64,000 nt of DNA. It comes from a bacterium. GTDB lineage: Bacteria > Patescibacteriota > Microgenomatia > Woykebacterales > RBG-16-39-9b. The position numbers and the translations under genes were made by a program. The stretch covers positions 160,454 to 224,453 of the forward strand of contig JAUYID010000009.1 in the NCBI GenBank assembly GCA_030704665.1, in the 5' to 3' direction. A model generated the notes under the pieces. That model made no database searches. It saw nothing but the letters and a program-made list of their open reading frames with translations, and had not been told where the DNA came from. Below, in pieces: positions 1 through 64,000 of the stretch (position 1 is its first letter; every line of letters begins with the position of its first letter).

Positions 1-11106: not shown

Positions 11107-12210
11107 ATGTCAAAAGTAGTTGTAGATAAAATTAGTTCAAAAATGGCTGATCTCCTGGCCAAAGAGGAGTACAGTCCCAAGGTCATTAACCGGGGACAGG
11201 TAGTTGAAGGTTTGGTAGTTGCCAAATATCCCGAGCAGATACTGGTTGATGTTGGGGCCAAAGCAGAAGGAATTATCAGCAGTCGAGAAATTGAATCTGA
11301 AGGAGCTAATATAGAGGACATGAAAGTTGGTGACAAGATCTTGGTTTATGTAGTTTCAGCGGAAGGGGAAAACGGTCAAGCCATTCTTTCTTTGAAGAAA
11401 ACTGGCGGAGAACGACGCTGGATCACAGCCACCAAAAAAATGGAAACCGGTGAAACCGCCTCAGTTAAAGTTCTTGAATCCAATCGTGGTGGTGTCATCG
11501 TTGATTTTGATGGTGTGCGTGGTTTTATTCCTTCCTCACACTTAGTCACCCCTAGTTCCGAAGTGATGGGACGGACTCTTGAGGTCAAAGTCATCGAAGT
11601 CGACAAAAAACTCAACCGCCTCGTTTTTTCCGAGAAAGAAGCTCACCCAGAGAGAGCCCTACCCAAGGTTGAACTGCCTTTCAAGGAAGGGGACAAATTG
11701 GATGGAGAAGTAACCAAGATGCTACCATTTGGATTCTTGGTCAGCTTACCTTCCGGGGTTGAAGGCTTGGTTCATATCAGTGAGGTCTCCTGGGAAAGAG
11801 TTGGAAATCTAGCTGAGATGTACAAGGTTGGAGAAAAAGTAAAAGTAAAAGTAGTCAGTATTGACCCCAGCAGTGGTAAAGTTAACCTTTCAATTAAACA
11901 ACTTTTACCCGATCCTTGGCAGGAAGCCGAAAGCAAATATCCAATCGGAAAAGAGTTGGATGCCGAAATTTCGCGGACCAGTTCCTACGGAGCTTTTGTT
12001 CAGCTAGAGTCTGGAATTGAAGGTTTGATTCACTCCTCCAAGATTCCTTATGGAACCAAACTTGAAGCTGGGTCCAAAGTCCATATTAGTGTAGATATTT
12101 TTGATGCCAAAACTCGCCGAGTTGCCTTGCGTCTTGTCACCAAAGAAAAAGACAAAGACTTGCCGGCTCTCAAGGCAGGAGACAAACCTAAAAAGACCAA
12201 GAAAGGTTAG
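11107..12210 (+). CDS. rpsA: Ribosomal protein S1-like protein with four S1 RNA-binding domains
   Basis: Four repeats of the S1 fold (G.V.G.V....GAFV/GLVHISE patterns). Lys-rich C-terminal tail. Confidence 0.7.
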   Translation: MSKVVVDKISSKMADLLAKEEYSPKVINRGQVVEGLVVAKYPEQILVDVGAKAEGIISSREIESEGANIEDMKVGDKILVYVVSAEGENGQAILSLKKTGGERRWITATKKMETGETASVKVLESNRGGVIVDFDGVRGFIPSSHLVTPSSEVMGRTLEVKVIEVDKKLNRLVFSEKEAHPERALPKVELPFKEGDKLDGEVTKMLPFGFLVSLPSGVEGLVHISEVSWERVGNLAEMYKVGEKVKVKVVSIDPSSGKVNLSIKQLLPDPWQEAESKYPIGKELDAEISRTSSYGAFVQLESGIEGLIHSSKIPYGTKLEAGSKVHISVDIFDAKTRRVALRLVTKEKDKDLPALKAGDKPKKTKKG

Positions 12211-12213
12211 GTC

Positions 12214-14640
12214 ATGAGCAAAAGACTGACAGAAAAATTTACGGATCGAGCCAAGAGATCTCTGGCGGTGGCTGCGCGTGAAGCCAAGCAACTAGGCTCA
12301 AGCTTGGTTGATACGGAACACATCTTACTGGGTGTTCTTCAAGATGAGACTAGCGTTGCTTTCAAAGTTCTAGCAAGTTTTCAAATCGATGCTATCAAAG
12401 TCAAAGAAGCAGTTGTCGCTTCAACAGATCCCAGAGACAAAAGTAATGAAGGTGAGGAGGGTTTTTCCGAAGCAGCTCAGGAATCAATCGCCGCCGCAGC
12501 TCTCCAAGCTTATCTTTGGGGTAGTGCCTTTGTCGGAACAGAACACATTCTTTGCGGACTAGCCAAGACCCCTTCTGGGTTGGCTTGTCACATTTTGCGC
12601 AGTTGGGGAGTTACCTACGAATCCTTGAAAAACCGAGTTGAAAGCTATTCACCTTATCAAAATCCGACAACCACTCCGAAAGAACCAAACACACCTCTTT
12701 TGAATACTTACAGCCGCGATCTGACTGTGTCCGCACGAGAGAAAAAGCTTGATCCAGTTATCGGTCGGGAAATTGAGATCCAAAGGCTGATCCAAGTTCT
12801 TTCGCGGCGTACTAAAAACAACCCGGTTCTTTTGGGAGATGCCGGTGTCGGTAAAACCGCCATTGTCGAGGGTTTGGCGCAAAGAATTGTTGACCGAGAA
12901 GTCCCCTCCCGCTTCTTCAATACCAGACTAATTAACCTTGATTTAAACGCTTTGGTGGCCGGTACTCGCTTCCGAGGCGATTTCGAAGAACGTTTGCTCG
13001 GAATCATGGACGAAATAAAAGAAGCGAGCAATATCATTCTTTTTATTGATGAGATCCAAACTATTGTTGGGGCTGGGGGTGCGGGGGGAGCTTTGGACGC
13101 AGCCAATATTCTCAAACCAGCTCTGGCCCGAGGCGAAATGCGCTGTATTGGGGCAACTACAATTGAAGAGTACGCCCACTTTATCGAGGATGATGCTGCT
13201 CTTGAACGGCGCTTCCAACCTATTCTTGTTGGTGAGCCCGATGGTGCGACCACAATAAAAATTCTGGAAGGATTGAAGTCACGTTATGAAAACTTTCACG
13301 GAGTCAAAATAAAAAAAGAAGCGATTGAACTTTCGGTAAAACTAGCCGCGCGTTACCTCACCGAAAGACACTTGCCGGATAGTGCGATTGATATTCTCGA
13401 TGAAGCAGCCAGCAAAAAGTCAGTCTCTTTAAACACCTTTAGCAAGGACATCCTAAAAATTGAGGAGTCTTTGCAAAATCTGCGTGATGACAAAGAGGAA
13501 CTAGTTAAAGTTGAGGAGTATGAAGAAGCCATGGAGTTGCGCGAACGAGAAAAAAGACTTTCAACCAAACTCAATATTATTGTCTCCAAAGATCCAGAAC
13601 CAAAAAACTCAACTTTTGTTACAGCCGAAGACGTAGCCAGTGTGGTTTCGATGATTACGGGGGTGCCGGTGGAGGAACTAACTAGCAACGAAGCAGAGAG
13701 GCTGCTCAATCTAGAAAAAGAATTGGGTAGGAAAGTAGTTGGTCAAGACGAAGTCTTGAAAGATTTGGCTTCAGTGTTGCGTCGCAGCCGCGTCGGTTTG
13801 CGTGACCCACGCCGGCCGATCGGTTCTTTTATCTTTCTCGGTACAAGTGGGGTGGGAAAAACCTTGGTGGCCCGAACTCTAGCCGAAGTAATTTTTGAGG
13901 ACCCAGAGAGCCTAATTAGATTGGATATGAGTGAGTTTTCAGAAAGACACACGGTTTCTCGTTTGGTGGGGGCACCACCGGGCTACGTTGGTTTTGAGGA
14001 AGGCGGGGAGCTGACGGACAGATTAAAAAGACGACCTTACTCAGTCATCTTACTCGACGAGGTTGAAAAGGCGCACCCAGAAGTTTTCAATATCCTCTTG
14101 CAAGTTCTCGAAGATGGTCAGCTCATGGATGGTAAGGGGCGAGTCATCAATTTCCGCAACGCGATCATCATCATGACAAGCAACGTGGGTTCTCATCTCA
14201 TTCGCCGTGAAGGAGATATTGGTTTTGTCCACATCAACCCAAGTGAAAAAAGAGCAATCGACGCAACACATAAAGACCTGTCCCAAAAACTAACTGGAGA
14301 ATTGCGAAAAATGTTTAAAGTTGAGTTTTTGAATCGAGTCGATTCAATACTAGTTTTCAAACCTTTACACAAAGATTCAGTCAAAAAAATCGCCAAACTC
14401 CTTTTGGATGAAGTCAAGATCCGTCTCAAAGACTATCGAATTAAACTTGATGTCCAGAACAAAGTTTACGATTTTTTGGTCAAAAAAGGTTTTTCTACTG
14501 AGTTTGGAGCTCGTGAACTACGACGCCTTATCCAGGAGGAGATCGAAGATCCGCTCTCCGAAGGGATTCTTTCCGGTACCTTTAGCCAGGGGCAGAAACT
14601 TTCTGTCAAAGTTGACCAAGACAAGATCGTTCTCAAGTGA
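12214..14640 (+). CDS. clpC: ATP-dependent Clp protease ATP-binding subunit ClpC (class III stress ATPase)
   Basis: Duplicated Clp_N repeats. Two AAA+ modules ([23 protein letters not shown]). UVR-like linker [13 protein letters not shown]. 808 aa with no ClpB-length middle domain. Confidence 0.85.
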
Positions 14641-15995
14641 GCCTTGCCAAACCCTCCCCCTCTCTCTACAATGTTTTGACCATGTCCAAAGCCGCGACTA
14701 TTTATATCTGTCAGCAGTGTGGGTACCAATCACCCTCATATTTAGGGAAGTGCCCGAACTGTGAGAGCTGGGGGTCCTTGGTCGAAACTCTAGTAACTGA
14801 GCCTAAAGCCGGTAAAGGTCTAAGCCCAGCTCGGACAAAGCCAGTTAAGCTCGCAGAAGCCTCTCTGAAGCCCCTGAAGAGACTCGAGACTGGTTTGGAA
14901 GAGCTTGATCGGGTTTTGGGCGGGGGGATAGTTCCCGGCAGTCTGACCCTGCTTGCGGGCGATCCAGGCATTGGCAAATCTACCCTCTTACTTCAGCTGG
15001 CTTCAGAATTTACTTCCCTTTACGTTTCCGGTGAAGAATCAGTCGAGCAGGTCAAGATCCGCTTCAATCGGCTCAAACTCAAGGGTAAATTGATATCAAT
15101 TTTACCCGAGACGAACCTAGAAAGTATTTTGGCCTCAATTCAAGATGAGAAATACCAAGTTGTGATCGTAGATTCGATTCAAACCCTACTTTCTTCTGAG
15201 CTCAACTCAACTCCCGGAAGTATTGCTCAGGTGCGTGAATGCGCCTTTAAACTACAGAGACTTGCCAAGGAACAAAATGTGGCTGTTTTCTTGATTGGGC
15301 ACGTAACCAAAGAAGGAGCAGTGGCTGGACCAAAGGTTCTTGAGCACCTGGTTGATACAGTCCTTGTGCTTGAAGGTCAACGTGAGTCTGCTTTCCGTTT
15401 GCTTATTTCCAGCAAAAATAGGTTCGGTCCGGTTGACGAGATTGGAGTTTTCGAAATGGAGGAAAGCGGAATGAAGCAGGTCAGCAATCCAAGTAAACTT
15501 TTTCTCGAGGGTAGGGTTGAGGCTGCAGGTTCAGTTATCTTGCCCGTAGTTGAGGGTAGCCGTGTCTTGCTCACCGAAGTTCAGGCGCTCACCAATTCAA
15601 CTAGCTTTGGTTTGCCGATTCGCCGCAGCTTTGGTTTGGATCAGAACCGACTGCAACTGCTCGTAGCTACGCTTAACAAGCGGGCTGGGCTCAATTTACA
15701 AAATCAGGATGTTTTTATCAATGTTGTCGGTGGTTTGAAGCTAGTTGAACCGGCTGCTGATCTGGCCGTCTGCTTGGCTATTGCTGCGAGCGTGTCCGAT
15801 AGGGTAATATCAAAGCAAACAGTCTCTTTCGGTGAGGTTGGGCTTATGGGAGAAATACGCACCGTTCCCAACCTAAAGAAAAGAGTAGCTGAAGCTAAAA
15901 AGCTTGGTTTCAGCAAATTTATCACGCCAGAGACGGCCCGAACTTTGAAAGAGGCGATCGATCTGGCTTTTGAAAAGAAGTTTTTTACTAAATAA
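14637..15995 (+). CDS. radA: DNA repair protein RadA/Sms
   Basis: C4 zinc finger CQQCGYQSPSYLGKCPNCESW. Walker A GDPGIGKSTLLLQ. KNRFG motif. Lon-protease-like C-terminal domain. Confidence 0.85.
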   Translation: MSLAKPSPSLYNVLTMSKAATIYICQQCGYQSPSYLGKCPNCESWGSLVETLVTEPKAGKGLSPARTKPVKLAEASLKPLKRLETGLEELDRVLGGGIVPGSLTLLAGDPGIGKSTLLLQLASEFTSLYVSGEESVEQVKIRFNRLKLKGKLISILPETNLESILASIQDEKYQVVIVDSIQTLLSSELNSTPGSIAQVRECAFKLQRLAKEQNVAVFLIGHVTKEGAVAGPKVLEHLVDTVLVLEGQRESAFRLLISSKNRFGPVDEIGVFEMEESGMKQVSNPSKLFLEGRVEAAGSVILPVVEGSRVLLTEVQALTNSTSFGLPIRRSFGLDQNRLQLLVATLNKRAGLNLQNQDVFINVVGGLKLVEPAADLAVCLAIAASVSDRVISKQTVSFGEVGLMGEIRTVPNLKKRVAEAKKLGFSKFITPETARTLKEAIDLAFEKKFFTK

Positions 15996-16085
15996 GGGCA
16001 AAACGAATTTATCCTGTCTTTATCTGAAAATTGCCCGCCCTGAACTAGATTTAATTTAGCGCAGGGTAAGAAAGGAATTATCTTT

Positions 16086-16994
16086 ATGAGTTCAGGCCCC
16101 ACCCGCCTGGTTATCGGTGGTATTTTCTGTCTAATCGGATTCTTCTTTGTGCGCACTTTTGTTCATTTGAACGAGAGCGGTTTGCAGTTAGCTGCCTACT
16201 TCGGTGCGGTAGTTGTCGGGGGAGCAATCGGGGTCTATTTGATCCCGTTTCTTACAAACTTTCTCGCCGTTCTCACCGCCAATATTTCAAAGAGAGTTGC
16301 TGCCGAAGTTTCATCTCAGCTTCGTTTACCCTCGATTCCCAGGCAATTCCCACGACGGGAAAAAGAAAATGGCCAAAAATGGATCAACCCAATCTGTGTT
16401 GATACCAGTGCTTTGATTGACGGTAGAATTGCAGAAATCGTCGAATCAGGCTTCCTTTTCGGTACGATCGTTGTTCCCAACTTTATTTTGCTTGAGCTAC
16501 AGCACATTGCTGACTCAGCTGACGATCTCAAGCGAGGTCGGGGAAGAAGAGGTTTGGAGATAATGGAAATGATCAAAAAATCCAGGTATGTGAAAACGGT
16601 CGTTTACAGTGCGCCTGGTGAGGGTTTAAAAAATATTGACGAGAGGCTGCTCAAACTTGCCAAAAACCTCCATGCCAAGATCTTGACTACTGATTTTAAT
16701 CTGAACAAAGTTGCCACTGTCTCAGGGGTCAAGATTTTGAACGTAAATGAGCTTGTCAACGGGATCAAAACCCCTTTCTTGCCTGGTGAAGAGATTGAAG
16801 TCAAGGTTGTTTCTGAAGGAAAAGAAAAAGAACAAGGAGTTGCCTACATGCCGGACGGAACGATGATTGTGGTCGAGAGAGGAGCTGGCTACGTAGGTAA
16901 GAAAATAAAAGTTGTCGTTTCTCGCGTCTTTCAGACCGTTGCTGGACGCATGATTTTCGTCCAAATCCCCGAACAAGTTACTTCCCACAAATAG
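16086..16994 (+). CDS. YacL-like membrane protein with PIN and TRAM domains
   Basis: N-terminal TM helices, a PIN-like nuclease fold, and a C-terminal TRAM beta-barrel (VVERGAGYVGKKIKVVVSRV). Position after clpC-radA matches Bacillus synteny. Confidence 0.65.
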   Translation: MSSGPTRLVIGGIFCLIGFFFVRTFVHLNESGLQLAAYFGAVVVGGAIGVYLIPFLTNFLAVLTANISKRVAAEVSSQLRLPSIPRQFPRREKENGQKWINPICVDTSALIDGRIAEIVESGFLFGTIVVPNFILLELQHIADSADDLKRGRGRRGLEIMEMIKKSRYVKTVVYSAPGEGLKNIDERLLKLAKNLHAKILTTDFNLNKVATVSGVKILNVNELVNGIKTPFLPGEEIEVKVVSEGKEKEQGVAYMPDGTMIVVERGAGYVGKKIKVVVSRVFQTVAGRMIFVQIPEQVTSHK

Positions 16995-17164
16995 ACCGCT
17001 TTTTTCTCTAGCCACAAATTGCTGTACCAAACTTATAACAGAACCCTTGAGAGGAAAAGCCATTGGGAAGATCCACTAACTATCCACAAAAGGAAAAACA
17101 GCTATTTTTGAAGCTAAATTAACTATGGGGTAGAGGAAGAAGAGGACAATCTTTTGCTATAGGG

Positions 17165-17193
17165 TTGACAAAACTTGACAAAACAACTATAAT
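17165..17193 (+). promoter_or_regulatory. Perfect-consensus sigma70 promoter (TTGACA-17 nt-TATAAT)
   Basis: TTGACA at 17165-17170 and TATAAT at 17188-17193. Precedes about 480 nt with no plausible ORF, then a long stem plus U tract near 17600-17680. Confidence 0.55.
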
Positions 17194-17971
17194 ATGCCAA
17201 GATACCTCCAGTGAACGTTAAAGGTAGCTGGTGTATCTAGCTCTTTTAACAAAACAGGAACTGCCTTTTAGGTAGGCCTTGAGAGATTCTCGAACGGGCA
17301 GGGCGAGAGTCTTGACCCGCCATCTGGCGGGTGGAATTATCCGAAAAAGCCTAACTGTTTTCTTGACAGGATATTTGAGGGGTAGAAAGTAAAACTCTTC
17401 AAAAACGAAGCACCACCATGGCCTGTGGATCAATAGTCGCCGATGGCGGTGCCCCGGGAATACATCTGGACAGCAGGTGTACTCTTTAATGATTATTAAG
17501 ACAGCAACGAAAACAAAAATCAAGTCTGAAATGATCCTGACAAGAAAAGACGAAGCACAGTTATAACAAATAGTGAGTCCGAGGCATCCTAATTCGAACC
17601 TAGAAATGTTTAAGCAGAGGTCCCGGCGTCTGGTTTGGGGTAACACTCTTACTGGGCGCTGAGATCTCTGCTTAAGTTTTGCAGGATCGAAAAAGGGTGT
17701 TTTATGACAAGAAATTGACCAAGGCCTTTACAAGGCCTTTTTTTGTGCCTAAAAAAGGTAATTTTGTGCCTAGAGAAAATTTGAAAAATAAACAACTGAG
17801 ATTTTTATCGCACCTTTAATAACCAGTTTTTGGGTAAAAAAACTGATCATAAATTCGAAGCTATGAGTGTTTCTCCTTAGCCTCAAGAAGGGCAACCACT
17901 AGTTAAAAAACTCTTTAATTGGTGGTTGCCCTCACTCGAGGCGCAAAATTGAATTCAAATGGAGGAGCATC

Positions 17972-18292
17972 ATGCCTAGCGAACTTCCCGGGGGTCCAAT
18001 CCTGATCGTCTACGTTGCTGCTGCTGCCTTCATGGTAGCTGGACTAATCTGGAACCTCAAGTGGAGGAAGAAGAAGCGGTCTGAAGCCGACGACGCCTTC
18101 ATGATCGCCCATCGGCTTGCCGCGGCGAACCCAAACCTCAACCGCTACCAGCGTGAAGCAAACTACTTTCGCTTCACGGCCATGGTGCTGGAAGGGAGGG
18201 GTTCAGCAGTGGTGAGTGAGCACATCGGCTACATCCTTGAGGCTCTCGAAAACGGGCCGCAGCTTGTGGCGCAAGGAGGTGGAACTCCTTAA
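17972..18292 (+). CDS. Small membrane-anchored hypothetical protein (106 aa), first gene of the GC-rich island
   Basis: N-terminal TM helix (ILIVYVAAAAFMVAGLIW). GC-rich codons unlike the surrounding genes. Confidence 0.45.
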   Translation: MPSELPGGPILIVYVAAAAFMVAGLIWNLKWRKKKRSEADDAFMIAHRLAAANPNLNRYQREANYFRFTAMVLEGRGSAVVSEHIGYILEALENGPQLVAQGGGTP

Positions 18293-18331
18293 CCATCAAG
18301 GTAAACCGAACTCATCAACAGGAGGAAAACG

Positions 18332-19711
18332 ATGAATACCGGAAACAAACTGATGGGGTTGGGGGCGTTCCTCTTCGCCATCGCAGTCGCACTGACCTTC
18401 GCCATGGGCGGAGAGAAGGTGTTGACAGGCAATGACGTGGGCTTCCGAGTCCCGTTGAGGCCTGCTGACCCTTCGATCGCCGAGTCCTTGCCTTGCAAGG
18501 AAGATGAAGGTCAGTTGGTTGTACGCCCCCTGAACCGCCTTACTGGCAGCCTTTACAAGGGTCTCCAGGCAACGGCGGTGTACGGGTCTGAGCCTCTGCG
18601 CGGAAAGACGCAGGACGACGGCACGATCGTGTTCAGTGGAGTGCCGATAGGTGCTCAGCCGGCCGTCATCTTCGAGAGTAACGAGTTGGTCTGGACGGGT
18701 GATCGTATCTCCGAAAAGCACGTCCCGCTGCAACGCAGCCATGAGGACTGCACTGCGGAGACGGCGGTCTACCTTGTTCCGCTCAGTGATCCGAAACCGA
18801 CCGACTATACGACCAACATCGATCAGGACGGGTGGGGTCCGCAGTCGGCACCAGCGCCTTTGGCTCTCTTGCCCGGCCACGAACAGCAGCTGGTGAGTTC
18901 AGTACCGATCGCGCCAGACCCGAGCGCGGAACAGTTCTTCATGGGTCTCGACCCGCGAGAGCAAACTCGAGTCACTATGAACTGTAACGGGTTCAAGGTC
19001 GACGCTAATTCGGATCCGAAAGAGCTGATCTTCGACTACGATGAGGCCGTGAGCAAGGGCTTTATCAGTCAGCTCGAGGCGGCTGGTTTCGATTTCGAGA
19101 AGGGTCCGGGTGGAAAGCTTCTCATCAAGGGAAGTGGCTACAAGGTGAGCGTTCTTCTGGACGCAGGTAGCTGCGACACCCGTTTGGCAGGGGGCTTTAG
19201 CTTCAGCGGTGAGCCAGCCTCAATCGTCCAGCTCTTGGACGGTACGGTGGCAGTTTTAGACGACAAATGTCTGAACCTGATCACCCCCACGAAACCGCCT
19301 GAGGAGACACCAACCCCGACCAACACCCAGACCAAGACGGTCACTCCGACGGGGACAGTACCGGCAACAGGTACGCCAACGCCTACCTCGAGCCCAACGA
19401 ACACACCGAGCCCGACGAAGACTTTCACACCGACGAAGACGCCGGTCGTGAAGGAATTCCCGTCGTCGACACCGAAACCGCCGACCAGCACACCGGTGCC
19501 CTCGGCTACGGCAACTCCCGGTTGTCCAGGAGACTGTACACCGCCGCCGACGATAGCACCGACTAAAACGCTAGCGCCGGTTACGAATACGCCAGCGCAC
19601 CCGACGAACACGCCGATACCGTGCGACTGTCACAAGACGCCAACGATACCGGTGCCGACACCAACGGACTACCCAACCGAGGTGCCCACGCCGACACCCT
19701 GGATAGTCTGA
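18332..19711 (+). CDS. Secreted or membrane-anchored protein with a C-terminal Pro/Thr-rich region containing Cys pairs. In the GC-rich island.
   Basis: N-terminal hydrophobic segment, then about 300 aa, then (P/T)-rich linker-like repeats (TPTPTNTQTKTVTPTGT...GCPGDCTPPPT...CDCHKTP). GC about 60% by eye. Confidence 0.5.
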   Translation: MNTGNKLMGLGAFLFAIAVALTFAMGGEKVLTGNDVGFRVPLRPADPSIAESLPCKEDEGQLVVRPLNRLTGSLYKGLQATAVYGSEPLRGKTQDDGTIVFSGVPIGAQPAVIFESNELVWTGDRISEKHVPLQRSHEDCTAETAVYLVPLSDPKPTDYTTNIDQDGWGPQSAPAPLALLPGHEQQLVSSVPIAPDPSAEQFFMGLDPREQTRVTMNCNGFKVDANSDPKELIFDYDEAVSKGFISQLEAAGFDFEKGPGGKLLIKGSGYKVSVLLDAGSCDTRLAGGFSFSGEPASIVQLLDGTVAVLDDKCLNLITPTKPPEETPTPTNTQTKTVTPTGTVPATGTPTPTSSPTNTPSPTKTFTPTKTPVVKEFPSSTPKPPTSTPVPSATATPGCPGDCTPPPTIAPTKTLAPVTNTPAHPTNTPIPCDCHKTPTIPVPTPTDYPTEVPTPTPWIV

Positions 19712-19961
19712 CGAATGAGTAAAAGAGAGGGAATACAGGGAGACAGGAATAGAGATCAAAAGACTTGTAGTGGCAACACTGAAGTCTTCCTGCCCCTCTC
19801 TTTGAGCAAATCAAGCAAATTGGTTTTCTCGGAAAGGGGAGAACAAAGAACTACAAAGCCGATAGAGAGAGCTTTGGCTTGTTTGTTGATAAAGTCACTA
19901 TTACGCTCTTAAATTAAGGTATAAGGCCTTTGCCAGCCCCCAAGGGTAAAGAACGCAGGGC

Positions 19962-19991
19962 TTGACAAGGACCTATAGTGTAGGATATAAT
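19962..19991 (+). promoter_or_regulatory. Sigma70-like promoter (TTGACA-18-TATAAT) for the LPXTG protein gene
   Basis: cTTGACAaggacctatagtgtaggaTATAATact, about 75 nt upstream of the ATG at 20070. Confidence 0.5.
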
Positions 19992-20069
19992 ACTTGTACT
20001 TTTAACTCCCGCCCCGCTTTCAGAAGCGCTTATAAATTTGCCTGACCCAAGTTCTGTAAGTAAAAAAAT

Positions 20070-21356
20070 ATGTTGAAAAAATTAACAGCGAGTTTGCTTA
20101 CTGCCATTTTATCATTACCACTTTCTTTAGGGGTGGTTTCTCCATTGGCTTCTGTTGCCAATGCTACGGCTCCTCATTACACTCCAACTTTTGGAGTTGA
20201 TAAGGATCAAGCTAAAGCAGGAGATACTCTCACCTATACTTACAACGTCAAAAACGATGGTCAAGTTGATCTTACCAGCGTCTTTTTGGCTGGAAATCTT
20301 TCCAACTACATTACTTTGAAGCCTGGTACAACTACCGCTACTAAAGGTTCTACTTCTGTAACTGGATCTGATGCTTGGATCACTGACGGTCTCAACCTCG
20401 GTGGTCTTAAAGTTGGGCAAAGTGCTTCTGTAACTTTCAAAGCTACAGTTAAAGCGGGTGTTGCCGCTGGCTCTCTTATTCAAACTGTGATGCAAAGCAA
20501 AACAAATGAGCTTCCAAACTGGATTCAATGTGCTGCTTATACCAATGTGGGTGCTACTTTGCAGTACAAACCTTCTAAGAGTGTCGACAAGGCGACCGCG
20601 ACTATTGGGGACACTTTGACCTACACTTTGAAAGTAAAGAACAGCGGTGACTTGCGTCTGCACGATGTCTCTATCGCGGAAACCTTACCGACCAACGTTG
20701 ACTACATTGCTGGCTCTACTGTCTCAACCAAAGGTAGTTCTACAGTTAACGTTACCGACGCTTGGATTGCTGATGGAGTCAATCTGGGAAGCTTAGAAGT
20801 TGGACAAACTGCAACCGTAGTCTTCAAAGTCAAAGTTTCTGACTCTGCTAAAGACGGTGACACACTTCAAAACGTTGGACACTTCACAGCTAAAGAGTTG
20901 CCAAATGAAATCCAATGTGCTGCTTTGACCAAAGTTGTCGTTCCTAGCAAAAAGGGTTACATCAAAGTCATCAAGTTTGAGGACTTCAACGGCAACGGTG
21001 TCAAAGATGGCGCTGACAAAGCTCCAAAGACAAGCTTTACCTTCCGTGTCGTTGGTATGGGTCTTGATTTCACTTTGACTACCAATGCTAAAGGTACAGC
21101 TGTCAGTGGTGCCCTTCCAGTTGGAAGCTACACTGTAACTGAGAAAAGTAAAGCCGGTTGGACGGCAACTACCGCTAAGACGGTAACTATCGAAGTCGAA
21201 AACAACAAAGTTACCGAGGTGCGCTTTGGTAACAAGCAAGCTGGTAAAGTTCTGCCAACAGAACTTCCCAACACTGGTCCTGAACTATTCCTCTTAGGTC
21301 TGCTTGGTATCGGTCCGGCTGGACTGGTCATCAAGAAGCTTAAGAGCCGAATCTAA
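20070..21356 (+). CDS. LPXTG-anchored cell-wall surface protein with two DUF11-type repeats and a Cna-B/SdrD-like domain
   Basis: Signal peptide. Two GDTLTYT..V.N.G repeats (DUF11 signature). KFEDFNGNGVKDGADKAP...GSYTVTEK (Cna B-like). C-terminal LPNTG, then a hydrophobic stretch, then KKLKSRI. Confidence 0.7.
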   Translation: MLKKLTASLLTAILSLPLSLGVVSPLASVANATAPHYTPTFGVDKDQAKAGDTLTYTYNVKNDGQVDLTSVFLAGNLSNYITLKPGTTTATKGSTSVTGSDAWITDGLNLGGLKVGQSASVTFKATVKAGVAAGSLIQTVMQSKTNELPNWIQCAAYTNVGATLQYKPSKSVDKATATIGDTLTYTLKVKNSGDLRLHDVSIAETLPTNVDYIAGSTVSTKGSSTVNVTDAWIADGVNLGSLEVGQTATVVFKVKVSDSAKDGDTLQNVGHFTAKELPNEIQCAALTKVVVPSKKGYIKVIKFEDFNGNGVKDGADKAPKTSFTFRVVGMGLDFTLTTNAKGTAVSGALPVGSYTVTEKSKAGWTATTAKTVTIEVENNKVTEVRFGNKQAGKVLPTELPNTGPELFLLGLLGIGPAGLVIKKLKSRI

Positions 21357-21520
21357 GAAGCTTAGAAACTGATCTCCTGCCCGATCGGTTTTTAGCCTGT
21401 TGGAAAGAGAAAAGGCAGTCTATTGACAAGAGGTAGTGCAGAGTGTTTTAATGAGTGCGTTCTCAAACCTCACTTCAGTTTCCCTAGAATTTAAAACAGT
21501 GAGCTAGCCCAAAAAATAAA

Positions 21521-22783
21521 ATGCCAAGAACTGCAAAAGAAAAAACTGATACCAAGGTTTCTTCGGATGAAAAAGTCCTTGAGGAAACTCCACAAGAAAT
21601 AGCAACACCAGAGACTCCGAAAGGGAGTGACTTTGACTACGAAACTCGCGATAGTTTTGATAGTTTGGCTGCCCCAAGTACACGCGGAAAAGGTGTGCTC
21701 GAAATGATGCCGGAAGGTTACGGCTTTTTGCGGGCCAACGGTCTGACTGCCGGTAACGGAGACATCTATATTTCCCAATCCCAAATTCGTCGTTTTGATA
21801 TTCGAGCTGGAGACAGTGTTGAAGGGTTGGTTCGTCCTCCCAAAGACACCGAGCGTTATTTTGGTATGCTCAAAGTTGAGAAGATCAATGATGTCAGCCC
21901 AGATCAGGCGATGAAAAGACCAAAGTTTGAAAACTTAACCGCCGTTTATCCTGACAAACAACTCAAGCTTGAAACCGGTAAACTACCCCTTTCGACCAGA
22001 ATGATTGACCTGCTTGCGCCGATTGGTTTCGGACAGAGAGGTATGATCGTCTCCCCACCCAAAGCAGGTAAGACCACGATTCTTAAAGACATCGCTCACG
22101 GTGTTGCCACCAACTACCCTAAAGCGCATTTAATGGCCGTCCTGATCGGTGAGAGACCTGAAGAGGTGACCGACATTACCCGCAACGTCAAAGGTGAAGT
22201 CCTTTCCTCAAACTTTGATGAGCCGGCTGAAGCCCAAACCAGGGTTGCAGAAGTTGGTTTGGAAAGAGCCAAGCGCCTAGTTGAAAAAGGGGAGGACGTC
22301 ATCATTCTTTTGGACAGTATTACTAGACTGGGACGTGCCTACAACTTAGCCTTACCACCTTCAGGAAGAACCCTTTCCGGAGGTTTCGACCCAATCGCTC
22401 TTTACCCACCCAAGAAATTCTTTGGGGCCGCCCGAAATTTTGAAAAAGGTGGCTCGTTAACAATTCTGGCAACTGCCTTGGTAGACACCGGAAGCAGAAT
22501 GGATGATCTCATTTACGAAGAATTCAAAGGAACAGGAAACATGGAGCTCCATCTCGACCGCTCGCTGGCGGAAAGAAGAATCTTCCCCGCTATTGATGCG
22601 TCGAGATCTGGTACCAGAAACGAAGAGCTACTTCTTGGTGAGAAGGATCTTCAACAAGTTTGGCGCTTGCACCGCATGTTGGAAGCTCTGAACGAGCTGG
22701 AAAGAACCGAACTTCTCATTGAAAGACTTTCAAAATCAGGAAGTAACGAAGAATTCCTCGCTTCCCTTCATAAGGGCGACTAA
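21521..22783 (+). CDS. rho: Transcription termination factor Rho
   Basis: Rho N-terminal RNA-binding domain (GYGFLR). RecA-like ATPase with Walker [17 protein letters not shown] loops. 420 aa. Confidence 0.85.
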
Positions 22784-23043
22784 ATTTACCCAATATTAAC
22801 TAAATATTTTGTTGCAACAACCAATTGAACTATGGTTAGCAGACTAGTCCAGAGAGTGGTAAGTTAAATTGGCCAAGACTTGCTAGTCTATGTTAGAATA
22901 AAAGTTGTTAAAAAGTTAGTCGTTTGAGCCACTGCCTGGCAAGCAAAGGCAACTATTTAACGGAGGGCACCCAGCGCTTTGTTGGTCAGTCTAGACAGTT
23001 TAGACATTTAGGATTGGTTGACAAAGTGCTGGGTATTTTTTCG

Positions 23044-24270
23044 ATGGAACAACCCATCAAAGAGGACAGCAGCGACAATCTTTACAGCTACAATATCACT
23101 TCAAGTTTCCTAGATCTCGCTTCTTACAGTGAAGAGGGCTACGCAGTCAAAGAAAGAAAAGGTCTGCTCTTTCAGACTAGACTGGTTCTTCAGGTGCTCT
23201 TAGGTTGGCTAGGGTCCCTAGTCTTGGTGAGCTGGGACAGCCTGAGATTTCTTTTTGCTTACGCTTTCTTCATACAAAAGAAAGCAGTTGCCCTGGTTCA
23301 TTTTCTTGATCTCTCAAAGGATCAGGCGGTTCATTTTATGATGTGGCGCCGCGGAGTTCTTTTTCGACCCGCCACCCACGGTGGGTTTTTGGCTCTTGGG
23401 GCGCTGGCGATTCTCGTTGGAGGGATTTTTTCTAAAGTTGAAATTGCGGCACAAGATTTAACTGCTTCTGAAAACCTAGTTTCAGCCCCCAACACCCCGG
23501 AGACGATTATTCCTCTGGGGCGACCACGCTCCGAGATCGTAAAGTATCAAGTAAAAAATGGTGACACTATTTCCTCAGTCGCCAAAAAATTCTCAGTTTC
23601 GGCTGACAGTATCAAGTGGGCCACCAGCTTAAAGGCAGACAAAATCAAACCAGGAGAAACCCTGAAAGTACCTCCGGTGACAGGAGTAGTCTATAAAGTT
23701 GCCGCCGGCGATACTCTAGCTAGTGTGGCAGCCAAATACTCAGCTGATAAACAAACGATTGCCGACTACCCGTTCAACTATATCGACGCAACTCTGCAGT
23801 TAAAGTTGGGACAAACCCTGGTAGTTCCCAACGGCAGTATTCCTGAGCCCAAACCGGCGCTTGCCACTCCGGCTCGATCCTATCTTCCAAATCTGGTAGC
23901 CCACGGTAGCGGTGCTTTGGCATGGCCAGTCCGCGGCTGTCAAATCAGTCAGTATGCTTCCTGGTTCCACCCTGCCATTGACATCGCTTGTCCTTATGGG
24001 ACTGCCGTTTACGCAGCCGATTCCGGCCGGGTCATTGTTGCTAAAAAACTCGCTTACGATTTTGGTTGGCACGTTGTCATTGATCACGGCAACGGGATGA
24101 CCTCACTCTATGCCCACATGTCAGCTCTTTACCCGAGGGTCGGGGATAATATCGGCCGCGGGCAATTGGTTGGGGCAGTTGGAACTAGTGGACGAGCGAC
24201 TGGTCCTCACCTGCACTTCCAGGTTACAAGAGCAAGCAGCAGTCTCAACCCAATGTCGTTGCTGCCTTAA
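23044..24270 (+). CDS. Membrane-anchored M23 family peptidase with two LysM domains. Start uncertain; the ORF extends up to 22924.
   Basis: TM segment. LysM repeats YQVKNGDTISSVAKKF and YKVAAGDTLASVAAKY. M23 motifs HPAIDIA...GWHVVIDHGNGMTSLYAHMS. Confidence 0.7.
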   Translation: MEQPIKEDSSDNLYSYNITSSFLDLASYSEEGYAVKERKGLLFQTRLVLQVLLGWLGSLVLVSWDSLRFLFAYAFFIQKKAVALVHFLDLSKDQAVHFMMWRRGVLFRPATHGGFLALGALAILVGGIFSKVEIAAQDLTASENLVSAPNTPETIIPLGRPRSEIVKYQVKNGDTISSVAKKFSVSADSIKWATSLKADKIKPGETLKVPPVTGVVYKVAAGDTLASVAAKYSADKQTIADYPFNYIDATLQLKLGQTLVVPNGSIPEPKPALATPARSYLPNLVAHGSGALAWPVRGCQISQYASWFHPAIDIACPYGTAVYAADSGRVIVAKKLAYDFGWHVVIDHGNGMTSLYAHMSALYPRVGDNIGRGQLVGAVGTSGRATGPHLHFQVTRASSSLNPMSLLP

Positions 24271-24311
24271 ACCATCTTTAACCTTTCCCAAAATTCCTTT
24301 AAGCTTAAGCA

Positions 24312-25319
24312 ATGATTGATAGCGTTCAAATAAGTCTAAAAGCCGGTCGAGGAGGAAACGGTCAAGTTTCCTTCAATCGCATGACTGGCAAGACTTACGG
24401 GCCTCCTGATGGGGGCAACGGCGGTAAAGGGGCAGACCTTTACTTGGAAGCAACTTCTGATTTAAATACCCTTTTACCGTTTCGTTTCAGTAAAGTTTTT
24501 GAAGCAGAAAATGGAGAAAACGGTGGTAAAAACAACAGACAAGGCGCTGCCGGCTCTGACCGGGTTCTAAAAGTTCCGGTTGGGACTATCCTCAAATCAA
24601 TCAAAGGCGAGAAGCTTTTTGATTTGGAAGTCGAAGGTAAGAAGGTTTTAGTTGTCCAAGGAGGTAAAGGAGGGCGGGGCAACGCTCACTTGCCTCACTC
24701 ACAGCTTTCTGATCCCAGGCCAGGGAAAAAATGGGACTATCTAAAAACGGCTGAGAAGGGTGCTGCCGGGGAAGTGATCGAACTAAACTTAGAGCTGCAG
24801 GTATTGGCCGACGTTGGTTTAATTGGTTTGCCCAACGTGGGCAAGTCAACCTTGCTGTCAAGGTTAACTGCTGCCAAACCAAAGATCGCTGATTATCCCT
24901 TTACCACCCTAGAACCGAATCTCGGCGTGATGAACTACGGAAGGGGAAACACACAGTCTTTGGTTCTCGCTGACATTCCAGGGCTGATTGAAGGGGCTTC
25001 AGAGGGGAAAGGCCTTGGAGATCAGTTTTTGCGTCACATTGAGAGAACTAAATTGCTGGTGCATGTTTTGGCTGTAAATGAAGCAGACTTACTTAAAAAC
25101 TACCAAACCATTCGAGAAGAACTAAAGGCCTATGATCCGACCGTTACTACCAAAAAAGAAATCGTCGTCCTCAACAAAGCCGACCTGGTTACACCAAAAG
25201 AAATGAATGAGAAGGTAAAACAACTGTCAAAATTAAAAATAAAGCCACTCGTGATTTCAGCTGCGGCTGAGATTGGTTTGGATGAGTTGAAAAAGAAAAT
25301 CGTCCAGGCCAGTAAATAA
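24312..25319 (+). CDS. obg: GTPase Obg/CgtA (short form without a TGS domain)
   Basis: Gly-rich Obg fold GRGGNGQVSF...GGNGGKGADL. G1 GLPNVGKST. G3 DIPGLIEGA. G4 NKAD. Confidence 0.85.
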   Translation: MIDSVQISLKAGRGGNGQVSFNRMTGKTYGPPDGGNGGKGADLYLEATSDLNTLLPFRFSKVFEAENGENGGKNNRQGAAGSDRVLKVPVGTILKSIKGEKLFDLEVEGKKVLVVQGGKGGRGNAHLPHSQLSDPRPGKKWDYLKTAEKGAAGEVIELNLELQVLADVGLIGLPNVGKSTLLSRLTAAKPKIADYPFTTLEPNLGVMNYGRGNTQSLVLADIPGLIEGASEGKGLGDQFLRHIERTKLLVHVLAVNEADLLKNYQTIREELKAYDPTVTTKKEIVVLNKADLVTPKEMNEKVKQLSKLKIKPLVISAAAEIGLDELKKKIVQASK

Positions 25320-25321
25320 GG

Positions 25322-26026
25322 TTAGATTTCTACACTTTGTCCGTCGTCGAGGACAATTACTTCGACTTTTTCTGGGGCTTGGTTAGCAAACTCATTTGGG
25401 TCCGCTTTCCAGGCCGAGTAATGAATCGGAACGATGCGTTTTGCACCTAGGGATTTTGTTAATTCCCAGGCCTGCGGAAAGCGAACTGTCGGCCCGGCAA
25501 TAGGAATAGCAGCACTTTCAATTTTTAGATCAGCAATTTTGATCCCGTCTCCCGGATCGAAAAAGATTCCGTTTATTACATAACCAGTGTTGGGTGGGCC
25601 GTCTCTACGCTCTGGTTCCAAGTCCATATGGAGCCCGCACTTTCCGTCTTCGGTGATTGTTTCTGTGGTGACTCTGTTATTACAACCACGGCACCAAAGA
25701 CCTTGAAAGTGGGCTAGGTCTATGGGTAAAATTTTGAAATTTTCCACCTCGAATTCGACCCGGTCTTGAACAGGGTTAACTTTTATCCCAGACTTTGCAG
25801 CTAGTTTTACTACCGCTGAGTTAGCATAAATAGGTAGTGAGGTAAAAGCCTTGAGGTGTTCGGCGTCGAAGTGATCTGGGTGTTCGTGAGTAATTAAAAC
25901 AGCATCAACTTTCCCCAGATCAGCAGCGGAAAATTTCTCAAAGGTATAGACTCCCGGATCAATCATCAGGTACTTACCATTTTCTTCGATTATTAAATTG
26001 GATTGGGGGAATTTAGTTATTTTCAT
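25322..26026 (-). CDS. MBL-fold metallo-hydrolase
   Basis: HEHPDHF motif. Start trimmed to the Met of MKITKF because the longer ORF would overlap the tRNA ending at 26032. Confidence 0.6.
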   Translation of the reverse strand: MKITKFPQSNLIIEENGKYLMIDPGVYTFEKFSAADLGKVDAVLITHEHPDHFDAEHLKAFTSLPIYANSAVVKLAAKSGIKVNPVQDRVEFEVENFKILPIDLAHFQGLWCRGCNNRVTTETITEDGKCGLHMDLEPERRDGPPNTGYVINGIFFDPGDGIKIADLKIESAAIPIAGPTVRFPQAWELTKSLGAKRIVPIHYSAWKADPNEFANQAPEKVEVIVLDDGQSVEI

Positions 26027-26031
26027 AGTTT

Positions 26032-26107
26032 TGGTGGACCGAGGGAGATTCGAACTCCCGGCCTTTGCAATGCGAATGCAACGCTCTACCAACTGAGCTA
26101 TCGGCCC
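26032..26107 (-). tRNA. tRNA-Ala (anticodon CGC)
   Basis: Reverse complement gives gggccgatagctcagttggtagagcg ttgca-ttCGCat-tgcaa ... ttcgaat ... tcggtcc-a-cca, with G3:U70. Confidence 0.8.
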
Positions 26108-26123
26108 CGGATGAAATTGTTAA

Positions 26124-26198
26124 TGGTGGACCGGAAGAGACTCGAACTCTCAACCCCCTCCATGCCATGGAGGTGCGCTACCATTGCGCCACCGGCCC
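26124..26198 (-). tRNA. tRNA-Ala (anticodon GGC)
   Basis: Reverse complement gives gggccggtggcgcaatggtagcgc a cctcc-atGGCat-ggagg ... ttcgagt ... ccggtcc-a-cca, with G3:U70. Confidence 0.75.
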
Positions 26199-26262
26199 AA
26201 AGGTTGGAAGCATTCTATCAAAATGTGGGATTGAACTCAAGCTAAAGAGCTATTTTTAACTT

Positions 26263-28485
26263 TTATTGTTTTGGAGCTGCTGATTTACTTGCTTCTTGCG
26301 CTTTCTTCTTGATCTCATCCAGCAGTTTTTGCGCTTCCTCTTTTTTCGGATAGCCGGTAGGTACCTGATTGCCGGGCAAAATTTCTAGGTAAGCACCCAA
26401 CTCGTTGACAGCCTGATTTAGACTGTCCACCCCACCTTTGGCGATGAAAGCTTGAGCTAGATCGTAGCGAGCTGGTAGATAGTCAGCTTTAGCTTGAGTG
26501 GCCGACTGCAAGAGTTTAATCGCATTTTCGTAATCCTTTTCAGAGTAATAGAGGGTTGCTAGCGACTGATAAAGCTGCGGGTTGAGCGGGTCGAGTTGAA
26601 TCGCGCGGATGTAAGTATTTTTGGCGTGAATGAGGGCATTGGCTCTTTGATCCCCACCAATATTGCTGTAGATCAAAGCTAAAGATTCCCAGTTGGCCAC
26701 GTTGAGGTTGCTGGTCCCAGGAACTTTCTTGATAGTGATCACACCCAGACCGCGAGTTTCATAGCCAGAGGCGATTTTACCCTCATTTTGTGCTTCACCA
26801 ATCAAACCGACCAGAGTGTTTTGCTCATCTTTGGTGAGTTTACCTCTTTGACTGATTGATTTGGCCAAAGAAAGGTCAGTCAACATCAGGGTGCGGTGGT
26901 AAAGGTCAAAGTAAGAGTTGCTACGGATAGAGGCGAGCAGGTTGTCACGAATGTTTTTCCCGTTGGCGGGTTTTTGATTGGCCTCGTTGACGGCGCGGCG
27001 GAAGTAAACTTCACCGGCATACACTCGGTAACCAACAAAAACCAAGGCCAAAAAGACAAAGATAGCCGGAATGAAGCTAACCAGAGCCAAACTGTTTTGT
27101 TTCGGTCGGCCGGCGGGCTCAACTTGAATGATACCGCCACTGCGCAGTGCTACTAGACGAAGGTCAACGTCATCAACTCCGGCGACACCAGCATCTCTCA
27201 ATAGGGAAAAGGCAGCAGCAGTGATCAAGAGAAAGACTAAGAAGGTCGCAATACCAGAGTTGAAGAAGACCAGACAAAGAGAGAAAACAACAATTGAGAC
27301 TGCCAAAAAGAGGCTCTCTGAGTTCTGCTTGAGGTTCGGAGAATTGAGAACATATTTGATTGTCGGTCTGACGGCGGCAAGGACGATCAGCGAAAAGGCA
27401 ATCAAACCAATGATACCCATCGTTGGGAGAATACCCAAATAGTCGCTTCCGGACTCATCAAAACGAATGTTCCAATTTGAAGTTGAGTTCATTTCAAATG
27501 GTTTGAAGGCGGTGAAATTAAAAAGATACGTCCCTGGTCCGGAGCCAAGAAGAGGTTTTTCGCCAGTTGCTCGAGCGGCAACTTTCCAACTATTAGCGAG
27601 AGGCAGAGTATTTTCTTTGACCAGCTCCAGACTGGCGGGCTTACCCTTTACCATAGGCTTCAAGAGAGTGTTTCGCAGCGATCCAGAAGCAAAGACTAGG
27701 GCGACAACAACGAAGATCGCGACCAGACCACCAGCTAGCCAACGATCAGTCGGCTCGAGAATGAGTTTTGGTGAGAGTACCAGAAAGGCGGCTCCGGCTA
27801 CAGCAAGGCCAATCCAACCCACTCCCATGTTGCTGAAGATAAAGGCAAGACTCATGAAAAAGATTGCCAAGGCGGCGGCGGCTTTCAGAAAGTAGTTTTT
27901 TTCTGAAAAAAGAAGCGAAAAAGCAATTGGCAGGCTTACAACTAAGTAAAGAACCAACTGATTGATACTTCCAATTGGAGTCCAGTTTCTTGCTTTGGTG
28001 TAGGCTTGGGGAAGAAGGTACTGACCAAAGAAAGAAGCCGTGCTCAGAAAACCAAGGACCAAACCACTGGCCACTACAGCCCAAAGCAGAAGACGGCGAG
28101 TTTCTTTGTCCAGGTTGGAGACGGCAACGAAGTAAAGCAAGCTGTAAGAAAGAATCGAGAGAAAGGAGAAGTGGAACCTCGGGTACCAACCGGCAAGAGA
28201 AATGACCTGATCAACACTAAAAACAGTCGAGAGTAAACTAACAGCCAGGAAAATTAAGATAGGTATATCCAGCGCCGTGCGCACCACCCGGACCCGACCT
28301 TCAAGGAGCATTTTTCCAGTCCAGAGAAGAGTCAGGATGGATGCCGAGCCAACGAGAAGAATATATTTGTTGAAGTTGAAGGCCTCACTGGTAAAAGTTA
28401 AAAAGAAAAGCGGAGTGATAAAGGCCAAAGCAACTAGGTAATAACGAATAATAAGATTTAGGGTTTGTGTGTAAGCTTCTTTCAT
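26263..28485 (-). CDS. Polytopic membrane protein of the O-antigen ligase/Wzy_C-like family with C-terminal TPR repeats
   Basis: About 12 predicted TM helices in the first 500 aa, a long external loop, and C-terminal TPR-like repeats (YQSLATLYYSEKDYENAIKLLQSA...). Confidence 0.5.
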   Translation of the reverse strand: MKEAYTQTLNLIIRYYLVALAFITPLFFLTFTSEAFNFNKYILLVGSASILTLLWTGKMLLEGRVRVVRTALDIPILIFLAVSLLSTVFSVDQVISLAGWYPRFHFSFLSILSYSLLYFVAVSNLDKETRRLLLWAVVASGLVLGFLSTASFFGQYLLPQAYTKARNWTPIGSINQLVLYLVVSLPIAFSLLFSEKNYFLKAAAALAIFFMSLAFIFSNMGVGWIGLAVAGAAFLVLSPKLILEPTDRWLAGGLVAIFVVVALVFASGSLRNTLLKPMVKGKPASLELVKENTLPLANSWKVAARATGEKPLLGSGPGTYLFNFTAFKPFEMNSTSNWNIRFDESGSDYLGILPTMGIIGLIAFSLIVLAAVRPTIKYVLNSPNLKQNSESLFLAVSIVVFSLCLVFFNSGIATFLVFLLITAAAFSLLRDAGVAGVDDVDLRLVALRSGGIIQVEPAGRPKQNSLALVSFIPAIFVFLALVFVGYRVYAGEVYFRRAVNEANQKPANGKNIRDNLLASIRSNSYFDLYHRTLMLTDLSLAKSISQRGKLTKDEQNTLVGLIGEAQNEGKIASGYETRGLGVITIKKVPGTSNLNVANWESLALIYSNIGGDQRANALIHAKNTYIRAIQLDPLNPQLYQSLATLYYSEKDYENAIKLLQSATQAKADYLPARYDLAQAFIAKGGVDSLNQAVNELGAYLEILPGNQVPTGYPKKEEAQKLLDEIKKKAQEASKSAAPKQ

Positions 28486-28673
28486 GGCGCTAAAAAACCC
28501 AGGCTAGTGGCAAATAAGCTTGGGCAATAATACCTTTCTCTTGCTTAAGTTAAGAGAGTGCAAGCAAGGTGCACTTAGTCTAGATTCTTCTGAAATTATT
28601 GTCAATTCCTTTTTTGTCACCTTTAGCAGCAAAGGTGACACCAAACTGCCGGCCGAGAGACTCCGCCTAGAAT

Positions 28674-31600
28674 CTACTCCTCCTGATCAACTAAGAGCCA
28701 GTTAAATTCAACCGCCTTTGGCGCTGTCACTGGCGCGTTACTTTCAAGACTACTGTCAAGACCAACAGTGAAAGACTCTCCTTCTTTGACTTCCTTTATA
28801 TATAGACTCAGACCCGCAGTTTTTGTTTTTGGGGTCAGATAAATTAACGATTCAGACTTTACCTTTGGAGTTTGGATCGTCACCTCTTCCTGACCAGCTT
28901 CAAAGCTAGCAGTCCCGGCGATTTGGGCAGTTTTTTTGATTGTTAATCTCTCGCCAATGACCAGCTCTTGAACTCGAACAAAAGTTGCTTGAACAGAGCT
29001 AAAGATAGCCTCACCAAGATCAGAAATCGAAGCAACAACTTCTCCAAAAGCGTTCTTAACTTTAAATTGACTTTGAGCTGAAAGTGAGGCAACTAAGTTC
29101 TTTTCTTCATCAAGACTTAGTTTTGCTAGGGCTGAATCATCCAAAGCCAAGGTGCTGACATCAGTTGGATTCGAAGACCCAGTTTCTTGGTTTTGGGTTT
29201 CGCCTTCGGCGACAGTTGTCAAAAGATCAGAATTTTCTGGTTGGGTGATACTGTCGTCCTGCCAGACGCGGAAATAGTCAACATCAAGATTAGCTGTTCC
29301 GGCGGCGGTCGTTACCGACATCAAAAACATTGACATGGCCGTGTTACCCATAGCTGAAGTAGTTGAAGTCACAGTTCCACAACTAGTCTCGACAATTCCG
29401 TTGGTGACATCATTGTCGACAAAAAACTGAATTTCCGGTGAGGTTGTCGAAGTTGCTTTACGAAACTCAATTCTTAAATAAGAAAAGTTGGTCGTTCCGA
29501 AACCAGTGGTTGGACAGGTGACGACGTTGGCAGCGTTGGTCCCATCCTGGACGACCCCGTACCAGCCAGTGGTGTTGCAAGTCGGAGTGGTTGGGGCTGA
29601 ACAAGTAGAGAAGTAAACTCCTTTGTCCCCGACAACAGGAGCGTTTTTCGCAGTTGCAATGTTGCTGATACCAGCATAGTAGCGGGTTGTAGTCGCACTA
29701 ACATTGGTTCTCACTTTCATGACAACTTGGGGGAAATTGCCGGTATTAAAGATATTGTTGTTGGTGTTGTTGGCATTGGTTCCGATGGACTCGAGACAGG
29801 CGACCCCAGTGCCCGTGTTGTAGCTGGAAGCAATCCGCTCAAAACCGTTGGTTGCGTTGTTGGAGGAGTAAGTACAGGTATTACTAGCATTGGAAGTACC
29901 GGCAATAGAGTTGGTGGTGATTTCACCGGTTTGGGCAGTACAGGAAGTAGCTGGGTTGCCGTATTCACCGCGGGCCTGTTGGTGGCTGGTAGCAGTAAAG
30001 CTAGAGTCCGCACAGTTACCACCGCGAAAACTATTGAATTCTTCGGCGAAGTAGGATTGTTTGCTGACAAAGGCGTCAGCCAAGACCAGGGAGCCAAACT
30101 GGGTGCTGTTGCCGGTCAAGTCACGAATTTGGAGAAGGTTGGTAGAGGCAGCATTATTTAGTGTCAGAGAAGTGACAGAGTTGGCCCCTGCCGTATTGAT
30201 AGTAAAGACAGAGGCAGCTTTGTTAAGTCGAATATCAGCTCCGCTTCCGCTGTTTGCAATACTCAGGACCGCACCAGTTGCACTAGGGTAGGCCTGATTT
30301 AAAGAAAGAATGTTGGCCGAATCGGTGACTGCACTTCCAAAACCGGTCCAACTACTTGTGAAAGAAGCAACTGCTCCGGTGATATTTAAAGCGGTACCAT
30401 CATTAATAGTTGTTCTAGAAAGAGACAGTAGGTTCCCACTTCTGGTGCTAGTTCCGGTATCCGAGAAGACCGCTTCCTCAACATTAACCAAATTCCCACT
30501 GATCGTGGCCCCACTCCAATTAAGGAAGTTAGGGTTGAGTTGAATATCCAAAAGTCTACCACTGCTTAGAGTGTTTTCAGCGGTAATCTGAACAGCTTTC
30601 CCCTCGGTCAGGGCACCTGCAGAAGTAACAAAGCCAGTACCACTGGTAAGCGCATCGACTGAGGCGGTGATAGCGGTTGCAGTTTGGACTCCACTGAAAA
30701 GAGAAATAGTTGAAGAAGCGTTGGTGTTGCCGATGTTGATCAGACTTATCCCCGGAGAGTCGTTGTTGTAGCCAATATTTATTTGCTTGTTGGAAGTTCC
30801 GGCACCAAGATCAATTTTTGAGGTAGCCGCAGCACCAGTAGGTACCTCTAGACTAATTGTGTGGACGTTGCCACCAAGATCTTCTAAAGTGGAGATACTA
30901 AAGTAGGTATTACTACCGTTTTTAATAGTCAGAGCGTTGCTCGTGCTGTTGGCCAAAGCAAGGTTGCTCGCCCCAACGAAGTTGATGGCGTTGTCCCAAC
31001 CGGCACCAATATTGATTGCATTTTCGGTCGCTTGGGCATCGGCAGTAATACCGGCAATATCGATACCATTGAAAGTGTTGCTTGAGCCAGTGTGGTCAGC
31101 GTTGGTGTAGTTGAGATAAAGACCGCGGAAAGTATCTGACCCGTCAAAGGCAGCTAAAGAGCCGGAAAGGGTCAAAACATCAGCCCCGTTGCCAGCCGTG
31201 TTGACGCCGTTGTAAGTCCCGGTAGTGAAAGTCGAAACACCAGCTGAAGTAATTCTTGTAATAGCACTGAGCAAAAGGTTCCCACTAGTCAAATCAATAT
31301 TGCCCCCGGTTTCGTTGAGGATAGAGTCCCCAATGTGACTGCCGTCAGGAGTAAATTTGGCAATTCTACCGTCAGTTCCGCTTCCGCCAATGATTCCACC
31401 TGAGCCTGCACAGTTGCCCAAGGTTAGTAAGCAAATTGAGTCTGAAGCAGCACTTGAGACGGGAATAATCACTGTTTTGTCCGCTCCTGGGTCAGCGGCA
31501 GTCAGTTCAATTTCAAAACTGTCTGCAGTTGCGCCTTCAAAGAAGAGACTGTTGCCATCGCCACCAGCGGTAGCGGTGAAGGCGGCTCCAGAAGCGATAT

Positions 31601-34600
31601 CTCCGACGGCGATAATGTCACCGGCAGCTCCGACGCCAGTAATTTCTTTCCAGGTTAAGGTGTTTCCAGTTTGCCAGGTAAGAACATAATCAGCGGAAGG
31701 GGGAAGAGAATCGTCGTCAGGTAAAGTGTAAATTCGGTCAGTGGTGATCGCGTCCGGAGCTTTGAAGCCAGCATAGCCGCTACCGTTGGCAGCAAGCTCG
31801 AGAAAGCGCAGTTCACCAGTATTTCCTGCCCCGCCTCCCGTGGGGTTTAGTAGTAAGCCAACAAAGGTAGGAGAACTTGTAGTTAGTAGGTCTTGGTTCA
31901 AACTGACATCAGCTCCACTCACAGTTAAGGTTCTTGAAGTTGTCCCACCGGAAAGAGAGAAACCGTCTGCGTTGGCTGAAGCCAATGTCTTAGTACTTCC
32001 AGCACCTGTATCAACAACTGCATAACCGGAGACATCAGGGAAGACTAAGGAACGTATTCCGGTAGGGGCGGTTCCAATATATAAATACTGGCCCGAGCTA
32101 GTGTCTCCAAAAACTAGGTTTCCCGAAACAATGTTTAGGTTCGTACTTCCAGACGGGTTGTTGATTTTTAAGTTGCAGCCAATACCAAGGACAGAATTGC
32201 AGACTTCGATCGTTTTATCACTTGCATCGCTGAAAAGTAGGTTAGCATCACTGATAGTCAAGGTTCCACTGGAATTTATTGATAGAGCATCACCCCCGTC
32301 ACCAATGCTGGCTGAAGTAGTAAAATTGATATCTCCACTTACAGTTAGCTCATCGCCGATAACCGCGCTCGAGTTGGTTTGAAGAGTGGTTGCGACCAAA
32401 AGACTGCCACCCAAAGTAGTATTGCCGTCAAAATCAACCCGAAATTCTTCGGTAGCACAGCTAGCACCAGTGCAGAGGTGTATTAGATCGCCACTAGCTC
32501 CGGTTTTGTTGATGTAAATTGAGTTTCTCGTGGTGTTGTCTATGTCAGCAAGGGCTGAGCCCGGGTTGTCTGGGTCTTCTGGAGCAAGATGGACAAAAGC
32601 GTTGCCGACGACACCTCCACTGGCGGAACAAGAAGCAATCAGGTTTGTGGTTGTATTGTTACGACAGAGAACTTCTGTATTTAGATCAGGAGCAGCTAAA
32701 GATCCGGTTAGTTCAATGTTGGCATCAAACCGGACTAGAGATTGAGAGTGAATGCCATAGTCCCAGCCAGTTCCAACACTGATTCCTGTTTCTGACCCCG
32801 AACCCCCCGTGATTCCCGAAATCGAAATCCCGTTGATGGTGCTGGTGTTGTTACTGGGAGCCGAGATTGTTAGTGGAGTTGTGTTGATATAAGGAGTAGC
32901 GAGATTTAAAGCTCCGAAATTGTTAAGAGTAAAAATATTGGTTCCACCATAGGCAACTCTCAAATAATTTCCAGAAGTAGTTGCCGCAATCGTAGCAGAG
33001 TAGGCAGTTGCCGGACCAGCAGTAATGCTATTTACAAAAACCCGAGCGTAATAGCGGGGTGTGACACCGGTCTCTGCACTTTGTATCCAACCACCCGGAA
33101 CAGCCCAAGTGACAGTACCGTCACTTGTTAAATTGCTAGTTCCGTCGGAGACCCCAGTCAAACTACTCCAAGTATCACAGGCCGTTGCGGTGGAAGCGTT
33201 GGCACTACAATATTCCCAGCTAACGCTAGTTGGGGCCCCCGCCAAAGTAGCAAAATCAATATAAACGCGGCTAAAGGGGGTACTTTCGCCGAAATTGAGG
33301 CTGTCATTTGCAGAAGCCCCAACCGTAAAAGGAGTACCCCCCAAACTAGCTGCCTCAGACGTTACCGTAGAAGTGGGTGTTCCATTGATAGAGTAGAGGA
33401 CATGGTCGAAAACCCCGTCAGTCGAAGAAGCCCCACTAATATCGATATAGTCTCCGGTGAAAGTTGCCGCCCGATTTTCTAAACGAATCACATCAGTTGT
33501 TGAAGTATTGCTGGTTGCAGCGCGCGCGTAAATGTTGGCGCTATCTGCTCCTTCTGAATAGAAAGCGTAGTCGTTGGTTCCTCCGGTCAAGTTTAGAGCG
33601 TGGATCCCGTATTGATTAGTTAAGGTTCCACCAGTGGGAACTTGGTTGTTGATCAAAAAGCCGTTTAAGTTAGTTACGGTTACTCCAGTGGTTACTCCAG
33701 AGCCAAGAAAGGAACTTGAGGTGGAGAATTGGTTGACATTGCTAACTGTCAAAGAAGCGGTTCCAGGATCATCAACTAGTAAATCAAAAAAACTAGAGTA
33801 GTTTACCAGGGCAGAAAGGGTGTGGGCTCCGGTGGCGCTGCTAGCTACCTCTACGTTTGCGACATTGGATAAGTTGATGTTGTTGGTAAGTATATTTACT
33901 CCTGGTTGGTTAATAAGGTAAGTCGGGGAAATAATTTGAAAAAGATCTGCTCCGGCCAAAATATCGGGAGAAGTGTTGACGATAATTGTTGGGTCAAAAG
34001 TTAGAGCTGCAAGACTAGCCGCGGCAATATTTTTTACATAATTACCACCAACGTGGATGACTGGGCTTTGGATAGCCGTGACTTCGGTCACTGCGTTGGC
34101 ATCAGCCGGGTCCACATTAATTTCGATAGCGTTTTCCCAACCCGTGCCGATTCTTAAACCCGCTTCATTGATAGCATTGTTGGGAGTCACATTGCTGACT
34201 AAAATGGCATTTAAAACCGGTGTTCCGGAGGGGGAGCCGCCAGTATAGCCACTAACATCTACAGTTAGACCGTTTAAATCGCCAGTCAAAGTAGTTGCAG
34301 AGGAAGCCTCTACATTGATCAAACCGCCGCTACTAAGGGAACTACGCACATCCAGAGTGCTAGTCGGAGAGTTGGTTCCAAGGCCTAGATAGTTGTTGGT
34401 GTTATTAAAAAAGAAATTTGAATTGTCCTGAGTCAGAAGCCCGCCGCTGCCGGCAAAAATTACCGAGCCAGGAGTAAAACTAGAAACTGCCTGGAGAGCT
34501 ACTGTTCCGGAGAGATTGGGCAAAGTGTAAGTCCGCTCAGAGCTTAAAGCGGTTGCAGTTAAAAGGCCTTGAGAGCCGTTGTGAAAATAAAGTTCGTTGC

Positions 34601-35786
34601 CCGCCCCACCGTCAGTAAAAGCTGCTCCGGCTAAGATATCACCAATTGCGGTTATATCACCGTTTTTACCTTGACCAGCACAATTGCCACTATTGAGACA
34701 CAAAGTACCAGATTGATCAGGTAAAGAGATGTTTCGATCGGAAGTTAAGGTTGCAGTTTCAAGGAGAGCGCTAAAACTCCCACTTGGGAAGGCGACTCCT
34801 TCTTTGGCATGAACTAGAGAATTAAAATCAGTTTCGACATTGACATTAAAATAAGGATCGATACTGCTTGCCAGTACTACCCCTCCGTTGATTGTCTTGC
34901 TTAAGTCTAGACTTTCAAAAGCAGGACGGGAAAAGAAAAGGCCTTTGGCAAAACTGCCAATCAGTAAAGTTAAAGGAAGAAAAATCAAAATTAGGAAAAC
35001 AGGCAGGGCAAAATTGCGCGAGAGTTTTAAACTCTTGGCAAAACCCCCCGCCAGAAAGGAAGGCTTCTGAGCTTTTATCTCCTCAAGGCTAGGGGAGAGA
35101 GAAACTTCAGGAAAATTTAATTGAGGACGAGCCGGAATAGTGGTGAAAGTTGGCAGTAGAGTGATAGGAAAAGATGTACTTTGATGATTTTGTTGAGCTG
35201 CTTGTCTTGTTTCTGTCTCACTATTTTCTTTATCCTCATTTTTTTCTTCGACCTGTCTTTCTCTCAACAAAGCCTGGATCGTTTTACCTGATTTTAGTTC
35301 TTGGTCAATACCAACTAGGGTTTCAACGACTGACTCTCGATAAGCCCCAGTTGGTGCTGAGAGAGAAAAAGACTTACGGGTGGCATTGGGAAGAAGACCA
35401 ATCTTGGTGTAATAGCGCAGACGGTTGCTTGGATCCCCCTTACCAAAATCAACACCGGCATTTTTAGCTCGGCTAATGATTTTTTCGATCGGTAGCAGGT
35501 CATCCTTATTTTCCCGAAGAATTGCTTGGATTGATTCACCGGACTTGAGGTGGCGATCAATTTCAACAATTTTTTCAACGACTGACTCTCGATAAGCGCC
35601 GGCTGGAGCAGAGCTAGCAAACGATTTTCGGGTCGCTTTTGGCAAAAGCCCAATCTTGGTGTAGTAGCGTAGACGGTTGTAGGGATCTCCTTTACCGAAG
35701 CTAGCACCAAGGTTTTTGGCACGTTCAATAACTTCTGGGAAAGAAATGAGGAGGTCGCTTGAATTGGGCAGATTTCCTTTAGCCAT
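28674..35786 (-). CDS. Giant (2370 aa) membrane-anchored protein. N-terminal tandem MerR-HTH-like repeats, one TM helix, then about 2100 aa of Ser/Thr/Gly/Asn-rich extracellular region. Shares a C-terminal module with the 1645-aa giant protein.
   Basis: Two about 70-aa repeats containing NRLRYYTKIGLLPKATRKSF...GAYRESVV (compare the MerR motif TIRYYE..GLL.P.R...GYR.Y). TM FALPVFLILIFLPLTLLIGSF at about aa 235. C-terminus YFAEEFNSFRGG ... DVDYFRVWQDD ... SLIYLTPKTKTAGLSLYIKE ... FNWLLV is paralogous to 48867-49900. Confidence 0.75.
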   Translation of the reverse strand: MAKGNLPNSSDLLISFPEVIERAKNLGASFGKGDPYNRLRYYTKIGLLPKATRKSFASSAPAGAYRESVVEKIVEIDRHLKSGESIQAILRENKDDLLPIEKIISRAKNAGVDFGKGDPSNRLRYYTKIGLLPNATRKSFSLSAPTGAYRESVVETLVGIDQELKSGKTIQALLRERQVEEKNEDKENSETETRQAAQQNHQSTSFPITLLPTFTTIPARPQLNFPEVSLSPSLEEIKAQKPSFLAGGFAKSLKLSRNFALPVFLILIFLPLTLLIGSFAKGLFFSRPAFESLDLSKTINGGVVLASSIDPYFNVNVETDFNSLVHAKEGVAFPSGSFSALLETATLTSDRNISLPDQSGTLCLNSGNCAGQGKNGDITAIGDILAGAAFTDGGAGNELYFHNGSQGLLTATALSSERTYTLPNLSGTVALQAVSSFTPGSVIFAGSGGLLTQDNSNFFFNNTNNYLGLGTNSPTSTLDVRSSLSSGGLINVEASSATTLTGDLNGLTVDVSGYTGGSPSGTPVLNAILVSNVTPNNAINEAGLRIGTGWENAIEINVDPADANAVTEVTAIQSPVIHVGGNYVKNIAAASLAALTFDPTIIVNTSPDILAGADLFQIISPTYLINQPGVNILTNNINLSNVANVEVASSATGAHTLSALVNYSSFFDLLVDDPGTASLTVSNVNQFSTSSSFLGSGVTTGVTVTNLNGFLINNQVPTGGTLTNQYGIHALNLTGGTNDYAFYSEGADSANIYARAATSNTSTTDVIRLENRAATFTGDYIDISGASSTDGVFDHVLYSINGTPTSTVTSEAASLGGTPFTVGASANDSLNFGESTPFSRVYIDFATLAGAPTSVSWEYCSANASTATACDTWSSLTGVSDGTSNLTSDGTVTWAVPGGWIQSAETGVTPRYYARVFVNSITAGPATAYSATIAATTSGNYLRVAYGGTNIFTLNNFGALNLATPYINTTPLTISAPSNNTSTINGISISGITGGSGSETGISVGTGWDYGIHSQSLVRFDANIELTGSLAAPDLNTEVLCRNNTTTNLIASCSASGGVVGNAFVHLAPEDPDNPGSALADIDNTTRNSIYINKTGASGDLIHLCTGASCATEEFRVDFDGNTTLGGSLLVATTLQTNSSAVIGDELTVSGDINFTTSASIGDGGDALSINSSGTLTISDANLLFSDASDKTIEVCNSVLGIGCNLKINNPSGSTNLNIVSGNLVFGDTSSGQYLYIGTAPTGIRSLVFPDVSGYAVVDTGAGSTKTLASANADGFSLSGGTTSRTLTVSGADVSLNQDLLTTSSPTFVGLLLNPTGGGAGNTGELRFLELAANGSGYAGFKAPDAITTDRIYTLPDDDSLPPSADYVLTWQTGNTLTWKEITGVGAAGDIIAVGDIASGAAFTATAGGDGNSLFFEGATADSFEIELTAADPGADKTVIIPVSSAASDSICLLTLGNCAGSGGIIGGSGTDGRIAKFTPDGSHIGDSILNETGGNIDLTSGNLLLSAITRITSAGVSTFTTGTYNGVNTAGNGADVLTLSGSLAAFDGSDTFRGLYLNYTNADHTGSSNTFNGIDIAGITADAQATENAINIGAGWDNAINFVGASNLALANSTSNALTIKNGSNTYFSISTLEDLGGNVHTISLEVPTGAAATSKIDLGAGTSNKQINIGYNNDSPGISLINIGNTNASSTISLFSGVQTATAITASVDALTSGTGFVTSAGALTEGKAVQITAENTLSSGRLLDIQLNPNFLNWSGATISGNLVNVEEAVFSDTGTSTRSGNLLSLSRTTINDGTALNITGAVASFTSSWTGFGSAVTDSANILSLNQAYPSATGAVLSIANSGSGADIRLNKAASVFTINTAGANSVTSLTLNNAASTNLLQIRDLTGNSTQFGSLVLADAFVSKQSYFAEEFNSFRGGNCADSSFTATSHQQARGEYGNPATSCTAQTGEITTNSIAGTSNASNTCTYSSNNATNGFERIASSYNTGTGVACLESIGTNANNTNNNIFNTGNFPQVVMKVRTNVSATTTRYYAGISNIATAKNAPVVGDKGVYFSTCSAPTTPTCNTTGWYGVVQDGTNAANVVTCPTTGFGTTNFSYLRIEFRKATSTTSPEIQFFVDNDVTNGIVETSCGTVTSTTSAMGNTAMSMFLMSVTTAAGTANLDVDYFRVWQDDSITQPENSDLLTTVAEGETQNQETGSSNPTDVSTLALDDSALAKLSLDEEKNLVASLSAQSQFKVKNAFGEVVASISDLGEAIFSSVQATFVRVQELVIGERLTIKKTAQIAGTASFEAGQEEVTIQTPKVKSESLIYLTPKTKTAGLSLYIKEVKEGESFTVGLDSSLESNAPVTAPKAVEFNWLLVDQEE
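35260..35745 (-). repeat. Tandem direct repeat of about 210 bp, two copies, encoding the duplicated N-terminal HTH-like modules of the giant protein
   Basis: Nucleotide-level similarity between 35290-35500 and 35500-35740, e.g. ccaatcttggtgta(a/g)tagcg(c/t)agacggttg repeated. Confidence 0.6.
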
Positions 35787-35842
35787 GGCAGGTTGGGTTT
35801 AAGGCTATTTCTCGCGACTTACCGTCACGGGAAATGTACCTA

Positions 35843-35871
35843 AATTGTACCCATTATATTAATGTAAGTCA
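35843..35871 (-). promoter_or_regulatory. Sigma70-like promoter (TTGACT-17-TACAAT) for the giant protein gene, with a near-palindrome in the spacer
   Basis: Minus strand reads caaacTTGACTtacattaatataatgggTACAATttagg. The spacer contains cattaatataatg, a near dyad. Confidence 0.45.
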
Positions 35872-35914
35872 AGTTTGAAAAAAGGACAGAAAAAGTGTTT
35901 TTGCGTGGCTATTT

Positions 35915-35923
35915 GTGTTATAA
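35915..35923 (+). promoter_or_regulatory. Extended -10 element (TGtTATAAT) upstream of the ATP synthase operon
   Basis: tgttataat lies 23 nt before the ATG at 35946. The -35 is weak. Confidence 0.35.
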
Positions 35924-35945
35924 TTAGTTTATTGAAAAGCCTGCC

Positions 35946-36722
35946 ATGAAACTTCGAGTAATTTTTTTGCTTATTTTCATAACCCTTTTTTTAACAAGCA
36001 AAGCTTTTGTTTTGGCCCAAGATTTCAGCAACGGACAAATAGCAAAAAATCTGCCGGTTGAAGACAAGGGTGTGTCTAGCGGTGACATAGTTTCCAAAAG
36101 TGACACTGGTCTAGTTCGAGCCAGCAGCGCCTATGACAAAAACCTTTTCGGGGTCGTCGTTGAAGATCCGAGTTTGAGTCTAAACAAAACATCCTCAGAG
36201 AGTTTCCCAATAGTTTCTTATGGTGTATCAAAAGTTAAATTAAGTGATCAAAATGGATCAATAAAAAAGGGCGACTTCGTCACCTCAAGCAAAACTCTTG
36301 GCGTTGGTCAAAAAGCGACAGACTCTGGTTTTGTCCTGGGTAGAGCTTTGGAGGACTTAAACTCAAAAACTGGACAAGTCTCAGTTTTTATCAATATTCA
36401 GTACAAGGCCGCCGACAGTCCGCAAAATGCCGTTTCTAAGGCAATTTCCAAGGCGGCTGAAGCTTTTACTTCTCAGCTTGAAAACCCTGAAAATTTTCCC
36501 GTGATACTGCGTTACTTACTCGCGGTTATCTTGGCTGGTCTGTCCTTCGGCTTTGGTTTCCTTTCCTTTGTTCGGGCCTTACGACGAGGCATTGATGCCA
36601 TTTCCAGAAATCCTTTGGCCAAAGGTAGCATCCAGTTTGTGGTCTTTCTGAATTTGGTCGGAGTCTTTGTGATCAGTGCCGCAGGAGTTGGTCTCGCTCT
36701 TTTTATCATTTTTTATAAATAA
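35946..36722 (+). CDS. ATP synthase F0 c-subunit-like hairpin fused to a secreted N-terminal domain of about 180 aa. Atypical first gene of the atp operon.
   Basis: Signal peptide MKLRVIFLLIFITLFLTSKAFVLA, then a soluble beta-rich domain. The C-terminal 75 aa read AVILAGLSFGFGFLSFV...ISRNPLAKG...FVVFLNLVGVFVISAAGVGLALFIIF: a two-TM hairpin with GxGxG helix 1 and an R-N-P loop. Helix 2 has no Glu or Asp at the ion-binding position. No atpB precedes it. Confidence 0.5.
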   Translation: MKLRVIFLLIFITLFLTSKAFVLAQDFSNGQIAKNLPVEDKGVSSGDIVSKSDTGLVRASSAYDKNLFGVVVEDPSLSLNKTSSESFPIVSYGVSKVKLSDQNGSIKKGDFVTSSKTLGVGQKATDSGFVLGRALEDLNSKTGQVSVFINIQYKAADSPQNAVSKAISKAAEAFTSQLENPENFPVILRYLLAVILAGLSFGFGFLSFVRALRRGIDAISRNPLAKGSIQFVVFLNLVGVFVISAAGVGLALFIIFYK

Positions 36723-36724
36723 AA

Positions 36725-37429
36725 ATGCAAGAGTTTTTTTTCATCAGCCTTTTACTAAACGCCCTCGCTCTGATCTTGGTTGTCTTCTTGGTTTATCGAG
36801 GAGACAAGACTCTAAACGAATTTCGTCCGTATGCAAAAGACTTAGCTCGGTCTAGAAAAGAACTCGATGAGCAGGCGTTTAGTATCGTTTCTCAAGCCAG
36901 AGCCCTGGCCGAGCAAATTGTTAGGAACGCTACTAGCGAGGGTGAGGTAAATGTTGAGGCAAGTAGAACATTAACAAAAACCCTGGAGGGAAGTTTAGCC
37001 AGGCAGCTTCAAGAAACAGTCTCAGAAAGTAAAGAAATGATACAAAGAGAAACAAGGGACAGTGTTGAGAACTATCAAAAAAATCTGCTGGATCTAAGTA
37101 TTGATTTGGGAAATTACAGCAAAGAGCTAAAAAAGAAACTCTTGGACCAAGCCAACAACGAAATTTCCTCTCTTTCCCAAAGTATTGAAGAGGAGATTTT
37201 GCAGGTGAGAGGGGAAACAGAGAAAAAAATTAACCAGCGTTTGGCGAGCAGCGAAGCAGAAATTTTAGCTTTGCAAGAAAAGAAAATCAAATCTATTGAG
37301 GAAAACATTTATCAACTCCTAACAGAAATAGCCAAAAAGACTCTCGGCAAATCAATTGATTTGACAACCCACGAAGATCTTGTCATGGAAGCGCTCGAAA
37401 AAGCCAAAAAGGAGAAATTTTTCTCATGA
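36725..37429 (+). CDS. atpF: ATP synthase F0 subunit b
   Basis: One N-terminal TM helix, then a long charged coiled coil. Position in the operon. Confidence 0.7.
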   Translation: MQEFFFISLLLNALALILVVFLVYRGDKTLNEFRPYAKDLARSRKELDEQAFSIVSQARALAEQIVRNATSEGEVNVEASRTLTKTLEGSLARQLQETVSESKEMIQRETRDSVENYQKNLLDLSIDLGNYSKELKKKLLDQANNEISSLSQSIEEEILQVRGETEKKINQRLASSEAEILALQEKKIKSIEENIYQLLTEIAKKTLGKSIDLTTHEDLVMEALEKAKKEKFFS

Positions 37430-37929
37430 ACAGTGAAGAGCTTGCAGCTAAACTACTTGCTCAACTCAACACTCAGGAAGACCTCATCAACTTGGTTGAT
37501 GAGCTCGAGGCTCTCTCAAGACGAGTTTTTCAAGCCGGTAAGCTCAAGGAAGAGGTCAGAACAAAATTCAGCCCGAGGTTAGAAGAAGTTTTTGTAGTCC
37601 TAAGGCAAGAGCAAGCTAGGCTCTCTAGTTCAGAAGACCAGGAAAGATTTTTCAGAGAACTAGTTAATTCTTTACTCAAGGTTAAAATTGCCAAGATTGT
37701 CTTTGCCTTTACTCCGAGTCAAGAGTTTTTAGAAAAGATAAAAACTCTTCTTGAGCAAAGGACAAAGGAAAAAATAGTTCTCGATATCTCTATTCAAGAG
37801 GAATTGATTGGCGGAATCCAAATCGAGTACAACGGTCTTTACCGTGATTATTCAGTCAGCACTGCCCTGGAAAACTTCTTTAACGACAAAACACAAGTAA
37901 ACACTTTGATACAGAAGGGGAGACTTTGA
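37426..37929 (+). CDS. atpH: ATP synthase F1 subunit delta (OSCP)
   Basis: 167 aa helical protein between b and alpha. 4-nt overlap with atpF. Confidence 0.65.
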   Translation: MNSEELAAKLLAQLNTQEDLINLVDELEALSRRVFQAGKLKEEVRTKFSPRLEEVFVVLRQEQARLSSSEDQERFFRELVNSLLKVKIAKIVFAFTPSQEFLEKIKTLLEQRTKEKIVLDISIQEELIGGIQIEYNGLYRDYSVSTALENFFNDKTQVNTLIQKGRL

Positions 37930-39390
37930 TGCGGGGGTTTAAAGACTATTTACAAGAAAGTGGGGAAATTGGTTACATCCAATCAATTGTCCACTCGATT
38001 GTTTATGTTTCTGGTTTACCCGGAGCGAAGCCAAGAGAAGTGGTGATGGCTGAAGGTGGGCAGAGGGGGATCATTCAGTCTCTTCTTCCCGATAGTGTCG
38101 AAGTCCTCATGCTCGAAACTCACGATCTAAAAAACAACTTAGCGGTGACTCGAACCAAGCAGTACTTTACTATTCCAGTTTCTGAGCAGATTCTCGGTCG
38201 TATTGTTGATCCGTTCGGACACCCAGTTGATGGTCTTGGTCCAATCCCGGGTGAAAAGAAACCAATGTCGATCGATCCAGGAGCTCCACCGCTGCACACG
38301 CGGGTTAAAATTGATAAACCTCTGGAAACAGGGGTACAGACAGTTGATCTGATGGTTCCGTTGGGTTATGGACAACGGGAACTAGTGATTGGTGATAAAA
38401 AAACTGGTAAAACTATTTTCCTCTTGCAAACTATCGTCAACCAAGCTTCAAAAGGAGTAATCTGTGTTTACGTTTCAATCGGAAAAAGACAAAGTGATGT
38501 CAAGGCGGTGGAAGAGTATTTAAAACATTGGAGTGGGGCTTTCAACAACTGCACTATCCTGGTTGCCAACTCTGCTGACCCGGCCAGTATGATTTACCTA
38601 TCGCCTTTTTCTGGTTTTGCGATTGCTGAGTTTTTTCGTGAACAGGGCAAGGACGTGCTGATTATTTTTGACGATCTCACCAATCACGCCAAATTCTATC
38701 GTGAAATTTCTTTGCTTTCAAAAAGAACCCCGGGAAGAAGTTCTTACCCAGGAGACATCTTTAATTTGCATGCTTCTATGCTTGAGAGGGCAGGTAATAT
38801 TAAATACGGTGATAAAACAGTTAGTATTACCGCTTTACCAGTCGCAGAAAGCTTTGAAGGGGATATTACGGGGTATATCCAAACCAACTTGATGTCAATC
38901 ACCGATGGGCACATCTTTTTTGATGTTGAGCTTTTTCGCAATGGTGCCAGACCTTCAATCAACCACGCTTTGTCAGTCTCTCGGGTAGGAAATCAGACTC
39001 GTGGCAAGCTTGACAAAGAACTGGCTCAGAAACTGAGAGAAGCCTTGGCAAAATATGAAAAAGACAAAGAAATCGCCCGGTTTGGAGTCGATTTACCACA
39101 GGCTACCAAAACAGAAATTGATCTTGGAGAAAAAATTGAACTGATTTTCAATCAAGACACTGAGTCTCTGGTGCCAAGAGAGCTCTCACTGATGCTTTTT
39201 GGACTCCTTCTCGGCGGCTTCTGGGCTGGAAAGAATGTTAGCTCGGTCAAAGTTGACGTCATAAAAATCACCGAGAAGTTTCAAAAGGGTGAACTAAATG
39301 ACTTTCTCACTAGACTTGCCAAGATAGACAAAATAGATGATTTGCTCTCCACGGTCAAAACTTTTTACGACCAGGTAACTGAGAAACTTT

Positions 39391-39398
<8 letters not shown>
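37929..39398 (+). CDS. atpA: ATP synthase F1 subunit alpha
   Basis: Walker A GDKKTGKT. Alpha-specific blocks (ILGRIVDPFG, LSKRTPGR, ITDGHIFF). ATG at 37929 preferred over TTG at 37926. Confidence 0.85.
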
Positions 39399-41896
<2,498 letters not shown>

Positions 41897-41898
41897 GT

Positions 41899-44211
41899 TT
41901 GATTCTAAACCTAAATTGTATTAAAATAGTTTTAATGCCCAAGATCATCTACAGAATCATTCTACTGAGCTTTGTTTTGTTGTCACTAAACCCCTTTCTA
42001 TCTCCCAGAAAAATAGAGGCTTCGATAGAGGCTTGCAATGTTTCAGTCGATCCTCATCAAATCCAAGCTTCAAGTCAAGCTAGCTTTTACTTCACAGTCA
42101 GAAATTTTGATCAAAACCCGATTAGCTGGATAAAGATCACTAGACCATCAGCCAAATTTTCGATAGTCGAGCCTGTTTCTACCGGTGCTTGGTCGGCGAG
42201 CACAACTAGTAGCAGCATGACTCTGACCGGAGATGTAATCCAACCAAATTTCAGTGCCGATTTTGAGATAAAGGTCAGCACCAACGATCAAGTTTCGGCT
42301 AGTGCTGATTGGATAGTCCAAGTTTCAGACGATCTTGATGGAGCAAACCCTTTTAGTTGTAGTGGTAGTTTGGATACGGAAATAACTTGTGGTGGCTCTG
42401 ACTGTATTGGACCGGTGATTTCTAATATAGCCTTAAGCAATCTGACTACAAGCTCAATAACAATTAGCTGGAAAACAAATGAAGCAGCCACTTCACGCTT
42501 GGACTATGGAACAACGGCTAGCTACGGTCAGTTTAAAAATAATAGCAGTCTTGTTTTGACTCATTCTCTTTCCCTGACTGGACTTTCTTCAGACCGGAGC
42601 TATCATTTCAAAATCACTAGTGCTGATTCTGTCAACAATAGTACTGAGACTGGGGATAACACTTTCTTGACCCCAAAGCTGTCTAGTAGTTCTTCCGCAG
42701 GAGAAGGGGTGGCTGAGGAAAACAACTCTTTGGGTTCGAAAAAGAAAGATTTAGTCAAAAAAGAATCAGTTCCGCCAACAGTATCGGTAAAAACTGATTT
42801 TTCTAAGCCTTTCAAAAAGGGGCCAGAAATTGAGGGTACGGCCCGGGACAACGCCGGAGTTTTCTTGGTTGAGTACTCTACTGATGGTGGGAGCAACTGG
42901 TTGCCAGCTGACAAAATGGAAGATCGAGAAGCGAAAAAAGTGGACTTTAGTTTTACCCCAGTTAATCTTGAAGAGGGAAATTATCGGGTTGTTGTGCAGG
43001 CAACCGATACCTCAGGGAACGCTACTTTATCGAAAGAAGAAATTTTGGTGATCGACCGTCTAGACCCAACTGTAGGGGGAAGTGTGATCTCACTTGGTCC
43101 GCAGATTTTACTTCCAGACCGCAACGGTCTGACTCGCACTATCGTTGGTCTGGATCAAAAAGTGACTTTGAGCGCACTCGGTGGAGCAACGACAATAGAG
43201 ATTGGCACCAAAAACCAGTCTCTAAAAGAAGCCAAGAGTCAGCTTTTTTCTCTGACACGTTCAAGCCAAACTGGCCTTTGGAAAGGGGTAATGAACTTTA
43301 CTAGCCCTGGTCTTTACCCTTTGGTTGTAGAAGCAGTTGACGGGGCTGGAAAGAGAACAAAGAGAGAGATTGGTCAAGTCTTGGTTATTGCTAGCGGCAA
43401 AGTAGAAGAAACCCAAGCACCAAACCTAGGAGTTCTACCAACTCCAATTGCTGAGGCTAGAGTCACAGCTCTTTACTTTGAAGAAAGTTCAAATTCTTGG
43501 GTGGTTTGGGATGGGGAATCTTATGGACAAGCAAATCCAGAAAAAACTGATAGTGAAGGAAAGTATCAACTTTTTCTCCCCGCCGGAAAATACTATCTAA
43601 AGGTAGAAGCAAATGGCTACCAAACTCTAATCAGCAATATCTTTACTCTAGACAAGGCCACCCCGGTAGTTGAAAAAATTTCCTTAAAAAAAGCCCTCAG
43701 AATTGGCTTTGGTGACTTTTCCTTCTTTTTGCCAAGCTTTTCTGTTCAGAAAATCGATATTAGTACAAAACTAGAGGATTTAGGGGTTTCAAACTTAACA
43801 GAGAAACTAGTCGACAAAGATTTACCAAGCTTAGATTTGGAAGATACGAATTCAAAAGTAAGCAACTTACTTGAAAATTTGGGTAAGCCAACCCTGATCA
43901 GTTTTGTTTCGACTTGGGCACCTTCCAGCCAAGAACAGTTTTCAGCTCTGCAGAGTTTGCAGGCAAGTGCCGATATTAACATCGTCCCTGTCGCCGAAGG
44001 AGAGAATTTAAGCAAAATTAAAGCTTTTAAAGCAATTTCTGGTTCCAAACTGACTTTCCTAGTTGACCCTGATGGTCTAAGCGTTGAAAAATTCGCTTTT
44101 GCGAGCTTGCCAACACACTACGTGGTTGATCGAAAAGGGATTATCAAAAAAGTTCTGGTTGGAGTATTATCAAAAGAAGATATTCTTGAAAACTTAGGTA
44201 GTTTGAAATAA
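41899..44211 (+). CDS. Secreted multidomain protein (770 aa): FN3-like and Ig-like domains plus a C-terminal TlpA/ResA-like thioredoxin-fold domain lacking the CxxC motif
   Basis: Signal peptide. FN3-like ITISWKTNEAATSRLDYGTTASY...YHFKI. C-terminus PTLISFVSTWAPSSQEQF...FLVDPDGLSVEKF...HYVVDRKGIIK aligns to the TlpA motif FWASWCPPCRAE...LDPDG..A.Y.V...P..FLIDR.G.I, with the Cys residues replaced by A/S. Confidence 0.55.
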   Translation: MILNLNCIKIVLMPKIIYRIILLSFVLLSLNPFLSPRKIEASIEACNVSVDPHQIQASSQASFYFTVRNFDQNPISWIKITRPSAKFSIVEPVSTGAWSASTTSSSMTLTGDVIQPNFSADFEIKVSTNDQVSASADWIVQVSDDLDGANPFSCSGSLDTEITCGGSDCIGPVISNIALSNLTTSSITISWKTNEAATSRLDYGTTASYGQFKNNSSLVLTHSLSLTGLSSDRSYHFKITSADSVNNSTETGDNTFLTPKLSSSSSAGEGVAEENNSLGSKKKDLVKKESVPPTVSVKTDFSKPFKKGPEIEGTARDNAGVFLVEYSTDGGSNWLPADKMEDREAKKVDFSFTPVNLEEGNYRVVVQATDTSGNATLSKEEILVIDRLDPTVGGSVISLGPQILLPDRNGLTRTIVGLDQKVTLSALGGATTIEIGTKNQSLKEAKSQLFSLTRSSQTGLWKGVMNFTSPGLYPLVVEAVDGAGKRTKREIGQVLVIASGKVEETQAPNLGVLPTPIAEARVTALYFEESSNSWVVWDGESYGQANPEKTDSEGKYQLFLPAGKYYLKVEANGYQTLISNIFTLDKATPVVEKISLKKALRIGFGDFSFFLPSFSVQKIDISTKLEDLGVSNLTEKLVDKDLPSLDLEDTNSKVSNLLENLGKPTLISFVSTWAPSSQEQFSALQSLQASADINIVPVAEGENLSKIKAFKAISGSKLTFLVDPDGLSVEKFAFASLPTHYVVDRKGIIKKVLVGVLSKEDILENLGSLK

Positions 44212-45815
44212 TGCTGCCCCTTGCCTTTTTAGGTCAAAACTTACACTTTGCAATTAGCCTTTTTGCCTCTTTGGTTTGCTTTGCTGTTTTTTGGCTCTAC
44301 TTTGACGCCTGGGCCGCTAAGCGTCAGAGAAAAGAAATTTTTCTTTGGTTGGGATTCTTTTTACTTTCAGTTTCTTTTTTGAGCCACGCAACGACTATTG
44401 AGGACGGCATCTTGGGCAGCTCAATTTTGGGAAGTTTCAGCGAAATTTTCTCAACCCTTTTTCGCTCTCTAGGCTACTTACTTATTATCTTTGGACTAGC
44501 TCAAGATCCTCTGCAAAAGGTTCCTCAAACCGAAGGTTTGGTCTTAGAAAAGAAGCGAGCCTTATTTTTTCTCTCCAAGATCACTTGGTTGTCTTGGCTA
44601 AAATTCTTACCACCCTTTGGAGCGGCTTTGGTTTCGGTTCTTTATTTCCGTCGCGCCACCACTGGATTGGAAAGACACCTAAAAAGGGTGGCTCTGTCTT
44701 TTCTTGGGTTGACTTTAGCTGAGACCCTTTCTTTAGTGAGTCTATTTCGGGGTTCTGATAACCCCTTTATATTTAACTTAAGTTCCAGTTTCGGACCAGT
44801 TTGGTACTTGGAACACTTGGTCCTTTTTGTCAGCGTTCTTATTCTCGGAAAGTGGGTGTGGCAATATTTAACAACCCGGCTGCAAAGCCAGCTCTTCATG
44901 ATCTTTACGAGCAGTGTTCTTTTAATTTTCCTTACCACTACGGTTAGCTTCACTTTTCTTTTGCTCGGGAACATTCAAAAAGAAGCTCTCGATAACCTTG
45001 GAACAGCAACCAATGTTCTTAATTACGCTCTTTCCTCAAAACGTGAAGAAACCCTCGCGAACGCTGAAAGTTTGGCAGCCAATCCAGAAGTAGTAGCTGC
45101 CCTGCAAGAAAAGAATCACAAAAAACTGAACACGATCACTCAAGAACAACTTGAGGTAAAGGCTAAAGCTTCAATTATCATTACTGAGAATTCGGGACAA
45201 GTACTTTCAAGAGGGGAGGATCCGGCTCGTTGGGGGGATTCACTTTCTGATGACTCTCTCATCAAAAGAGCCTTGATCGGCCTTTCAGCTACTAGTGTTG
45301 AGACCAAGGAAGATGTGCTTGCACCTTTGATTTACCTCAAATCAGCCGTCAGTGTGCGCGACAGCCAAAAAAACATCATTGGGACGGTCAGCATTGCTAT
45401 TGTCATCGACAACAGTTTTCTTGACGGTATCAAGGCTGCCACTGGACTGGATAGCGCTATTTACGCTGGAAATGTACGTTCTGCGACTACATTTGTTGCA
45501 CCAGACGGAAAATCACGTTGGGTAGGTATCAAAGAAACTAGCCAGGAAATAAAGAGCAAAGTCCTTGAAAGAGGGAATACCTTCAAGGGAAGTGTCAAGG
45601 TCCTCAACAAAGCCTTTCTTGGGGCTTACAGCCCACTTAAAGACGTTAACAATGAAGTGGTTGGTATGCTCTTCATTGGCAGAGCCGAAAGCTCTATTTT
45701 GGCAGCAGCCGGAGCCTCGATTGAGCTGACTTTTGCCGTCGCTGCTCTTCTTTTAGCCTTTTCAATTCTCCCAGCCTTTTTGATCTCAAGGTTTTTGTCG
45801 AAACAGCTCTCCTAA
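44211..45815 (+). CDS. Polytopic membrane protein with an extracytoplasmic Cache/PDC-like sensor domain and no output domain. Likely accessory to the downstream histidine kinase.
   Basis: About 7 N-terminal TM helices, a roughly 250-aa external domain, and a terminal TM helix. Immediately upstream of and co-oriented with the histidine kinase (2-nt gap). Confidence 0.4.
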   Translation: MLPLAFLGQNLHFAISLFASLVCFAVFWLYFDAWAAKRQRKEIFLWLGFFLLSVSFLSHATTIEDGILGSSILGSFSEIFSTLFRSLGYLLIIFGLAQDPLQKVPQTEGLVLEKKRALFFLSKITWLSWLKFLPPFGAALVSVLYFRRATTGLERHLKRVALSFLGLTLAETLSLVSLFRGSDNPFIFNLSSSFGPVWYLEHLVLFVSVLILGKWVWQYLTTRLQSQLFMIFTSSVLLIFLTTTVSFTFLLLGNIQKEALDNLGTATNVLNYALSSKREETLANAESLAANPEVVAALQEKNHKKLNTITQEQLEVKAKASIIITENSGQVLSRGEDPARWGDSLSDDSLIKRALIGLSATSVETKEDVLAPLIYLKSAVSVRDSQKNIIGTVSIAIVIDNSFLDGIKAATGLDSAIYAGNVRSATTFVAPDGKSRWVGIKETSQEIKSKVLERGNTFKGSVKVLNKAFLGAYSPLKDVNNEVVGMLFIGRAESSILAAAGASIELTFAVAALLLAFSILPAFLISRFLSKQLS

Positions 45816-45816
45816 G

Positions 45817-47967
45817 ATGAATATTCGAGTCCAAACCAAACTAGTTTTTTTGCTTTGCTCCCTCTTGGTAGTTTTCTTCTCGATTCTTTTGTTGGTTCGT
45901 TTTTTTGCCAACCGCAACATTGATCTCCTTTTCGAGTCGAGACAGGAGGAAAAAGAAGTCCTTTTCGACAATATCATCAAATTAAAATCTTCTTCGCTTT
46001 CTGCCTACGCTTATGACTATACCTATTGGGACGAAATGGTTGAGTTTGTTGAAGGCAAAACCAAAGACTTTGGTGAGGAGATCATTGCCCCGAGCTTGTC
46101 CACTTATGACTCGAATGCGGTTTGGGTTTACAACACTGATCTCAAACTTATTTACTCAGTCAGTAACACAGAGAAGCAAGAACTTAAAGATTTCCCACTT
46201 GATAAAACTACCCTTTTGCGCATTTTCACCCATGGTCTTTTCCCTCATTTTTTTGTTGATTCAAAAGCTGGCTTGCTTGAAGTGGACGCTGCACCTATCC
46301 AACCAACTAGTGATGCCGAGAGGAAAACCGCCCCGAAAGGATTTTTTCTGACCGCCAGAGTTTGGGATCAAGAGTACTTGAAGGGAATTGAGTCTTTAGT
46401 CTCGGCGCGTCTGAAGATTCTTAAGACCAACCAAAGTGAAAGACAGGTCAGTGATTTTAGCAAAGGAAGTATTGTCTTTGAGCGTGATCTTCCCAGCTGG
46501 GACAACACTACCGTGGCAAGGATTCAAGTTGAAACGGATTCCCCAAGCCTGGTTTCTTTGGGCAAAACTTACAACAACCAACTAATTATTTTAGTTATCT
46601 TTGGGCTGGTTGTTTTTAGCTTGATCTTTGTCTTTCTTTTTCGCTGGATTGGCAACCCAATTTCTGTTTTGTCGACTAGTCTGAACAAGCAAGACCCTGG
46701 TGTATTGGCAAAACTAAGAGTTGACAAAGGTAGTGAGTTTGCTTCTTTGGCTGACCTGATCACCAAGTTCTTTGCCCAACAAGATGAGTTGCGTAAAGAA
46801 AAAAACCTTTTTGAGAAAAAAGTGGTTGAGCGTACCGCTGAGCTCAACAAAGAAAAGGAAGGTCTCAGTAAAGCCAACGAGGCGATAGGAGAGGGTTATT
46901 TGCAACTTCAGCAAGAGAAAGCACGTTTGGTTTCTTCGATTAACTCATTGACTTTGGGTTTTATCATGACTGACCTGAAAAATGAAGTTTTTATTGCTAA
47001 CCGTTCCGCGGCGAAAATTCTCGAAATTCAAAAACCAATTTTAACTATGAGCGACATCAAAGGTAAGATTGGAAAACTAGTTGACCTTGACCGCTACATT
47101 GAAAAGGCCAAAAAAGAGAAAGTCCCTCAAGAAGTCAAAGAGGTTAGTTTCGGCAACAAGTTTCTGCACCTCTTTTTCTCGCCAATTATTTTGCTGAAAG
47201 ACAAAGAAGAATACATCGGAGCAGTGGTCTTGCTTGAAGATATTACTGAAGCAAAGATTCTCGATCGTAGTAAAGATGAGTTCTTTTCGATTGCCTCGCA
47301 CGAACTGCGTACCCCACTGACCGCGATCCGGGGCAACACTTCACTGATCAGAGATTTCTACAGGGATAAGATTAAAGATAAAGAACTAGCCGAGATGATT
47401 GACGACATTCATGATTCTTCGATTCGTCTCATCAAAATCGTTAATGACTTTTTGGATACTTCCAGACTTGAACAAAAACGAATGGAGTTTAAAAAAGATA
47501 AGTTCAAGATTCTTGATTTAATCAAAGAGGTGAATAAGGAAATTGCTGCCAACGCAGAGCAAAAGAAAATTTCTTTGACAGTCAAAGATTCTGCTGACAA
47601 TACTGAAGTGGTTGCGGATCGAGATAGAAGCAAACAAGTACTTTTTAATTTGATCGGAAACGCGATCAAATATACTGATAAAGGTGGGGTGGAGGTAGAG
47701 ATAAACAAAACTAGCGGTTTTGCAAAAATTTCCGTTACTGACAGTGGCAAAGGAGTCCCTGCCGCCAATCAAAGCCTGCTTTTCCGTAAATTCCAGCAAG
47801 CGGCCAATAGTATTTTGACTCGGGATGGAGTCGGCGGTACAGGTTTAGGGCTCTATATCTCCAAACTTATGGTTGAGGGAATGGGTGGGAGCATCCAACT
47901 GGAAAAGTCAGTTGAAAATAAAGGTTCAGTCTTTAGCTTTACTTTGCCAACGGCAAAGCAGTCCTGA
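45817..47967 (+). CDS. Sensor histidine kinase with a periplasmic sensor domain, PAS, HisKA and HATPase domains
   Basis: Two TM helices flanking about 220 aa. H-box FSIASHELRTPLTAIRG. N-box LFNLIGNAIKYT. G-boxes DSGKGVP and GGTGLGLYISK. Confidence 0.85.
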   Translation: MNIRVQTKLVFLLCSLLVVFFSILLLVRFFANRNIDLLFESRQEEKEVLFDNIIKLKSSSLSAYAYDYTYWDEMVEFVEGKTKDFGEEIIAPSLSTYDSNAVWVYNTDLKLIYSVSNTEKQELKDFPLDKTTLLRIFTHGLFPHFFVDSKAGLLEVDAAPIQPTSDAERKTAPKGFFLTARVWDQEYLKGIESLVSARLKILKTNQSERQVSDFSKGSIVFERDLPSWDNTTVARIQVETDSPSLVSLGKTYNNQLIILVIFGLVVFSLIFVFLFRWIGNPISVLSTSLNKQDPGVLAKLRVDKGSEFASLADLITKFFAQQDELRKEKNLFEKKVVERTAELNKEKEGLSKANEAIGEGYLQLQQEKARLVSSINSLTLGFIMTDLKNEVFIANRSAAKILEIQKPILTMSDIKGKIGKLVDLDRYIEKAKKEKVPQEVKEVSFGNKFLHLFFSPIILLKDKEEYIGAVVLLEDITEAKILDRSKDEFFSIASHELRTPLTAIRGNTSLIRDFYRDKIKDKELAEMIDDIHDSSIRLIKIVNDFLDTSRLEQKRMEFKKDKFKILDLIKEVNKEIAANAEQKKISLTVKDSADNTEVVADRDRSKQVLFNLIGNAIKYTDKGGVEVEINKTSGFAKISVTDSGKGVPAANQSLLFRKFQQAANSILTRDGVGGTGLGLYISKLMVEGMGGSIQLEKSVENKGSVFSFTLPTAKQS

Positions 47968-48045
47968 ACGCAGTGAAGGTTTACCTTGCCAACGGCAAAG
48001 CAGTCTTGATAAAAATCTTTAAACTAACTTATAATTCTTTTGTAG

Positions 48046-48441
48046 ATGGCAAAAATACTTGTAGTTGAAGATGACCCTTTGATGGCTCGCATGTACGAGA
48101 AAATTTTCACTTTTGAAAAGTACGAAGTGGAAACAGCCAACAACGGTCAAGAAGGCTTACAAAAGGCGAGAACCGGCGCACCCACCCTCATCTTGCTTGA
48201 TATCATGATGCCGGAAAAAAACGGCCTTCAGGTCTTAGATGAGCTTAAGACTGATCCGAACACCAAAGCCATTCCGGTCGTAGTTTTGACCAACCTTGCT
48301 GGGGAAAAAGATGCTGAGACCGCTCTTGCCAAAGGTGCGGTCAAGTACATCATCAAAAGTGAGCACGAGCCAAAGGAAGTGGCCGACATGGTCAAACAAA
48401 TCCTTGCCGGCTACACCCGCGACGAGGTTCCTGGAGGTTAG
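48046..48441 (+). CDS. Single-domain response regulator (CheY-like receiver)
   Basis: KILVVEDDP ... LILLDIMMP (phospho-Asp) ... PVVVLT ... KGAVKYIIK. 131 aa. Confidence 0.8.
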   Translation: MAKILVVEDDPLMARMYEKIFTFEKYEVETANNGQEGLQKARTGAPTLILLDIMMPEKNGLQVLDELKTDPNTKAIPVVVLTNLAGEKDAETALAKGAVKYIIKSEHEPKEVADMVKQILAGYTRDEVPGG

Positions 48442-48464
48442 TGGTAAGTTTTAAGCTGTAAGTT

Positions 48465-48841
48465 CTAAGTTTGAAGAGATTTGATTAATCCACTCAACAT
48501 TTTGCCAATTTCCTCATGACCTGATTGTAAATTTTGATAGAGATCTTCTTTTAGATAACCAAGGTCTCGGGCTAAGAGTAAGTGATACTTAGTTTCCTCT
48601 AAAGATCCTCTCGCCATGTTGAGAAATTGCCTAAACTCCTTTTTGTGTGCCTGGAACTACCTTCCACTATGTTAGTTGTGATTGATGCAGAAGATCGTCT
48701 TATTTGATCGCCTAATCGGAATCTTTCTTCACTCGGAAACCGGTTGGTTATTGAATAAACAAAAAGAGTTAGTAGATGTGCTTTTTTCCAAACATCAAGT
48801 TTTTCAAAGCTATTTTTTGTTTTGAATCTTTGATCTTGCAT
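48465..48841 (-). pseudogene. Four-helix-bundle protein (23S rRNA intervening-sequence protein family), frameshifted at an A5 homopolymer
   Basis: The N-terminal 80-aa ORF ends ...NIVEGSSRHTKRSLGNFSTWREDL*. The +1 frame continues KKEFRQFLNMARGSLEETKYHLLLARDLGYL...IGKMLSGLIKSLQT*, the typical C-terminal half. The shift maps to cacacaaaaagg. Confidence 0.6.
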
Positions 48842-48866
48842 CGCTTAATCTTTTTATCTAAATGTA

Positions 48867-51800
48867 TTATTCCTTATTCACTATCAACCAGTTGAAACGA
48901 AGGTTCTGGGTTGCCGAGGCACTTGCTTCGCCCGGTAAATCGCCACGGTTTCGTTGTAACCCAACCACAAAGCCCTCACCACTTCGTTTTTCTTTGATAT
49001 AAAAAGTGAGTCCATCGGTTTTGGTCGTTGGGGTGATATAAATCAAAGAAGAGTCAGTTATCTTTTCTGATTCGATGAAGACTTCATTTGCTCCCGGATC
49101 GAAGCTGATCTCACCAGCCACTTGAGAATCGTCTTTGACGACTAGCTCACCAAAAATCAGTTTTCTGAACTCACCTACCCAGGAAGTCACCGAGAGGAAA
49201 ACAGCTTCACCTGAGTTTGAGATCCAAGAGACAGCTTTGCCTGAGGACTGGTACCAAATACCGGCAGCGTTGTTCAGGACTTGATCGAGCTGGTCTTCAG
49301 TGAGTTTGTCAGCGACTAGATCAGAAGCTTGACCTACGACTTGGTGAGATCGAGCCGCAACTGAATCAGGAACATCCTGAACTTCTTGCTCGGGGACCGG
49401 GTAGCTGGGAGCATCGTCCTGCCAGACACGAACATAGTCAATATGAAAATTGAAGTTGCTGTTGAGAGAAGCATTAGCATGAGTATTGGCAAACCAACCC
49501 CAAGCCAAACCATCGACTGTAACCGAACCAAACGCCGGACAGGCAGTCCAACTGACTCCATCGGAGACATCACCATCCACGTAAGCATTGACACTAGCAG
49601 CAGAGGCACCAGCGCTAACGACTTCAATCCTCATGACCGCAAAGTTGGTGGTTGAGATGGTTACACCACAATCTTTGGTACTGATAGTAGCGCCATTCTG
49701 CAAACTGACATTCCAAGTCGTGTCGTTACAGGTACTGGCAGTGGTGGGGTCAGTACAGTTGCTGAAATAAATTCCGCTATCGTCACTGGTGTCCATAATG
49801 TCTTGAGCATCAGTGCTAACTCCTGAGCCGGCCGTACCAAGATTGCCCAGACCGATGAAGTAGCGTGAATTCGTATCCCCAGAGGCGGCTCGGGTCGGTC
49901 TGACCTTAAAAAGGGCAACTGGCAGGTTGTTACTATTAAACATAAGCTGAGCGTCATTGGCAGTGTTGGTACCGATGTACTCGAGACAGGCCGCGTTGCC
50001 AGTCCCATCGGCAGCATTAATTTCTTCATAACCACCATTTGAGTCCGCCACTGAGCGAAAAGCACAGGCTGCAGTTGCGCCTAGGGTGACGGCAACAGAA
50101 ATTGGTCCGGTGGAAGCGGTACAGTTGTTGGTGTTGCCGTCCCCACCACGGGCGTTGACTGTCTCAGCAATGCAACCGGCACCAGCGGTGCGAAGGCGGT
50201 TAAATTCTTCTGCATAGTAACTATTGACACTGGCAAAAGCTCCACCAATCGCCAGACCGCCGAAGTTGGTATTCAAATCCTTGAACTGGAAGAGGGTGTT
50301 GGAAGAAGTGTCTTGCAGGTTTAAGACAGCAGTGTTGTCTGTAGCGGTCAATTTTAGCACTGAAGTCGCCCCGGAAAGCTGGACTTCAGTGTCTGAGTCA
50401 GTGGAAATAACCAAGTCTCCAGTTCCCGCCGGTGTAACGGTGATCGCCCGGTTACTTGCGCTAGTAATGTCAGCCCCACCACTGCTCAGAGTTCCGGTAA
50501 AACTGATACCGGTATCAAAAGTACCGGCGACCGTGATGCCGTTGGCTGTGGCCGAAGCCCCACCATCCTTTAAAGTTAAATTCAGACCGATTTGGTTGCC
50601 AGAAGAGGAGTTGGGGACGGTGTAGTTGGTGGAGAGGTCAATGTCGAGTCCAGTGAGGGCCGCGCTCTGGCTCACGGCAGTGACTGCGCCAACATCGAGA
50701 ATATTGCCGGAAGTTTGAGTGGGCGTGAATTTAAACTCACCGTTTTCTTGAAATTCAAGGGTATGAGCAGTAAGGCTCCCGTTGCGGTAAAATACCCAGC
50801 CAGTGACATTGTCAGCGCTAGCGTTGCCATTGTCTACGCCAATGTATAGGTGAGCGGAGGCGGAGATATTACCGTGTTGCCCCAATCCTCCAAGGTCAGA
50901 CACAGTTAAAGTAAGTTGCCCGCCGCTGTCTCCGACCTTAAAACTACCATCCTCATCTATATTTACGCTTGGAACCCCAGCCCCTCCGTTGGTAATTGTT
51001 AAAGTGTCAGCCGCCGCGTTGTTTAAATCAATAGTGAACGAACCGGAAGAAAGGATTTTGTTGGTACCAAGATTAATACCGTTGGTACAGGAACAACTAG
51101 ACAGATCAATGCCGTCAGTAATAACACCGGAATTTGTAGTTTCGATCAGAACACCGTTGCTGATGGTGGAGGCTGGGTAGTCGGAAACTATGTGGAGACC
51201 GTTTGTTAGAGTAGAAGTAGATGCCCCACAAACTGCCGTAATACATTGCGATGAGGCGTAGAAAGCATCAGTTCCAACCACACTGTGATCACCTACTTCA
51301 ATTGAACCTCCTAAAATACTGTAAGAGAAACCAGTGGTTATATTTCCTTCAGAGGCTCCACTCCCCAATTTTACACCGGTAGACAAAGTTGTACCTGTTG
51401 GTACAGCTATACTAAGACCAATTCCAGCACTAGTTACAGAAATTGCAGTTGTTGTTGTGCCAATGGAAATTGCAGTTGTGGTCGTTGCGCCCAAACTTAT
51501 TCCCGTGGTCATCGTACCAGAGAGGCTAATGCCAGTTGTAAAAGTACCACCGGCGGTGTCAACAAGATTGATACCGTTGGTGATATTACCGCCGGAATTG
51601 GTTATCTCAATGCCGTCGGTGATACCGGCGTTGGCAGCCGAATCGATTTTGAGAGCATTACTTACTACTATGGAGCTGCCGGTCGAAGTGTCCAATTGCT
51701 GCAGTAGTAGCAGGTTCTCGGTTACGTTGTCAGTCGATAAGGAATCGTTTTGAGCGTTGTTAATGACGACTCCAGAATCTGTTCCGGCTGAAGTCCCAGC

Positions 51801-53804
51801 GTTGGTAAAATTAAAGCTAAAGAAGGAAGCGTTAGCATCCATAGTGGCCCAGTCCAAAGTTTGAACTGTTGATCCAAAAGCAATCGCGCCGTTCCCGGCA
51901 GCATCTCCGATCGCGTCCCAAGTGGTGCCGCCAGCTGAGCAAGAACCCCAAGTTGGTACCCCACTGGCACCAGCTCCGGAGAGTAAACACTGACTGCCGG
52001 TTTCTGTCTCAGCGACCCTGGTTACAACTCCACCGGTTGGGTGAGTGTACAAAACTCCGTTGGCATCAGTTCCGTAAGATGAAAAAGTAATGGTTCCGGA
52101 AGAAGTGATTCCAGTGGCTCCGGTGATGGCTCCGGCAGCCGTGATGTCAATGGTTGGGGTATTTAAAAAATTGCTGTAGCCGTCGCCAAAAGCACCGGTG
52201 TTGGTGATCGAGATTGCATCAGTCAGCAACAGATCGGTATCGGCGTTATCAATTGCTATTCCGACATCTAAGCCGTTGGTGTTGGCCGAGGCAGCTTGTT
52301 GGACAAAAATTCCCTGAGTAGTTCCAGCCGAAGATGATGGGGTGGCAACTATTGAAATGACATCGACGGTTCCGGCCAGATCGGAGGTCATAGCTACGTT
52401 TTCGGTTCCCGCCAGCGTAAAGTTGGTAGCGGTGTTAAAGGTCGCCGTGCCGTTGACGGTGATCGCGTCTCCACTGGCATTGCCCAGGCCAATGGTTGAA
52501 GAGTTGACAGCTAGGGTTGTCCCGTCATCTATGGTCAAAGTTCCGGAAGTAAAGTTGTCAGAAGTATCACTTCGCAAAAAGGAAGTTGAGTCAACACCGT
52601 CGAGCGCTCCAGAGTTTAGTGAGTAAGAAACTGAGGAAATTCTCTGTCGGGGAGAGAGAGTTTCACCTTCAACTTCGACTTCGAGGTAGAGAGCTGGGTT
52701 ATCTGTAAAAAGGTCGGCGGGGAAAGCAGTGTCAGCTCCTCCACCAGCGAGACAGTCGTCGGTTGTGTCTTGATCTCCCAGACAAGCCGAGAAAATACCG
52801 TTTGAATCTGGGGTAAGGGTCCAAGTTCTTGAGGTCCATTTGAGAGTTCCGGCAGTTCTGGCATCGTAAATGTAGAAAATAATGTCGGTTGCTCCTGTCA
52901 CCGGAGCATCCGAGCTATTGGTCAGCCTTCCCTGAAAGGAAAGAATTTGGGGTGGGGCAGAGGCGGCCAAGACTGCTCCGGTCAACTCATTGATGTTGAT
53001 TGGCGCAGGAAGCAAATATTTGCTGTAAAAATTCAAACCGACCAGCAAAACTACTCCGGCCAATCCGGCCCAGTTGACATAGTCCGATATAGGATGACCA
53101 CGATAGGCATGCCAAAAACCTGGTCTCCAGACGATTAACCTTTTGAACCAACCAGCCTGACCCTGCCCGGAGGCCGGTTGGTTTTTGTAACTAGTTTCTT
53201 TATGAAAACCCAGGAAAGATTTTAAGCTCCCCAAATAGCGTTTGATTGAAGACTCGGCTAGATTTTGACTGTGTAGAAACGAAGAGTAACGGTTGATGTC
53301 GTTACGATTGATCCTTTTGACCGTCTGGTCATCAATTGAGGCGGAATCCTTTGCGCCAGTTTTCCACAAAAGAAAAGAGGAGACGTCTTTCTGATAGTGG
53401 TAAAGAGTGGCTTTTGAAGAACCCTGCCTTTCTAAATCTTCCAAATAAGCAGCAACTGGCCCATGGTTGATAGCTTTTGACACTGTTTGAACAGAAACGG
53501 CAGAAGGTTGCTTGGTTGGTGGAGCGGTTTTCTTGAGGGGGTAGCCCTTGCTTTCTGCCCAAGAAAGAAAGGATTTGAGACTAAAATAAAAGCGGCGCAG
53601 AGAACTTTCCGAAACCTCTTCGGAAAGTTCTTTTAGAGCTTGGTTCAGATCCTCAGCTTCAAGATAATCAAAAGAAGCAACCTTTGAAAAGACTTTTCGG
53701 ATGTCCGAGGCGTAGTTCTTTAAAGTTGAACGCGAAGAATTAAGGGAGGAGAGGTGTTCTATGAACTCCGGCAGGAGCTTCTCTAGGTCATTGGCAGTTA
53801 ACAT
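48867..53804 (-). CDS. Giant (1645 aa) membrane-anchored protein. Two N-terminal phage-integrase SAM-like (core-binding) domains without a catalytic domain, one TM helix, a large Thr/Ser/Gly/Ala-rich extracellular region, and a C-terminal module shared with the 2370-aa protein.
   Basis: N-terminus STLKNYASDIRKVF...SSLRRFYFSLKSFLSWAESKGY and a second copy SKATLYHYQKDVSSFLLW...SSIKRYLGSLKSFLGFHKE. TM WAGLAGVVLLVGLNFY. C-terminus YYAEEFNRLR ... HIDYVRVWQDD ... SLIYITPTTKTDGLTFYIKE ... FNWLIV. Confidence 0.75.
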   Translation of the reverse strand: MLTANDLEKLLPEFIEHLSSLNSSRSTLKNYASDIRKVFSKVASFDYLEAEDLNQALKELSEEVSESSLRRFYFSLKSFLSWAESKGYPLKKTAPPTKQPSAVSVQTVSKAINHGPVAAYLEDLERQGSSKATLYHYQKDVSSFLLWKTGAKDSASIDDQTVKRINRNDINRYSSFLHSQNLAESSIKRYLGSLKSFLGFHKETSYKNQPASGQGQAGWFKRLIVWRPGFWHAYRGHPISDYVNWAGLAGVVLLVGLNFYSKYLLPAPININELTGAVLAASAPPQILSFQGRLTNSSDAPVTGATDIIFYIYDARTAGTLKWTSRTWTLTPDSNGIFSACLGDQDTTDDCLAGGGADTAFPADLFTDNPALYLEVEVEGETLSPRQRISSVSYSLNSGALDGVDSTSFLRSDTSDNFTSGTLTIDDGTTLAVNSSTIGLGNASGDAITVNGTATFNTATNFTLAGTENVAMTSDLAGTVDVISIVATPSSSAGTTQGIFVQQAASANTNGLDVGIAIDNADTDLLLTDAISITNTGAFGDGYSNFLNTPTIDITAAGAITGATGITSSGTITFSSYGTDANGVLYTHPTGGVVTRVAETETGSQCLLSGAGASGVPTWGSCSAGGTTWDAIGDAAGNGAIAFGSTVQTLDWATMDANASFFSFNFTNAGTSAGTDSGVVINNAQNDSLSTDNVTENLLLLQQLDTSTGSSIVVSNALKIDSAANAGITDGIEITNSGGNITNGINLVDTAGGTFTTGISLSGTMTTGISLGATTTTAISIGTTTTAISVTSAGIGLSIAVPTGTTLSTGVKLGSGASEGNITTGFSYSILGGSIEVGDHSVVGTDAFYASSQCITAVCGASTSTLTNGLHIVSDYPASTISNGVLIETTNSGVITDGIDLSSCSCTNGINLGTNKILSSGSFTIDLNNAAADTLTITNGGAGVPSVNIDEDGSFKVGDSGGQLTLTVSDLGGLGQHGNISASAHLYIGVDNGNASADNVTGWVFYRNGSLTAHTLEFQENGEFKFTPTQTSGNILDVGAVTAVSQSAALTGLDIDLSTNYTVPNSSSGNQIGLNLTLKDGGASATANGITVAGTFDTGISFTGTLSSGGADITSASNRAITVTPAGTGDLVISTDSDTEVQLSGATSVLKLTATDNTAVLNLQDTSSNTLFQFKDLNTNFGGLAIGGAFASVNSYYAEEFNRLRTAGAGCIAETVNARGGDGNTNNCTASTGPISVAVTLGATAACAFRSVADSNGGYEEINAADGTGNAACLEYIGTNTANDAQLMFNSNNLPVALFKVRPTRAASGDTNSRYFIGLGNLGTAGSGVSTDAQDIMDTSDDSGIYFSNCTDPTTASTCNDTTWNVSLQNGATISTKDCGVTISTTNFAVMRIEVVSAGASAASVNAYVDGDVSDGVSWTACPAFGSVTVDGLAWGWFANTHANASLNSNFNFHIDYVRVWQDDAPSYPVPEQEVQDVPDSVAARSHQVVGQASDLVADKLTEDQLDQVLNNAAGIWYQSSGKAVSWISNSGEAVFLSVTSWVGEFRKLIFGELVVKDDSQVAGEISFDPGANEVFIESEKITDSSLIYITPTTKTDGLTFYIKEKRSGEGFVVGLQRNRGDLPGEASASATQNLRFNWLIVNKE

Positions 53805-53845
53805 TGGGCAGGGCTAACTTCCTTTTCAACCGCTATTTTTAAATA

Positions 53846-54075
53846 ACTGATTGATAAATCAGGCAGTTATACTAAAAATAGTAGCAGAAATTTGCCCCTT
53901 TGTCAAACCAAATTGAGTAGAAAAATTAACGTTTTAAATTCAGCAAAAATGGCCTCGAAATTGACCCGAAAGTGCCTTTTTACAACAAAATAAAATTACT
54001 TGATAAATCAAGTAGTTATACTTGAATAACGTCACGCTCCAGCGGGTCATAAATCGGGTAGTTATACTGATTGAA
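53846..54075. repeat. Three direct copies of a 23-bp motif (T[G/C]ATAAATC-NNN-[C/T]AGTTATACT), each with an internal TGAT-AA-ATCA dyad
   Basis: Copies at about 53849-53872, 54001-54022 and 54047-54069. Copy 1 overlaps the transcribed leader of the giant-protein promoter. Confidence 0.6.
53878..53906 (-). promoter_or_regulatory. Sigma70-like promoter (TTGACA-17-TACTAT) of the 1645-aa giant protein gene
   Basis: Minus strand reads ggTTGACAaaggggcaaatttctgcTACTATttttagtataactgcctgatttatcaatcag...aaaaggaag...ATG. Repeat copy 1 lies in the 5' leader just downstream of the -10. Confidence 0.5.
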
Positions 54076-54114
54076 ATATATTACCTGAAGTGATATGGGG
54101 TTAGGGTATTTAGT

Positions 54115-54139
54115 GTCATCCTCGTGAAAAACGAGGATC
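54115..54139. repeat. Stem-loop element GTCATCCTCG-loop-CGAGGATC, copy 1, followed by T5
   Basis: Perfect 9-bp stem. Related copies at 54563-54586 and inverted at 54605-54629. Confidence 0.55.
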
Positions 54140-54242
54140 TGCTTTTTATTACTTTTAGAGGCGTCCCAACCGGGTTAAGAACTCCTTTTCAGTAAAGACA
54201 CACCGGTAAGAACCCGTCAGGGGTTTTTCAGTCGAGCTGAGG

Positions 54243-54551
54243 ATGATTAGAATAAATAATAGAATTATGAAAAACTATTACGTTTATATAATCGGCAACT
54301 CTAGACCGACGCTTTATATCGGGGTGACCAACAACTTAGTTAGGAGAGTTTATGAGCACAAGAATAAGCTAGTTGAGGGTTTTAGCAAAAAGTATGGACT
54401 TAATCTACTTTTGTACTTCGAGTTGTTTTCTAGCGCAGAAGAGGCAATTAAAAGAGAAAAGCAGTTAAAACACTGGAACAGAGAGTGGAAATTAAGGCTT
54501 ATTAAAGAAGGTAACCCAGAGTTTAAAGACTTGTATGGTCAGGCAATTTAA
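54243..54551 (+). CDS. GIY-YIG nuclease superfamily protein (YhbQ/UPF0213-like, 102 aa)
   Basis: YYVYIIGNSRPTLYIGVTNNLVRRVYEHK contains GIY..YIG..R..EH, the hallmark of the family. Confidence 0.7.
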   Translation: MIRINNRIMKNYYVYIIGNSRPTLYIGVTNNLVRRVYEHKNKLVEGFSKKYGLNLLLYFELFSSAEEAIKREKQLKHWNREWKLRLIKEGNPEFKDLYGQAI

Positions 54552-54562
54552 CGGTTGTTCTT

Positions 54563-54629
54563 GTCATCCTCGCGAAGGCGAGGATCTTGCTTGGAAGAAC
54601 AAAAGATCCTCAATCAAGTTGAGGATGAC
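54563..54629. repeat. Two further copies of the GTCATCCTCG...CGAGGATC hairpin in inverted orientation to each other, downstream of the GIY-YIG gene
   Basis: gtcatcctcgcgaaggcgaggatc, then 18 nt later gatcctcaatcaagttgaggatgac. Confidence 0.55.
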
Positions 54630-54777
54630 AAAATTCAGAATTGGAAGAGTTGGTATTTGAGTACCTAGTAGCGGTTATTAATTCTTGGCAGCCCGTGAGA
54701 CGCTCCAGGCGCGTTGACAACAACTCTTTTAGAATCGTTTGCAGCGCTTGTTCGATTTGAGTCGTGAAGGTTAAAGT

Positions 54778-55758
54778 TTACTCGTGGGAGTTGCTTTGTT
54801 GTTTGGATCTGCTGATAATCCAGGCGTTGTAGCGCCGTATTGCGAAGAAGAGAGCCACCAGCAAGACTACAAGGACCGCTGAGGCGATACCAATAGCCTT
54901 CCAAGGGATGATCCAGAAGCTAGTTTGTGCGGAAAGGGTTTTTGAGGTTTGACCGTAAACCAAATCGATTTTGGCCTTGTACAAACCGATCTTGAAACCA
55001 AGATCTTTCCAGGCTAGTTCAAAATTTCTGGTACTTCCCGGCAAAATGTTTCCACCGGCTTCATTGACTGGGATGACGGCAACTTTACCACCGAAGATGT
55101 TGGTGATGGTGATGTTTCCCTTGGGCGCAACATGGACGTTTCCTGAGTTTGAAATTGTTAAATTTAACTTCACATCATGGGTAGTTGGGTAGTTGGGTTT
55201 ACTAGTTTTAAAGGTGGTTATGGTAGCACTCTCTTTTGTATCACCAGAGACACGGACCAAAATAAGCGCTCCTGTTTGGTTGATCAAACCAACACCAGTA
55301 CCGGCGACAGTTGCTGCTTCGGTCGAGAAGAGTATAGCTCCGTAGTGACCACCGGCTTCACCGTTCGTGGGGACAGTAATATTAAAATTGAAAGCTTCAG
55401 ATTTACCTGGTTCAAGAGTGACTGCCTCTTGAGTAAATTTGATCCACTTGGTTAGCGAGTAGGTGGAATTTTCTTCGCCAACATTGAGAAAGACAGGAGT
55501 ACCATCGGTATTGTTTGATTTGAAATCAACGACAATTGGGTAGTAAGTAGTTTTTTGGTTGCCAACATTTTTTATTTTGATAATATCTTGTTGGTTGTCT
55601 CCGGGATCGAGGTTGAATTCATAAAGCGGGGAGCTGACTTCAATACCAGTAGTTTTATTATTGTTAGTGGACTCCTGAGCCAAGGTAATCGGGGTGAGGA
55701 GAAGAGAACCAAGACTGGCAGCGGCAGTTATTTTCGAAATTGTGGACAGTTTTCTCAT
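54778..55758 (-). CDS. Cell-surface protein: signal peptide, beta-rich DUF916-like domain, C-terminal TM anchor (DUF3324-like)
   Basis: N-terminal signal MRKLSTISKITAAASLGSLLLTPITLA. C-terminal TM IGIASAVLVVLLVALFFAIRRY. Architecture matches CscA-type proteins of WxL surface clusters. Confidence 0.5.
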   Translation of the reverse strand: MRKLSTISKITAAASLGSLLLTPITLAQESTNNNKTTGIEVSSPLYEFNLDPGDNQQDIIKIKNVGNQKTTYYPIVVDFKSNNTDGTPVFLNVGEENSTYSLTKWIKFTQEAVTLEPGKSEAFNFNITVPTNGEAGGHYGAILFSTEAATVAGTGVGLINQTGALILVRVSGDTKESATITTFKTSKPNYPTTHDVKLNLTISNSGNVHVAPKGNITITNIFGGKVAVIPVNEAGGNILPGSTRNFELAWKDLGFKIGLYKAKIDLVYGQTSKTLSAQTSFWIIPWKAIGIASAVLVVLLVALFFAIRRYNAWIISRSKQQSNSHE

Positions 55759-55813
55759 TTTTCCTAAATCTTCAAGATTATATCTTCGCCAAAGTAAACA
55801 AGCAAGCTCCCGT

Positions 55814-56875
55814 TTAGAAGTTCCCGGTAGTGATCAAAGTTACAGTGTGAGAGTAGCTTCCCGCTGGTGTGGCTCCGGTAATTGAAGCTGCATGACAAAG
55901 AGTAACTACGTCACCTGCAGTTGGAGCTGAAGCATTGGCGTAAGTCTCAGTACCGTCGATCGGTTCCGCAGCTTCAGAGGCACCTCCACCACAGGCACCA
56001 TCGTAGTCTCCAGCGTCTGGAGTCCCGGTAGTGTCGCTACTAGCAAAACCATATTCTTCTGAGCCGGCATTAACAGCACCTCCTGCTGAATCGCCAATGC
56101 TATTAGTACAAACTGCGACTGACGGAGAACAGAGGTTTCCATCTTCAACCAGGGTGGAGCCGTATCCAGAAGTAGCGTTGGTAACAATAGTATTGGTATA
56201 AGTACAGCCGCTGACACTAGCAGTTGTTAGAGTACCTAGAGCACAAGTAGTGTCGCTCAAAGTCGCAGTAATGGTTGGGTCAACAGTAGCCGAAACGCTG
56301 ACCTGATCAGCACTCATGATTGGGACGGCGAGACTGCCAGTGTCCCCAAAGGTTCCGCCGATCGAAATTGTGTTGCTTCCGTCTGATCCTGGGTTGGTAA
56401 TTTGTTCATTTCCAGCTTCATCGGCGGTGGCGTTGGTGCCAATTTCAATGGTTACCACCGAACTGCCGTTAATATAAGTCGCCGCTCCAGAAGGAGCAGT
56501 TAGAGTCAAAACGTCGGCAGCAAAGGCAGCTCCCCACTCAGTAGCACTAGCGGTACAGCCGCCAGCTTCTTCCTGTATGTCTTCATCGACCGTGTCGTCG
56601 GTAAGGTCGACATCGCCACAATCAATAGTGCTCGTATCAAAGTCAGCGGGGAAAGTCACAGTGATAGTCTCGTCCTGAATTACTTCAGTACCGGCGGTCA
56701 TCGTAAAGCTGATCAAATGGTTGGAGGCGGTTGTAACTGCCAAGCGTGACATAGTGTCAGAAAGAGCGGTAAGGTTGCCGGCTCTTGAAGGGGTAGAGAA
56801 GGCGGGGAAAAGCAGAGAAACCAACAAGGCGGCAGCTAGTATCCTTATTAATTTCTTTCTCAGATTTATTTTCAT
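55814..56875 (-). CDS. Secreted Thr/Gly/Ser/Ala-rich protein with a WxL-like C-terminal motif. Paralog of the 56932 gene.
   Basis: Signal peptide. C-terminus TLCHAASITGATPAGSYSHTVTLITTGNF, paralogous to TICYHASKAGLTPAGSYSQIVTFITTGSF. Resembles the WxL-domain ending AGTYTG..TWTL with W replaced by F/L. Confidence 0.45.
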   Translation of the reverse strand: MKINLRKKLIRILAAALLVSLLFPAFSTPSRAGNLTALSDTMSRLAVTTASNHLISFTMTAGTEVIQDETITVTFPADFDTSTIDCGDVDLTDDTVDEDIQEEAGGCTASATEWGAAFAADVLTLTAPSGAATYINGSSVVTIEIGTNATADEAGNEQITNPGSDGSNTISIGGTFGDTGSLAVPIMSADQVSVSATVDPTITATLSDTTCALGTLTTASVSGCTYTNTIVTNATSGYGSTLVEDGNLCSPSVAVCTNSIGDSAGGAVNAGSEEYGFASSDTTGTPDAGDYDGACGGGASEAAEPIDGTETYANASAPTAGDVVTLCHAASITGATPAGSYSHTVTLITTGNF

Positions 56876-56931
56876 TGCTGGAACAAGGATTAACTATATT
56901 ATGAAGGTCAAGAAAAAGTCTGTCAAGCAAA

Positions 56932-57633
56932 TTAAAAACTGCCAGTGGTAATAAAGGTGACAATTTGACTGTAAGAGCCAGCTGGAGTCAAACCAGCTTT
57001 TGAAGCGTGATAACAAATTGTGTTCACTTCGCCTGAAGAAGAGGTTGGGCCGACCGCCTTCGCGATTAATTTTGCGCTCGTTGTGACAGCAGCCGCATTG
57101 TGATTGACACAACCGGCATCGACTGGAAAATCAAGGCCAGCACTTGAGTTTGAAGTTGCCAGTCCATAGGCTTCAGTGCCAGCGATAATCGGGCTTGCAG
57201 CTACTGGATTAATATCATCACCGACACTGGTGCGCAGATTGCCGTCCTGAATTACAGTCAGATTGTAGCCCTGCATATTGGTAGTCACAGTTACAGTATT
57301 ACTTTGGGTACTAACAGATCCAGTCGAGAGAGTACCAAGGTTAATTGTCGTTGAACTTAAAACTGAAGTAATTGAAGGGATTTGGGCTCCGACGCACTGA
57401 AAACCGCTGCAAGCAGTGTAGTTGGTTGAAATTGATTGCCCAGGGGCAAAGCCACCACCGGTATCGCTTAGATTGTAGTTAGCTGAGGATTTTGAGCCAC
57501 CAAAGATACCAAACTCTCCCTCGAGGTTATAAGTGGCTGAAGTGGAAGTAAAAGCTTCTACCAAGCTAGGGAGAAAAAGAAGTAAAGAAGTAAAGATAGA
57601 TATAGTTAAACAGAACCGGGCAAGGGCCTTCAT
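56932..57633 (-). CDS. Secreted protein, paralog of the 55814 gene, with a WxL-like C-terminus
   Basis: Signal peptide MKALARFCLTISIFTSLLLFLPSLVEA. Shared internal blocks GYNLTVIQDGNL and AGTEAYGLATS, and a shared C-terminal motif. Confidence 0.45.
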   Translation of the reverse strand: MKALARFCLTISIFTSLLLFLPSLVEAFTSTSATYNLEGEFGIFGGSKSSANYNLSDTGGGFAPGQSISTNYTACSGFQCVGAQIPSITSVLSSTTINLGTLSTGSVSTQSNTVTVTTNMQGYNLTVIQDGNLRTSVGDDINPVAASPIIAGTEAYGLATSNSSAGLDFPVDAGCVNHNAAAVTTSAKLIAKAVGPTSSSGEVNTICYHASKAGLTPAGSYSQIVTFITTGSF

Positions 57634-57733
57634 TAAAGCAATTTTACTTCTTTAAGATGGGTAACTGCAAATTTGCCTTTTATTTCAGCAAAGCTTAAAA
57701 TGTGGCAGAATTACAGTTATAATTAATAAATTC

Positions 57734-60280
57734 ATGCGTCCTTATTTACCAAAAGAAATTGAAGCTAAGTGGCGAAAGCGTTGGGAGTCTGCCAAATCCT
57801 TCGAGGTTGATATCGAAAAAGCGCCGGAGCCTTTCTACAACTTGATGATGTTCCCTTACCCATCTGGCGAAGGTTTGCACGTCGGGCATGTTTACGCCTT
57901 TGGGGGAGCGGATACTTTCGGCCACTACATGAAAATGAAGGGTAAAGATGTCTTTGAGCCGATGGGTTTTGACAGCTTTGGAATTCATTCTGAGAATTTT
58001 GCGATCAAACAAGGTAAACACCCCAAAGAACTCATAGAGCAGACTACAAAATATTTCCGTGAAGAGCAATTAAAAAAGCTCGGGGCGCTTTTTGATTGGC
58101 AACACTCAGTGACTACTTCTGATCCAGATTATTACCGTTGGACACAGTGGTTATTTATCCAGCTTTTTAAAGCTGGTTTAGCGGTCCGTAAGAAAGCTAA
58201 AGTTGACTGGTGCCCAAGCTGTAAAACTGTCTTGGCTGATGAGCAGGTTATCGGCGGAAAATGTGAGCGTTGTGGGACCGAAGTTGAGAGTAAGGAACTT
58301 GAGCAGTGGTTTTTTAAAATTACCGATTATGCCCAGAGACTGCTCGACAATTTAGAAAAGATTGACTGGTCTGAGACGACGAAAACAATGCAGAAGAATT
58401 GGATTGGTCGCAGTGACGGTGCCGAGATCAAATTCAAACTAAGAAATGTTCCCGGACAGGAAGATGGTAAGCACTCAGTCAGCGTTTATACTACCAGACC
58501 CGAGACAATTTTCGGGGCAACCTTTTTGGTTATTTCTCCGGAAACCGTTAAATCCTGGTTGGAGGTTGGTTGGAAAGCCTCTGATGAAGTTAAAAGCTAC
58601 GTTGAGGAAAGTTTAAACAAAACTGAGATTACCCGCCAAGAAGAAGGTAAGGACAAGACTGGAATCGATTCTGAGATTAAAGCAGTGCACCCCCTCACCG
58701 GCGAATTGCTACCAGTTTGGGTAGCTGATTATGTCCTTGGTTCCTATGGTAGTGGAGCAATTATGGCAGTACCAGCTCACGACCGGAGAGATTACGCTTT
58801 TGCCAAGAAGTTCAAGCTACCTATTGTGGAAGTTATTGACGGTCAAGTCTCAGATAAAGAAGTTTGGGAAGGAGAAGGCAAGCTGATCAACTCAAGACAG
58901 TTTAACGGTCAAAGTACCCAAGAGGCTAAAAATAATATATCAAAATATCTCGAAGAAAATCAATACGGATCAGTAAAAGTTAACTACCACCTCCGCGACT
59001 GGCTGATTTCTCGCCAGCGCTATTGGGGTCCACCGATCCCAATGATCTACTGTAGTAAATGTGCAGAAGAGGGTAAATCTTGGTTTACTTCCGAGGAAGC
59101 AAAGAATTGGCAAAATGAAAAATTAAAAATTAAAAGTGGAAAAATTCTTCATTCTTCATTCTCAATTCTTAATTCCCAGATGGTTGGTTGGTATCCTGTG
59201 TCCGAGAAAGACTTACCGGTTGAATTACCCGAGATCGAAGACTACCAACCCAAAGGCAGCGGTGTCAGTCCACTCTCGTCTTTGCCAGAATTTGTGAGCG
59301 TAAAATGCCCTAGTTGCGGCGAAGATGCCAAAAGAGAGACTGACGTTTCCGACACCTTTCTCGACTCCTCCTGGTATTTCTTGCGTTACCCTTCAACCAA
59401 GGTAAAGAATGAGCCTTTCGATCGAAGCCTAACTAAAAAGTGGTTGCCGGTGGATATGTATATTGGTGGCAATGAGCACGCGGTCTTGCATCTGCTTTAC
59501 ACCCGCTTCATCACCATGGTCCTACGTGATCAAGGTTGGCTCAACTTTGAAGAACCTTTCAAAAAGTTCCGGGCTCATTCTTTGATCACTTACAAAGGGG
59601 CCAAAATGAGTAAATCGCGCGGCAATGTCATCAATCCGAACGAGTACATGGATACTTATGGAACTGACACCCTGCGTATGTACCTTCTTTTCATTGGTCC
59701 TTATGATCAAGGTGGGGAGTTCAATGACCGGGCGATTGCTGGTATGTTCCGCTTTCTTGCCCGAGTTTGGACACTCACCCAAGAAGTAAAAGAAAAACCT
59801 GGTCATCAAATTGACCCAGAGCAAAACAAGAAGCTCCAAGAACTGATCAAAAATCTTGACCGTGGGATTTCAAGTTTGAAGTTTAACACTAGCATTGCCT
59901 ACCTGATGGAATTCGTGAACTTGCTTTACAAAAACAAAGAAAAAGTTCATCTTGAACTATTGAAGCAGTTTGTACTAGTTTTGGCACCTTTTGCTCCATT
60001 TATTGCTGAGGAAATTTGGGGAGAACTTGGCGGGGATTTTTCAGTTCACCAGCAAAGCTGGCCAGAGTTTGATTCTTCGGCTTTGGCGAAAAAATATGTT
60101 ACTGTTGTTGTGCAGGTCAACGGAAAAATGAGAGACAAAATTGAGGTCAGTAGTGAGGCCGCGGAAGAGGAAGTAACCCGCTTGGTTGTTGACCGACCCA
60201 AAATAAAAAATTACACTCAAGGCAAGAGAATAAAGAAAACGATCTTCGTCAAAGGGAGACTCGTCAATTTAGTTGTTTAA
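57734..60280 (+). CDS. leuS: Leucyl-tRNA synthetase
   Basis: HIGH motif (PYPSGEGLHVGHVYAF). Editing domain. KMSKS (GAKMSKSRGN). 848 aa. Confidence 0.9.
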   Translation: MRPYLPKEIEAKWRKRWESAKSFEVDIEKAPEPFYNLMMFPYPSGEGLHVGHVYAFGGADTFGHYMKMKGKDVFEPMGFDSFGIHSENFAIKQGKHPKELIEQTTKYFREEQLKKLGALFDWQHSVTTSDPDYYRWTQWLFIQLFKAGLAVRKKAKVDWCPSCKTVLADEQVIGGKCERCGTEVESKELEQWFFKITDYAQRLLDNLEKIDWSETTKTMQKNWIGRSDGAEIKFKLRNVPGQEDGKHSVSVYTTRPETIFGATFLVISPETVKSWLEVGWKASDEVKSYVEESLNKTEITRQEEGKDKTGIDSEIKAVHPLTGELLPVWVADYVLGSYGSGAIMAVPAHDRRDYAFAKKFKLPIVEVIDGQVSDKEVWEGEGKLINSRQFNGQSTQEAKNNISKYLEENQYGSVKVNYHLRDWLISRQRYWGPPIPMIYCSKCAEEGKSWFTSEEAKNWQNEKLKIKSGKILHSSFSILNSQMVGWYPVSEKDLPVELPEIEDYQPKGSGVSPLSSLPEFVSVKCPSCGEDAKRETDVSDTFLDSSWYFLRYPSTKVKNEPFDRSLTKKWLPVDMYIGGNEHAVLHLLYTRFITMVLRDQGWLNFEEPFKKFRAHSLITYKGAKMSKSRGNVINPNEYMDTYGTDTLRMYLLFIGPYDQGGEFNDRAIAGMFRFLARVWTLTQEVKEKPGHQIDPEQNKKLQELIKNLDRGISSLKFNTSIAYLMEFVNLLYKNKEKVHLELLKQFVLVLAPFAPFIAEEIWGELGGDFSVHQQSWPEFDSSALAKKYVTVVVQVNGKMRDKIEVSSEAAEEEVTRLVVDRPKIKNYTQGKRIKKTIFVKGRLVNLVV

Positions 60281-64000: not shown

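Follow-up and report, generated by a model that had tools for sequence, protein, structure and literature searches.

The DNA analysed here is a 64,000-nucleotide stretch of a bacterial genome (GCA_030704665.1 JAUYID010000009.1:160454-224453), referred to below as the window, in which a GC-rich island at positions 17960-19720 encodes a small membrane protein, orf106, and a larger protein, orf459. The island lies between a structured RNA and a gene for a DUF11 surface protein, and the features of the locus are as follows.

17165..17193, + strand: sigma-70-type promoter of the upstream RNA (TTGACA-17-TATAAT, 12/12 match)
17200..17685, + strand: conserved structured non-coding RNA, the left landmark; its 5' end is inferred from the promoter, and it holds no convincing ORF
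17609..17676, + strand: terminator-like 3' hairpin of the RNA, with an invariant 41-nt apex (17623-17663), a covarying basal stem and a U-run after it
17721..17746, + strand: second intrinsic-terminator-like hairpin with T-run
17889..17932, + strand: stem-loop 40 nt upstream of orf106 (19-nt arms, 89% complementary)
17972..18292, + strand: orf106, a small single-pass membrane protein of 106 aa (GC 57%, GC3 0.645)
18332..19711, + strand: orf459, a predicted N-terminally anchored extracytoplasmic protein of 459 aa (GC 59.6%, GC3 0.687)
18350..18403, + strand: signal-anchor/TM helix of orf459 (aa 7-24; Kyte-Doolittle 2.29; a helix in the AF2 model)
18506..18781, + strand: beta-sandwich domain of orf459 (aa 59-150; AF2 strands with pLDDT 60-82), CarboxypepD_reg-like by position and by the motif KTxxDGxFxFxxVPxG
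19268..19276, + strand: C-x-N motif of orf459 (C313, N315), closing the globular part directly before the Pro/Thr linker
19280..19708, + strand: Pro/Thr-rich tail of orf459 (P+T 57%), holding the Cys pairs C398/C402 and C431/C433 and ending in hydrophobic PTPWIV
19962..19991, + strand: sigma-70-type promoter of the DUF11 gene (12/12 match); a similar promoter is present in the related locus L082
20070..21356, + strand: DUF11/CLIPPER and SpaA-like surface protein, the right landmark (GC 44.7%; LPNTG sortase signal)

Proteins and composition of the island

Both island genes are preceded by GGAGG ribosome-binding sites (17961-17965 for orf106 and 18321-18325 for orf459), and each product has one strongly hydrophobic N-terminal segment of 19 residues (Kyte-Doolittle 2.3). 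An earlier note on this DNA had described a small TM protein and a 459-residue product with a Pro/Thr tail and CPGDC/CDCH cysteine motifs, and translation bears out both descriptions. The single N-terminal TM segment of orf106 spans about residues 8-27 and is followed by KWRKKKR and a presumably cytoplasmic tail of roughly 75 residues; the sequence is an orphan and has no Pfam family. Of the 143 residues in the tail of orf459 (residues 317-459), 39 are Pro and 42 are Thr, with cysteines in the motifs GCPGDC (C398, C402) and PCDCH (C431, C433). LPXTG is absent from this protein, whose C-terminus reads ...EVPTPTPWIV.

The only sequence relatives of orf459 are two proteins, P0018 (38% identity) and P0019, and it is distantly related to its positional equivalents in L002, one of the three closest species representatives. 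No Pfam family, PF13620 included, matches orf459 at E<=1, and the equivalent domain of relatives passes the PF13620 cut-off (55.6 bits in L003, 42.4 in L097, 37.6 in L089). The AF2 model of orf459, built from a 6-sequence alignment, is poor (pLDDT 49), and residues 59-150 are best described as resembling CarboxypepD_reg (PF13620) rather than as a demonstrated member. From these predictions we infer that the island proteins are exposed on the cell surface on extended, perhaps glycosylated, stalks, and in Patescibacteria the locus is a defined candidate for interaction with a host or with phage.

The GC content of 17960-19720 is 0.588 vs 0.449 in the rest of the window and tops all other segments of the same size (mean 0.450, sd 0.028, maximum 0.513; z = 4.95). 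Sliding-window GC and codon usage uphold the abrupt change that the earlier note had reported here, while the background of about 42% given there holds for the immediate flanks only (36-42%) and not for the wider window (about 45%). The left flank (17746-17971) has a GC content of 0.358 and the right flank (19712-20069) of 0.422; the values for orf106 and orf459 are 0.573 and 0.596, and the 39-nt spacer between them has 0.462. The step is abrupt and tracks coding sequence, its rise and fall coinciding closely with the start and stop codons.

GC3 is 0.645 in orf106 and 0.687 in orf459 (0.693 in the globular part, 0.674 in the tail), compared with 0.36-0.50 in 35 of the 37 other ORFs of the window, the outliers being at 0.545 and 0.597. 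For almost all amino acids, codon usage moves to both C- and G-ending codons, from a background fraction of 0.08 to 0.42-0.48 for ACG, from 0.30 to 0.79 for AAG and from 0.38 to 0.94 for ATC, and the surplus falls on GC-ending codons that the genome otherwise seldom uses. GC1 and GC2 are shifted as well, and so is amino-acid content (GARP/FYMINK 1.4-1.5 vs 0.91).

Three simple causes of the high GC were considered. Amino-acid composition as the sole cause was rejected, since the ORF at 55814-56875 has a GARP/FYMINK of 1.71 yet a GC3 of 0.42, and since Pro/Thr-rich ORFs in other Microgenomates have normal GC. Translational selection found no support as a cause of the raised GC3: an acyltransferase and a response regulator, which are not highly expressed genes, are encoded by the window's two other ORFs of high GC3, and G-ending rare codons are raised as much as C-ending ones. 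Evolutionary rate alone is also insufficient, because the neighboring DUF11 gene, which serves as an internal control, evolves fast at normal GC (the window and L002 proteins share only 33% identity, and the gene is still AT-rich).

The structured RNA and the flanking genes

The ORFs around the island, between 14.6 and 25.3 kb, encode a RadA-like protein (assigned from sequence only) and, by Pfam labels, PIN/TRAM, DUF11, rho, M23 and Obg. The DUF11 gene product scores 77 bits against PF01345 and 25.5 bits against PF17802, and its C-terminus reads LPNTG...KKLKSRI.

The structured RNA is always found upstream of the island, and its conserved blocks at 17381-17681 are shared by 29 sequences. A promoter-like site lies 380-720 nt 5' of the RNA core in most related loci, and the promoter region can be aligned to L002, L003 and L083. 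Rfam 15 covariance models gave no match at E<=1 in window positions 16950-20100 or in 12 related loci, and the RNA appears to be a new structured family, previously undescribed. RNAfold predicts the same 3' hairpin in all 29 sequences, and G-U pairs place it on the + strand. In an ungapped 76-column alignment, used to test its basal stem, 15 of 31 pairs have changes on both sides, with 93.5% of cells paired vs about 44% when partners are slid, and a covariance model of the hairpin gives a single match in the window, at 84 bits. RNAalifold recovered invariant helices only from the 350-nt RNA alignment, owing to alignment gaps. A motif of the locus is CCGGCGTCTGG; the clade's complete genomes include OZ246414.1 and the 938-kb source contig.

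Most relatives have a further promoter-like site between the RNA hairpin and the island, which suggests that the RNA is more likely a transcript separate from the island operon than an operon leader. In the window no promoter-like site of >=9/12 lies in this interval, and read-through from the RNA into the island is possible there. The stem-loop at 17889..17932 could be a 5'-UTR element of the island mRNA; similar hairpins lie 5' of the island in L002 and L083.

Two further candidates were rejected. Pairing between the RNA hairpin and the mRNA of the Pro/Thr tail (28 nt, 71% complementary) did not exceed codon-shuffled controls across 16 loci, and a 17-nt inverted repeat around the RNA gene (17002-17018 / 17763-17779), which might have represented transposon ends, is absent from L002, L003, L004 and L083.

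The locus in related genomes and the exchange of alleles

The bacterium is one of the ultra-small Patescibacteria, and its island represents one allele of a surface-protein locus that is hypervariable, fixed in position and specific to a clade within the Microgenomates (Patescibacteria). The order of the locus is radA, PIN/TRAM gene, structured RNA, small TM protein and large anchored modular protein, DUF11/LPXTG protein and rho; the small TM and large modular protein genes are GC-rich in every genome examined, and their surroundings are AT-rich. Gene order is unchanged in the closest species representatives, L002, L003 and L004 (Rho 79, 77 and 76% identical), where the gene at this place is GC-rich at 60.5 vs 44.3%, 57.1 vs 45.1% and 56.1 vs 43.1%, respectively. 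The island was found at this site in these three genomes, in L082 and L083, and in 21 of 21 related loci with enough downstream DNA. A 25-mer from the RNA retrieved 27 metagenome loci, in which, wherever they extend far enough, GC climbs to 55-70% within 0.2-1.8 kb and falls to 35-45%; this 25-mer is a handy marker for retrieving the locus from metagenomes. Fourteen complete alleles have a GC of 0.55-0.62 vs 0.40-0.47 around them.

The earlier note had raised a chimeric join as one explanation, that is, a GC-rich piece of another organism mis-joined during assembly. The abrupt composition step would fit such an error, and a Logan contig ends nearby, at 17622. This end, however, falls in the RNA core that is invariant among co-occurring relatives, where a graph break is expected, and the GC junction is 340 nt further right. 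The contig itself (SRR13727534_448970, 8550 nt) equals window positions 17622-26171 with 0 mismatches and spans both junctions, and more than 20 independent assemblies, two complete chromosomes among them, have the same succession of low, high and low GC. The chimeric join is refuted by the independent contig and by the relatives, and we give it a negligible probability.

The other suggestion of that note, horizontal acquisition, must be divided. Recent acquisition of a foreign GC-rich fragment by this genome, as in a classical genomic island, would agree with the atypical GC, GC3 and codon usage and with the orphan ORFs. Against it, the same site is occupied in all relatives, and the island region lacks an integrase, a transposase, a tRNA target and flanking direct or att-like repeats (16900-20200), the nearest tRNAs being at 776-850 and 26032-26198. 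No donor lineage emerged when the taxonomic affinity of both ORFs was sought in large protein databases: phmmer against 1.84 billion cluster representatives and a word-indexed search of 5.8 billion proteins returned same-family members only. Among about 15 billion proteins no homologue occurred in another genomic context; all matches whose context was checked lie at this locus, the hits P0019 and P0022 being outside that check. PHROGs and 2.9 million viral contigs gave no match to the island ORFs.

A recent import would also be expected to show amelioration, of which there is no signal. Polarised synonymous changes in four triplets comprise 51 W>S vs 49 S>W, at 136 W and 296 S sites, corresponding to a GC3* of about 0.69, and star-tree counts give a GC3* of 0.61 in the island vs 0.39 in the DUF11 gene; these counts are by parsimony, with distant outgroups and few sites. 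The per-site W>S rate in the island is twice that of the DUF11 gene. Since there is no synonymous decay toward AT, the island is not a decaying import, and recent foreign acquisition seems to us very improbable.

What remains of horizontal acquisition is the exchange of alleles and modules among related lineages. The large protein is assembled from shuffled modules: one or more TM anchors, a beta-sandwich like CarboxypepD_reg, a variable domain with a terminal C-x-N, Pro/Thr linkers and a Pro/Thr tail containing paired Cys, while a SpaA-like domain and Ig-like C-terminal domains are optional; SpaA-like PF17802 and PF13620 beta-sandwich modules were matched in relatives. Pro/Thr linkers separate modules in all alleles, the number of Cys after the first linker is even in 13 of 14, and the C-x-N motif, invariant in alignments A1 and A3, is CGN, CLN, CVN or CAN in nearly all alleles. 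An equivalent small TM ORF is present in L002, L083, L101, L103 and L109, and in L004, L096 and L097 its place is taken by a multi-TM extension fused to the N-terminus of the large protein.

Sequence similarity between alleles is low and patchy. The L002 and L003 proteins are 29% identical (E = 1e-19), and that of the window resembles L002 at the end of the globular domain and in the tail (E = 4e-6). L084 combines an N-domain like that of L090/L100 with a C-domain like that of L107, whose own N-domain is like that of L004/L109, and the C-domain of L086 is like that of L100. Although L084 and L107 have DUF11 proteins that are 93% identical and RNA flanks that are 86% identical, their N-domains are unrelated and the island shares just a 90-aa module. 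Conversely, L003 and L096 have related islands and unrelated DUF11 genes, while L096 vs L100 and L086 vs L096 have DUF11 proteins 65-67% identical and no island similarity. The DUF11 gene has also been replaced in some lineages (L084 vs L096), and is still AT-rich.

Since alleles and modules differ under near-identical flanks, we conclude from these sequence comparisons that alleles are probably replaced by recombination between lineages, and alleles and modules of the locus appear to be exchanged horizontally among relatives. A relative may well have supplied the window's allele through replacement. Neither allele replacement nor an ancient acquisition can be argued from composition alone. 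Taken together, the island is very probably a conserved, swapped locus, and neither a chimera nor a recent foreign insertion.

Hypervariability of a surface protein could also point to a diversity-generating retroelement (DGR) or other templated hypermutation, and DGRs are common in this lineage. We consider this extremely improbable here: the repeats in 16900-20200 are all short and of low complexity, with no template/variable pair among them, no reverse transcriptase is found among the flanking ORFs (14.6-25.3 kb), the RNA hairpin is no more complementary to the tail than chance predicts across loci, and variation proceeds by replacement of whole modules and not by substitution at adenine sites.

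Allele replacement, which is real at this locus, would also serve continuing import from an unsampled GC-rich donor pool (hosts, plasmids or phages) through recombination in the flanks, in which case the GC would be that of the donors. GC-rich DNA does enter such genomes or persist in them, since other Microgenomates have unrelated GC-rich islands with membrane proteins near rho, namely L025 (64.5%), L029, L034, L035 and L073; GC-rich islands in Levybacteria loci have no BLAST similarity to the protein family of this locus. Yet the protein searches described above returned only the same family at this locus, wherever context was checked, the viral collections had no match, and substitutions since the divergence of sister alleles still favour GC. 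Continuing import is improbable on this evidence.

Proposed maintenance of the high GC content

Our best reading, which we hold to be probable, is a hypervariable surface-protein locus of the replacement type, at which high GC is maintained as a local state. The surface proteins would diversify under frequency-dependent pressure from phage or host-cell contact, and high GC would be a local equilibrium rather than a relic. The likeliest cause of the high GC would be GC-biased repair or gene conversion, tied to unusually frequent recombination at the locus, with the DNA of the Pro/Thr linkers and the invariant RNA hairpin perhaps providing shared homology for crossovers. Even so, we rate this recombination-linked cause as less likely than not. 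The GC3 excess is +0.2 to +0.3 and confined to about 1.7 kb, and because the DUF11 gene has been replaced yet is AT-rich, recombination alone may not suffice. The GC edges at start and stop codons and the lower GC of the spacer also fit selection on the coding sequence or mRNA.

Such selection is central to an alternative in which the genes were acquired once, or arose de novo, at the base of the clade, and GC has since been held by selection on coding sequence or mRNA. Membrane insertion or export might, for example, benefit from translation slowed by rare GC-ending codons, or an abundant envelope protein might have a GC-rich mRNA that resists RNases and is long-lived. Besides the tracking of ORF edges, with a spacer that falls to 46%, this alternative can account for the enrichment of codons rare in the genome and for the 5' stem-loop that precedes the operon in the window, L002 and L083; 5' stem-loops stabilise S-layer and omp mRNAs. 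More distant Microgenomates have neither the RNA nor the island, some with an almost empty PIN/TRAM-rho interval, which fits gain at the base of the clade. However, the shift in GC1, GC2 and amino acids points to pressure at the nucleotide level more than to selection on synonymous sites only, and the secreted DUF11 neighbor needs no such bias. We regard this alternative as unlikely.

A bolder version of the maintained-state reading, also unlikely in our estimation, is that a locus-specific process raises GC and keeps it high in a cassette-swapping surface operon of genome-reduced Patescibacteria that are otherwise AT-rich, and that the RNA is part of the system. This process might be strongly GC-biased conversion or repair with very frequent recombination, or some other targeted mechanism, and the RNA with its invariant 41-nt apex might regulate the operon or give allele replacement a fixed point of homology. 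If true, a textbook signature of foreign DNA would be made endogenously and kept over long evolutionary times.

Atypical composition is usually taken as recent transfer or contamination, and tools for cleaning metagenome-assembled genomes may remove such a segment. The locus is a counter-example: throughout a whole clade the GC anomaly passes on together with its position, in a hypervariable, module-shuffled surface protein, and its own substitution regime sustains it. Patescibacteria are thought to need cell-surface contacts for their lifestyle, and nearly all of their surface proteins are uncharacterised.

Among known systems, the closest are the flexible genomic islands (O-antigen, flagellar glycosylation, giant-protein and S-layer) described by Lopez-Perez, Martin-Cuadrado and Rodriguez-Valera in 2014 (PMC4033161), in which islands for surface structures are swapped by homologous recombination in conserved flanks. 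As in those islands, position is fixed between conserved flanks, versions are barely or not homologous between relatives, envelope products are predicted and there are no integrases or att sites; island and flank similarity are discordant here, in line with recombination in the flanks. Unlike those islands, ours is a single gene pair and not a biosynthetic cluster, its diversity comes partly from module shuffling at Pro/Thr linkers, it is strongly GC-rich in an AT-rich genome and conserved as such at species-genus divergence, and it has a dedicated conserved RNA gene at its left border.

Recombining bacterial genes are enriched in GC-ending codons, for which GC-biased gene conversion has been hypothesised (Lassalle et al. 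2015, PMC4450053). The island resembles such genes in that GC3 is raised in a recombining gene, the GC-ending codons are non-preferred and the W>S rate is elevated, but its GC3 effect of +0.2 to +0.3 is much larger than the genome-wide differences reported, where the excess of recombining genes amounts to a few percent (PMC4450053). The locus could offer a natural setting for testing GC-biased gene conversion in bacteria. IslandViewer-type methods, which have been used to call atypical HGT islands in Patescibacteria (PMC12455944), would flag the locus for its atypical GC, codons and orphans; unlike the islands they are meant to find, it is not sporadic and has no mobility machinery, donor or amelioration.

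Finally, the protein resembles modular CarboxypepD_reg/SpaA (prealbumin-like) surface proteins of Gram-positive bacteria, which have Pro/Thr-rich stalks, in its beta-sandwich modules (as matched in relatives), Pro/Thr linkers and predicted extracytoplasmic location, and the DUF11 neighbor, with its LPNTG, is a sortase substrate. Unlike them, orf459 has an N-terminal TM anchor, no LPXTG and no Pfam match, its Cys pairs lie inside the tail, and it is paired with a small TM protein, which some alleles carry as a fusion.

Composition and integrity of the island

The GC content of the island at window positions 17960-19720 is 58.8%, compared with 44.9% in the other 62 kb (z = 4.95), and windows of the same size elsewhere reach at most 51.3%. 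This bears out the abrupt compositional change described in the earlier note, although the background, given there as about 42%, is closer to 45%. The shift tightly tracks the limits of the coding sequences of orf106 and orf459:

17746-17971, upstream flank, GC 35.8%
17972-18292, orf106 (106-aa membrane protein), GC 57.3%
39-nt spacer between orf106 and orf459, GC 46.2%
18332-19711, orf459 (459-aa membrane-anchored protein), GC 59.6%
19712-20069, downstream flank, GC 42.2%

Third-position GC (GC3) is 0.65-0.69 in the island ORFs and 0.36-0.50 in 35 of the 37 other long window ORFs, the two outliers having values of 0.545 and 0.597. Both C- and G-ending codons are more frequent for nearly all amino acids, including codons that are rare in the genome: the share of ACG rises from 8% to 42-48%, of CCG from 21% to 48-62% and of AAG from 30% to 79%. 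GC1 and GC2 are higher as well, and the GARP/FYMINK ratio is 1.39-1.46 versus 0.91 +/- 0.26.

One of the two origins proposed earlier, a chimeric join, is refuted by an independent contig. The 459-aa protein is recorded on a 938-kb NCBI MAG contig (Q8P13_01110) and on a contig that Logan assembled from run SRR13727534; the Logan contig is 8550 nt long, identical to window 17622-26171 and spans both GC junctions. Its left end is the start of a 42-nt sequence invariant among related organisms, a typical branching place of assembly graphs.

A GGAGG ribosome-binding site precedes each island ORF, and each product has one strongly hydrophobic N-terminal segment. Of the 143 residues in the C-terminal tail of orf459, 39 are Pro and 42 are Thr; the tail also contains the motifs GCPGDC and PCDCH, so the earlier description of a small TM protein and a Pro/Thr-rich product with Cys pairs holds. 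Elsewhere in the window, four ORFs combine high GC2 with normal GC3: two of them are very large, at 2370 and 1645 aa, and two are smaller. All are probably further surface proteins, and neither of the smaller two has a Pfam match at E<=0.01:

28674-35786 (-), 2370-aa ORF
48867-53804 (-), 1645-aa ORF
55814-56875 and 56932-57633 (-), smaller ORFs within 55814-57633

Related loci and a structured RNA

In word-indexed searches of 5.8 billion proteins, orf459 retrieved only itself and matches to its low-complexity tail, and the 106-aa ORF likewise retrieved only itself and low-complexity matches. An exhaustive phmmer search with the 316 globular residues of orf459 against 1.84 billion cluster representatives found two relatives, P0018 (38% identity) and P0019. 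The 2-kb contig of P0018 has the layout of the window: a GC-rich small ORF, a large ORF, a GC drop, a consensus promoter and the first part of a DUF11 gene. Three more relatives, P0020 (from locus L002), P0021 and P0022, came from a profile search; the contig of P0021, L083, carries a 142-aa ORF, a 367-aa ORF, DUF11 and rho. The island proteins have no PHROG match and no relative among 2.9 million viral contigs.

The window contains tRNA-Ile, tRNA-Ala, 23S and 5S rRNA, and its Rho is closest to that of Microgenomates-group Patescibacteria MAGs (WWE3, Levy-, Davies-, Curtiss-, Gottesmanbacteria, among others), the best matches being L002, L003 and L004 (79%, 77% and 76% identical). These three loci and many others matched by Rho are titled 'uncultured Gammaproteobacteria' or 'Candidatus Nanoarchaeia' in public records; such MAGs are probably mislabelled, as gene order and Rho similarity point to Patescibacteria. 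All three keep the window order of Clp ATPase, radA, PIN/TRAM, a gap of roughly 3 kb, DUF11, rho, M23 peptidase and obg. The gap begins with about 1 kb without ORFs and continues with a small TM ORF in L002, or with an N-terminal multi-TM extension in L003 and L004, ahead of a protein of 360-515 aa with a TM anchor, beta-sandwich, Pro/Thr-rich tail and Cys pairs. The GC content of this segment is 60.5 vs 44.3% in the surroundings in L002, 57.1 vs 45.1% in L003 and 56.1 vs 43.1% in L004.

The window's 980-nt interval between PIN/TRAM and orf106 has a perfect TTGACA-17-TATAAT promoter at 17165-17193 and terminator-like hairpins, and is alignable to its counterparts in L002, L003, L004 and L083, with a 42-nt block identical. 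It contains an unannotated structured RNA:

17165-17685 (+), structured RNA; core 17381-17681, hairpin 17609-17676

Rfam 15 gave no match at E<=1 for this region or for 12 related loci. Using a 25-mer from the 42-nt block, we fetched 27 metagenome loci. As its 3' element the RNA has a terminator-like hairpin, about 68 nt long, in which the apex is invariant and the basal stem occurs in at least nine different sequences, complementary every time; a U-run comes after the hairpin in most loci. In an ungapped alignment of 27 sequences, 15 of 31 pairs have changed on both sides and 93.5% of the alignment cells are paired, against about 44% with slid partners; the observed covariation score was higher than in any of 500 shuffles. 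G-U pairs show that the RNA lies on the + strand. In most relatives, an additional promoter-like site lies between hairpin and island, so that the RNA is probably transcribed on its own, at a length of about 450-800 nt.

Searched with a covariance model, the window has a single copy (17606-17681, 84 bits), and the rho neighborhoods of 61 other Microgenomates species have none. The RNA is present in the 27 metagenome loci and four genome loci, each time just upstream of a GC-rich island. In each of those among the 27 loci that reach far enough past it, GC climbs to 55-70% within 0.2-1.8 kb, stays raised for 1.2-2 kb and then drops to 35-45%. Loci with enough downstream DNA, genome loci counted, provided 14 complete islands and seven island beginnings; an empty site, with the RNA directly followed by the DUF11 gene, was found in none of the examined loci. 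The 14 complete alleles have GC contents of 0.55-0.62 and GC3 of 0.54-0.70, versus 0.40-0.47 in the surroundings.

Several further elements were observed around the RNA. Extra partial copies of the hairpin 5' arm (CCGGCGTCTGG...) lie upstream of the hairpin in L092, L095, L097, L100 and L108 and downstream in L091, L093, L094, L099 and L102; in some loci they look like one hairpin copy within another, and they may have arisen by nested duplication or provide another pairing partner. The whole RNA gene in the window lies between the arms of a 17-nt inverted repeat (17002-17018 / 17763-17779, 94% complementary), which was not found in L002, L003, L004 or L083. A stem-loop of different sequence in each case lies just upstream of the first island ORF (window 17889-17932, L002 6303-6362, L083 1364-1446) and may be a 5'-UTR element. 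The 28-nt, 71% complementarity between hairpin arm 17623-17650 and Pro/Thr-tail coding sequence 19418-19445 is probably due to chance, being no better than codon-shuffled controls in the 16 loci tested.

In more distant Microgenomates, the stretch between PIN/TRAM and rho has neither the RNA nor this island; its length varies between about 1 kb (in L061, L062 and L051, where it is practically empty) and 9 kb. This size range, and the Pro/Thr-rich ORFs of ordinary GC that are frequent in the interval (L005-L081), suggest a general hotspot for genes of surface proteins. Other GC-rich islands near rho (55-65% vs 40-46%), mostly in Levybacteria, encode membrane or secreted proteins:

L025 2301-4400
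L029 651-2400 and 3585-4571
L034 3701-6350
L035 1301-3771
L073 3951-6100
L014 5551-6700

L029, L035 and L073 have mutually homologous islands, which show no homology to the window island family; islands of this kind, GC-rich and coding for membrane proteins, may be more widely distributed in Microgenomates.

Modular alleles and their exchange

The alleles at related loci are modular proteins:

Modules of the island alleles
N-terminus: one or several TM helices
CarboxypepD_reg-like beta-sandwich (beats the Pfam cut-off in L003, L097, L089)
Variable domain closed by a conserved C-x-N motif (CGN/CLN/CVN/CAN; invariant in protein alignments A1 and A3)
Pro/Thr linker, after the variable domain
Optional SpaA-type domain (L089, 47 bits)
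Optional C-terminal domain of at least three kinds
Closing Pro/Thr tail

Of 14 alleles, 13 carry an even number of Cys past the first linker, a pattern that disulfide pairing in an exported protein would produce. The window allele, which no Pfam model matched, is of a short type made up of anchor, sandwich, variable domain and tail. AF2, run on six sequences, gave a model of it that is poor overall (mean pLDDT 49), in which residues 7-24 form a helix and residues 59-150 a beta-sandwich (pLDDT 60-82). The small TM protein is a separate ORF in some genomes and fused to the large protein in others, which suggests that the two act together.

Masked BLASTP revealed discordant relationships among modules. 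The N-domain of L084 recurs in L090 and L100, but its C-domain recurs in L107, whose own N-domain is common to L004 and L109; L086 and L100 share the C-domain only, and P0019 joins a window-like globular part to a tail almost identical to that of L090. Flanks and islands are discordant as well. The DUF11 neighbors of L084 and L107 are 93% and their RNA flanks 86% identical, while their island proteins have only a 90-residue module in common; the DUF11 proteins of L096/L100 and L086/L096 are 65-67% identical with undetectable island similarity, and L003 and L096 have islands 49% identical and unrelated DUF11 genes. These discordances, among which the flank comparison is decisive, show that alleles and modules of the locus are swapped between lineages. 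The horizontal acquisition proposed in the earlier note thus survives as exchange among relatives, which island/flank discordance supports, and not as a classical foreign island, which is unsupported. The best-supported reading is a clade-wide, recombining, hypervariable surface-protein locus.

The neighboring gene (19962-21356) encodes a DUF11/CLIPPER and SpaA-like protein with an LPNTG sortase signal and has a perfect consensus promoter in front. The SpaA-type domain of island alleles resembles the C-terminal domain of this protein, the resemblance being to a module within L089 and L108, which suggests domain exchange between the two neighboring genes.

Probable maintenance of the GC excess

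Island sub-families are at most 29% identical, with saturated synonymous sites, and all are still GC-rich. We polarized synonymous third-position changes on sister branches with a third allele in four triplets of related alleles, and counted 51 AT>GC and 49 GC>AT changes on 136 AT and 296 GC sites. The implied equilibrium GC3 (GC3*) is near 0.69, close to the present 0.58-0.70. A star-tree count gave a GC3* of 0.61 for the island versus 0.39 for the adjacent DUF11 gene, with an AT>GC rate per site in the island twice that of the DUF11 gene; all GC3* figures are parsimony estimates on modest numbers. These substitution counts give no hint of decay towards genomic composition.

Amino-acid content does not account for the excess, as Pro/Thr-rich ORFs elsewhere have normal GC and a GARP-rich window ORF has a GC3 of 0.42; nor does fast evolution, as the equally divergent DUF11 gene is AT-rich. 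Recombination-associated GC bias would raise island GC, and the Pro/Thr-linker DNA, the invariant RNA hairpin and the DUF11 promoter region could supply homology for crossovers. Several findings agree with this explanation: recombination at the locus is demonstrable, the excess sits in non-preferred GC-ending codons, and all codon positions and amino-acid content are shifted, as Lassalle et al. reported for recombining genes (PMC4450053). Against it stand the magnitude of the effect, the low GC of the DUF11 gene, which is likewise exchanged but AT-rich, and the close match of GC to ORF boundaries. Selection on mRNA or translation speed, or import from an unsampled GC-rich pool, may instead be the source of the island's GC.

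Replacement-type flexible genomic islands encode surface structures and show exchange of this kind (PMC4033161), and the window locus resembles them in that its alleles are exchanged between lineages. We conclude that it is a replacement-type surface island, unusual in two respects: its GC excess is lasting and locally maintained, and a dedicated, apparently new structured RNA lies beside it.

Follow-up and report, generated by a model that had tools for sequence, protein, structure and literature searches.

Tandem MerR-like modules in a giant, probably surface-exposed Patescibacteria protein: a candidate membrane-tethered one-component regulator

The giant gene of the window (the whole 64,000-nucleotide stretch of DNA that was analysed) encodes what is probably a membrane-anchored surface fibre of Patescibacteria with MerR-type domains on its cytoplasmic side, an orientation judged from the sequence. 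Our best explanation of this protein, which taken as a whole we hold at about an even chance, is that it is a single-pass membrane protein oriented N-in/C-out, as hydropathy and charge suggest, and that it would act as a membrane-tethered one-component regulator of the minimal, TnrA/GlnR-like MerR type. The preliminary description had offered three possibilities, a one-component transmembrane regulator, a protein processed to release its helix-turn-helix part, and a co-opted protein-protein module, and the first of these is the best supported, on the indirect evidence of a conserved 17-bp palindrome (TTTCCCGTnACGGGAAA) that accompanies the gene family in helical phase with a promoter. The coordinates and length initially given for the gene match the ORF list exactly, and its features are collected in Table 1.

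Table 1. Features of the giant gene and its surroundings, in window coordinates
Feature	Position	Strand	Details
Second giant g2, paralogue of the giant	48867-53804		Tandem integrase core-binding-type domains
Sigma-70-like promoter of the giant: TTGACT, 17 nt, TACAAT	35844..35872	(-)	10/12 consensus; promoter predicted from consensus match
Candidate operator or leader element TTTCCCGTGACGGTAAG	35808..35834	(-)	14/16 to family palindrome TTTCCCGTnACGGGAAA; overlaps further half-site GTCGCGAGAAA
Giant gene	28674..35786	(-)	2370 aa: two MerR-like modules, linker, one TM helix, ~2090-aa ectodomain; ORF list and translation
MerR-like winged-helix module 1 (aa 10-95)	35502..35759	(-)	
MerR-like winged-helix module 2 (aa 96-180)	35247..35501	(-)	69-73% identity to module 1; second Pfam stretch
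Predicted cytoplasmic linker, charged, Pro-rich (aa 181-257)	35016..35246	(-)	Translation; no hydrophobic segment; no heptad pattern by eye
Single TM helix / signal anchor (aa 258-280)	34947..35015	(-)	19-aa Kyte-Doolittle mean >1.6, peak 2.64; sole such segment in 2370 aa
Juxtamembrane ectodomain motif SSIDPYFNVNVETDFNSLVHAKEG (~aa 307-332)	34791..34868	(-)	Common to giant homologues
Concanavalin-A-like lectin/jelly-roll domain, predicted (~aa 1955-2177)	29256..29924	(-)	AF2 and Foldseek, medium confidence
Terminal beta domain (aa 2284-2367)	28686..28937	(-)	Signature ectodomain of whole family; pLDDT 77-91
Downstream partner: Wzy_C (O-antigen-ligase-like) membrane protein with C-terminal TPR, 740 aa	26263..28485	(-)	Pfam Wzy_C 6.5e-10 and TPR

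Domain architecture of the giant protein

The two repeats reported at the N-terminus are real, with 69-73% identity to one another across 77-84 aa, but each is ~85 aa long rather than 70. In searches with the 240-aa N-terminal fragment, both modules were matched by Pfam MerR (PF00376), which scored 31.6 bits against a cut-off of 28.2, and MerR_1 scored 21.8 bits against a cut-off of 21.6; the full-length giant scored 20.7 bits with Pfam MerR, below the cut-off. A trimmed family profile of the module (A2) matched only MerR/TnrA chains in the PDB (MerR 4ua1, E 1.3e-4) and was the only query that worked there, as PDB searches with the N-terminus as a single sequence or as a full-length profile returned nothing real. 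The resemblance to MerR is upheld statistically by the fragment scores, with the PDB profile search and the AF2 model agreeing on a winged helix. The AF2 model has a pLDDT of 92-98 for module 1, while the alignment of the homologues to module 1 left module 2 with a poor model. One two-module relative, P0136, matched MerR_1 at 7.7e-16. The tandem duplication recurs in P0131-P0136, P0145 and P0146, which would fit a need for two winged helices per site.

The modules have the topology of the MerR superfamily fold, (b)-a1-a2-b-b-a3-a4, together with its RYY..GL..P.R...G.Y signature. Residues R40 and Y41, which are invariant in the family, are the equivalents of TnrA Arg31 and Tyr32, and at the position of TnrA Arg28 the family has an invariant Asn adjoining an invariant Arg. 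The net charge of each module is positive. The "turn" of the helix-turn-helix is replaced by a conserved 9-residue loop (FGKGDPY), a departure from canonical MerR geometry, and in the AF2 model aa 1-12 are disordered and a short strand (13-15), with no extra helix, precedes a1. As judged from both sequence and model, the long C-terminal antiparallel coiled coil (a5) is absent, since module 2 begins at most 5 residues after a4 of module 1 and is itself followed by a charged, E/K/Q-rich stretch without hydrophobic heptads, then by the Pro-rich linker and the TM helix. There was no Pfam or NCBIfam match to an effector-binding domain (metal, drug or redox) past the helix-turn-helix part of the giant, and the models for CueR, CadR and NmlR matched solely via their N-terminal 15-63 positions, far under the cut-off. 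Nor was there any match in the giant to Trans_reg_C, the OmpR-type winged helix, the fold being of MerR type.

Linkers of comparable low complexity are found in the family homologues. The single TM helix proposed at about residue 235 exists, but hydropathy places it at aa 258-280; it holds two prolines (NFALPVFLILIFLPLTLLIGSFA) and is flanked by three K+R residues on its N side versus two on its C side. Across the family, the N-side flank is richer in K+R in 42 of 77 proteins and poorer in 12. The giant has no N-terminal signal peptide, and the positive-inside rule favours N-in, such that hydropathy and charge together support the N-in/C-out orientation suggested earlier.

Hydropathy and Foldseek agree with the earlier view that the huge C-terminal part is of an extracellular type. 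Its composition (T 12.5, S 11.6, G 10.6, A 10.5 and N 8.5%) bears out the bias described for it, but not the accompanying claim of repeats: no tandem repeats were found in the giant by TRF, and self-comparison yielded only two, weak, dispersed duplications (347-400/1347-1415 and 966-1013/1557-1602), which ruled out a tandem-repeat array. Directly after the TM helix, the giant homologues carry DPFLTINVETDxNxLL. Further towards the C-terminus, an AF2 model (m9e717271b2e5) with a local pLDDT of ~60-80 returned L-type lectins, legume lectins, botulinum toxin binding domains and GH16 when compared with the PDB by Foldseek (E down to 7.5e-7, TM ~0.5), and based on this model we assign a lectin-like fold to aa ~1955-2177 with medium confidence. 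The conserved C-terminal module that had been noticed is also present, with 36% identity over 562 aa to the second giant and 75% to P0121. An HMM built from the C-termini of the 220-aa family matched the giant at aa 2284-2352 (E 5e-7) as well as the ends of g2, P0121, P0123 and P0126, and the small-family members have a weak, sub-threshold Pfam K1-lyase_C match. A phage tail-fibre relationship was also looked for, and this kinship was dropped as the giant had no PHROG match.

The gene family, its neighbourhood and the 17-bp palindrome

The module defines a subfamily of 345 clusters, Patescibacteria throughout, and in all 80 of the 80 genome loci one TM helix follows the module. Its commonest form is a protein of ~220 aa consisting of the module, the TM helix and the same terminal beta domain as in the giant. 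This domain and the gene neighbourhood are common to giant and small forms, and we regard the giant, which has their syntenic place upstream of the Wzy_C-TPR gene, as an enlarged positional orthologue of the 220-aa Patescibacteria protein. The nearest homologue of the giant is P0121 (3068 aa, 1603 bits), and two public contigs carry a called protein identical to the giant. The suggestion that the architecture did not belong to a described family needs amending, in that a family of module plus TM helix does exist and some of its members are automatically annotated "MerR family transcriptional regulator", but it stands insofar as no paper was found on the subfamily, the giant forms, the partner gene or the DNA motif. 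Literature searches for a described membrane-anchored MerR regulator likewise found nothing relevant.

Of 59 eligible family loci, 52 have a Wzy_C-TPR homologue as the next downstream gene in the same orientation, as do L002-L005 and L008; beyond it, the order in the common neighbourhood continues with Obg and LysM-M23. The Wzy_C-TPR protein belongs to the envelope and may act in the glycosylation or the assembly of surface structures.

The TTGAC-N17-TAnAAT arrangement of the giant's promoter is kept in the orthologous loci L006, L008, L010 and L011, and the consensus matches of the Wzy_C-TPR gene promoters also have spacers of 17 nt, which ruled out the promoter logic of MerR type with its 19-20-nt spacer. 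A near-palindrome had been pointed out in the spacer of the giant's promoter, and an AT-rich one does exist there (35854-35867, 10 nt, 90%), but it is not conserved in the orthologous promoters and was thus ruled out as an operator. The element associated with the family is instead the palindrome TTTCCCGTnACGGGAAA, of which the window variant starts 10 nt past the -10 of the giant's promoter; TTTCCCGTGACGGGAAA is a further candidate binding target.

At its expected place, and with at most 3/16 mismatches, the palindrome was found in 58 of 80 loci, the chance expectation being ~0.04 per 20-kb locus as estimated from the information content of the motif. When 35 low-GC metagenome contigs were retrieved by the exact palindrome alone, a family gene adjoined it in 13. 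For all giant or medium homologues examined the palindrome precedes the gene, and in the small forms it follows the stop codon. Its position relative to promoters also differs, being upstream of the Wzy_C-TPR -35 in the small forms versus after the -10 in the giants, the window included. All 49 motif-bearing small-form loci have a TTGAC -35 after the motif, at a distance of 5-8 nt (37 loci), 15-18 nt (9) or 26-27 nt (3), gaps that are about one turn apart and so indicate helical phasing. The motif was present in 45 of the 55 loci in which Wzy_C-TPR is the next gene, versus none of the seven in which it is not. The palindrome was ruled out as an intrinsic terminator of the small gene since it is followed by a -35 and not by a U-tract.

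Comparison with known regulators

TnrA and GlnR are minimal MerR-like regulators of nitrogen control in Bacillus (PMC4335299). The family resembles them in that it has a MerR-type winged helix without either a coiled-coil dimerisation helix or an effector domain, in that the Arg and Tyr of the recognition helix are kept, and in the combination of a 17-bp palindromic, here presumptive, binding site with promoters that have optimal 17-nt spacers. A MerR-like winged helix that lacks a coiled coil and has conserved Arg, Arg and Tyr in its recognition helix is thus a trait that the family has in common with TnrA/GlnR; in TnrA, alanine substitutions of Arg28 and Arg31 abolish binding (PMC4335299). 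The family differs from TnrA/GlnR in the conserved 9-residue loop of its helix-turn-helix, in lacking the glutamine-synthetase-binding tail, in its restriction to Patescibacteria and in being always membrane-anchored, and the AF2 model predicts a short beta strand in place of the N-terminal alpha-1' dimer helix. The DNA motifs are both of 17 bp but differ in sequence (TGTNAN7TNACA for TnrA/GlnR versus the family-associated TTTCCCGTnACGGGAAA). The activity of TnrA/GlnR is set via control of weak dimerisation (PMC4335299), and by analogy the membrane anchor or the tandem duplication could replace this control in the family.

With canonical MerR proteins (MerR, CueR, SoxR and BmrR) the giant shares the winged-helix fold and the xRYYxxxGLLxPxRxxxGxY signature, but it has neither their long coiled coil nor an effector-binding domain. 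Whereas their operators are located in a 19-20-bp -35/-10 spacer, the spacers here are 17 nt and the candidate site is outside the spacer, so activation by DNA untwisting, as in canonical MerR, is not applicable.

The giant has a DNA-binding-type domain and a TM region on the same chain, and it is by the union of such a domain with one or more TM regions that transmembrane transcription regulators have been defined (PMC10269533). The census of such regulators lists 386 MerR and 350 MerR_1 among 50,302 (PMC10269533), and the word "Patescibacteria" does not occur in its main text or its text-format supplementary files. ToxR, CadC and TcpP, which act on DNA from the membrane (PMC10269533), have a comparable layout, in which a single TM helix connects a DNA-binding domain at the cytoplasmic N-terminus to a sensor domain outside. 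However, theirs are OmpR-type winged helices and periplasmic domains of 100-250 aa, whereas the domains of the giant are MerR-type and tandem-duplicated and its ectodomain is up to 2090 aa. The head of RacA, the chromosome anchor of Bacillus subtilis, also has no coiled coil or effector domain, but RacA is soluble, has a coiled coil of its own, reaches the membrane through DivIVA and is without a TM helix or an ectodomain. The RsgI-type anti-sigma factors of cellulolytic clostridia likewise start with a regulatory domain in the cytoplasm, which one TM helix joins to a large carbohydrate-binding ectodomain, and surface glycan sensing is coupled to transcription via sigma factor sequestration, with no DNA binding; their folds are unrelated to those of the giant.

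Proposed mechanism and alternative explanations

We propose that the winged helices would bind the 17-bp palindrome from the membrane. In small-form genomes, a site on one helix face upstream of the Wzy_C-TPR -35 would be in an activator-type position, while in giant-form genomes its location just downstream of the giant's own -10 would fit autoregulation, probably repression. We infer that a signal passes the membrane, and that the way in which the cytoplasmic domains pair on DNA would depend on whether the ectodomain has bound a ligand or host glycan, has oligomerised or is under tension; in the giant, this pairing would be hard-wired by the tandem duplication. Several points count against this proposal. 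The palindrome is a putative target of the giant's modules and another factor could bind it, its position is not the same in small forms and giants, and its window copy is degenerate (14/16) and, with a second arm, forms a stable RNA hairpin. The 9-residue loop in the helix-turn-helix is not canonical for MerR, and the 5-residue inter-module linker may disallow an arrangement with two-fold symmetry on the palindrome.

Four other explanations were weighed against this one. It is improbable in our estimation that the modules are a protein-protein adaptor that no longer binds DNA and instead recruits a cytoplasmic partner to the membrane-anchored protein, such as an Hsp70/Hsp40 chaperone, as for CbpM and DafA, or a secretion or cell-envelope factor, with the palindrome belonging to another regulator. 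The residues that are invariant correspond to the recognition helix and wing DNA contacts of TnrA/GlnR, the modules are basic and the 220-aa members keep the module though they have little to export; in addition, the phased, conserved palindrome accompanies the gene, while no other DNA-binding protein is consistently encoded near it in the family loci. We assign the same low likelihood to a structural DNA-membrane tether resembling RacA, in which the module would pin the locus, or DNA generally, to the membrane without acting as a switch, and might thereby help to couple the transcription and translation of a very long envelope protein to its insertion. Against it is the phasing of the small-form site with the neighbouring -35, which is the signature of a factor contacting RNA polymerase and not of a passive tether, and the fact that the site goes with the Wzy_C-TPR promoter and not with the gene of the regulator itself.

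The remaining two are, in our view, less probable still. One is that a signal at the ectodomain triggers regulated intramembrane proteolysis, freeing the tandem winged helices to bind DNA; the two prolines of the TM helix can favour site-2 cleavage and the flexible 77-residue linker would permit such release, but 70 of 77 members have no proline in the TM core, which is thus no general feature of the family, the neighbourhood in the window and the compared loci contains no conserved site-1 or site-2 protease, and membrane-bound regulators of the ToxR/CadC type act without release (PMC10269533). The other, to which we give no greater weight, is that the palindrome works as RNA and has nothing to do with the MerR-like modules, being for example a stabilising 5' hairpin of the 7-kb mRNA or an intercistronic processing site. 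The window element begins near the likely 5' end of the transcript and folds into a hairpin of -16.7 kcal/mol (z -4.0), and in the window, L008 and L006 pairing is restored by a second arm, across loops of 5, 5 and 20 nt; arms 20 nt apart, as in L006, are easier to reconcile with an RNA stem than with a rigid dimer site. However, among 44 distinct variants the changes in the arms are mostly uncompensated (17 broken versus 3 compensated at position 5), which is what a protein site, and not an RNA stem, would show; the arms are also conserved in sequence. Moreover, the small-form copies are upstream of the Wzy_C-TPR promoter and helically phased with it, which would be meaningless for an RNA; the lack of a U-tract excludes a terminator, and Rfam has no match at the position of the element in the window.

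There has been hardly any study of gene regulation in Patescibacteria, and no function has been assigned to the giant surface proteins of the group. The one-component regulator proposed here offers a testable regulatory module, with a family of ~345 clusters, a 17-bp site with promoter phasing and a candidate target in Wzy_C-TPR. The family also provides a natural series on one chassis, from the 220-aa putative sensor up to 3000-aa fibres with predicted lectin tips. If binding is confirmed, this would be, as far as the literature searched, the first characterised membrane-anchored MerR-type regulator, and a way for an episymbiont to couple contact with the host surface directly to transcription.

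The second giant, g2, has two tandem integrase core-binding-type domains in the same position as the MerR-like modules of the giant, which suggests a general principle and not a one-off fusion; no homologues of the g2 N-terminus were found. We speculate, while considering it rather unlikely, that giant fibres are wired directly to the chromosome by an exchangeable, membrane-proximal pair of DNA-binding domains (MerR-like, or integrase core-binding-like as in g2), each pair having its private motif at the 5' end of the gene that encodes it, so that contact or tension at a lectin-tipped fibre of ~2000 aa would result in transcriptional control and in membrane tethering of the fibre/Wzy_C-TPR locus without a relay protein. 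If true, this would amount to a general "touch-to-DNA" device made of a single protein, in ultra-small bacteria that have few conventional signalling systems. The promoter of g2 has three copies of a 19-nt motif of its own, and the candidate DNA site paired with g2 aa 1-215 is GTATAACTnCnnGATTTAT.

Domain organization of the giant protein and its family

The giant protein is encoded by an intact ORF, as judged from the ORF list and its translation, and an identical protein call is carried by two public contigs. One module occurs twice in tandem, at residues 10-95 and 96-180 (69-73% identity), and the MerR-like character proposed for these repeats in the preliminary description was borne out by profile searches. 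The 240-aa N-terminal fragment scored 31.6 bits against Pfam MerR (cut-off 28.2), with both modules matched, and 21.8 bits against MerR_1 (cut-off 21.6); the MerR score of the full-length giant was under threshold. In the PDB, a profile built from 32 trimmed modules matched chains of the MerR family and TnrA and no others; the alignment with the top match, Bacillus MerR 4ua1 (E 1.3e-4), starts at the recognition helix, takes in the wing and reaches helix 4. A two-module relative, P0136, matched Pfam MerR_1 at 7.7e-16 and links the Patescibacteria subfamily to the mainstream MerR family. Neither a coiled-coil helix nor an effector domain is present in the MerR-like part of the giant and a conserved 9-residue loop (FGKGDPY) takes the place of the expected HTH turn, for which reasons the nearest low-rmsd relatives are the minimal TnrA/GlnR proteins, which likewise have no coiled coil. 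TnrA and GlnR bind 17-bp sites, act at promoters with optimal spacers and are controlled through weak dimerisation; Arg31 and Tyr32 of TnrA touch DNA, and changing Arg28 and Arg31 to Ala abolishes binding (PMC4335299). The equivalents of Arg31 and Tyr32 in the giant (R40 and Y41) are both invariant across the family, and where TnrA has Arg28 there is an invariant Asn beside an invariant Arg.

The sole hydrophobic segment of the giant lies at aa 258-280 (19-residue hydropathy peak 2.64), rather than near residue 235 where a TM helix had been placed. The protein has one signal-anchor helix and no N-terminal signal peptide (maximum 15-residue hydropathy 1.04 over aa 1-250). There are three K+R residues on the N side of the helix versus two on the C side; of 77 family proteins, 42 have more on the N side and 12 have fewer. 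By simple hydropathy and charge rules, N-in/C-out is the sensible reading of the topology. In the homologue P0126, an ectodomain of the giant's type comes after a plain N-terminal anchor. The ~2090 remaining residues of the giant are Thr/Ser/Gly/Ala/Asn-rich, in keeping with the composition previously noted, but the repeat array envisaged for them was ruled out, as Tandem Repeats Finder detected no tandem repeats and there were just two weak dispersed duplications. A structure model of the C-terminal 490 residues had low overall confidence (pLDDT 57) and two usable parts, a jelly roll and a small beta domain. Foldseek matched the jelly roll to concanavalin-A-like lectins (L-type and legume), botulinum toxin receptor-binding domains and GH16, at E down to 7.5e-7.

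A search of 1.84 billion representative proteins with the family profile recovered just 345 at an E-value of 1e-3 or better, 265 of them at 1e-10 or better, which marks a sharply bounded subfamily and not the MerR family at large. In word-based searches and a genome scan, all members were in Patescibacteria (WWE3, Woykebacteria and relatives), with the window giant nearest to Woykebacteria (71% module identity). Exactly one hydrophobic helix follows the module in 80/80 genome loci. The majority of members are small forms of ~220 aa, consisting of a module, a TM helix and a ~90-aa ectodomain ending F-x-W-W; the other length classes are 560-900 and 1000-3068 aa. An HMM of the small-form ectodomain matched the extreme C-terminus of the giants (here aa 2284-2352, E 5e-7), which indicates that giants are the small chassis with 1400-2800 residues between TM and terminal domain. 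Tandem duplication of the module recurs (P0131-P0136, P0145, P0146 and others; P0136 is a complete small form), and in the nearest giant relatives the module occurs once.

Transmembrane transcription regulators are a recognised class, and a census of 50,302 includes 386 MerR and 350 MerR_1 proteins (PMC10269533), so the kind of protein is already known. The earlier statement that the architecture is not recognised as a described family needs this qualification. Our literature search found no description of the subfamily, its giant forms, tandem duplication, Wzy_C-TPR partner or palindrome.

Features of the window and of the giant protein (nucleotide positions unless marked aa)
Feature	Position	Strand	Details
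tRNA-rRNA cluster	12-4197		tRNA-Ile, tRNA-Ala, then 23S and 5S rRNA (999-4197)
Near-match TTCCCACGACGGGAA	16347-16361		1 mismatch/12 core positions; inside 302-aa ORF, 16086-16994 (plus)
Unannotated ORF	25322-26092	minus	256 aa
Two further tRNA-Ala genes	26032-26198		CGC, GGC
Wzy_C-TPR gene	26263-28485
Wzy_C-TPR promoter-like site	28577-28605		TTGACA-17-TAGACT
Inverted repeat TGTCACCTTT-GCTGC-TAAAGGTGACA	28618-28650	minus
Giant	28674-35786	minus	2370 aa
Start context CCTGCCATG, giant	35784-35792
Extra half-site GTCGCGAGAAA	to 35808		overlaps window palindrome copy
Window palindrome copy TTTCCCGTGACGGTAAG	35818-35834		14/16 match
AT-rich near-palindrome	35854-35867		10-nt feature
Start context CCTGCCATG, ATP synthase cluster	35940-35948		divergent first gene
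Second giant	48867-53804	minus	1645 aa; N-terminus predicted cytoplasmic
GTATAACTnCnnGATTTAT copies	53854-53872, 54003-54021, 54049-54067	minus
Jelly roll	aa 1955-2177		giant; structure model, Foldseek
Small beta domain	aa 2284-2367		giant; structure model, pLDDT 77-91

Gene order and the 17-bp palindrome

Next to the small-form genes, downstream and on the same strand, lies a gene for a 700-780-aa membrane protein with Wzy_C and TPR parts, beyond which Obg, a LysM-M23 peptidase and Rho are encoded on the other strand. The order in the window is giant, Wzy_C-TPR, two tRNA-Ala (between the Wzy_C-TPR gene and the next ORF), the 256-aa ORF, Obg and LysM-M23, and the nearest giant locus (L008) keeps the order giant, Wzy_C-TPR, Obg, LysM-M23. 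Given this common order, and a Wzy_C-TPR homologue directly downstream in 52/59 eligible genome loci, the giant was assigned as the positional orthologue of the small protein. A tRNA-rRNA cluster lies at the start of the window.

Comparison of the regions upstream of giant orthologues yielded a 17-bp palindrome, TTTCCCGTnACGGGAAA, starting ~10 nt past a conserved TTGAC-N17-TAnAAT promoter-like site. The same palindrome is found in small-form loci 8-60 nt past the stop codon of the MerR-like gene. Counted as present at no more than 3/16 mismatches, it was at the expected place in 58/80 genome loci, and we estimate a chance rate of ~0.04 per 20-kb locus. In a reverse test, metagenome contigs were retrieved by the exact palindrome alone: 13 of 35 low-GC contigs bear a family gene right beside it, and two more carry a Wzy_C-TPR gene (L093) or an ATP-synthase flank (L130), the latter being that of the giant locus L007, with the giant falling off the contig. 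Of 45 high-GC contigs, just one matches either family HMM at all. All 49 small-form loci having the element also have a TTGAC -35 downstream of it, at a gap of 5-8 nt (37 loci), 15-18 nt (nine) or 26-27 nt (three), which are steps of one helical turn. The palindrome is present in 45/55 loci with Wzy_C-TPR next and in 0/7 without. Such properties are those of a site for a transcription factor touching RNA polymerase from one helix face, and the only DNA-binding-type protein consistently encoded beside the palindrome is the MerR-like membrane protein.

Further copies were also observed. Two giant orthologues have a second one in their coding sequence (L010 10540-10556 and L014 10186-10200), ~600 nt downstream of the first and just past the TM-coding part, with the 15-nt core TTCCCG-N3-CGGGAA free of mismatches and encoding SRDGK in an otherwise unconserved linker; the window giant gene has no intragenic copy. 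The near-match TTCCCACGACGGGAA may be due to chance (our estimate for core near-matches is ~0.14 per 64 kb). Low-GC contigs with an exact palindrome and no adjoining family gene (L112 9040-9090, L165 1869-1960, L096 9788), with a tandem pair of copies in one case and TTGACA 6 nt downstream in one, may hold additional targets for the same factor.

The AT-rich near-palindrome in the spacer, previously suggested as an operator, was rejected on finding that it is missing from orthologous promoters. The -35/-10 spacer of the giant promoter-like site is 17 nt, and MerR-type promoter remodelling is therefore not indicated. The start contexts of the giant and the ATP synthase cluster are copies, 147 nt apart, of a 9-nt perfect inverted repeat with no obvious Shine-Dalgarno; orthologous giants likewise have CTGCC(A)ATG. 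A different inverted repeat, TGTCACCTTT-GCTGC-TAAAGGTGACA, separates the stop codon of the giant from the promoter-like site of Wzy_C-TPR. It ends 9 nt before the -35 of that site, in the relative position of the family palindrome in small-form loci, and is followed by an A-run, not a U-run.

A second giant protein in the window

Where the first giant has MerR modules, the second carries a tandem pair of Phage_int_SAM domains, of integrase core-binding type (Pfam 5.4e-14; internal repeat score 85 vs 28 +/- 5 for shuffles), followed by a weak TM helix near aa 239-257. It shares with the first giant the lectin-like and terminal beta domains that close the ectodomain, and in this common C-terminal block the two are 36% identical over 562 aa (E 3e-71). 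A search for homologues of its N-terminus was negative. Upstream, GTATAACTnCnnGATTTAT occurs three times within ~215 nt and nowhere else in the 64 kb (expected 0.02), and the proximal copy begins right past the -10 of a promoter-like site (TTGACA-17-TACTAT), in a relative position matching that of the first giant's palindrome.

Candidate regulation and its alternatives

From the domains, family, synteny, motif and phasing observed, we infer that the giant binds the palindrome and that its ectodomain modulates binding. The family protein would be a membrane-tethered one-component regulator with its winged helices on the palindrome. Binding would probably activate the Wzy_C-TPR promoter from about -51 in small-form genomes. 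In the giant lineage the site has moved to just past the -10 of the promoter of the giant itself, where it would serve as an operator for autoregulation, probably by repression. The modules could be paired through oligomerisation driven by the ectodomain, or permanently via tandem duplication. The modelled lectin-like tip suggests glycan or host-surface binding as the input.

Arguing against a regulator are the atypical HTH turn and the 5-residue inter-module linker, which may be unsuited to a symmetric site, and we keep as rivals a protein-protein adaptor and a RacA-like tether or transertion anchor. The two paralogous fibres carry unrelated DNA-binding-type folds at the same position, each fold duplicated and each fibre with a private motif at its own promoter. 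Without selection for nucleic-acid binding, this is hard to account for. A regulator released by proteolysis, instead of one acting from the membrane, is also kept. It also argues against a regulator that the window palindrome is degenerate and forms with a second arm a stable RNA hairpin (-16.7 kcal/mol, z -4.0), and that in locus L006 the two arms are 20 nt apart; an element acting only as RNA is retained as a further rival. Arm variants of the palindrome are mostly uncompensated (17 broken versus 3 compensated pairs at position 5, among 44 distinct variants), which indicates that the sequence is conserved and not base pairing.

Locus L007 (contig CAYSLI010000001.1, 6001-14260) encodes P0124, an orthologous giant of 2620 aa with PTL_trimer, FG-GAP and, at its C-terminus, an FGE-sulfatase domain; a bAvd gene comes after it and an IS1595 transposase lies upstream. 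This arrangement with bAvd is characteristic of targets of diversity-generating retroelements, and some family members may thus be hypervariable at the tip.

Follow-up and report, generated by a model that had tools for sequence, protein, structure and literature searches.

In the lac (O1/O2/O3), gal (OE/OI), deo and lambda (OL/OR) operators, a primary site with dyad symmetry lies over the transcription start, and one or two extra copies are found 50-200 bp away, at a conserved distance between primary and auxiliary sites. The control region described here lies upstream of a gene for a giant surface protein in a 64-kb stretch of DNA from an uncultured, ultrasmall bacterium of the CPR type (the window). 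It likewise has a primary site with dyad symmetry, next to a predicted transcription start, and further copies within 50-200 bp, at a distance from the primary site that falls into two classes among the relatives, whereas it differs in having a 30-bp site with two blocks per half-site and in having auxiliary sites that are dispensable in some relatives. By analogy, lac/gal-type operator arrays appear to be its closest functional parallel.

The membrane-bound regulators ToxR, CadC and TcpP offer a second comparison. If the giant protein regulates its own gene, it would share with them a cytoplasmic N-terminal DNA-binding module, a single transmembrane (TM) helix and an extracytoplasmic part. 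Unlike these regulators, however, it carries tandem core-binding (CB, SAM-like) four-helix domains rather than an OmpR-type winged helix, and its outside part is a surface protein of >1300 aa rather than a small sensor domain. Because its fold is that of CB domains and not of a winged helix, it is not a member of the ToxR/CadC family.

To our knowledge, almost nothing is known about the control of transcription in CPR/Patescibacteria, nor do we know of a defined operator-regulator pair for any of their giant surface proteins, the presumed mediators of host-cell contact. In this study, we describe a delimited control region, comprising a promoter, three sites (O1, O2 and O3) and an upstream block, that is found in related genomes, with O1 and the -35 element present in nine.

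Results

The motif T[G/C]ATAAATC-NNN-YAGTTATACT, that is T[G/C]ATAAATC-NNN-[C/T]AGTTATACT, has exactly three matches in the 64-kb window, all on the + strand, where shuffled sequence gives 0.03 matches on average. A pattern scan of the 64 kb with TSATAAATCNNNYAGTTATACT places them without mismatch at 53852-53873, 54001-54022 and 54047-54068 (+ strand), and allowing up to three mismatches adds a single match, a poor one, at 54249-70. A repeat search also recovers the copies as one family of 23 nt, whose members start 149 and 46 bp apart. The three repeats, which had been claimed in the original prediction, are thus genuine and far above chance.

No further copy was found in the 64 kb of the window, in a 5.5-kb extension of it, or in 22.5, 22.5 and 8.8 kb of sequence from relatives. 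The extension is provided by a Logan contig (L121) that is 100% identical to the window over positions 50344-64000; with it, the motif scan covered about 7% of the 938-kb source genome, so that further sites, and a wider regulon, may exist elsewhere in it. A position weight matrix (PWM) built by leaving one genome out at a time gave scores >12 bits at intergenic sites of the giant gene only (64 + 22.5 + 22.5 + 8.8 kb scanned), and its highest scores in the first four genomes were those of the window's own sites. Because the motif is confined to the giant-gene locus in everything scanned, a generic, genome-wide repeat of the REP type can be rejected. When genome contigs were scanned for exact occurrences of the 20-nt core, the matches listed were mostly single chance ones in unrelated taxa, and the only relatives among them were L050 (the same contig as L130) and L066. 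In viral contigs, the core pattern matched nine times, always singly, and none of these matches is a full dyad (PWM score of at most 15 bits each) or is repeated within its contig. Rfam, searched at the gathering threshold for the intergenic region of the window and at an E-value threshold for L122 and L123, yielded no family and chance-level matches only. Among known elements, neither the DnaA, LexA, Fur, CIRCE and parS consensus sequences nor the sigma-54, ECF and sigma-28 promoter layouts appear to fit the repeats.

The repeats and the other features of the control region are as follows.

53805-53811, - strand: start-codon context CTGCCC(A/G), directly 5' of the ATG; GGGCAG is invariant in the eight aligned loci
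53842-53871, unstranded: O1, a 30-bp imperfect dyad AATAACTGATTGAT-AA-ATCAGGCAGTTATA with 11 of 14 arm positions complementary; holds copy 1 (53851-53873)
53878-53906, - strand: predicted sigma-70-type promoter of the giant gene, with TTGACA (53906-01), a 17-nt spacer and the extended -10 element TGC-TACTAT (53886-78)
53913-53930, unstranded: block upstream of the -35 element, TTGAGTAGAAAAATTAAC (TTGAGTA.AAAA.TTAAC), with identity 0.85 and 10 invariant columns in the eight aligned loci
53991-54020, unstranded: O2, a 30-bp imperfect dyad TAAAATTACTTGAT-AA-ATCAAGTAGTTATA with 12 of 14 arm positions complementary; holds copy 2 (54000-54022)
54046-54068, + strand: O3, a half-site GTCATAAATCGGGTAGTTATACT (copy 3) consisting of the centre and right arm only, with 3/14 symmetry, 46 bp past O2
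54091-54096, + strand: TGATAT, a putative remnant of a divergent promoter, judged by comparison with L131, which has TGTGATATAAT at the same place before a divergent gene

Copies 1 and 2 form the right-hand part of a 30-bp imperfect dyad with the general layout TATAACTnnTTGAT-AA-ATCAnnnAGTTATA. In each half-site, TATAACT on the outside and TTGAT on the inside form two conserved blocks, and the AGTTATA of the right arm, the mirror of TATAACT in the left arm, is invariant. For the first four genomes (the window, L122, L123 and L126), 13 sites were tabulated, and nine of these reach an arm symmetry of at least 9/14 (range 9-12/14). Internal dyads had been ascribed to all three repeats of the window; they are present in copies 1 (11/14) and 2 (12/14) and not in copy 3 (3/14).

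The giant-gene promoter agrees with the consensus at 10 of 12 positions and has the TG extension in addition (consensus scan, - strand; -10 element TACTAT at 53883-78). The scan confirms the earlier placing of copy 1 between TACTAT and the giant gene, whose start codon is at 53804, downstream of O1. From the position of the promoter, transcription is predicted to start at about 53870-53873. Since O1 begins 4 bp past the extended -10 element, the predicted start lies at the edge of O1, which spans about +1 to +30 of the predicted transcript. The centre of O2 is about 134 bp upstream of the predicted start and 149 bp from O1. When scored with a PWM derived from the other genomes only, O1 and O2 reach 40.9 and 38.0 bits, respectively. 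The TTGAGTAGAAAAATTAAC block could be an UP-element-like sequence or the site of another protein. The CTGCCC(A/G) start context is also found at two other genes of the window.

The giant gene encodes a protein of 1645 aa with the following parts.

48867-53804, - strand: giant gene, encoding tandem CB/SAM-like domains, a TM helix and an ectodomain of ~1380 aa
53535-53804, - strand: CB/SAM-like domain 1, aa 1-90, assigned by Pfam and fold
53181-53471, - strand: CB/SAM-like domain 2, aa 112-208, assigned by Pfam and fold
53016-53093, - strand: TM helix, aa 238-263, in the AlphaFold model, preceded by a basic juxtamembrane segment

The N-terminal domain of DNA-binding type that had been read from the sequence proved to be two Phage_int_SAM domains (Pfam, E = 5e-14). 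The Pfam matches in the 1645-aa protein are to Phage_int_SAM models only, with no catalytic Phage_integrase domain. In the AlphaFold model, four-helix domains span aa 4-85 and aa 116-207, and a disordered linker and the TM helix at aa 238-263 follow. The top Foldseek matches of the N-terminus are XerA, Cre, XerH and the core-binding domain of lambda Int (2oxo: rmsd 2.3 A, TMt 0.73), while the sequences in the PDB give only a weak match, to an integrase N-domain. Taken together, Pfam and the modelled fold assign both N-terminal domains to the CB type seen in tyrosine recombinases. While domain 2 is basic, as is the juxtamembrane segment, domain 1 has an acidic character in the window protein (net charge -3, pI 5.1). 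The protein has no signal peptide and, by the positive-inside rule, would have its N-terminus in the cytoplasm and its C-terminal part outside. NCBI annotates it as 'site-specific integrase' (MDP2671066.1), a label that misleads, since the tandem CB module is cytoplasmic and the protein itself is a surface protein anchored in the membrane.

A HMMER scan of 1.84 billion representatives found the full N-terminal module in nine only, together with many other proteins of 1.5-5.4 kaa that carry N-terminal tandem SAM-like domains. No contig matched the giant protein, P0001 or P0002 exactly, and no description of CPR giant TM proteins fused to SAM-like/CB domains was found in the literature searched. 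The window encodes a second giant protein (28674-35786), which has two MerR/excisionase-like repeats at the equivalent N-terminal position. Together with the HMMER matches, this second protein suggests a modular theme at the N-terminus of giant proteins.

Orthologous loci were retrieved via LeuRS, via the N-terminal domain and via a neighbouring gene, giving nine loci with that of the window (the others being L122, L123, L126, L130, L131, L132, L133 and L066). A metagenome scan with patterns from the extreme N-terminus gave no matches, and a second one recovered L125 and L126. LeuRS of the window is identical to a protein of an NCBI MAG with a 938-kb contig. The nearest relatives, in which LeuRS is 61-72% identical, fall near Woykebacteria/Microgenomates; the N-termini of the giant proteins are 40-49% identical to those of the relatives. 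The gene order giant gene (-), intergenic region, three secreted-protein genes (-) and LeuRS (+) is found in L122, L123/L124, L132 and L133. These three neighbours of the giant gene belong to a WxL-type cluster and code for secreted or surface proteins. They adjoin the locus also in L126, where the stretch fetched is without LeuRS. L130, L131 and L066 were recognised as orthologous from the giant gene and the promoter in front of it; their neighbourhood is different or incompletely fetched.

The GIY-YIG gene beside the sites in the window is absent at the orthologous position in all eight relatives. The slot to the right of O3 holds different cargo in each genome, including GIY-YIG, IS200/RAYT-like, PaaX-like and lipase genes, and the GC-rich DNA that L122 and L123 have to the right of their sites shows no homology between the two. 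The GIY-YIG cassette of the window has three hairpins of its own, GTCATCCTC...GAGGATC, at 54115-39, 54563-87 and 54605-29, and is an insertion into this variable-cargo slot.

Eight of the loci were aligned (alignment A6), and L066 was compared separately. A full dyad stands at the O1 position in all nine. The -35 element (TGTCAA as aligned) is invariant in the eight aligned loci (identity 1.0), and the block TGTCAA-N6-TTGAGTA is present in L066 as well; an extended -10 element TGC-T....T is readable in the window, L122, L123 and L126, with which the comparison began. Mean column identity is 0.87 for O1 in the eight aligned loci and 0.88 for O2 in the five genomes of the alignment that have it, and 0.57-0.62 for the promoter spacer and the other intergenic stretches of the eight loci, or 0.57-0.67 for the spacers in the comparison that includes O2. 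O2 is kept in six of nine genomes, at a distance from O1 of 149 bp in the window, 148 bp in L122, 149 bp in L123, 150 bp in L126, 162 bp in L131 and 161 bp in L066; it is degenerate in L130, L132 and L133. The two spacing classes of these six genomes, 149 and 161-162 bp, are 1.2 helical turns apart and so only loosely in phase. An O3-type element is found in four of nine, the window, L122 (6377), L131 (E3) and L066 (7150-70), with an alignable O2-O3 interval. The flanks of O1 and O2 can be aligned across the eight loci, O1, the promoter block and O2 recur in L066, and variable cargo begins only past O3. L128, the next ortholog out (Woykebacteria), encodes a single CB domain and is without the motif, having a different dyad in its 5' UTR.

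Discussion

Our results suggest, with a probability of roughly 0.65, that O1, O2 and O3 are an operator array for one sequence-specific DNA-binding protein that controls the giant-gene promoter, whichever protein that may be. The original prediction had called the arrangement operator-like, and the comparative alignment proposed with it now supports this: the sites and the promoter, and broadly also the O1-O2 distance where O2 is kept, are conserved in relatives despite LeuRS identities of 61-72% and N-terminal identities of 40-49%. The operator set is well supported and previously undescribed, as no matching description was found in the literature searched. In the mechanism we propose, a dimeric or tandem-domain protein at O1 would block the binding of RNA polymerase or its escape from the promoter and thereby repress the gene. 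O2 and O3 would raise the local concentration of the binder and favour cooperative occupancy with O1, and the 149-bp segment between O1 and O2, which contains the promoter, may be looped. Of the six genomes with O2, four have an O1-O2 distance of 148-150 bp and two one of 161-162 bp, with which looping would be compatible. Looping cannot be essential, since O2 is degenerate in three of the nine genomes and O3 is present in only four. O3 adjoins the presumed divergent-promoter remnant TGATAT. A secondary role of O1 as a 5' stem-loop is possible.

If such an array exists, the binder may be encoded by the regulated gene itself. The leading candidate, which we put forward tentatively and at less than even odds, is the giant protein's own cytoplasmic tandem CB N-terminus. 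CB domains that have no catalytic partner and are tethered by one TM helix would bind the two-block half-sites at their own promoter, and the state of this host-contact protein at the cell surface could be coupled to its transcription through a membrane-anchored, recombinase-derived autoregulator resembling ToxR in its mode of action. The tandem CB module is the sole module of DNA-binding type encoded at the locus in all nine genomes, the two domains per chain match the two blocks per half-site, and domain 2 and the juxtamembrane segment are basic. Absence of the motif from L128, the ortholog with a single CB domain, points in the same direction, although the co-occurrence of motif and tandem CB domains is confounded by phylogeny. 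It is noteworthy that the top-scoring sites are those of the window, yet no PaaX-like ortholog was found in its 938-kb contig. On the other side, CB domains by themselves are usually weak DNA binders, as in lambda Int and the Xer proteins. The acidic character of domain 1 speaks against autoregulation too, and so does the membrane tether, as the protein must reach its own promoter.

A broader version of autoregulation also fits the data. CPR giant surface proteins may swap N-terminal DNA-binding modules on a common chassis of juxtamembrane segment, TM helix and ectodomain, the modules being CB domains or MerR/excisionase-like HTH domains, singly or in pairs, each of which would recognise a dyad of its own in the 5' region. 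If the giant protein's N-terminus does bind, it would represent a new class of membrane-tethered transcription factor derived from recombinase core-binding domains, and autoregulation would also explain why such surface proteins are annotated as 'site-specific integrase'.

Alternatively, the same operator array may be served by a soluble transcription factor, a PaaX-like repressor in the first place or else a regulator encoded elsewhere in the genome, and the sites would then be a conventional, well-documented operator set. We consider this the main rival, possible but somewhat unlikely. A repressor gene divergent from its target, with the intergenic region in common, is the classical layout of a local regulator, and an orthologous gene of the PaaX_M family is divergent beside the sites in L130, L132 and L133. 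In L126, a PaaX-like gene is nearby, and a full dyad, C3 (11/14), lies about 120 bp upstream of it. The arrangement thus resembles that of the PaaX-family repressors of CPR/Microgenomates with divergent targets in four of nine genomes, where a divergent PaaX-like gene shares the control region. However, the best sites belong to the window, L122, L123, L131 and L066, none of which has a PaaX-like gene at the locus. Homologs of the PaaX-like protein down to 29% identity include none from the window's 938-kb contig, and a tblastn search of the window and L121-L125 gave no match to this protein or to the 152-aa ORF of L126. The sequence covered was part of each genome, and a distant paralog or another transcription factor may be the binder. 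Furthermore, the three genomes in which O2 has decayed are exactly those with an adjacent PaaX-like gene (L130, L132 and L133), and the promoters of the PaaX-like genes carry a different common palindrome, TACGATCGTA, at about -35, which looks like an operator of their own.

The dyad at O1 could instead act in RNA, as a 5'-end stem-loop that stabilises the long mRNA or modulates its translation, with copies 2 and 3 as functionless duplicates; we regard this as improbable. O1 folds as a 5' UTR hairpin in all four genomes tested (z-scores -1.8 to -3.9), the two arm mismatches of L123 become G-U pairs on the mRNA strand, and 5' UTR dyads of other sequences occur in L128 and in paralogous giant genes. 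Despite this, none of the nine predicted pairs shows a compensatory change, the unpaired inner positions vary without compensation, and the arms are kept as sequence rather than as pairing. O2 and O3 lie upstream of the promoter, outside the mRNA, and O2 is nonetheless as conserved as O1 in five genomes.

It is very unlikely that the right arm AGTTATACT is a -10 element and the copies are promoters on the + strand, for a small RNA or for the GIY-YIG mRNA. TATACT is a good -10 hexamer, an extended -10 element TGTGTTATACT precedes a divergent ORF with a strong RBS in L126, and TATACT-N4-GAAA(T/C)ATA after the last copy is common to the window, L122 and L123. A -35 element is missing at 16-18 bp, however, TTGATA being 11 bp away, and the promoter scan gave none for copies 2 and 3. 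Moreover, the T at the would-be -7 position varies (TATACT, TATATA, TATAAA, TATACA, TATACG, TATACC), whereas AGTTATA is invariant. A terminator-like hairpin follows at 54118-38, and a small RNA might end there (hairpin at 54118-54148), but it belongs to the GIY-YIG insertion and is absent from the relatives.

The idea that a mobile element uses the copies for recombination or as arm-type sites, the latter having been considered because of the adjacent GIY-YIG gene, or that they are core sites of a tyrosine recombinase, is hardly credible, since none of the eight relatives that have the sites has the GIY-YIG gene and no copy lies on the far side of this gene in the window. The inverted-arm layout, 11-6-11 (or 13-2-13), does resemble dif, lox and att cores, all copies have a single orientation, and the cargo to the right of O3 differs in every genome. 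The sequence can be read as ATAACTGATTG-ATAAAT-CAGGCAGTTAT (11-6-11), a geometry that fits a recombinase core site but is not specific to it. The likeness to dif (11-6-11) and loxP (13-8-13) extends to inverted arms of 11-13 bp around a short asymmetric centre and to an adjacent giant protein with CB domains of the XerC/D-lambda Int type. In contrast to those systems, the locus encodes no catalytic recombinase domain, a scan of 38 ORFs of the window revealed no recombinase, the three direct copies are fixed at the promoter and bear no similarity to the dif consensus, and signs of recombination are lacking. Synteny is kept around O1 and O2 and their flanks can be aligned in every genome, which leaves no recombination junctions, and the core matches on viral contigs are likewise neither full dyads nor repeated. 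A chromosomal dif site was rejected in view of the three copies, their linkage to a promoter and the absence of a skew switch. The outer arm ATAACT/AGTTAT equals the outer 6 bp of the loxP arms, which we take to be probably a coincidence.

The variable slot right of O3

In every genome, the DNA between O3, a half-site that serves as a putative operator of the giant-gene promoter, and the WxLIP-type gene carries a different cargo; this interval is a variable slot. The window and the eight related loci with an orthologous giant gene compare as follows.

Cargo of the variable slot right of O3
Window, 54100-54777: GIY-YIG gene
L066, 7170-7886: IS200/RAYT-like 208-aa gene with GTACACCCGG hairpins
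L131, 2682-2740: GDSL lipase gene
L126, 2492-3760: 152-aa ORF and PaaX-like gene
L130, L132 and L133: PaaX-like gene
L122, 6450-6996: GC-rich DNA with Cys-rich small ORFs
L123, 6136-7034: GC-rich DNA with Cys-rich small ORFs

The GC-rich slot DNA of L122 is not homologous to that of L123. L066 (CAYIWY010000007.1, contig positions 64001-72000) bears the label 'uncultured Gammaproteobacteria bacterium'. Of the available giant-gene orthologs, it has the closest (1663 aa, with a similar C-terminus), and O1, O2 and O3 are all present; this is probably a mis-binned CPR contig.

In the window, the slot is occupied by a small GIY-YIG gene bracketed by three copies of one hairpin.

54243/54268-54551: GIY-YIG gene, two possible starts
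54115-54139 (+), 54563-54587 (+) and 54605-54629 (-): hairpin GTCATCCTC-loop-GAGGATC

No further copies of this hairpin were found elsewhere in the window. Since the GIY-YIG gene is absent from all eight related loci, it appears to have been inserted as a cassette, with hairpin ends of its own. Translation probably starts at the 54268 ATG, because the Pfam match of the protein begins only at residue 11.

One palindrome, TACGATCGTA, recurs around position -35 in the PaaX-like gene promoters (L126, ~3060-3075; L130, ~585-600; L132, ~345-360; L133, ~3895-3910). This palindrome is distinct from the 30-bp dyad, and is probably the PaaX-like genes' own operator.

Giant proteins and their N-terminal modules

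The 1645-aa giant protein (48867-53804) is publicly annotated as 'site-specific integrase' (MDP2671066.1). Apart from a TM helix and a very large ectodomain, it contains core-binding domains only, and the integrase name is likely a systematic misannotation across the family. A second giant gene, encoding 2370 aa, lies at 28674-35786 (-). Its product begins with two tandem ~90-aa repeats, which weakly match MerR/excisionase-type HTH domains and are followed by a TM segment; one such repeat is found in the paralogous giant genes of L122 and L127, and in P0002. It seems that DNA-binding-type N-terminal modules are swapped on a shared juxtamembrane-TM-ectodomain chassis.

Start-codon and promoter contexts

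Both giant genes of the window, and the gene at 35946, have a CCTGCC(CA) motif directly 5' of the ATG.

53805-53811 (-), 35787-35792 (-) and 35940-35945 (+): motif in the window
L128, 9520-9530, and L122, 21923-21928: motif in other loci
53913-53930: conserved block TTGAGTAGAAAAATTAAC, just upstream of the giant-gene -35 element

Across the aligned orthologous loci, GGGCAG directly before the giant-gene start is invariant. Most other genes of the window have very short leaders without a Shine-Dalgarno sequence. The motif before the ATG may represent a special translation-initiation or regulatory context. Block TTGAGTAGAAAAATTAAC is as conserved as the operators, and in L122 a similar TTTGTCAA-N6-TTGAAGCTAAAATT (about 21985-22012) lies upstream of a paralogous giant gene; the block may be a UP element or activator site common to giant-gene promoters.

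rRNA operon and neighbours

The window also contains an rRNA operon fragment (12-86, 776-850, 999-3916 and 4081-4197), in which tRNA-Ile and tRNA-Ala, upstream of the 23S gene, are separated by an unusually long spacer of 690 nt. Just downstream of the 1645-aa giant gene lies a gene (48599-48841) for an 80-aa '23S rRNA intervening sequence protein'.
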